Source: Opitutaceae bacterium (lineage in GTDB: Bacteria; Verrucomicrobiota; Verrucomicrobiia; Opitutales; Opitutaceae). Taken from it: a stretch of DNA of 20,519 nucleotides. A program made the translations under genes and the position numbers. Below the pieces are notes generated by a model that saw only the letters and a program-made list of their open reading frames with translations, was not told where the DNA came from and ran no database searches. The stretch is taken from assembly GCA_036770745.1 (NCBI GenBank), contig DAIPIQ010000059.1, positions 1-20,519 on the forward strand, in the 5' to 3' direction. Positions 1-20,519 of the stretch are shown here, piece by piece (within the stretch, counting starts at the first letter, position 1; each line of letters begins with the position of its first letter).

Positions 1-135
1 GCTGACGACCGAGGTGGCGCGCCCCTCGCCGAGGGGCGCGAACCCGAACCGCGCGAACAAGACCCGACCGGAGCGGCGGCATCCCTGCCGCCGGAGCGAC
101 GCGCAACCGGCGGCGGGGACGCCGCCGCTCCGCCG

Positions 136-924
136 GTGACCTCGTGCCGCTTCTCCCGCTTCATCGGCATCGACTACTCCGGCGCCGAGACGGCGGACAG
201 CCCGATCCCCGGACTGGCCGTGTTCGTGGCGACTCACGACGGGCGCGAACCCGAGGAGGTGCGGCAGCCGGTCGCGCATCGACGACACTGGAGCCGCGCG
301 CTGTTGGCGGAGTGGCTGCTCGGGGCCTTGCGCGAAGGGCCTCCGACGCTCGTCGGGATCGACCATGCGTTCTCGTTTCCCCTGCGCTACTTCGAGCGCC
401 ATCTCATCCCGCCTGACTGGCCGACGTTTCTCGACGACTTCCAGCGGCATTGGCCGACCGACGGCGGGATCTACGTCGATTTCGTCCGCGATGGTCTGTG
501 TGGTCACGGAGCGGCGCGCTCGGGCGACGCGCGCTGGCGGCGGCTGGTGGAGCGCCGACAGGGGCGGGCGAAGTCGGTCTTCCACTTCGACGTGCCGGGC
601 AGCGTGGCGAAGTCGACCCACGCGGGATTGCCGTGGCTGCGGTTTCTTCGCTCGCGGCTCGGGGCGCGCGTCCACTGGTGGCCCTTCGACGGCTGGTCGC
701 CCCCGCCGGGAGTGTCCGTCGTCGCCGAGGTCTATCCTTCGCTGTGGGCGGGCGCGACGCCACGGGGTGCGCGCAACCCCCATCAACACGACGCTTTCGT
801 CACCACGAAGTGGATGCGCGCAAGCGACGCGTCGGGTTTGCTGGAAGGCGTGTTCTCGCCCGAGCTGACGCCGGCGGAGCGGACGCTCGCGCGCCTCGAG
901 GGCTGGATCCTCGGCGTGCCGTGA
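136..924 (+). CDS. hypothetical protein; N-terminal FIGIDYSGA strand resembles the first beta-strand of RNase-H-like/ASKHA folds; function unknown
   Basis: The ORF track gives a 262-aa ORF starting with GTG at 136. The reading frame stays open (no stop) back to window position 1, so the true start could lie upstream of the window. The upstream residues are low-complexity, so I favour the in-window start. No confident family assignment. Confidence 0.45.
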   Translation: MTSCRFSRFIGIDYSGAETADSPIPGLAVFVATHDGREPEEVRQPVAHRRHWSRALLAEWLLGALREGPPTLVGIDHAFSFPLRYFERHLIPPDWPTFLDDFQRHWPTDGGIYVDFVRDGLCGHGAARSGDARWRRLVERRQGRAKSVFHFDVPGSVAKSTHAGLPWLRFLRSRLGARVHWWPFDGWSPPPGVSVVAEVYPSLWAGATPRGARNPHQHDAFVTTKWMRASDASGLLEGVFSPELTPAERTLARLEGWILGVP

Positions 925-997
925 GTTCCTTCAGCCTGGAAAAGTGAGTCGGAAGGGACACCGCGGCCACGGAGATTCCGCAGGTGGTTCCCCGCCT

Positions 998-1204
998 GGT
1001 GTAATCGAAAGTGGTGGCAACCTGCCTTCGTGGGCCGGGGTTGATCCCCGGCTTTTTCGGCTCTCTCAGTCGGAAGCCGGGGATCAACCCCGGCCCACGA
1101 CCACGGCATGCAGGTTCACCGTGGTCGATGCGTCCGAATCATCCGCGGAGAACTCCGTCGGTCTTCAGCGGAACCGAGGCATGCCACCACTTCCGATTTC
1201 ACCC
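998..1204 (-). repeat. Copy A of a ~200-bp TIR-bounded palindromic intergenic element (MITE-like), in orientation opposite to copies B and C
   Basis: Terminal inverted repeats: GGTGTAATCGAAAGTGGTGGCA (998-1019) and TGCCACCACTTCCGATTTCACCC (1182-1204), 20/22 complementary. Internal perfect 25-bp stem: GTGGGCCGGGGTTGATCCCCGGCTT (1030-1054) pairs with AAGCCGGGGATCAACCCCGGCCCAC (1074-1098), with a 19-nt loop. The ~100-nt module at 1099-1181 is the reverse complement of modules 4524-4617 and 11556-11635. Intergenic between convergent genes. Confidence 0.85.
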
Positions 1205-1281
1205 TTCACAACTTGGAATCATCGCTCCGTGAACTTTCTCCCGCCTCTGTGCCCTCCGTGACCCGATAGGTCCGGATCGCT

Positions 1282-2142
1282 TCAGAGGCTCATCAACGCC
1301 ACGGCCATCTCGTTGAGCGGGGTGGGGATGCCGTGACGCCGGCCGAGGCGGACGATCACGCCGTTGCGCAGGTCGATCTCCGTGGGCCGTCCGGCGCGGT
1401 GGTCCGCGTTGAGCGAGTTGATGCCGTCCTCGGGCTCGGAGCGGGTGATCTCGAGCACGCGGTCGGCGATGCCCGCGTCGAGTCGTGCGCCCTCGGCCCG
1501 GCCCACCGCCGCGGCCTCCTCCACGATCGCGCGGATGAGCCCGGCTCCGGCGGGGTTGCGGGCGACGGCGTTGGTCCCGCGGACGATCGCGGAGACGACC
1601 CCGGAGGCGTTGAGGCAGAGCTTGTGCCACGCGACCGTCTTGAAGTCGTCGACGCGGCGGAAGCGGATCTCGGTCCCGGCGAAGTGACGTTCGAGTTCCG
1701 CCCCGAGCGCACCCTCGGGCACGTTGAGGGAGATTTCGCCCCGCTGCCGGATGCGGCCGGGTCCGTCGCGCTCCGCCGGGCCCATCACGACCACGGGAAG
1801 GATGCGATCGCGCGGGACGACGGAGGCGAAGCGTTCCACGTGTTCGACTCCGTTCTGGAGGACGGCGACCGGCGTGTCGGCCGCCCGTAGGCGCGGCAGC
1901 CAGTGTTGGGCGTCGGCATGGTAGCTCTTGGTCGCGACCAGGACCCAGTCGACGGGGGAGGCGTTCGCCGGATCGGTGAGGACCTCGGGCCGGACCGAGA
2001 GTGCGCCATACGGTGTCGCCACTTCGAGGGAGTCGAACGCCGTCCGGGCGCAGACGGTGACGGCGTGACGTCCTCCATTTCCCAGCCAGGCGGCGACCAT
2101 GCCGCCGATCGCTCCGGGTCCGATTACTGCGATGCGTGCCAT
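1282..2142 (-). CDS. panE: 2-dehydropantoate 2-reductase (ketopantoate reductase, ApbA/PanE family) protein
   Basis: N-terminal MARIAVIGPGAIGG Rossmann motif and overall ApbA/PanE family architecture (~287 aa). I chose the internal ATG (residue 36 of the 321-aa track ORF) as start, because the upstream residues are low-complexity. Family-level assignment; the specific substrate is not certain. Confidence 0.75.
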   Translation of the reverse strand: MARIAVIGPGAIGGMVAAWLGNGGRHAVTVCARTAFDSLEVATPYGALSVRPEVLTDPANASPVDWVLVATKSYHADAQHWLPRLRAADTPVAVLQNGVEHVERFASVVPRDRILPVVVMGPAERDGPGRIRQRGEISLNVPEGALGAELERHFAGTEIRFRRVDDFKTVAWHKLCLNASGVVSAIVRGTNAVARNPAGAGLIRAIVEEAAAVGRAEGARLDAGIADRVLEITRSEPEDGINSLNADHRAGRPTEIDLRNGVIVRLGRRHGIPTPLNEMAVALMSL

Positions 2143-2258
2143 GCGGGGAAGACGACAAAGGCGGTCGAAGTTGTCCAACCCCGTTGCGGGGTGTTGGTGG
2201 GGTTCGCCCGAATCGCGGGTGTTGTTGCCGTCGTCCGCCGGCGGCACAGGTTGGGGGG

Positions 2259-3113
2259 ATGGAGGCGATGGACGCGGCGGAAGTCGGACGGTTGACGGAG
2301 TGGCGACTCGTCGTCGCGACGTTCGTGCTGGCGGGATTGCTCGCGTTGGAATCGGTCGCGCCCCTGTTTGCGGGGCGTCGCCGGCGGCTCGCGCACGTCG
2401 GCGTCAACCTCGCGCTCGCCGGGCTCAACGCGCTCGTCGCGGCGGCGTTCGCCTTCGCCCTGCTCGCGGTCACCGAAGGGGCGCGGGCGCAAGGGTTCGG
2501 ACTCCTCCGCCTCGTGGAAGCGCCGGTCTGGGCGCAATGGGTCGGCGCGATCCTTGCGGTGGACTGCTGGCAGTACTGGTGGCACCGGCTCAACCACCGG
2601 GTGCCGTTGCTCTGGCGGTTTCACGCCGTGCACCACGCCGACGCGGAGATGGATGCGAGCACGGGCGTGCGCTTCCATACCGGAGAGATGGTCCTTTCTT
2701 TCGCGGCCCGGCTGGTGGTGCTGCCCCTGCTGGGGGTGACGGTGCCGCAGGTGCTGCTCTACGAGGCGATCGCGCTGCCGGTGATCCTCTTCCACCACGC
2801 CAACGTGCGCCTCCCGGGCGGCGTCGACCGGGCGTTGCGCTGGCTGATCGTCACGCCGTGGATGCACGTGGTCCACCATTCGCGGCGACGGCCGGAGACG
2901 GACTCGAACTTCACCAGCCTCTTCTCGGTCTGGGACCGGGTTTTCGGATCGTTCCGGCTGCGCGCGGATCCGGCCGGGGTCGAGATCGGGCTGGACGGTT
3001 ACGAAGAGCGGGAATGGCGCGGGCTCCCCGGGCTGCTCGCGGCCCCGTTCCGGCGGCGCGGCACGGAGGGCGGCGAACAACCTCGCCGGAACGGCGGGCG
3101 CCGGGCCGGGTGA
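2259..3113 (+). CDS. sterol desaturase / fatty acid hydroxylase superfamily integral membrane protein
   Basis: Three histidine boxes typical of the family: WHRLNH (HX3H), HAVHH (HX2HH) and HVVHH (HX2HH). Several hydrophobic segments. The start is placed at the ATG of MEAMDAAEV, preceded by GGGGGG. The upstream part of the track ORF (2136-) overlaps panE and is Cys/Arg-rich junk. Confidence 0.7.
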   Translation: MEAMDAAEVGRLTEWRLVVATFVLAGLLALESVAPLFAGRRRRLAHVGVNLALAGLNALVAAAFAFALLAVTEGARAQGFGLLRLVEAPVWAQWVGAILAVDCWQYWWHRLNHRVPLLWRFHAVHHADAEMDASTGVRFHTGEMVLSFAARLVVLPLLGVTVPQVLLYEAIALPVILFHHANVRLPGGVDRALRWLIVTPWMHVVHHSRRRPETDSNFTSLFSVWDRVFGSFRLRADPAGVEIGLDGYEEREWRGLPGLLAAPFRRRGTEGGEQPRRNGGRRAG

Positions 3114-3114
3114 T

Positions 3115-4437
3115 TCACTCCAGTAGCGCGCCGTCGCGACGGAGCCGATCCTGTAGTTCCGCGACGGGTACGTCAGCGACCGGGATGCGGCGGCCGGCGG
3201 CGAGGGCGGCGGCCGTCCCGACGGCCTGGCCCATCGCCATCGTCTGGGCCATCGAGCGGACGCTGGCGTGGGCGTCGTGGGTGGCGGAGAAGCAGCGGCC
3301 GGCGACGAGGACGTCCCGACCGTCGCGGGGCACGAGGGTGCGGAAGGGGATGCCGACGCACTCGCCGGGCGGCAGGTAGGCCCAGACCGTGTCGTCGCCG
3401 CCGTGGTGGTCCTCGATGGGGGCGCCGCAGAGGGCGATCTGGTCGTCGAACCGGCGCGCCGAGAGCACGTCGTCGCGTGTGAGCCGGTAGCGCCCGTGGA
3501 CGCGGCGGGTCTCGCGCACGCCGATCTGCACGCCGAACGAGGCGAGCTCCGCCCGCTCGTAGCCGGGCACGCGGTCGCGGAGGAAGCGGACGTATTCGAG
3601 GGCCTGGCGACGACCGTCCATCTCCGCTTCCGAGAGCAGGCGGGGGTCGGTGGCGTTGCGGAACACGCCGTCGCGCGTCGCGGTCGAGGGCAGCCGGGTC
3701 ATGACCGTGGCGGTCATGTGGTCGACCGGGGTGATGTGGTCGCTGCCCTCCTTGCGCGGGAGGGCGTAGCCGTCGGCGGCGGCCGCCGCCATGAGTCGGT
3801 GGAACTCGGCCTTCGGCACGGTTTTGCGGCGCGGGAGGTCGACGTTCACCATCTTGAAGGTGGTCGTGAGCGTTTGCGCGGGGTCGGTCGCGCCCGCGAG
3901 TTCGTAGCCGATCCCGGCGAAGTGGCAGACGTCGGCGTCGCCGCTCGCATCGATGACGATGCCGGCGGGGCAACGGCGGAGGCCGGCCTTGGTCGCGACG
4001 ATCAGCCCGGTGATCCGGTCCGCCTCCCGCTCGACGTCCTGGACCCAGGCGTTGAGGAGAACGTCGACGCCGGCCTCGCGGGCGAGTTCCTCCCAGACGA
4101 CCTTCAGGTATTCGGGATGGTAGGTCACCCCCGTGCCGGCGCCGTAGGTGTTGGGGCGCTCCAGCCAGGCGTGGTGGCGGCGGAGGCGATCCATGACGTC
4201 GTCGGTGAGGCCGGCGACGACTTTGCGCGGCTCGGGTCCTGGCGTGTAGAAGCCGTAGAACGTGTCGAGGACGGCGGTCGAGTTGCCGCCCAGGAACGGC
4301 AGCCGCTCGAGGAGGAGCACGCGGGCGCCGCGGCGGGCCGCGGCGATGGCCGCGACGACCCCGGCCGAGCCGGAGCCCACGACGAGGACGTCGTGGGGGT
4401 GGAGGGATTCGAGGGCGGGACAGTGGATGGTGATCAC
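3115..4437 (-). CDS. FAD-dependent oxidoreductase (FAD_oxidored-type, GSGSAG dinucleotide-binding motif)
   Basis: Motif DVLVVGSGSAGVVAAIAAARRGARVLLLE. The ORF track extends to 4614, but the first ~41 residues are encoded by repeat copy B, and a near-identical peptide arises from copy A. I therefore place the start at the GTG (V60, approx 4437). A TTG at approx 4479 is an alternative. Start confidence is low; the gene itself is confident. Confidence 0.7.
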   Translation of the reverse strand: MITIHCPALESLHPHDVLVVGSGSAGVVAAIAAARRGARVLLLERLPFLGGNSTAVLDTFYGFYTPGPEPRKVVAGLTDDVMDRLRRHHAWLERPNTYGAGTGVTYHPEYLKVVWEELAREAGVDVLLNAWVQDVEREADRITGLIVATKAGLRRCPAGIVIDASGDADVCHFAGIGYELAGATDPAQTLTTTFKMVNVDLPRRKTVPKAEFHRLMAAAAADGYALPRKEGSDHITPVDHMTATVMTRLPSTATRDGVFRNATDPRLLSEAEMDGRRQALEYVRFLRDRVPGYERAELASFGVQIGVRETRRVHGRYRLTRDDVLSARRFDDQIALCGAPIEDHHGGDDTVWAYLPPGECVGIPFRTLVPRDGRDVLVAGRCFSATHDAHASVRSMAQTMAMGQAVGTAAALAAGRRIPVADVPVAELQDRLRRDGALLE

Positions 4438-4494
4438 GGTGTGCGGGAGGGAGGGTTCGGTTCGCCGAGTGCGAGGCAAGTCACGATCCCGGCG

Positions 4495-4722
4495 GATCGT
4501 CGAGGGGGGCAAGAGTGGTGGCAGTCTTCGGTTCTGCTGAACACCGACAGCCGTCTCCGCGGCCGGTTCGGAGGCATCGACCACGGCCACCACGATGCCG
4601 TGCTCGTGGGTCAAGTGCTCGTGGGCCGGGGTTTACCCCCGGCTTCCGACCAACAGACGCCGCAGAAGTCGGGGATGAACCCCGACCCACGACAGGCGGT
4701 TGCCGTCACTTTTGATCAAACC
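4495..4722 (+). repeat. Copy B (partly decayed) of the ~200-bp TIR-bounded palindromic element
   Basis: Left end ..CAAGAGTGGTGGCA (approx 4510-4523); right end TTGCCGTCACTTTTGATCAAACC (approx 4700-4722); these are diverged TIRs. The module at 4524-4617 has a ~20-nt insertion relative to A and C. The imperfect hairpin at 4618-4693 has arms CTCGTGGGCCGGGGTTTACCCCCGGCTT and AAGTCGGGGATGAACCCCGACCCACGAC, with several mismatches. The right end overlaps the last codons and stop of the methyltransferase gene. Confidence 0.8.
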
Positions 4723-5900
4723 CCATCGAGGGCGTGGCGCTCAACGCCGAAGAAATCCTTCAGCGCCCGGATCCGGGCGAGCGCCCGGTCGCGGTCGGCC
4801 GCGGCCGGCGCGGGGCGGAGCACGCCGGCGAGGAGGAGGTTGCGTGGCGTGTGGCCGGCGCCGACGAATTCGATGACGCGGGTCGCGTAACCCGCGGCCT
4901 CGAGGTGGAGCGCGCGCAGGCCGTCGGTCAGCCACTCGGCCATGCGCTCGGCGAGGATCCCGTGGGCGAGGAGCGGGGCGAGCGGCTCGGGCGCGCCCAT
5001 CCTCGGGCGCAGCTCCTGGTGGCAGCAGGGCGAGACGACGAGGATCCGCGCGCCGGCCATGATGCCACGGCGGATCGCGTCGTCGGTCGCGGTGTCGCAG
5101 GCGTGCAACGCGATCAGAAGGTCGAGACGCGGGGGCAGCTCGACCGCATCGATCCGCGCGGCGACGAAGCGGAGGCCGTCGCACCCGGTGGCTCGGGCGA
5201 CGGCGTTGGTCGTATCCACGAGCTCGGCACGCGCCTCGACGCCCGTCACCTCCGCCGGCAGGCCGAGGGTGTGGCGGAGCAGGTGCCAGACCCCGAAGGT
5301 GAGGAGGCCCTTGCCGCAACCCATGTCGACGACCTTCACGTCGCCCCCGGGAGGCAACGCGGCGTCCTTCACGAGGTGGGCGAGGATCTCGAGGAACCGC
5401 TCGAGCTGCCGGTGTTTGTCGGCCATCCGGGCGCGGACCTTTCCATCGGGCGCGCAGAGGCCGAGCGCGATCAGCCAGGGCTGCGCGCGGGCGTCGAGGA
5501 GCGGGTTTCCCGCCGCGTCGTGGTCGCGCGGCGGTGTGGCGGCATGGGTGGCGCGGTGGGCGACGAGCTGGAGTCCACCGCGCGGCGAGGGGCTGAGCTG
5601 CCAGTTGCGGTCGGTCGTCTCGACCACCGCGCTGCGGAAGGCGGCGGGGACCCGCCCCGCCAGCCACGTCGGGACCTCGGCGAGCGGGAGGTTGCGCGTG
5701 GTGTCGCGCTTCGGTTCACGCAGCGTGAGCGAGAGCACGGGTTCGCCACGGAGCACGACCATCCGGCCGATGATGCGCTCCGTCGCCGTGTCGGCGACCG
5801 GCTTCGTGAGCAGGAGGCGGACAAAGGAGCCGCTCGCGAGACTCGCGGAGACGTGACCGATGAACGCGTCGACCTGCGGGAGCGGGATCGCGGTTGTCAC
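4716..5900 (-). CDS. class I SAM-dependent methyltransferase (Methyltransf_32 / METTL25-like) with ~180-aa N-terminal domain of unknown function
   Basis: Motif I VVDMGCGKGLLT, followed by LHACDTATDDAIRRG and SPCCHQE. GTG start at 5900 overlaps the stop of the upstream lactonase gene (GTGA). Confidence 0.75.
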   Translation of the reverse strand: MTTAIPLPQVDAFIGHVSASLASGSFVRLLLTKPVADTATERIIGRMVVLRGEPVLSLTLREPKRDTTRNLPLAEVPTWLAGRVPAAFRSAVVETTDRNWQLSPSPRGGLQLVAHRATHAATPPRDHDAAGNPLLDARAQPWLIALGLCAPDGKVRARMADKHRQLERFLEILAHLVKDAALPPGGDVKVVDMGCGKGLLTFGVWHLLRHTLGLPAEVTGVEARAELVDTTNAVARATGCDGLRFVAARIDAVELPPRLDLLIALHACDTATDDAIRRGIMAGARILVVSPCCHQELRPRMGAPEPLAPLLAHGILAERMAEWLTDGLRALHLEAAGYATRVIEFVGAGHTPRNLLLAGVLRPAPAAADRDRALARIRALKDFFGVERHALDGV

Positions 5901-6727
5901 GTCAGACGGTAGGTTGCGGTCGCGGTTCCGCCGAGGATCGCGGCGCGCTCGTCCGCCGAGAGCGGGGCGAGGGCGCCTTCGACGAACCGGAACCAGCGTG
6001 CGTAGTCAGAGGCGACGAGACAGACCGGCCAGTCCGAACCGAACATCAGTCGCGACGGGCCGAACGCCTCCAGCACGACCTCGAAGTAGGGCGCGAGCAG
6101 TCCCGGCGTCCACGCGCGGCCGACGACCTCGGTGACGAGTCCGGAGAGCTTGCAGGCGACGTTCTCGCGCCGCGCGAGGTCGGTGATGGCGGCGCGCCAT
6201 TCGGGAGGCGGAGGACCGTCGATCCGCGGCTTCGCGATGTGGTCGAGGACGAACGACAGTCGCGGGTGCCGGTCGACGAGATCGATCGCGGCGGGCAATT
6301 GCGCCGCGCGGATGAGGAGGTCGTAGACGAGGTCGCGGTCGCCGACGGCGCGCAGTCCCGCGTTGAAGTCGGCGCGCGCGAGGAAGCCCGGATCGGGCTC
6401 GCCCTGAACGACGTGGCGCAAGCCCCTCAAGGCGCGCGCCGTCGCGAGCTCGTCGAGGATTCCCGCGATGCCCGGATCGGCGAGCGGAGCCCAGCCGACC
6501 ACGCCGCGGACGAACGGATCCGCCGCCGCTTGCGCGAGGAGCCAGCGGGTCTCTTCAAGCGACTGCCTGGCCTGGACCGCGATCGTCCCGGCGACCCCGC
6601 GGGGTTCCGCGACCTCGCGCAGATCCGCAGGGAAGAAATCGCGCCGGATGACCGCCATCGAGTCGTCGATCCAGGAGTATTCAGCGGGCGCGTAGCGCCA
6701 GAAATGGTTGTGGGCGTCGATCGTCAC
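5897..6727 (-). CDS. amidohydrolase-2 family lactonase (LigI / L-fucono-1,5-lactonase-like)
   Basis: N-terminal IDAHNHFW (HxH metal ligands), internal LDHIAKP, and C-terminal FGSDWP motif characteristic of the LigI/FucL lactonase clade. Only the last 276 codons of the 1118-aa track ORF are credible. The GTG start at 6727 overlaps the stop of the upstream gene (GTGA). Confidence 0.8.
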   Translation of the reverse strand: MTIDAHNHFWRYAPAEYSWIDDSMAVIRRDFFPADLREVAEPRGVAGTIAVQARQSLEETRWLLAQAAADPFVRGVVGWAPLADPGIAGILDELATARALRGLRHVVQGEPDPGFLARADFNAGLRAVGDRDLVYDLLIRAAQLPAAIDLVDRHPRLSFVLDHIAKPRIDGPPPPEWRAAITDLARRENVACKLSGLVTEVVGRAWTPGLLAPYFEVVLEAFGPSRLMFGSDWPVCLVASDYARWFRFVEGALAPLSADERAAILGGTATATYRLT

Positions 6728-7686
6728 GGCGTGGCCGGGGCTGGTTCGTCGAGCCCGAGAAGGCGGGCCGGATTCCGTTTCACCATCTCGTCGATCTCGT
6801 GGCGGGAAACACCCAGCGCCAGGAGACTCTCGAGGAAGATCGCGAGGCCCTCGGGCGGGCTGGGGTTGTCGGGCTGGCCGAAGTCGGAGGCGAGGACGAT
6901 GTGCCCGGCGCCGACGGTGCGGATCACCTCCACAAGATCCGCGAGCGGGACGGGCGCGCGAGAGAAGTTCGGAGGAACACCGCCCCGGGGGCGGGCGGAC
7001 GGCGCGTGGGTGAGCCAGACGCATTCGAGGAAAGCGCCGAGGTCCGCGAGCGTGCGCAGGTCTCCCGGCGTGGAGGCGATCGTCGGCGAGAGCGCGTGGG
7101 TGACGAGCATCCGACGGACGCCCGCGGCCCGCGCGGCGCGGAGCACGACGATCGACTCCTCGGCCGAGGAGTGGCCCGTGGCGAGCACGAGGTCGTGCTC
7201 CGCGATCAAGCGGAAGATCTCCGCGAGCGCCGGCGCGGGACGCCCCGCCTCGACCACCGGCACGTGCGGGCGGTCGACACCGGCGCGGACCACCTCGTTG
7301 GCGGCGTCGCGGGTGGGCAACCAGACGATGCGACCGCGCCCGCCCTCCATCGCCACCATCTGGCGGACGGCCTCGGCGTTGAGCCCGCCGACGGCGAGGT
7401 TGAGCACGATTCCGCCGAACACCTCGATCCCTCCGACCTCTCGCATCGCGAGGCGCGCCCGGTCGGCGGTCATCGTCACGTGGTTCTTCAACACGATCGC
7501 CCTCAGGCCGCGTTCGCGGGCCTCCCGGGCGAGCGCGAGATCGTCGAGGCGACGGGGGACGACGTCGGGTCCCGCGTGGCAGTGCAGGTCGATCGCGCCC
7601 GCGAGGTTCGGGAGCTCGATCGCGCCCGTGCACGGCGACGCCAGGAGGGCGAAGAAGAACGAAGGGTAAGGGAGCCACGTTCGCAT
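6724..7686 (-). CDS. exported amidohydrolase-superfamily metal-dependent hydrolase (IDLHCH motif)
   Basis: ATG start. Predicted Sec signal peptide MRTWLPYPSFFFALLASPCTGA, then AIDLHCHAGPD (HxH metal motif) and LASDFG near the C-terminus. First gene of a three-gene translationally coupled operon. Confidence 0.65.
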   Translation of the reverse strand: MRTWLPYPSFFFALLASPCTGAIELPNLAGAIDLHCHAGPDVVPRRLDDLALAREARERGLRAIVLKNHVTMTADRARLAMREVGGIEVFGGIVLNLAVGGLNAEAVRQMVAMEGGRGRIVWLPTRDAANEVVRAGVDRPHVPVVEAGRPAPALAEIFRLIAEHDLVLATGHSSAEESIVVLRAARAAGVRRMLVTHALSPTIASTPGDLRTLADLGAFLECVWLTHAPSARPRGGVPPNFSRAPVPLADLVEVIRTVGAGHIVLASDFGQPDNPSPPEGLAIFLESLLALGVSRHEIDEMVKRNPARLLGLDEPAPATP

Positions 7687-7819
7687 CGGGCGCGAGCAAA
7701 GGGACGAGGTGAGAGGGGCTCAACTCCGGGCTTGGGCGGGGCGGCGAAAACTCAACAGATTGCGCGGAGACCCCCTCGCGACCGACCTGCGGCATTCGAC
7801 ACCCTTCAGCCCACTTCGC

Positions 7820-8872
7820 ATGAACAAGACCCACTCCATCGCCCTCTACCCCGGAGACGGCATCGGCGTCGACGTGACCGAAGCCGCGGTCGAGGTGTTG
7901 ACGGCGCTCGTGGACCGGCACGGGGGCTTCGGCCTGAGGTTCACCCGCTTCGAGTGGGGCGTGGAACACCACGCGCGCCACGGGGTGGTCGCCCCGGATG
8001 GATTTCTCGAGACCTTGAAGGGGTTCGACGCGATCTTTCTCGGCGCCGTCGGCTGGCCGGCCCGGCTTCCCGACAACGTCACGCTGAAGCCGTTGATCCG
8101 GATCCGCCAGGGTTTCGACCTCTACGCGTGCGTCCGGCCGGCGCGGACCTTTCCGGGGGTGCGCAGCCTCCTCGCCGGCGCACCGGCGATCGACATGGTC
8201 GTCGTCCGCGAGAACTCCGAGGGCGAGTACGTGGACGTGGGCGGGCGCTTTCACGAAGGCGCGCCCGAGGAGTTCGCCGTGCAGAGCGCGCTCCACACGC
8301 GGCGGGGAATCGAGCGGGTGTTGCGCTTCAGCTTCGAGCTCGCACGCACGCGCCGCCGGCGCCTCACCGTCGCGACCAAGTCCAACGCCCAGCGGCACGC
8401 CTACGTCCTCTGGGAGGAGGTGGCGGCGGAGCTTTCCGGAGAGTATCGCGACGTCGAGCTGGACCATCAGCACATCGATGCGCTCACCATGAACTTCGTG
8501 CGTCGCCCGGAGTCCTTCGACGTCGTGGCGGCCTCGAACCTCTTCGGCGACATCCTGACCGATCTCTCCGGCGCGATCACCGGCGGAATCGGGCTGAACC
8601 CGTCGGCCAACCTGGATCCGACCCGACGCAGTCCCTCGCTCTTCGAGCCGGTGCACGGCTCGGCCCCCGACATCGCGGGGAAGGGAGTCGCCAACCCGAC
8701 GGGTGCGATCCTCGCCGCCGCGATGATGCTCGAGTGGCTGGGCGAGGCCGTGGGCGCGGGTCGTATCCGGGAATCGGTGACGGCGACGCTCGCGGCGGGC
8801 CGGACGACCCCGGACCTCGGGGGGAGTCTCTCGACCGCGGCGTTCACCCGTGCGGTCGTGGCCGCCCTCTGA
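7820..8872 (+). CDS. tartrate dehydrogenase/decarboxylase / D-malate dehydrogenase (isocitrate-isopropylmalate dehydrogenase family)
   Basis: Strong similarity to E. coli DmlA/TtuC-type enzymes along the whole length: IALYPGDGIG, FDAIFLGAVGWP, VVRENSEGEY, ATKSNA, ASNLFGDILTDL, SLFEPVHGSAPDIAGKGVANP. Start at the ATG of MNKTHSIAL (350 aa). Confidence 0.85.
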   Translation: MNKTHSIALYPGDGIGVDVTEAAVEVLTALVDRHGGFGLRFTRFEWGVEHHARHGVVAPDGFLETLKGFDAIFLGAVGWPARLPDNVTLKPLIRIRQGFDLYACVRPARTFPGVRSLLAGAPAIDMVVVRENSEGEYVDVGGRFHEGAPEEFAVQSALHTRRGIERVLRFSFELARTRRRRLTVATKSNAQRHAYVLWEEVAAELSGEYRDVELDHQHIDALTMNFVRRPESFDVVAASNLFGDILTDLSGAITGGIGLNPSANLDPTRRSPSLFEPVHGSAPDIAGKGVANPTGAILAAAMMLEWLGEAVGAGRIRESVTATLAAGRTTPDLGGSLSTAAFTRAVVAAL

Positions 8873-8960
8873 CGGCGGGCGTTTCAACAATGTGATGCCG
8901 CGGGTCGCTTGCCTCTGCGCGGCGGCGGGGTATCCCGGAGGCGAAGCCCCACGAAAGATC

Positions 8961-10193
8961 ATGCCGCACTCCCCCGATCCGCTCTCCCGTCGTCGTTTCT
9001 TGAAACAAGCCGCCGTCCTCGGAGGCGCGGCCGCCGCTCCCGCGGTCTTCGGCGCGCCGGGCGCCGCGGCGGCCGGCGGCGTCTCGTCGCTCTCCGAAGT
9101 CAAGGTGACGGGCGTCAAATGCCACATCGTGCACGAGCTCGCGCTCGTCGAGTTGAGCACCGACGCGGGCGTCACCGGCTGGGGCGAATGCGCTTGGGAC
9201 GGCGGTCCGCTCATGAAGCGTTTCGTCGAGGACCTGCTCGCGCCGGAATGCATCGGCGAGAGCGTCCACGACGTGCGCCGGCTCTGGGACTGGATGTACT
9301 ACGAGAACCACGACCTCGGCCCGGGCGGGGCGCTGCCCAACGCGATCGCCGGGGTGGACATCGCCTTGTGGGACGCGCGGGGGCGGCTGCTCGGGCTGCC
9401 GGTGCACCAGCTCCTCGGCGGCGCCTACCGCGACAAGATCGAGGCCTACGGGAGCGTGCCCGTGCGACGGGGCCGGGTGAGCGTGGAGGATTGCGTGAAG
9501 CGCTGCGTCGCCTTCGTCGAGCAGGGCTACAAGTGCGTGAAGGTGCGGATGCAGATCCGCGAGCACCACCTCAACCCCGATCCCGATCCGACCTTCGCCT
9601 ACGTCGCCGCGGTGCGGAAGGCGGTCGGCGACGGGATCGAGCTGATGGTCGACGCCAACAACGGCTACTCCGCCCAGCGCGCGATCCAGACGGCGATCCG
9701 CCTCCACGAGGAGTGGGGCGTGAACTATTTCGAGGACCCGGTCTCCGACCAGAACAACCTGGAGATGGCGCAGGTCACCGCCGCGCTCGACCGGGTGGAG
9801 ATCGTTGCCGGGGAGAAGTGCTACACGCGTTGGCAGATCAAGGAGCTCATCACGGTGGGCGACGTCGACATCCTGAACCCCGACGTCATCAAGGCCGGCG
9901 GTTTCACCGAGATGGACCGTATCCATCACCTGGCGACGTGTTACCAGAAGCCGATCCAGCTCCACAACACGCGCCCGACCGTCTCGACGGCCGCCTCGCT
10001 TCAGTTGATGGCGACGACCAACCAGGTCGCGCGCTACATGGAGTTCCCGATCATGAACGAGACCCTGGAGGCGCAGGCGCGGCTCTTCGACAAGGACGTG
10101 CGGCCGCGGGACGGCTGGCTGCACCTGCCGACGGGGCCCGGCATCGGGATCGAGCCCGATCGCGCGGCGTTGCGCGCGGCTACGGGCGCATAG
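8961..10193 (+). CDS. mandelate racemase / muconate lactonizing enzyme (enolase superfamily) protein with twin-arginine (Tat) signal peptide; probable acid-sugar dehydratase/cycloisomerase
   Basis: Canonical Tat motif SRRRFLKQAAVLGGAAAA, followed by an Ala-rich h-region. Enolase-superfamily hallmarks: capping-domain start VKVTGVKCHIV..GVTGWGE, the KxK motif (YKCVKVRM), and metal ligands in VDANNGY, FEDP and ILNPDVIKAGG. No alternative in-frame start exists between the Tat motif and the first beta-strand. Confidence 0.8.
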   Translation: MPHSPDPLSRRRFLKQAAVLGGAAAAPAVFGAPGAAAAGGVSSLSEVKVTGVKCHIVHELALVELSTDAGVTGWGECAWDGGPLMKRFVEDLLAPECIGESVHDVRRLWDWMYYENHDLGPGGALPNAIAGVDIALWDARGRLLGLPVHQLLGGAYRDKIEAYGSVPVRRGRVSVEDCVKRCVAFVEQGYKCVKVRMQIREHHLNPDPDPTFAYVAAVRKAVGDGIELMVDANNGYSAQRAIQTAIRLHEEWGVNYFEDPVSDQNNLEMAQVTAALDRVEIVAGEKCYTRWQIKELITVGDVDILNPDVIKAGGFTEMDRIHHLATCYQKPIQLHNTRPTVSTAASLQLMATTNQVARYMEFPIMNETLEAQARLFDKDVRPRDGWLHLPTGPGIGIEPDRAALRAATGA

Positions 10194-10259
10194 CCGTGGC
10201 GGTGGCGAGGAGGGTGGACGCCGGCCTCTGAACGGCGTTGCTTCGCGTGCCCTCCGCCC

Positions 10260-10340
10260 CACGCCTCTCGGCGAGAGGCGTGCCACCTCGGAAAATCGAA
10301 AAGCGCCAGCCAGGTAGCGCGCCTTTCGCCGAAAGGCGCG
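10260..10340. terminator. Two tandem GC-rich hairpins between convergent genes (candidate bidirectional terminators)
   Basis: Hairpin 1: CACGCCTCTC-GGC-GAGAGGCGTG (approx 10260-10282), a 10-bp perfect stem. Hairpin 2: CGCGCCTTT-CGCCG-AAAGGCGCG (approx 10318-10340), a 9-bp stem. Between them lies the A-rich run GGAAAATCGAAAAG. Coordinates are approximate, plus or minus 2. Confidence 0.35.
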
Positions 10341-10408
10341 AGAGCACGACGTGGTCCTGGGGCCCGCGTCCACCTTTCAGGATTGAACGTCCGTCGCGGG
10401 CCGTCCGT

Positions 10409-11464
10409 TCAGGCCGGGACGGCGGCGGCGGGAGCGCGGGCCGGACGGAGCGTCGAGCCCTCGTTCCACGTGCCCTCGAGGAGGAGCTGCTGCGGCAGGG
10501 CGGGCACGCCGCGGTCGTCGCGGTGGAGCATGTCGACAAGCAGGTCCACCGCCATCTGACCGACCTGTGAGGGATGTTTCAGCATTCCGGAGGCCTCGGG
10601 CAGATCGGATCCGTGGCGGACGAGCGAGTGCAGGGCCACGCCGATCCCCCCGGGCACCTCGTGGCCGGCTTCGCGGAGGGCCGTGACCACTTCCGGGAGT
10701 TTCGAGATGATCACGTCGGGACGGCGCCGCTCCACCCAATCGAGGAAGGCCCGGCGATCCCAGGCGTCGACGAGAAGCGGAGGCAGCCGATCGGCGCGCC
10801 GGAGCGTCTGCTGGTGGACGAGGAAGGCCGCGGACCAGTTGCAATCGACGCGGTCGTCGTGCTCGCGAAACCCGACCAGCGCCGGGCGGGTGTAGCCCCG
10901 GGCGTGCGTCTCCGCGAGCAGTTGGGTCATCATCCGGTAGGCGTGGTGGTAGACGTTGTGGAGCCGGGGCGCGATGCGGGTGCGGCCGATCGTCACGGCG
11001 GAGAATTCGCTCCAGCGCAGGTCGATCTCGCGCGGGTGGTGTTGGGGGGCGAGGAGCACGCCGCGGATGCCGCGGGCCACGAGGATGTCGCTGAGGCGGG
11101 CGCCACCCATGCCCGGTTCGCCGGCCCAGAAGTGGTCGAGCCGGTAGCCGCGCTCCTGGGCGCGGGATTCGGCCCCGTTGAAATAGAGGCACTGGCAGGA
11201 GTTTTCCCGCCAAAGGTCCCGGGTGGGATGGTTCGTGATCCAGGCGAGCACCGCGCGTTCGCAGACGGGCCGGCGGCCGACGCGGTAGGCGTTGAGCGCG
11301 GCGAGCATCGGGTCGGGGCGGTAGCCGAGGGCGTCGGCCGCGGCCTGGATGCGGTGACGGGTGGCCGGGGAGATGCTCGGGTGGTTTCGCAGCGCGAGCG
11401 AGACGGTGGAATAGTGACAGCCGGCGTGGCGCGCGATGTCGCGGGTCGTGGGGCGGGGAGTCAT
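10409..11464 (-). CDS. LacI family transcriptional regulator
   Basis: N-terminal HTH TTRDIARHAGCHYSTVSLALRN (LacI-type), then a periplasmic-binding-protein-like sugar-binding domain. Start at the ATG of MTPRPTTRDIA (351 aa); upstream track residues are low-complexity. Confidence 0.85.
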   Translation of the reverse strand: MTPRPTTRDIARHAGCHYSTVSLALRNHPSISPATRHRIQAAADALGYRPDPMLAALNAYRVGRRPVCERAVLAWITNHPTRDLWRENSCQCLYFNGAESRAQERGYRLDHFWAGEPGMGGARLSDILVARGIRGVLLAPQHHPREIDLRWSEFSAVTIGRTRIAPRLHNVYHHAYRMMTQLLAETHARGYTRPALVGFREHDDRVDCNWSAAFLVHQQTLRRADRLPPLLVDAWDRRAFLDWVERRRPDVIISKLPEVVTALREAGHEVPGGIGVALHSLVRHGSDLPEASGMLKHPSQVGQMAVDLLVDMLHRDDRGVPALPQQLLLEGTWNEGSTLRPARAPAAAVPA

Positions 11465-11489
11465 TTCTGCAGGCACTGTAGGCCGAGGC

Positions 11490-11506
11490 GGAGTTGGTTC
11501 AACTCC
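11490..11506. promoter_or_regulatory. Candidate operator: 7-bp inverted repeat GGAGTTG-gtt-CAACTCC ~25 nt upstream of the LacI start codon
   Basis: Perfect inverted repeat seen directly in the sequence. Its position fits autoregulation of a LacI-family regulator. No second copy was found upstream of the TBDR. Confidence 0.25.
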
Positions 11507-11534
11507 GGTCGGCGGAGGGGCGGAGCGGAGGCCA

Positions 11535-11712
11535 GTGCAATCAAGAGTGGTGGCATGCCTCGGTTCTACGGAGGACCGACGGGCTTCTTCGCGGCCGATT
11601 CGGACGCATCGACCACGGTGACCTTGCATGCCTTGGTCGTGGGCCGGGGTTGATCCCCGGCTTCCGAATGAGAGCGCCGAAAAAGCCGGGGATCAACCCC
11701 GGCCCACGACTG
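11535..11712 (+). repeat. Copy C of the ~200-bp palindromic element (right TIR truncated at the 3' end of the ArgH-family gene)
   Basis: Left TIR-like end GTGCAATCAAGAGTGGTGGCA (11535-11555). Module at 11556-11635, near-identical to the reverse complement of copy A. Perfect 28-bp stem GTCGTGGGCCGGGGTTGATCCCCGGCTT (11636-11663) pairs with AAGCCGGGGATCAACCCCGGCCCACGAC (11683-11710). Loop CCGAATGAGAGCGCCGAAA is similar to the copy A loop. Confidence 0.85.
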
Positions 11713-11732
11713 CAGCTGCTTGGCGGAGCCGG

Positions 11733-13220
11733 TCAGCGGGCCCGGTCGGCGAGGGCGTCGAAACGGCGGCCGAGGGCCTCGGAGGCTCGGCCCAGGCGCT
11801 CGCGTTCACCGGCGGTCCAGTCGCGGTTCGCGGCGGTGTCCCGCTCTTGGTCCTTCAACATCCGCGCGGTCTCGGCGGGTTGGGGACCGCCCACGCCCTT
11901 GCGGGCGCGGACGATCTCGAGGGGATCGAAGGCGCGGCGCAGTTGCGCCTCGGAAAGCGGTAGTTCGGCGTCGGCCACACGGCGGTAGATCGCGGCGACT
12001 TCCTCGCGGGTGAGGTCGACCGGGCGTTTGCCGAGAGAGCGACCGTGGGTCGTCAGTTCGGAGGCGACACGATAGCCGATGCGGAAGGGGACGTCGGCTT
12101 CGCGGAGAAGCGTGTCGGCGAGCTCGGTCATCGTCGAGTAGTCGGCGTCGACGTGGCCGCGCAGGCGGACCGGATCGATCACGAGGCCGTCGAGGATCCG
12201 GCCGAGCTGGGCGTACATCGAACCGGCGGTCTCGGAAAACACGAGCAGGCGCGCGAGGTGGTCCTCGCGGACGTCCTTCACCTCGTAGAGCGGCGTATTG
12301 TGGGCGAAGAAGGCGGAGGCGTGGCCGTTGGCGACCACCTCGCTGGCGGAGAGGCGGAGGCGCTCGATCGCGCTGGGGTTGCGCTTCTGCGGCATGATGC
12401 TGCTGCGGCTGGTGACGTTGTCGCCGAGGTAGATGCCGGGGGCGGGGTCGTCGTATTGGACGATCAGCGACTGGGCGAAGCGCCCGATCCCGAGGGCGGA
12501 GAGGCCGAGGGCGGCGGCGTATTCGACCTTGCTGTCGGCGGTGGAGACCATGATCGCGTCGTAGGCGTTCTCGACCAGGCCATCGAAGCCCAGCAGCTCG
12601 GCAAGCAGGGGGCGGTCGAGCGGGAATCCGGAGGTGGTGAAGGCCCCGGCGCCGAGCGGGCTGAGGTTGATCCGGGCGTGGATCTCGCGGAGGCGTCGCT
12701 GGTCGCGGGCGAGACCGGCGTCGAAGGCGAGGAGGAAATGGGCCACGGTCGTCGGCTGGGCCTGCACGGCGTGGGTGAAGCCCGGCATCACGCTCTCGAG
12801 GTGTGCGCCGGCCATGGCTTGGAGGCGGGTGCGGACGGCTCCGATGTCGTCGACGCGGGCGAGGAGGTGCTCGCGCAGGATCATCCGGTTCATCGCGGCG
12901 TTGAGGTCGTTGCGGCTGCGCCCGATGTGGAGGTTGGAGGCCTCGGGCCCGATCCGCGCCTGGAGGCGCCGTTCGAGGTCGAGGTAGTTCGTGGAGCGGT
13001 CCTCCTCGCGGGCCGCCATCTCCGACGCGGTGGCGCGCAAGGCCGCGGCGATCCGGGCGGCTTCGTCGGCTGGGAGGATCGCGCGCTCGGCGAGCATCAC
13101 GATCTGGGCGCGGTTCGTCTCGATGAGGTGGTCGTGCAGGTCGCGCTCGGCGGCGGTCGTACCGAAGGGGGCGAGGACGGCGAGGGCGAGGAGGGTGGGG
13201 CGAAGATCGGATGGGCTCAT
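11733..13220 (-). CDS. argH: argininosuccinate lyase family protein (fumarate lyase superfamily), atypical N- and C-termini
   Basis: ArgH-like throughout the core: VMPGFTH..QAQPTT, SPLGAGA, TSRSSIMPQKRNP (family signature, ArgH-type Q), MTELADTLL, VPFR. It lacks the conserved N-terminal WGGRF segment. In its place is MSPSDLRPTLLALAVLAPFGTTAAE, which looks like a signal peptide, and there is a ~50-aa C-terminal extension. The start is taken at ATG 13220, not the upstream TTG of the track. Confidence 0.75.
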   Translation of the reverse strand: MSPSDLRPTLLALAVLAPFGTTAAERDLHDHLIETNRAQIVMLAERAILPADEAARIAAALRATASEMAAREEDRSTNYLDLERRLQARIGPEASNLHIGRSRNDLNAAMNRMILREHLLARVDDIGAVRTRLQAMAGAHLESVMPGFTHAVQAQPTTVAHFLLAFDAGLARDQRRLREIHARINLSPLGAGAFTTSGFPLDRPLLAELLGFDGLVENAYDAIMVSTADSKVEYAAALGLSALGIGRFAQSLIVQYDDPAPGIYLGDNVTSRSSIMPQKRNPSAIERLRLSASEVVANGHASAFFAHNTPLYEVKDVREDHLARLLVFSETAGSMYAQLGRILDGLVIDPVRLRGHVDADYSTMTELADTLLREADVPFRIGYRVASELTTHGRSLGKRPVDLTREEVAAIYRRVADAELPLSEAQLRRAFDPLEIVRARKGVGGPQPAETARMLKDQERDTAANRDWTAGERERLGRASEALGRRFDALADRAR

Positions 13221-13238
13221 GGAGGGAGGGAAAAACAA

Positions 13239-13264
13239 CGCGCGGGATCATGGGATCCCGCGCG
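13239..13264 (-). terminator. Intrinsic-terminator-like hairpin plus T-tract between TBDR stop and ArgH-family start
   Basis: GCGCGGGATC-ATGG-GATCCCGCGC is a perfect 10-11-bp stem. On the minus strand it is followed by GCGTTGTTTTTCCC, which is T-rich. It sits 18 nt upstream of the ArgH-family ATG. Confidence 0.45.
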
Positions 13265-13299
13265 TGGAGAAGACAAGGGGACGTGGTCGCCGCGAGGGA

Positions 13300-16179
13300 T
13301 CAGAACTCGAACTTCACGCCGCCGACGGCGCTCCAGCCCGCGAACTCCTGTTCGACCACCTGATCGGGCGTGCCGATGTAGATGCGCTTCTTGTCGCTGT
13401 TGGCGAGATTCTTGGCGTCGACGTAGAGCTTGATGCCCCGGCGGAGCTGGTAGTTGAGCGAGAGATCCCACGAGTCGACGCTGTCGAACCAGGTGTCGCC
13501 CGCCGCGGTGGAGCCGAAGCTGTCGATGTAGCGACCGTTGTCGAAGTAGGCGACGCGGGCCTCGAAGGCCCCGATCTCGTAGACGAGCTGGATGTTGTAG
13601 ACGCTGTCGACTTGGTCGGTCATGTTGTCGACCGTGCCGCGGCCGTCGATCTCGGCGGAGGCGTTGACGAGGGTGAGGTTGGCCTGGATGCCGAGACCGT
13701 CGAAGGGCTTCGGGAGCATGTTGAGCGTCTGCGTCCACGAGAGCTCGACTCCGGTGAGGCGGGCGCGCGGACCGTTCTCCGGGCGGGTGCGGAAGAAGCC
13801 GTCGAACTCGCCACCCTCGACGAATTCGCCGCGGAAGAGGGTGAAGTTCTTGATCTTCTTGTGGAAGATCGAAGCGGAGAGGATGCCCGCGGTGGGCAGG
13901 TATTTTTCAATCGAAAAATCGACGTTGACCGACCGGAAGGGCTTCAGGCCGGGGTTTCCGTCGGAGATCGTGTCGGTGTCGTCCGTGTCGTTGATGGTGC
14001 GGATGGGAGCGAGAAGGTTGTAGTCGGGCCGGGCGATCGTGGTGGTGACGGCGCCACGGAGGAGCAGGTCGTCGCGGATGCGGTAGGTCGTCACGATACT
14101 CGGGAAGAGATTGTCGTAGCTGTTCTTCTCGCTGATCGGAGTGAATCCGACGAAGGCGCCGTTGCGCGTGTCGCGCTGGTTGGCGTCGTATCCCACCTCG
14201 GTGCGCTCCCAGCGCAGACCGGTGACGACGCGCAGCTTGTCGAGGTTGATCGTGGCCATGGCGTAGGCTCCGTAGATGTCCTCGGTCGCCTGGTAGGAAG
14301 CACCGAAGTCGTTGCGGTCGTTGTTCACGTTCCGCACGAATCGATTCGAGTTGGCCGGATCGCGGAAGAAGTCGCGGGCGGCGCGGACGTTCGTGCTCGG
14401 GCCGACATTGTAGCTGCCGCCGAAGATTTCCAAGGGGTCGGTGTCCGGGAAGCTCGCCACGGTGAGCTCGGGCGCACCGACGATGGCGAACCGGGGATTC
14501 TCAGGACGGTTGTCCTTTTCCTTGCTCCGGTAGCGCAGACCCATCTGCCACTCGACCGGGCGGTCTCCCAAGCGACCAGGGATCTTGATGTTGACGCCTC
14601 CCGTGAGGTCCTCCTCCGAGGTGTCGTCGTCGCGGAAGTTGAAGGCACCGCGGTTGTTGAAGCTGAAGCGCCCGAGATTGTTGAAGTGGTTGAAGGGGTC
14701 GCCGATGATCGGGCGGTTCACGTTGGTGCGATCGAAGGTCAGGTCAGGGATGCCGTCCTGATCCAAGCGCATGCCGTTGACGTTCCAAAGAGTGTCGCTG
14801 AGGCGGTATTCGGAGGAATACACATGCCGGCGGACCTTGAAACCGGTCCACGTGTAGGCGAGCGAGTAGTCCACGGTGTAGCCCGGGAGCTCCCATTTGC
14901 CGCCGGTGGAGGCGTTGTAGATGTCGGTGGTCTTGGTTCCGATCCGGTCTTCGCGGCGAAGCCGTCCGCCGTCGACGATGGCCACCGTGGCGGTCGAACC
15001 GGGAAGGACGCGGCTGTTGTCGCCGAAGCCGACGCGGAGGCGGCGGCGCTCCTCGGCGTCCTCGAAGGAGTTGACGAAACCGCGGACGTAAAAGGTCGCA
15101 TTGTCCCCGGTGCGGAAGTCGAGCTGACCCGAGATCGCGTCGCGCGAGCGGGTGAGGTAGCGGTGGCGGTATTGAAGCTCGGTCATGAAGCCGGGGATGA
15201 CGACGCCCGCGGTGGTCGTGCGCGTACCGTAGCTGTTGGTGAAGGAATCGAGGCCGCGTTCGCTCTCGTAGGTCGAGATGCCAATGAGGAATCCGAGTTT
15301 CCCGTCCCGGATGACGTCGCCGTAGCTGAGGCTCCCGGAATATTGGGCGGAGTCGCGGATGTCGTTGTAGCCGGCCTCGAGTTTTCCGTTGAGGACGCGG
15401 CGGTTGTATTCAAGCGAGGTCTTGGTGATGAGGTTGACGTTGGCCCCGACCGAGTCGGCGTCCATGTTCGGCGTGATCGCCTTCACCACTTCGATGCTGG
15501 AGATCATGTCGGTCGGCACGGAGTGGAGGGAGACGGCGCGGTTGTCCCGTGATTCGGTGGGGTCGCCGACGGAGGGGAGGCGCTCGCCGTTGAGCGAGAC
15601 GGCGCTGAACTTCGGCGAGGTGCCGCGGACGGAGATGAACTCCGGTTCGCCGAGGTCGTTCTGGACGGAGATGCCGGGGAGGCGGCGGAGGGCCTCGGCG
15701 ACGTTGGCGTCAGGGAGGCGGCCGAGGGCGTCGGCGGCGACGATGTTGCTGATCGTGTTGGAGGTGCGCTGCCGGTTGATCGCCCGCGCCTGGCCCTCGA
15801 CGAACGACTCGACGGAGAACTCATCGAGCTCGATGATGTCGGATCCGAGGGAGACATTCTGGATGGTCGAGGCCCCGGTCGTCGTCACGCTGCCCGAGAA
15901 GGGCGAGCGGCCGAGGTAGGAGACTTCGAGAGTGTGTGTGCCCGAGGGGACGCCGGCGATGCGGAAGCGGCCGGTGCGGTCGGTGGCGCCGGAAAGGCCC
16001 AGGCCGGGGAGTCGGACTTCGGCCCCCACGACGAGCGCGCCGGTTTCGTCGGTCACGATGCCGGAGACGACGCTGGTCGACTGGCCGAAGGCCGGGAGAC
16101 CGAGGCACATGAGAAAGAAAACCAAGGCCGCCTTCAGCGGATTGGAAACGCAGTAGTGATCACGTCGAAACGAGGTCAT
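13300..16179 (-). CDS. TonB-dependent receptor with N-terminal carboxypeptidase-regulatory-like (CarbopepD_reg) domain
   Basis: 959 aa. Signal peptide MTSFRRDHYCVSNPLKAALVFFLMCLGLPAFGQ. CarbopepD-like segment VSGIVTDETGALVVGAEVRLPGLGLSGATDRTGRFRIAGVPSGTHTLEVSYLG. Plug-like region with DEFSV..ALRRLPGISVQ. Beta-barrel with the C-terminal GGVKFEF ending in Phe. Confidence 0.9.
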   Translation of the reverse strand: MTSFRRDHYCVSNPLKAALVFFLMCLGLPAFGQSTSVVSGIVTDETGALVVGAEVRLPGLGLSGATDRTGRFRIAGVPSGTHTLEVSYLGRSPFSGSVTTTGASTIQNVSLGSDIIELDEFSVESFVEGQARAINRQRTSNTISNIVAADALGRLPDANVAEALRRLPGISVQNDLGEPEFISVRGTSPKFSAVSLNGERLPSVGDPTESRDNRAVSLHSVPTDMISSIEVVKAITPNMDADSVGANVNLITKTSLEYNRRVLNGKLEAGYNDIRDSAQYSGSLSYGDVIRDGKLGFLIGISTYESERGLDSFTNSYGTRTTTAGVVIPGFMTELQYRHRYLTRSRDAISGQLDFRTGDNATFYVRGFVNSFEDAEERRRLRVGFGDNSRVLPGSTATVAIVDGGRLRREDRIGTKTTDIYNASTGGKWELPGYTVDYSLAYTWTGFKVRRHVYSSEYRLSDTLWNVNGMRLDQDGIPDLTFDRTNVNRPIIGDPFNHFNNLGRFSFNNRGAFNFRDDDTSEEDLTGGVNIKIPGRLGDRPVEWQMGLRYRSKEKDNRPENPRFAIVGAPELTVASFPDTDPLEIFGGSYNVGPSTNVRAARDFFRDPANSNRFVRNVNNDRNDFGASYQATEDIYGAYAMATINLDKLRVVTGLRWERTEVGYDANQRDTRNGAFVGFTPISEKNSYDNLFPSIVTTYRIRDDLLLRGAVTTTIARPDYNLLAPIRTINDTDDTDTISDGNPGLKPFRSVNVDFSIEKYLPTAGILSASIFHKKIKNFTLFRGEFVEGGEFDGFFRTRPENGPRARLTGVELSWTQTLNMLPKPFDGLGIQANLTLVNASAEIDGRGTVDNMTDQVDSVYNIQLVYEIGAFEARVAYFDNGRYIDSFGSTAAGDTWFDSVDSWDLSLNYQLRRGIKLYVDAKNLANSDKKRIYIGTPDQVVEQEFAGWSAVGGVKFEF

Positions 16180-16199
16180 GTTCGTAGGGTTGGAGGGTG

Positions 16200-16380
16200 G
16201 GGAAAATTCCGAGTCCCGGTCGGGGTCACTCGAAAAACTTTATGAAACGTTGATCCCGAAACGCCGGACCCGCAACGGACGCCAAGCTCACACTGTTGAA
16301 ACTTTGAGCGCACCCGAAACGACACGAATCCCGGAGGACAGATATCCGGAGCCGTACCCTCGAGTCCCGCTCGGGCTGAT
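16200..16380 (-). promoter_or_regulatory. Lower-GC 5' leader of the TBDR containing two pairs of direct repeats (AAACTTT..CCCGAAAC x2; CGAGTCCCG(C/G)TCGG x2)
   Basis: First pair: TTGAAACTTTGAGCGCACCCGAAAC (approx 16295-16320) and AAAACTTTATGAAACGTTGATCCCGAAAC (approx 16234-16262). Second pair: CGAGTCCCGGTCGG (approx 16210) and CGAGTCCCGCTCGG (approx 16361). This ~400-nt gap is the largest noncoding stretch in the window and has the lowest GC. Confidence 0.2.
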
Positions 16381-16528
16381 GCGAACGGGGCCGGGAGCAG
16401 CCGTGTCTTCAGGCGAGGGAAAGGTCGGGTGCTCCATCCACTCCCGCTGTAGGGAGGTCCATCCCCGGCGTCCGGCAGGATGAGGAACGCTCGGACAACT
16501 TGAAGCACGACCTTCTGCGCCGATTCGC

Positions 16529-16550
16529 TGCCACCACTGTTGATGACATT
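16529..16550 (+). repeat. Solo terminal-repeat remnant of the palindromic element family
   Basis: TGCCACCACTGTTGATGACATT matches the element right ends: TGCCACCACTTTCGATTACACC (copy A) and TGCCGTCACTTTTGATCAAACC (copy B). The preceding CTTCTGCGCCGATTCGC weakly resembles the module end. Confidence 0.4.
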
Positions 16551-16568
16551 CTGACCTTTGTTTCCGCT

Positions 16569-16586
16569 CCGACGGCTTTCCGTCGG
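16569..16586 (-). terminator. Short hairpin immediately downstream of SPFH stop (weak terminator candidate)
   Basis: CCGACGG-CTTT-CCGTCGG is a 7-bp stem. No clear T-tract follows on the minus strand. Confidence 0.2.
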
Positions 16587-16587
16587 C

Positions 16588-17754
16588 TCAGCGCGCGGGC
16601 GGCGTGGGACGCGGGGGCGGGCTGGCGGGTGCGCCCGGGGCGACGACCGATTGGACGGCCTTGAGGAACGACTCGCTGAGCAGGTTGATCGTCATGTCCT
16701 GCGGGAGGTAGCCGCTCACGTTCTTGAACGCCTCGGCCATGGATTTGGAGATCTCGATGCGCACGAAGGAGTCCGCGCCCTCGGCGGCGTAGGCGCTGAG
16801 GCGCAGTCGGGTGGCTTCGGCCTCGGCCACGCCGAGCGCCTCGATCGCGGAGGCGCGGAGGAAGCTCGCCTCCTTCTCGCCCTCGGCCGCGAGGACGTTG
16901 CGGTTCTTGTCGGCCTGGGCCGCAAGTTCCACCTGTTTGGCCGCGGCTTCGGCGGCGAGGACTTGCTGCTCGGCCGTCTTCTGCGCTTCGAGGATGCCGA
17001 CGTCCTTGTCGCGTCGGGCGTCGACGAGCGCCTTCTCGTAGGAGGCCTGGGCGTCGGCCTTGGCGCGGTCGGCCTTGGCCTCGGCGGCCCGGGTCTCTTC
17101 GATCGCACGCAGGCGCTCCTGGACGGCGACCTGGCGGGCCTTGATCTGCTCGACGTAGGATGGATCGAGGCCGATGTGTTCGACCACGAAGTTCTCCACG
17201 ATCACGCCGCGGGAGCGCAGCTCGGACTCGGGAGAGGTCAAGGCGGTGGAGATGTCGGCCTGCAGCCGCACGAGGCCCTCGCCGGAGTAGGCCTCGAGGG
17301 CGGAGCGGATCGTGGCGCGATCCTTGACGATGCGCATGATCTCGGGGCGGATGACCTTCTCCTCGATGTCGTTGCGCACGGTCTTGTGGAGGTCGACCAC
17401 CTTCGTCGGATCCCGCCGCCAGCGCACGCTCATCGAGATGCGCATGTCCTGACCCTCCGAGGACTGGACCATGTAGCTGTCGCGGCGCCGACCCTCGCCG
17501 TAGGTCGTCATGGCGTCGTCGTTCATCACGAACACCTGGGAGGACATGTCGTAGATGAAGACCTTCTGGGTGAACCCGGGGAAGAGCACGTAGGTCTTGG
17601 GCTGGAGCGGGACGTCCTCGACGCCGGCGGCCCAGGTTTCCTTCACACCGATCTCGTTTCCTTCGACCGTGACGATGTCGACGATGAAGATGCTCGCGAG
17701 CACGAGGATGACGAGGAGGAGGCCGGCGGTGACGAGGGTGACGATTTGTTTCAT
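16588..17754 (-). CDS. SPFH/band 7 (stomatin/prohibitin/flotillin/HflK-C) domain protein
   Basis: N-terminal TM segment IVTLVTAGLLLVILVLASIFIV and an SPFH core. A long Ala/Glu/Lys-rich coiled-coil follows (AEAKADRAKADAQASYEKAL...AAEAAAKQVELAAQ). Pro-rich C-terminal tail. ATG start. Confidence 0.85.
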   Translation of the reverse strand: MKQIVTLVTAGLLLVILVLASIFIVDIVTVEGNEIGVKETWAAGVEDVPLQPKTYVLFPGFTQKVFIYDMSSQVFVMNDDAMTTYGEGRRRDSYMVQSSEGQDMRISMSVRWRRDPTKVVDLHKTVRNDIEEKVIRPEIMRIVKDRATIRSALEAYSGEGLVRLQADISTALTSPESELRSRGVIVENFVVEHIGLDPSYVEQIKARQVAVQERLRAIEETRAAEAKADRAKADAQASYEKALVDARRDKDVGILEAQKTAEQQVLAAEAAAKQVELAAQADKNRNVLAAEGEKEASFLRASAIEALGVAEAEATRLRLSAYAAEGADSFVRIEISKSMAEAFKNVSGYLPQDMTINLLSESFLKAVQSVVAPGAPASPPPRPTPPAR

Positions 17755-17767
17755 GAAAGGGAGCGGT

Positions 17768-17974
17768 TCAGCGGCGGTGGCGCAGGAGGTAGAGCGTGCA
17801 GAAGGCGAGGTAACCGAGGGCGATCACGAGGATCACCGGGAGCAGCAGGCGCAGGACGCCGCTCTTCAGGTAGATCGCGAGCACGAGAACGACCGCCCAA
17901 AGCGCGACGAGCCCGAGAACGACCGTCCAGCGGAAGGGGTTCTTCGGTTCGAGTTCGATCACGGGGTCGGGCAT
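17768..17974 (-). CDS. small two-TM membrane protein (68 aa) immediately upstream of and co-oriented with the SPFH gene
   Basis: MPDPVIELEPKNPFRWTVVLGLVALWAVVLVLAIYLKSGVLRLLLPVILVIALGYLAFCTLYLLRHRR: two hydrophobic helices and a basic C-terminus. Its stop lies 13 nt before the SPFH ATG. The upstream 83 residues of the track ORF are Arg/Pro junk. Confidence 0.5.
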   Translation of the reverse strand: MPDPVIELEPKNPFRWTVVLGLVALWAVVLVLAIYLKSGVLRLLLPVILVIALGYLAFCTLYLLRHRR

Positions 17975-18015
17975 CCGGAAAGCGATATCGGTGGTGGAGC
18001 GGCGTGGCCAGCGGA

Positions 18016-18924
18016 TTAGCCGCTCTCCGCCGCCGGCTGCGCGCGTGGCCTCGCCAGGAAGTCGCGCGCGCGGAGCAGGCCCGCCTGTTCGGTGGCTTCG
18101 GTTCCGAGGTGGTTCGCATCCTCGAGCTCGAGGCTCATGCGGCCGTTGAAGCCGGCGGCGGCGAGGCGGGCGAGGAGCTCGTCCCAGTCGATGCCGCCCT
18201 CGCCCGGGATGGTGTAGCGCCAATGGCTTCCCTCGTACTTGCGAGGCACGGCAAAGGTGGGCGGCTGTTCGGTCCCGAGATCGTAGGCGCGGTCGGGGAG
18301 GAGCGCGGTGTCCTTGGCATGGGCATGGAGCAGCCGCGGAGCAAACTCGTCGATGAAGCGCCGCAGGTCGATGCCCTGGCGCAGGAGGTGCGAGGGGTCG
18401 AAGTTGATCCCGAGGGCAGGCGAGGGCAGCTCGCGGAACAACGCCCGGAGTGTCTCGGGAGTGCAGCCGAGCGCGCCCGGCCCGGGCCAGCCCTCGAGGA
18501 CGATCGCCGCGTCCGCGGCTTCGAAGTCCGGAAGGAGCACGCCGTAGCTCTCGACCGCGGTGGCGAAGTTTTCCCTGCGACTCCGCGCCGGATCCTCAGG
18601 GACCAGCACCACGAGAAACCGCCGCACACCGCGGTCGAGGCAGCGGGAGGCGTAGGCCCGGGCTTCGTCGACCGCCGCCGCACGTCGCCCGGGATCGGGA
18701 GAAAGCAGCTCGCGCCAGCGCGGGAGGTCGACGGAACCGATCGCCATCCCGGCGGCCTCGACCGCGGGAAGGGCGCTGTCGGCGTCGTCGCCCAGGTCGA
18801 CGTGGGCGAAGCCATGCTCGCGCGTCCACCACAGCCACGCGGGCAGGTCGCGTTGCCACGCGCTCCGGCCGCGCCGCAGCCCGAGGGCGAAGCCACCGAT
18901 GCGGGTACGGGCGGGCGGAGTCAT
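18016..18924 (-). CDS. sugar phosphate isomerase/epimerase (xylose isomerase-like TIM barrel) family protein
   Basis: 302 aa, ATG start. Characteristic LHAHAKD motif, GINFDPSHL, and C-terminal MSLELED typical of the AP_endonuc_2 / xylose-isomerase-like TIM-barrel family. Confidence 0.75.
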   Translation of the reverse strand: MTPPARTRIGGFALGLRRGRSAWQRDLPAWLWWTREHGFAHVDLGDDADSALPAVEAAGMAIGSVDLPRWRELLSPDPGRRAAAVDEARAYASRCLDRGVRRFLVVLVPEDPARSRRENFATAVESYGVLLPDFEAADAAIVLEGWPGPGALGCTPETLRALFRELPSPALGINFDPSHLLRQGIDLRRFIDEFAPRLLHAHAKDTALLPDRAYDLGTEQPPTFAVPRKYEGSHWRYTIPGEGGIDWDELLARLAAAGFNGRMSLELEDANHLGTEATEQAGLLRARDFLARPRAQPAAESG

Positions 18925-18982
18925 GCGAAGGTGACGCGGAAAAGCCGGCCGGGTGCGCGGAAGCGGAAGGCCGCGTGCATCG

Positions 18983-20519
18983 TCACCACAACGCCATCGC
19001 CCGCAGCCGCGCGGCGTAGCGGGCCCCGATCGCCGCGGGCGAGAAGTCGCGGCGGATCGAGGCCGCCGCGACCGCGCCGAGTCGGGCGCAGAGCGCCGGG
19101 TCCGAGACGAGGCGGCGCATGTGGTGGGCGGCGTGTTCGATGTCGGGGTCGGCCCAATGCTGGCCTTTGGTGTAGGGTCCGTGGTTCCGCTCGAGCGTGA
19201 TCATCCGGTGGCGCACGGGACAGCCGTTGGTTTCGTCGACGAACTCCGCGGTGCCCGACCAGTCGGTCGAGACGACGGGTTTGCCGAGGAACATCGCTTC
19301 GGCGACGGCGAGGCCGAAGCCCTCGGAGCGATGCAGGGAGACGAAGCCGTCGCAGGCCTGCTGGAGCCGGTAGACTTCGGCGCGCGGCAGGGTGCCGGCG
19401 AGCAGGGTGCAGCCGTCGAGGCCGGCGGTCTCGTCGCGGAGCGCGGCGAGGTCGTGTTCGTTTCCCGCGACGCCGTGCACCTTGATCACGAGGCCGACGT
19501 CGGCCCGACCCGTCGCACCGAAGGCGCTGCGGTAGGCTTGGAGGACTGCACGGGGGTTTTTCCGCTCCTGATAGCTGTTGAGGTCGTAGAGGAAGAGGAA
19601 GAGAAAGCGATCCGCCGGCAGGCCGAAGGCCTCGCGCGCGCCCCGCCGCTCCGGCACGGCGAAGTCGATTGCATGCGGCGTCACGAGCACGGGTACCGGG
19701 ACCTTGGCGGCGATCGAATCGCGGGTGAAGCGCGAGGGCGTCCAGATCTCGTCCACGTGGTCGCAGTGCCGCACCCAGCCGTCGGGAAACTCCGGCAGCT
19801 CCCACGCCCAGTAGGCGATGTTGTATTTGCCGCGGCGGAACGCCGGTCCGTGGTGGTGGTCGATGTCGCGGGTCTGCGGGGCGTCGACGTGAAAGACGTT
19901 CACGGGATGGGGGTTCGCCTCGCCGAGCCGGTCGTCGAACGACGTGTCGCCCTGCGCGGCCTTGCAGAAGAGCTTCAGCGGCACGAGGGCGTGGGGCAAC
20001 CGGGCCGCGGCGGCGGCGCGCGCGGCGCAGCGCACGGATTCACCCACGCCGAGTTCGGCGCGGAACCAGCCCACGAGATTGAGGCCGAGGGCGGCGTGCC
20101 GGGTGAGGAAACCGACGTCGAACGCGGTCGCGCTCGTCGCGAAGTCGATCACCGGCTCTCCGTCGAGCGTCACGCGGCGGATGCGCAGACGCTTGTTGAG
20201 CGGTTGCCGGCGGAAGGGGGCGAGGGCGGCGCCTCCCGGGAGGCCGTCGAGCTTGCGGCCGAGAAACGCGAGCGCGTTGGTCCGGGCGACGCCGAGGATC
20301 GCGAGCTCGACGCGCACGGGACCGCGCCGCGCCTCCGGCGGGAGCGGCACGGAGAGCGAGAACGGGCCGTCCGCGAGCGCGCGCCGCTCCGTCGCGTCGC
20401 GGCCGACCGCGACCTTCAGGCCCACCGCGCCGGCGGCGGCGGGGTTGTCCCCCGGCGGCAGCACGTCGCCCTCGATCGTGATCGCCTCGCCCGCGAGCGG
20501 GCAGGGGATCTCGATCCGG
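18983..20519 (-). CDS. glycosyltransferase family 4 (GT1-type C-terminal domain) protein with large N-terminal region; 5' end probably outside window
   Basis: C-terminal EGFGLAVAEAMFLGKPVVSTDWSGTAEFV (E-x7-E motif). The reading frame is open, with no stop, from the first listed GTG (20464) to the window edge at 20519. The gene therefore likely begins beyond the window. Confidence 0.7.
   Translation of the reverse strand, partial: RIEIPCPLAGEAITIEGDVLPPGDNPAAAGAVGLKVAVGRDATERRALADGPFSLSVPLPPEARRGPVRVELAILGVARTNALAFLGRKLDGLPGGAALAPFRRQPLNKRLRIRRVTLDGEPVIDFATSATAFDVGFLTRHAALGLNLVGWFRAELGVGESVRCAARAAAAARLPHALVPLKLFCKAAQGDTSFDDRLGEANPHPVNVFHVDAPQTRDIDHHHGPAFRRGKYNIAYWAWELPEFPDGWVRHCDHVDEIWTPSRFTRDSIAAKVPVPVLVTPHAIDFAVPERRGAREAFGLPADRFLFLFLYDLNSYQERKNPRAVLQAYRSAFGATGRADVGLVIKVHGVAGNEHDLAALRDETAGLDGCTLLAGTLPRAEVYRLQQACDGFVSLHRSEGFGLAVAEAMFLGKPVVSTDWSGTAEFVDETNGCPVRHRMITLERNHGPYTKGQHWADPDIEHAAHHMRRLVSDPALCARLGAVAAASIRRDFSPAAIGARYAARLRAMALW

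Follow-up and report, generated by a model that had tools for sequence, protein, structure and literature searches.

A low-copy family of ~205-bp nested inverted repeats in an Opitutaceae genome, possibly a decaying MITE/REP-type element

What kind of element is a ~205-bp noncoding repeat, composed of two nested inverted repeats, that recurs in the genome of an uncultured soil-type Opitutaceae (Verrucomicrobiota) bacterium, and why is its innermost part so well preserved? The window, i.e., the whole stretch of 20,519 nt that we analyzed, holds three copies (A, B, and C) and one possible solo terminus (remnant D), all inside 16 kb (Table 1). A sequence-only reading had counted three full copies and one remnant; three dispersed copies are indeed present, but C is incomplete, and the remnant, best placed as in Table 1, lies beyond the interval first reported to hold the family. 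Unit sizes across copies A to C range from 179 to 221 bp. Reverse-complemented A and C are 89% identical across 181 nt, and B is ~75% identical to each of them; the alignment bears out the earlier observation that A runs in the opposite direction to B and C. The sequences flanking the copies do not align. The same copies are present, without a single difference, in a second, independent metagenome-assembled genome (MAG), with the two MAGs being 99.7 to 99.95% identical; thus, the copies are not an assembly artifact.

Each copy has the same arrangement, in which a ~90-nt module bearing two short hairpins is followed by the inner hairpin. The module and the outer termini are coconserved with the hairpin at 75 to 84%, indicating that all 205 bp form the repeated unit. 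The repeat is noncoding: the 17 A/C differences fall 7/6/4 over the codon phases, revealing no codon periodicity, and a six-frame translation found no homolog among 5.8 billion predicted proteins/clusters. Two details of the module had been described differently. The palindrome GGCATGCC, said to occur twice per copy, has one exact site each in A and C and none in B, with the second site matching at 7 of 8 positions; and the insertion in B, located in P3, measures 14 nt rather than 20.

Table 1 Coordinates of the repeat copies and their parts in the window
Feature	Coordinates	Strand	Remarks
Copy A	998..1205	-	Sole copy with both termini intact; covariance model (CM) score, 239.8 bits
Copy B	4502..4722	+	Diverged copy; CM score, 166 bits
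Copy C	11534..11712	+	Left terminus, module, and perfect hairpin, without right terminus; CM score, 180 bits
Possible solo right terminus (remnant D)	16529..16548	+	TGCCACCACTGTTGATGACA; 16/20 match to right end of A
Copy A inner hairpin (P4)	1028..1100		27-bp perfect arms, 19-nt spacer; arms hold GCCGGGG-N5-CCCCGGC
Copy B inner hairpin	4619..4693		22/26 arm pairs Watson-Crick, 2 G.U, 2 C.A
Copy C inner hairpin	11636..11710		28-bp perfect arms, 19-nt spacer
Copy A outer inverted repeat, low-coordinate arm	998..1019		GGTGTAATCGAAAGTGGTGGCA
Copy A outer inverted repeat, high-coordinate arm	1182..1203		TGCCACCACTTCCGATTTCACC; pairs with 998-1019, 2 mismatches

The outer inverted repeat has the core AGTGGTGGCA, with ends that read roughly TGNAATC...GATNAMA, and its inverted termini span 14 to 27 bp in A and B: 22 to 27 bp with two mismatches in A and 14 to 18 bp with G.T pairs in B. 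The terminal core AAGTGGTGGCA (≤1 mismatch) occurs five times, compared with 0.07 expected. Remnant D supplies the fifth match; beyond the 10-mer, its support is marginal (alignment score of 16.5 versus a null of 11.8 ± 1.8). Terminal inverted repeats had been attributed to all three copies, and we find them in A and B, but C has the left terminus only: its similarity to the other copies ends right after the hairpin, and the 40% identity beyond that point is at the random level. In B, the outermost ~10 nt on the left have diverged. More generally, conservation is lower at the outermost bases than in the inner core, an unusual pattern for ends recognized by a transposase and one that counts against a MITE/REP assignment. 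Target-site duplications, a proposed check of that assignment, are not visible: none of ≥3 bp was found at any plausible boundary, with A being the only informative copy, and the flanks of A share at most a 2-bp CT (chance, 1 in 16).

The inner hairpin has arms of 26 to 28 bp, and each arm is itself palindromic, a REP-doublet-like architecture. The arm palindrome has a 7-bp stem and a 5-nt loop, CGTGG (GTGG) is found at the outer end of each of the six arms, and the two inverted arms, 19 nt apart, form one long hairpin. The stems of A and C had been called perfect and that of B mismatched at about six positions; the former holds over 27 bp in A and 28 bp in C, but the latter comes to 4 non-Watson-Crick pairs of 26. 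The loop is conserved, as had been noted, with 17 of 19 aligned positions matching between A and C. Within the arms, A and C differ at 0 of 52 positions, compared with 17 of 118 (14%) outside (Fisher p = 0.0018); arm conservation relative to the rest is also seen for the other pairs (A-B, p = 0.006; B-C, p = 0.015). Perfect stems therefore reflect constraint rather than youth, and the proposed division into recent (A and C) and old (B) insertions does not hold. In the window, the arm motif was found neither as a singlet nor as a doublet outside the three 205-bp units.

All copies are intergenic, as the earlier description had it, or overlap a gene terminus, and they sit 0 to 80 nt behind stop codons in the gene calls of the second MAG. 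Copy A lies between convergent genes (g1 stop, 924; ApbA stop, 1282). Copy B lies between a methyltransferase stop and a FAD-oxidoreductase start (4437), and its last bases supply the methyltransferase stop codon (4716-4718). Copy C is 22 nt behind the stop of an argininosuccinate-lyase-like gene (11733) and 69 nt ahead of a LacI-family start (11464), and the remnant is between the stop of a Band_7 gene (16588) and the start of a TonB-receptor gene (16179). B, C, and the remnant have a single orientation relative to codirectional flanking genes, with which A is compatible, a consistency that is not statistically significant with three informative sites. The copies are confined to a TonB-receptor/LacI/catabolic-enzyme region; the adjoining 14 kb, which carries housekeeping genes, contains none. 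They are 3.5 to 7 kb apart, separated by several genes on both strands. These multigene, two-strand spacings, together with the inversion of A and termini that differ from RYYYAAC/GTTRRRY cores, led us to reject integron attC sites, and no integrase domain was found.

Searches for relatives point to a low-copy family. Beyond the 16 kb that contains the copies, the other 19 kb of available genome yielded no more, including 14.4 kb of adjoining genome that was also scanned with the CM, a result that counts against mobility; nor did ~170 kb of sequence from relatives, pattern scans of GTDB, JGI, and IMG/VR, or phages and plasmids. The 5.8-billion-cluster protein database likewise contains no open reading frame (ORF) running through such a hairpin. 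Since additional copies are absent from both the adjoining genome and the protein clusters, we consider the family low copy. The nearest relatives (up to 84% identity for DapL and 68% for the lyase) are not syntenic at the copy sites. The reported lack of a transposase in the window extends to 35 kb of genome, in which we detected no transposase domain, RAYT, or Y1 transposase. The possibility that the repeat is a known RNA found no support: there is no tRNA or tmRNA in the sequence and no matching Rfam family, with only generic miRNA-model hairpin hits at 26 to 41 bits (thresholds, 72 to 100).

Could the conserved arms act on transcripts of the upstream genes? On the gene-sense strand of A and C, the first arm forms a 9-bp GC-rich hairpin followed by U5, 22 to 110 nt after the stop codon; the TTTTT is on the + strand in A (sense to g1) and on the minus strand in C (sense to the lyase gene). 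GGCCGGGGTTGATCCCCGGCT plus TTTT(T) on the gene-sense strand of A folds at -17.5 kcal/mol, and its equivalent in C folds at -22.3 kcal/mol. Host hairpin plus T-run terminators at 13265-13238(-) and 10320-10303(-) resemble these arm hairpins. The likeness to intrinsic terminators is a GC-rich hairpin plus U5 behind a stop codon; unlike in intrinsic terminators, the hairpin in A and C forms part of a far larger repeat, and the U-run in B is broken (UUCUG). No element hairpin was listed in a consensus terminator scan, which counts against a terminator role.

MITEs are defined as elements of 70 to 300 bp with 15- to 30-bp terminal inverted repeats (Di Nocera et al. 2013, PMC3733652). The MITE assignment made by the sequence-only reading agrees in part with our results: the repeat is ~205 bp long, noncoding, and dispersed and has inverted termini in A and B, but it shows no target-site duplication, and no transposase lies within 35 kb. 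Our best reading, in which we have about even confidence, is that of a lineage-restricted MITE/REP-type element, low in copy number and decaying, that has been kept as a putative terminator or 3'-end hairpin. The unit would have spread as a nonautonomous MITE/REP-class element, mobilized in trans by an enzyme whose gene lies elsewhere in the genome. By now the family would be old, its copies being 11 to 25% diverged and two of four sites lacking a terminus; the truncation of C, the diverged left end of B, and the solo end at D all suggest decay. Selection may hold the inner arms identical, with termination or 3'-end protection the likeliest reason: in A and C, the first-arm hairpin and U5 would act as an intrinsic terminator for the upstream gene's transcript, and the full hairpin would protect the transcript's 3' end.

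Strand-specific signals bear on other readings. Folding potential is very strong in the copies, with minimum free energies (MFE) between -114 and -129 kcal/mol (z between -3.3 and -11.4) and with A at -129 kcal/mol (z, -10.8), and the forward strand folds 1.9 to 5.8 kcal/mol more stably than the reverse in all three. In the outer helix, six of six transition mismatches are G.U on the strand opposite the flanking genes and C.A on the other (binomial p of about 0.03; 8:2 and p of about 0.11 with the inner hairpin included). This bias fits a role as RNA or single-stranded DNA on the nongene strand better and counts against a terminator. Together with five outer-helix pairs that changed on both sides between A and B and yet stay paired, these signals are what would be expected if the repeats were stand-alone structured small RNAs of ~200 nt in which a closing helix surrounds three inner hairpins, encoded on the forward strand (A, -; B and C, +) and antisense to flanking genes. 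We nevertheless think this unlikely. The conserved unit has no promoter-like or terminator-like signal on the forward strand, no Rfam match, and no homolog found by the CM in ~200 kb, and C, in which the 3' half of the closing helix is missing, keeps the rest of the structure. Conservation of the inner hairpin is at the sequence level and not compensatory, with 1 double change among its 26 pairs, and transposon subfamilies would likewise be expected to show matched changes in their two termini. Covariation exceeds that in 496 to 498 of 500 shuffles, but with three sequences such statistics are weak.

Tolerance of G.T on one strand would also suit single-strand recognition, as in a true REP/REPIN, whose single-stranded DNA hairpins are copied by a RAYT (an IS200/IS605-like tyrosine transposase); here, the active part would be the inner doublet, inserted into a carrier palindrome that makes up the rest of the unit. 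The arms, whose strict conservation would suit recognition by a protein, are short palindromes flanked by GTGG, one base off the GTAG tag, and pair into one long hairpin, and the window holds a second short palindrome family. REP superfamilies are defined by a terminal GTAG or CGTC tetranucleotide, GTAG REP families are reported in Opitutus terrae, and REP dimers occur nested inside longer palindromes (PMC3733652). However, the tag is GTGG/CGTG rather than either of these, the arm palindrome is never free of the 200-bp units in the window, no RAYT is encoded in 35 kb, and the coconservation noted above makes the whole 205 bp the unit; we regard this origin, too, as improbable. A more general proposal, that the unit is a strand-specific folded nucleic acid, either a new ~200-nt four-helix antisense RNA at gene junctions or a new GTGG-tagged single-stranded DNA hairpin element copied by an HUH/tyrosine enzyme, seems to us distinctly doubtful; if either version were true, the invariant inner hairpin and an outer helix whose mismatches are G.U/G.T only would be functional signatures. 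Finally, the repeats might be immobile, putative protein-binding palindromes (bound, for example, by gyrase, a nucleoid protein, or a regulator) that have been copied to a few of the intergenic regions in a catabolic locus. The arms and the AGTGGTGGCA core are conserved at the sequence level and the copies cluster near catabolic genes, which speaks for this, as does an apparent resemblance, judged by the operator consensus, of the termini to LacI-type half-sites (TGAAATCG / CGATTACA). Yet a 205-bp unit with three further helices far exceeds any operator, and A, between convergent gene ends, has no promoter there to regulate; we consider this proposal very unlikely.

Under the MITE/REP-type reading, the closest parallels, drawn by architecture and not by sequence, are Correia/NEMIS of Neisseria, ERIC, RUP, and Bcr1, gene-adjacent bacterial MITEs whose RNA folds into long hairpins (PMC3733652). 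The repeat shares with them a size of 70 to 300 bp, the lack of coding capacity, inverted termini of roughly 15 to 30 bp in A and B, an intergenic position near gene ends, whole-element hairpin potential, and a possible effect on termination or mRNA stability. It differs in having no visible target-site duplication or known parent insertion sequence, only three to four known copies, poorly conserved outermost bases, and an extra, better-conserved inner perfect hairpin. With REP doublets/REPINs and BIME mosaics it has in common two inverted short palindromic units with a conserved 4-nt flank downstream of ORFs, and with REPs an element end that gives a stop codon, as REPs can (Di Nocera et al. 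2013, PMC3733652), a dimer nested in a longer palindrome, and the occurrence of REPs in Opitutus terrae. Unlike REP doublets/REPINs, it carries a GTGG tag, has no free units in the sequence available and no RAYT within 35 kb, and apparently has a low copy number.

The repeat is thus of an ordinary bacterial kind, the family itself being undescribed, and it opens no long-standing question. For annotation, it accounts for long spurious ORFs that cross intergenic regions and draws attention to a stop codon that comes from a repeat; it may also delimit operons within a sugar-acid/TonB utilization locus. If our reading is true, the family would be another lineage-specific miniature palindromic repeat, in the poorly studied Opitutaceae, and a small case of a host retaining what is left of a mobile element for the sake of its hairpin.

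The complete MAG contig of the uncultured member of the Opitutaceae (Verrucomicrobiota), 20,519 bp at 69.5% GC, carries three copies, A, B, and C, of a noncoding ~205-bp repeat built from nested palindromes and set in unrelated flanks. As the sequence-only reading had it, A is inverted relative to B and C: reverse complemented, it aligns with C without gaps at 89% identity over 181 nt. B is ~75% identical to each of the others and carries an insertion that we measured at 14 nt, not the 20 nt first reported. A second, independent MAG (GCA_964523035.1) is 99.7 to 99.95% identical across the region, with zero differences within the copies, ruling out an assembly artefact. The terminal core of the repeat occurs five times versus 0.07 expected; at the fifth match the alignment past the 20-mer is marginal, so this site is graded a possible solo terminus. 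At a site 77 nt from copy C, within the opening codons of the LacI-family gene, 14 of 15 nt agree with the beginning of the hairpin arm; at E = 0.8 in a genome of 70% GC, this may be coincidental, or the site may be a piece of another arm.

Repeat copies and other sequence features of the window
Feature	Position	Orientation or strand	Description
Copy A	998-1205	inverted relative to B and C	~205-bp repeat
Copy B	4502-4722	+	~205-bp repeat
Copy C	11534-11712	+	~205-bp repeat
Possible solo terminus	16529-16548		TGCCACCACTGTTGATGACA; fifth match to terminal core
Arm-like match	11444-11458		GGTCGTGGGGCGGGG
Short palindrome, site 1	9-38		about CGCCYCTCGSCGAGRGGCG, flank GAGGTGGC
Short palindrome, site 2	10262-10291		same family
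Short palindrome, site 3	10318-10343		same family
GC-rich hairpin	69-132		CGGAGCGGCGGCATCCCTGCCGCCGG / CCGGCGGCGGGGACGCCGCCGCTCCG
Intrinsic terminator	13265-13238	-	between TonB-receptor and lyase genes
Ordinary terminator	10320-10303	-	
Lyase-like gene	11733-13220		argininosuccinate-lyase-like
Indel-rich stretch	14645-14677		within TonB-dependent receptor gene

An alignment of the six available ends places the unit boundary at approximately TGNAATC...GATNAMA. The outer inverted repeat holds an invariant core, AGTGGTGGCA / TGCCACCACT in the B/C orientation, and pairs as an outer helix of 22 to 27 bp in A and of 14 to 18 bp, several G.T pairs included, in B. C had been taken for a full copy, but its right terminus is absent and similarity ends directly past the hairpin. 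The ~90-nt module carries two short hairpins; GGCATGCC, described as occurring twice per copy, is present in its exact form once in A, once in C, and not in B. The inner hairpin (26 to 28 bp with a 19-nt spacer) pairs without a mismatch in A and C, and every arm is itself palindromic (GCCGGGG-N5-CCCCGGC). Folding of a whole copy yields -114 to -129 kcal/mol on either strand, and the z-scores range from -3.3 to -11.4.

The arms are conserved in excess of the rest of the repeat. Between A and C, 17 of 118 aligned positions differ outside the arms but none of 52 inside (Fisher p = 0.0018); the contrast recurs in A-B (p = 0.006) and in B-C (p = 0.015). The perfect stems of A and C, previously read as a sign of recent insertion, thus reflect constraint. 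The constraint is on the arm sequence itself, and the copies are more than decaying insertions; self-correction of a palindrome would leave arms complementary without making copies identical. The substitutions lack codon periodicity, so it is not a protein that is constrained, and a coding element was rejected.

A stop codon precedes each copy. Two convergent gene ends flank A at 77 and 79 nt, the methyltransferase stop codon falls inside the final bases of B, and the hairpin of C ends 22 nt past the lyase stop and 69 nt ahead of the LacI start; by sequence reading, a promoter-like TTGAAC-16-TACAGT belonging to the LacI gene itself lies outside copy C. Orientation relative to codirectional flanking genes is the same for B, C, and the possible solo terminus and compatible for A, a consistency that comprises 3 informative sites and is not statistically significant. 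The surrounding genes are ordinary: ketopantoate reductase, fatty-acid hydroxylase, FAD oxidoreductase, methyltransferase, amidohydrolases, an isocitrate/isopropylmalate-type dehydrogenase, an enolase-superfamily enzyme, the LacI-family regulator, the argininosuccinate-lyase-like enzyme, and a TonB-dependent receptor. The absence of a transposase from the window, noted earlier, extends to transposase, integrase, and Y1 transposase domains across 35 kb of host genome.

A compositionally distinct island was considered and rejected, as none was seen. The best homologs of the lyase-like gene are in Acidobacteriota MAGs (68% identity), whereas the housekeeping LL-diaminopimelate aminotransferase (DapL) encoded 7 kb past the window points to Opitutaceae (closest relative at 84% identity, named matches there at about 74 to 76%). 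Horizontal transfer may therefore have brought in the catabolic cluster in which all the element copies lie, though GC content marks no clear island. The two MAGs show just one indel-rich difference, in the TonB-dependent receptor gene, where 6 bases are inserted and substitutions cluster; the contigs of the second MAG are also interrupted between window positions 14034 and 14534.

The window also contains a second, shorter family of GC-rich palindromes. Its first two sites are 90% complementary across 30 nt, and the second and third fall between the convergent ends of the MR_MLE and LacI genes. Within ~150 bp of the first site there is a break in both MAG assemblies, a pattern expected of a multicopy repeat. 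A separate GC-rich hairpin (26 bp, 92% complementary) adjoins the contig end, just upstream of the first ORF.

Searches for the family elsewhere, as the sequence-only reading had proposed, yielded no further copies. None was found in 14.4 kb rightward of the window, walked through the second MAG; at the left edge, the ends of the two assemblies are no more than 150 bp apart. About 170 kb of the nearest relatives, ~75 kb around lyase homologs and ~92 kb around Opitutaceae DapL homologs (76 to 84% identity), gave no match with nhmmer or with a covariance model derived from the three copies. Exact-pattern scans, which diverged family members could escape, returned 20 matches to a module 20-mer among GTDB species representatives, in unrelated phyla and confined to the 20-mer, hence attributable to chance, and one chance match of only 28 nt to a hairpin-arm 25-mer in JGI metagenomes. 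In IMG/VR, the terminus pattern had no match and the small-palindrome pattern found 3 generic hairpins only; blastn against plasmids and phages had no match. Concatenated six-frame translations matched nothing among 5.8 billion protein clusters; this database includes proteins of the host MAG, making hundreds of copies in the host genome unlikely. The negative result also speaks against a high copy number in any genome sampled, that of the host included. ARAGORN detected nothing, and Rfam, searched on both strands at E ≤ 1, gave only miRNA-model hairpin matches far below threshold; a known RNA family, an outcome that would have overturned the earlier claim, was rejected.

The reading that we favor, at about an even chance, is an old, low-copy, nonautonomous mobile element of the MITE/REP class, of which the host has kept the inner hairpin. 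Its past movement would have relied on an enzyme acting in trans, and the hairpin would most likely serve the upstream gene as an intrinsic terminator or as a hairpin protecting its 3' end. The strand evidence conflicts. On the gene-sense strand (plus for A, minus for B and C), A and C have a first arm that folds into a GC-rich 9-bp hairpin with U5 behind it (-17.5 kcal/mol in A, -22.3 kcal/mol for the equivalent C segment), which resembles two ordinary terminators of the window; the U-run is broken in B, and a terminator scan of the window did not list the element hairpins. The terminator between the TonB-receptor and lyase genes (12-bp stem, -24 kcal/mol, then TGTTTTT) shows that canonical terminators of the hairpin-plus-T-run type are in use in this organism. 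The forward strand (minus for A, plus for B and C) folds 1.9 to 5.8 kcal/mol more stably than the reverse in all three copies, its outer-helix transition mismatches are all G.U (6/6, 0 C.A), and five outer-helix pairs are doubly changed between A and B with pairing kept. These observations would fit a structured sRNA on that strand, which we nevertheless consider unlikely: the G.U:C.A ratio of 8:2 once the inner hairpin is counted is not significant, the conserved unit contains no forward-strand promoter or terminator, half of the closing helix is missing from C, and paired changes in both termini are also expected from transposon subfamilies.

A genuine REPIN-type element, mobilized by a RAYT as single-strand DNA, is likewise improbable. 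The arms do form REP-like doublets flanked by GTGG, and Di Nocera et al. (2013, PMC3733652) report that Opitutus terrae has REP families, that REP dimers can lie within longer palindromes, and that REP ends can supply stop codons; however, the tag is neither the GTAG nor the CGTC of known REP families, free units are absent from the window, and no RAYT was seen in 35 kb. We give still less credence to a strand-specific folded RNA or single-strand-DNA element with GTGG-tagged hairpins, and immobile protein-binding palindromes appear very unlikely. GTGG/CCAC enrichment within the elements was set aside as evidence, being only 2- to 3-fold among copies that are not independent. Integron attC sites, a tRNA-like end (GCCACCA), and an IS1-like end (GGTGA...) were also weighed and dropped for missing their defining features.

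The favored mobile element can be likened both to Correia/ERIC-type MITEs and to REP doublets. It resembles MITEs in size, in being noncoding, and in its dispersed copies; inverted termini are present in two of the three, the target-site duplication that the earlier MITE proposal called for was not seen, and the element belongs to no Rfam family. With three copies known and a mechanism that would hold no surprise, its interest is modest, and we regard the repeat as a lineage-specific palindromic intergenic repeat of a known kind.

What the first reader, a model, noticed from the sequence alone, without database searches (positions are those of the whole stretch)
8961..10193. Enolase-superfamily (MR/MLE) enzyme carrying a canonical Tat signal peptide
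SRRRFLKQAAVLGGAAAAPAVFGAPGAAAAG precedes an otherwise typical cytoplasmic-type MR/MLE fold (KxK, DANNGY, FEDP, NPD ligands). No alternative start codon exists between the Tat motif and the first beta-strand, so the signal is not an annotation artefact. Tat export of a Mg-dependent acid-sugar dehydratase or cycloisomerase to the periplasm is unusual. It implies periplasmic processing of a sugar-acid or lactone substrate, a compartment not normally associated with this superfamily.
Basis: partly seen in the sequence, partly recalled or inferred. Interest (0 to 1): 0.55.

Follow-up and report, generated by a model that had tools for sequence, protein, structure and literature searches.

The report
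Tat-exported periplasmic enolase-superfamily enzyme
This gene encodes a normal-looking mandelate racemase/muconate-lactonizing (enolase-superfamily) enzyme with a textbook twin-arginine export signal that is conserved across a whole multi-phylum clade and usually lies next to an outer-membrane TonB-dependent importer, so it is probably a periplasmic acid-sugar-converting enzyme, a location I found described in no paper.

Summary
ORF 8961-10193 (+) encodes 410 aa. Residues 1-38 are a signal peptide with a perfect S-R-R-x-F-L-K motif, followed by a complete MR/MLE fold (AF2 pLDDT 92; closest PDB entries about 30% identical).

It is not a start-codon artefact. 87 of 114 full-length homologues (45-81% identity; Opitutaceae, Acidobacteriota, Gemmatimonadota, Proteobacteria, Bacteroidota) carry the same signal, and the first Arg is invariant. 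In a tree of 50%-identity representatives the query sits in a pure 12/12 Tat-bearing clade.

Ten of 17 related loci, plus the window, have a TonB-dependent receptor nearby, against 1 of 75 loci of signal-less paralogues.

A second, distant MR_MLE_C family also carries Tat signals (110/118) and often lies in the same loci. The window's argininosuccinate-lyase-like neighbour has a Sec-type signal, as do 99 of 120 of its homologues.

The β2 motif is K194-x-R196, not KxK. The third metal ligand is E285; D308 in "NPD" pairs with H335.

Dedicated Tat HMMs score just below threshold. The substrate is unknown.

Best reading: a Tat-exported periplasmic MR-subgroup dehydratase, cycloisomerase or epimerase acting on a receptor-imported acid sugar. 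New variant of a known kind; moderate interest.

The parts
8961..10193 (+). Full ORF of the Tat-signal MR/MLE (enolase-superfamily) protein, 410 aa
   Evidence: ORF and sequence. Pfam MR_MLE_N plus MR_MLE_C. The identical protein is called on NCBI contig CAZGAL010000111.1.
8961..9074 (+). Predicted Tat signal peptide, residues 1-38: n-region, twin-arginine motif, Ala/Gly-rich h-region, and an AAA|G cleavage site. The cleavage position is inferred, not tested.
   Evidence: Sequence. Custom rule test is positive. AF2 gives low pLDDT for residues 1-43 with a lone helix at 8-22. The signal is conserved across homologues.
8985..9005 (+). Twin-arginine motif S9-R10-R11-R12-F13-L14-K15
   Evidence: Family logo from 88 homologues: S(50) R(88) R(87) x F(69) L(79) K/R(51). 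R10 is invariant and R11 at least 90% conserved.
9075..10190 (+). Mature MR/MLE catalytic domain (capping domain plus modified TIM barrel)
   Evidence: AF2 pLDDT above 90 from about residue 44. Foldseek TM 0.8-0.9 to 3sjn, 4ggb/4hpn, 3n4e/4dwd and 5olc. phmmer against PDB, E about 1e-44.
9540..9548 (+). β2 motif K194-V-R196, aligned with K164-x-K166 of mandelate racemase. The second Lys is replaced by an invariant Arg.
   Evidence: K194 and R196 are invariant. Strand 192-196 in the model. 3n4e shows the same VKIR in the HMMER alignment.
9651..9815 (+). Three metal-ligand codons: D231 (9651-9653), E258 (9732-9734), E285 (9813-9815), at the ends of β3, β4 and β5
   Evidence: Invariant in A1 and at least 90% conserved in 149 representatives. 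Strand ends taken from the model. Codons read.
9882..9965 (+). Asp-His dyad: D308 (9882-9884, β6) and H335 (9963-9965, β7), the MR-subgroup general base
   Evidence: Both invariant in the family. The spacing 285-308-335 matches 247-270-297 of mandelate racemase. The mandelate racemase numbers are from my own knowledge.
7820..8872 (+). Upstream co-directional gene: tartrate-dehydrogenase-like Iso_dh with no signal peptide, 88 nt before the enolase gene. Probably the same operon.
   Evidence: Pfam Iso_dh. TIGR02089 452 bits against a cut-off of 470. Homologues lie near the Tat-enolase in L008 and L011.
10409..11464 (-). LacI-family regulator
   Evidence: Pfam LacI. 48-56% identical LacI genes flank the Tat-enolase in L003, L011, L091, L092, L093 and L094.
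11733..13220 (-). Argininosuccinate-lyase-like (fumarate-lyase superfamily) protein with a Sec-type signal peptide in place of the usual N-terminal segment
   Evidence: Lyase_1 plus ASL_C2. TIGR00838 265 bits against 279.5, matching from profile position 27. 99 of 120 homologues have a hydrophobic N-terminus.
13300..16179 (-). TonB-dependent receptor (CarboxypepD_reg plus Plug plus barrel; TonB-Xanth-Caul subfamily), upstream of the lyase on the same strand
   Evidence: Pfam. TIGR01782 517 bits. 30-53% identical receptors lie next to Tat-enolase homologues in 10 of 17 loci.
6724..7686 (-). DUF6282 amidohydrolase-like protein with a signal-like N-terminus (MRTWLPYPSFFFALLASPCTGA). Possibly another exported enzyme of the locus.
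   Evidence: Pfam DUF6282 213 bits. N-terminus read. Conservation of the signal was not tested.
5897..6727 (-). Amidohydro_2 lactonase-like protein (L-fucono-1,5-lactonase-like) with no signal. It overlaps DUF6282 by 4 nt.
   Evidence: Pfam. NF052480 262 bits against a cut-off of 400.

Best explanation
The gene encodes a mandelate-racemase-subgroup member of the enolase superfamily. The protein is made with a cleavable twin-arginine signal peptide, folds in the cytoplasm (and may oligomerise there, with or without Mg2+), is exported folded by the Tat pathway, and works as a soluble periplasmic enzyme.

It belongs to a multi-phylum clade in which the signal is ancestral and maintained. Its genes typically sit beside a TonB-dependent outer-membrane receptor, a LacI- or GntR-type regulator and an inner-membrane carboxylate or sugar carrier.

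The inferred mechanism has three steps. The receptor imports a small carboxylated carbohydrate, such as an aldonate, aldarate, uronate or its lactone. In the periplasm the enzyme abstracts the proton alpha to the carboxylate with the H335-D308 dyad, while Mg2+ (bound by D231, E258 and E285) together with K194 and R196 stabilises the enediolate. This yields a dehydrated, cycloisomerised or epimerised product. That product is then taken up and finished by cytoplasmic enzymes; in this window those are a tartrate-dehydrogenase-like Iso_dh and an amidohydrolase-type lactonase.

Shown here: the motif, the fold, conservation of the signal, and the genomic linkage. Inferred: actual export, signal cleavage, and the reaction and substrate.
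For: The Tat consensus SRRRFLK is exact, with a long weakly hydrophobic h-region and an AAA|G site.

The signal is conserved. 87 of 114 full-length homologues carry it, and the family logo is S-R-R-x-F-L-K/R with R at 88/88 and 87/88. R10 is invariant across 56 sequences from several phyla. 75 of 88 have an AxA site.

The h-regions are much less hydrophobic (1.88 ± 0.28) than the Sec-type signals of the neighbouring lyase family (2.74 ± 0.40, Mann-Whitney p = 2e-28), as expected for Tat rather than Sec signals.

There is no usable start codon between codons 15 and 48.

The mature domain is a complete, confidently folded MR/MLE enzyme (pLDDT 92; TM 0.8-0.9 to 3sjn, 4ggb, 3n4e and 5olc) with all metal and dyad residues invariant.

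The query lies in a 12/12 Tat-bearing clade among 50%-identity representatives, while 130 of 149 nearest representatives have no extension.

A TonB-dependent receptor lies within the locus in 10 of 17 relatives and in the window, against 1 of 75 loci of signal-less paralogues. The receptor and the enolase gene are directly adjacent in L008, L094 and L097.

Neighbouring enzymes are also signal-bearing: a second Tat MR_MLE_C family (110/118), an HbpS-like protein, the Sec-signal lyase (99/120), and a SusC/SusD PUL in Persicitalea.

Inner-membrane carriers lie next to the gene: MFS_1, Na_sulph_symp and TRAP.
Against: Pfam TAT_signal (17.0 against 22.7) and TIGR01409 (16.3 against 16.7) are both below their cut-offs, and only 16 of 56 family members hit TIGR01409 at E <= 0.05.

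No SignalP or TatP run was possible. My Tat test is a home-made rule.

tatABC could not be checked, because the window is only 20 kb.

The query lacks a basic 'Sec-avoidance' residue in its c-region, although many homologues have one.

A subclade, mostly Acidobacteriota, keeps RRxF but has lost the h-region (P0073, P0083, P0092, P0105). The signal is therefore dispensable in some lineages.

The receptor-linkage control is confounded by taxonomy, since many control loci come from Actinomycetota or Chloroflexota, which lack such receptors.

The substrate is unknown. All NCBIfam equivalogs score far below cut-off (best is DgoD, 191 against 311), and the catalytic Lys of the KxK motif is an Arg.
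Confidence: 0.7

Rival explanations
1. Start-codon or annotation artefact. The real protein starts at the first β-strand (GTG 9105) and is an ordinary cytoplasmic MR/MLE enzyme. The upstream 'signal' is untranslated, GC-rich sequence that happens to read as Ala/Gly/Arg.
For: An in-frame GTG exists at codon 49. In a 69.5% GC window, spurious Ala/Arg/Gly-rich reading frames are common. GC3 in the signal region (0.81) is lower than in the mature part (0.94).
Against: The same S-R-R-x-F-L-K motif plus h-region is found at the protein level in 87 of 114 homologues. These include low-GC Bacteroidota (L096 at 40% GC, L013 at 54% GC), where composition cannot create it. R10 is invariant. Starting at codon 49 would remove the conserved V-K of the first strand (consensus VKI). 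Independent gene callers at NCBI and JGI chose the long form.
Confidence: 0.03
2. The N-terminal segment is a real Tat or Sec targeting sequence but is not cleaved. It acts as a signal anchor, so the enzyme is tethered to the periplasmic face of the inner membrane, or is lipid-anchored in some relatives.
For: The cleavage site is only inferred. Ala-rich sequence yields AxA by chance. Many members of the second Tat MR_MLE_C family in Bacteroidota have a Cys in a lipobox-like context after the h-region, for example LLLQGC and LGSC, so membrane attachment occurs among related exported enzymes.
Against: The h-region is weakly hydrophobic (1.8) and rich in Gly and Pro, which makes it a poor transmembrane anchor. 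75 of 88 homologues have AxA 12-40 residues after RR, often as ARA|Q or LRA|Q followed by a Pro/Ala/Thr linker. The query has no Cys.
Confidence: 0.12
3. The signal is vestigial or non-functional in this organism. The protein stays in the cytoplasm and works as a conventional acid-sugar dehydratase.
For: A subclade has visibly degraded signals, with RRxF retained and the h-region lost. The Tat HMM scores are sub-threshold. Cytoplasmic partners (Iso_dh, Amidohydro_2) lie in the same locus.
Against: The query keeps every element intact: a perfect motif, a 26-residue uncharged stretch and an AxA site. Its closest relatives at 62-81% identity do the same. Degraded forms look different. Linkage to receptors and to other signal-bearing enzymes argues for use in the periplasm.
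Confidence: 0.1
4. The protein is exported, but through Sec rather than Tat. The RR motif would be incidental.
For: Some RR-containing signals are Sec substrates. The query has no basic residue in its c-region.
Against: The full seven-residue Tat consensus is conserved family-wide, with F at +2 in 69 of 88 and L at +3 in 79 of 88. The h-region hydrophobicity is far below that of the Sec-type signals in the same loci. MR/MLE enzymes are metal-dependent and usually oligomeric (established knowledge), which fits folded export.
Confidence: 0.05

Closest known systems
Galactarolactone cycloisomerase Gci, Agrobacterium tumefaciens (PDB 4ggb/4hpn), enolase superfamily, MR subgroup
   Same: Same two-domain fold (Foldseek E 3.5e-32, TM 0.77/0.90, 28-31% identity) and the same kind of Mg2+ site. 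In A. tumefaciens, Gci works with an amidohydrolase-superfamily lactone isomerase (my own knowledge). The window likewise encodes Amidohydro_2 and DUF6282 amidohydrolase-like proteins.
   Different: Gci has no signal peptide and is cytoplasmic. Identity is only about 30%. No uronate dehydrogenase or KdgD gene is in the window. Function was not tested.
3,6-anhydro-D-galactonate cycloisomerase DauB, Zobellia galactanivorans (PDB 5olc), and galactonate dehydratase DgoD (NF010624)
   Same: The best NCBIfam match is DgoD (191 bits). 5olc gives E 2.8e-43 by sequence and TM 0.77/0.89 by structure. All are acid-sugar-converting MR/MLE enzymes, and DauB is encoded in a polysaccharide-utilisation regulon.
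   Different: The score is far below the DgoD equivalog cut-off of 311. Position D231+2 is Asn, where I recall DgoD having its general-acid His. Those enzymes are cytoplasmic.
Uncharacterised structural-genomics MR/MLE proteins 3sjn (Shewanella pealeana Spea_3858) and 3n4e/4dwd (Paracoccus denitrificans)
   Same: These are the closest solved structures (E about 1e-44, 29-32% identity, TM up to 0.92). 3n4e shares the unusual V-K-I-R (KxR) β2 motif.
   Different: No function is known for either. The aligned PDB chains begin near the first strand. Whether the native proteins have signals was not determined.
Tat-exported 'cytoplasmic-type' sugar enzymes, e.g. Zymomonas mobilis glucose-fructose oxidoreductase (my own knowledge)
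   Same: An enzyme fold that is normally cytoplasmic is sent folded to the periplasm by an S/T-R-R-x-F-L-K signal, where it acts on sugars before uptake.
   Different: That enzyme has a different fold (Gfo/Idh/MocA) and a tightly bound NADP cofactor, which explains its use of Tat. For an MR/MLE enzyme the only cofactor is Mg2+, so the reason for Tat (folding or oligomerisation before export) is conjecture.

Membership tests
Enolase superfamily, MR/MLE families (Pfam PF02746 + PF13378) | N-terminal α+β capping domain plus C-terminal modified (β/α)7β barrel | tested here: met
   MR_MLE_N 63.5 bits and MR_MLE_C 186 bits, both above cut-off. AF2 pLDDT 92. Foldseek TM 0.8-0.9 to many MR/MLE structures.
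Enolase superfamily, MR/MLE families (Pfam PF02746 + PF13378) | Three carboxylate ligands for the essential divalent metal, at the ends of β3, β4 and β5 | tested here: met
   D231, E258 and E285 are invariant in 56 family members and at least 90% conserved in 149 representatives. They sit at or just after strands 227-231, 256-258 and 280-283 of the model.
Mandelate racemase (MR) subgroup | His-Asp dyad at the ends of β7 and β6 | tested here: met
   H335 and D308 are invariant. Spacing to the metal ligands is identical to mandelate racemase (E247-D270-H297; my own knowledge).
Mandelate racemase (MR) subgroup | KxK motif at the end of β2 | tested here: not met
The sequence is K194-V-R196, and R196 is invariant in the family. 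Some MR-subgroup dehydratases also lack the second Lys (my own knowledge), so this does not exclude the subgroup. It does argue against a two-base, racemase-type mechanism.
Galactonate dehydratase DgoD and other named acid-sugar dehydratases (NCBIfam equivalogs) | Score above the curated equivalog cut-off | tested here: not met
   DgoD 191 against 311; AraD 158 against 650; ManD 134 against 550; TalrD/GalrD 134 against 500; RhamD 108 against 393. The same holds for all 56 family members.
Tat (twin-arginine) signal peptides | S/T-R-R-x-F-L-K motif at the boundary of the n- and h-regions | tested here: met
   S9-R-R-R-F-L-K15. Family logo S R R x F L K/R.
Tat (twin-arginine) signal peptides | Moderately hydrophobic h-region followed by a c-region with an AxA signal-peptidase site | tested here: met
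   A 26-residue uncharged stretch with best-window Kyte-Doolittle 1.8 and an A36-A37-A38|G39 site. The family mean is 1.88, against 2.74 for Sec-type signals of the neighbouring lyase family. Cleavage itself is untested.
Tat (twin-arginine) signal peptides | Recognition by curated Tat-signal profile models | tested here: inconclusive
   Pfam PF10518 gives 17.0 bits against a cut-off of 22.7. TIGR01409 gives 16.3 against 16.7 (E 0.009). 16 of 56 family members reach E <= 0.05. SignalP and TatP were not available.
Tat (twin-arginine) signal peptides | Tat-dependent export, and tatA/tatC present in the genome | not testable with these tools
   The window is 20.5 kb and contains no tat genes. An experiment is needed.
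TonB-dependent-receptor-linked carbohydrate utilisation loci (CUT loci / PULs) | Receptor gene clustered with a regulator, periplasmic enzymes and an inner-membrane transporter | tested here: met
   In the window, a TIGR01782 receptor, a signal-bearing lyase, LacI and the Tat-enolase lie within 7.2 kb. Ten of 17 related loci have a receptor. L013 has SusC/SusD plus sigma and anti-sigma factors. Carriers are seen. No inner-membrane carrier was identified in the window itself.

The most novel reading that the evidence does not exclude
The enolase superfamily has a sizeable periplasmic branch that has not been described. It comprises at least two unrelated MR/MLE families plus several smaller lineages that acquired Tat signals independently. 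Together with TonB-dependent receptors, these form a minimal 'import, then convert in the periplasm' module in Verrucomicrobiota, Acidobacteriota, Bacteroidota and others. On this reading, the first committed C-H-abstraction step of some acid-sugar or lactone pathway takes place outside the cytoplasm. In this window it may act alongside an equally unexpected Sec-exported argininosuccinate-lyase-like enzyme.
Probability: 0.5. Interest if true: 0.65.

Novelty: new variant of a known kind. Interest (0 to 1): 0.5.

Why it matters
To my knowledge, every characterised MR/MLE enzyme is cytoplasmic, and six full-text searches found none described as exported. A conserved, Tat-targeted clade tied to outer-membrane importers would place enolase-type chemistry in the periplasm. 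That would give a concrete functional hypothesis for hundreds of proteins now annotated only as 'mandelate racemase/muconate lactonizing enzyme family protein' in abundant soil and aquatic phyla.

It would also add a new enzyme class to the repertoire of TonB-receptor and PUL-type nutrient-acquisition loci. And it would provide a natural case for asking why a cofactor-poor enzyme, needing only Mg2+, uses the folded-protein export route.

If the protein proves to be cytoplasmic after all, the finding reduces to an ordinary uncharacterised dehydratase.

Tried and rejected
1. Curated Tat HMMs (Pfam and TIGRFAM) were run on the protein and on 56 relatives. Scores are just below threshold and sensitivity is low (16 of 56), so they neither confirm nor refute.

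2. Six literature searches combined enolase superfamily, mandelate racemase or muconate lactonizing with twin-arginine, Tat signal, periplasm, signal peptide or TonB. No paper describes an exported MR/MLE enzyme, and the one candidate (PMC5507952) was irrelevant. Subscription journals are not covered, so absence is weak evidence.

It returned mostly distant signal-less paralogues, which were useful only as a control set.

4. I searched for a shared LacI operator upstream of the Iso_dh-enolase and receptor-lyase units. Only one good palindrome turned up (GGAGTTGGTTCAACTCC, 11490-11506), with no second copy and no excess over shuffles. Co-regulation is therefore unproven.

5. The promoter and terminator scan around the gene was uninformative: 0 promoter-like sites and 1 terminator-like site on the opposite strand.

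6. Substrate assignment from NCBIfam equivalogs or PDB neighbours was rejected, because everything is at or below about 32% identity and below cut-offs.

7. A Foldseek search against AFDB50, meant to find cultured carriers, failed because the library was not available.

8. I considered an L-Ala-D/L-Glu epimerase-type role on murein peptides in the periplasm, which is how JGI names these proteins. I rejected it because the family has the MR-type His-Asp dyad rather than the MLE-type Lys pair, and it scores only 60 bits against a cut-off of 500 on that model.
Full report
**What is at the coordinates**

The window has 69.5% GC and many spurious long ORFs. GC3 analysis picks out the real frames. 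The frame from ATG 8961 to TAG 10193 has GC3 of 0.91-0.94 and encodes 410 aa.

Pfam finds MR_MLE_N (residues 58-153) and MR_MLE_C (179-402), both well above threshold. The N-terminus is MPHSPDPLSRRRFLKQAAVLGGAAAAPAVFGAPGAAAAGG.... It contains an exact S-R-R-x-F-L-K twin-arginine consensus, a 26-residue uncharged Ala/Gly/Pro-rich stretch, and an A-A-A|G site.

Curated Tat-signal HMMs detect it but fall just short of their cut-offs: PF10518 scores 17.0 against 22.7, and TIGR01409 scores 16.3 against 16.7.

In-frame start candidates are 8850, 8892, 8895, 8961, 9000 (codon 14) and 9105 (codon 49, already inside the first β-strand). There are none between codons 15 and 48.

**Is the signal real?**

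The decisive test is conservation. A search of 5.8 billion proteins returned 355 relatives. Of the 114 full-length ones among the best 120, 87 pass a simple rule of my own: RR within 50 residues, hydrophobic residues at +2 and +3, and at least 12 uncharged residues.

Across 88 homologues (with the R-[R/K] variant of my rule) the motif logo is S(50) R(88) R(87) x F(69) L(79) K/R(51), which is the textbook Tat consensus. 75 of 88 have an AxA site 12-40 residues downstream, often ARA|Q or LRA|Q followed by a Pro/Ala/Thr linker.

In a 56-sequence alignment spanning Opitutaceae, Thermoanaerobaculaceae, Bryobacterales, Gemmatimonadaceae and others, R10 is invariant and R11 is at least 90% conserved. 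Low-GC relatives (L096 at 40% GC, L013 at 54% GC) have the same motif, so base composition is not producing it.

The h-regions are much less hydrophobic (1.88 ± 0.28) than the Sec-type signals of the lyase family encoded next door (2.74 ± 0.40; p = 2e-28). That is the known difference between Tat and Sec signals. One caveat: the lyase set was pre-filtered at 2.0 or above.

AF2 with the family alignment gives pLDDT 92. Residues 1-43 have low confidence and contain a lone helix at 8-22. The globular domain begins at about residue 44.

**How the Tat-bearing forms are distributed**

An exhaustive HMMER search of 1.84 billion 50%-identity representatives found 16,722 MR/MLE proteins. Among the 149 closest that I aligned, 18 have Tat-like N-termini, 130 have no extension, and one (P0277) has an extension without a twin-arginine motif.

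A neighbour-joining tree built on the mature domain only places the query in a pure 12/12 Tat-bearing clade. Other Tat-bearing representatives are scattered among signal-less ones (P0251, P0273, P0280+P0288, P0317, P0348). The signal is therefore ancestral to this clade and has been acquired several times elsewhere in the superfamily. The tree is only a sketch.

Inside the clade, a mostly acidobacterial subgroup keeps RRxF but has lost the h-region (P0073, P0083, P0092, P0105). This looks like secondary decay, and it shows what a non-functional signal looks like. The query does not look like that.

**The enzyme**

The closest solved structures are 3sjn, 4ggb/4hpn (proposed galactarolactone cycloisomerase), 3n4e/4dwd and 5olc (3,6-anhydro-D-galactonate cycloisomerase). 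All are 28-32% identical, with E about 1e-44 by sequence and TM 0.8-0.9 by structure.

The best NCBIfam model is galactonate dehydratase, at 191 bits against a cut-off of 311. No equivalog is met by the query or by any of 56 relatives.

Invariant residues map onto the barrel strands of the model as follows:
- K194 and R196 on β2.
- D231 (with N233) on β3.
- E258 on β4.
- E285 (with K286) on β5.
- D308 (with K311) on β6.
- H335 on β7.
- E361 on β8.

The spacing matches mandelate racemase K164/K166, D195, E221, E247, D270, H297 and E317; those numbers are from my own knowledge. The protein is therefore an MR-subgroup enzyme with an intact metal site and His-Asp base. The second Lys of KxK is an invariant Arg, a feature shared with 3n4e.

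This corrects two points in the finding. There is no KxK. 'NPD' holds the dyad Asp, not a metal ligand; the third ligand is E285 in AGEK.

With Arg replacing the second Lys, a single-base dehydratase or cycloisomerase mechanism seems more likely than a two-base racemase. That is inference.

**Genomic context**

The window's gene order is:
- ApbA, FA_hydroxylase, FAD_oxidored and Methyltransf_32.
- Amidohydro_2 (fuconolactonase-like, no signal).
- DUF6282 (signal-like N-terminus).
- Tartrate-dehydrogenase-like Iso_dh, followed after 88 nt by the Tat-enolase.
- On the other strand, a TonB-dependent receptor (TIGR01782, 517 bits), an argininosuccinate-lyase-like protein and LacI.

Related loci:
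- L003, L091 and L093 carry LacI, a receptor, a second MR_MLE_C protein, an HbpS-like protein and the Tat-enolase. L091 also has a GH2 gene.
- L006 carries two receptors, an 853-aa unknown protein, the Tat-enolase and an MFS transporter.
- L008 carries GntR, a receptor, the Tat-enolase, an aminotransferase, a DASS carrier, TAL_FSA and Iso_dh.
- L105 carries a receptor, LacI, the Tat-enolase and a DASS carrier.
- L094 carries a lyase, a receptor, the Tat-enolase and LacI.
- L013 (Persicitalea, Bacteroidota) is a sigma/anti-sigma plus SusC/SusD PUL with two Tat-signal MR/MLE genes.
- L010 carries UxaC, TRAP, Mannitol_dh, a cytoplasmic ManD-like enzyme, the Tat-enolase and PfkB, which is a hexuronate context.

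A receptor is detectable in 10 of 17 Tat-clade loci, plus the window, against 1 of 75 loci of signal-less paralogues. Taxonomy confounds this control.

I found no shared LacI operator.

**Other exported 'cytoplasmic-type' enzymes**

The second MR_MLE_C protein is about 25% identical to the query. It also starts with a Tat signal in every locus examined, and 110 of 118 of its full-length homologues do so. Some Bacteroidota members add a lipobox-like Cys.

The window's lyase matches argH only from profile position 27; a Sec-type signal replaces the usual N-terminus. 99 of 120 of its homologues show the same arrangement.

The Tat-enolase is therefore one member of a set of exported enzymes encoded around TonB-dependent receptors.

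**Interpretation**

Most likely (about 0.7), this is a Tat-exported, soluble periplasmic MR-subgroup enzyme that converts a receptor-imported carboxylated carbohydrate before uptake. The DASS, MFS or TRAP carriers, the tartrate-dehydrogenase-like Iso_dh, and the hexuronate genes in relatives point to an aldarate, aldonate, uronate or lactone substrate, but nothing identifies it.

The rivals are a start-site artefact (0.03), an uncleaved anchor (0.12), a vestigial signal (0.1) and Sec export (0.05).

**Novelty**

Six full-text searches found no description of an exported MR/MLE enzyme. Databases simply call these 'mandelate racemase/muconate lactonizing enzyme family protein'.

The fold and chemistry are known, and so is Tat export of sugar enzymes in general. 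The combination, its breadth and its receptor linkage appear to be undescribed. I rate it a new variant of a known kind with interest about 0.5: real and testable, but not a new principle, and export remains unproven.

Noticed in passing
window 11733-13220 (-): This argininosuccinate-lyase-like protein (TIGR00838, 265 bits against a cut-off of 279.5) has a Sec-type signal peptide (MSPSDLRPTLLALAVLAPFGTTAA|E) where argH has its first ~26 profile positions. 99 of 120 homologues (Acidobacteriota, Bryobacterales, Deltaproteobacteria, Lysobacterales and others) also have a hydrophobic N-terminus. It appears to be a widespread exported branch of the fumarate-lyase superfamily, with unknown function.
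   Followed up: partly
L003 8125-9378; L091 4542-5798; L093 8081-9454; L013 13363-14613: A second, very divergent MR_MLE_C-only family (about 417 aa, about 25% identical to the query) lies 0.6-3 kb from the Tat-enolase and also carries a Tat signal. 110 of 118 full-length homologues do so, including Planctomycetes, KSB1, Vicinamibacteria and Bacteroides. Some Bacteroidota members have a lipobox-like Cys after the h-region.
   Followed up: partly
P0073, P0074, P0083, P0092, P0093, P0095, P0105 (homologues, mostly Acidobacteriota): This subclade of the Tat-enolase family retains the RRxF motif but has lost the hydrophobic region; only about 10-15 residues precede the first strand. The signal looks decayed, which suggests a reversion to the cytoplasm.
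   Followed up: no
window 6724-7686 (-) and 5897-6727 (-): The DUF6282 amidohydrolase-like protein has a signal-like N-terminus (MRTWLPYPSFFFALLASPCTGA). It overlaps by 4 nt a signal-less fuconolactonase-like Amidohydro_2 gene, which in turn overlaps Methyltransf_32 by 4 nt. These are probably one operon mixing exported and cytoplasmic proteins.
   Followed up: no
L003 9431-9922; L091 7911-8417: A small HbpS-like/GlcG protein (163-168 aa) with a Sec-type signal sits between the two Tat-signal MR/MLE genes in Opitutaceae-type loci. Its role is unknown.
   Followed up: no
L096 (40% GC metagenome contig) 1997-14147: This Bacteroidota-like locus has at least four consecutive proteins that begin with RR motifs: a 357-aa unknown, the Tat-enolase, a 504-aa GHL10/GHL6-like protein and a 450-aa protein. 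It also has WD40 β-propellers with signals and a GH10 xylanase with a T9SS sorting domain. The same signal-bearing WD40 propeller occurs in L013.
   Followed up: partly
window 11490-11506: A perfect 17-bp palindrome, GGAGTTGGTTCAACTCC, lies just upstream of the LacI coding region. It occurs once in the window, and matches allowing up to three mismatches are no more frequent than in shuffles. It may be an autoregulatory operator.
   Followed up: partly
L006 5443-8004; L093 5263-7989; L013 14641-16965: Large proteins (774-908 aa) with no Pfam domain are encoded between the receptor and the Tat-enolase. In L006 the stop overlaps the enolase start. They may be unknown glycan-processing enzymes of the same loci.
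   Followed up: no
window 5897-9253 (-), 6799-8895 (+), 8844-10373 (-): Very long ORFs (509-1118 aa) overlap real genes on other frames and strands. They are artefacts of 69.5% GC, and GC3/GC2 profiles identify the true frames.
   Followed up: yes
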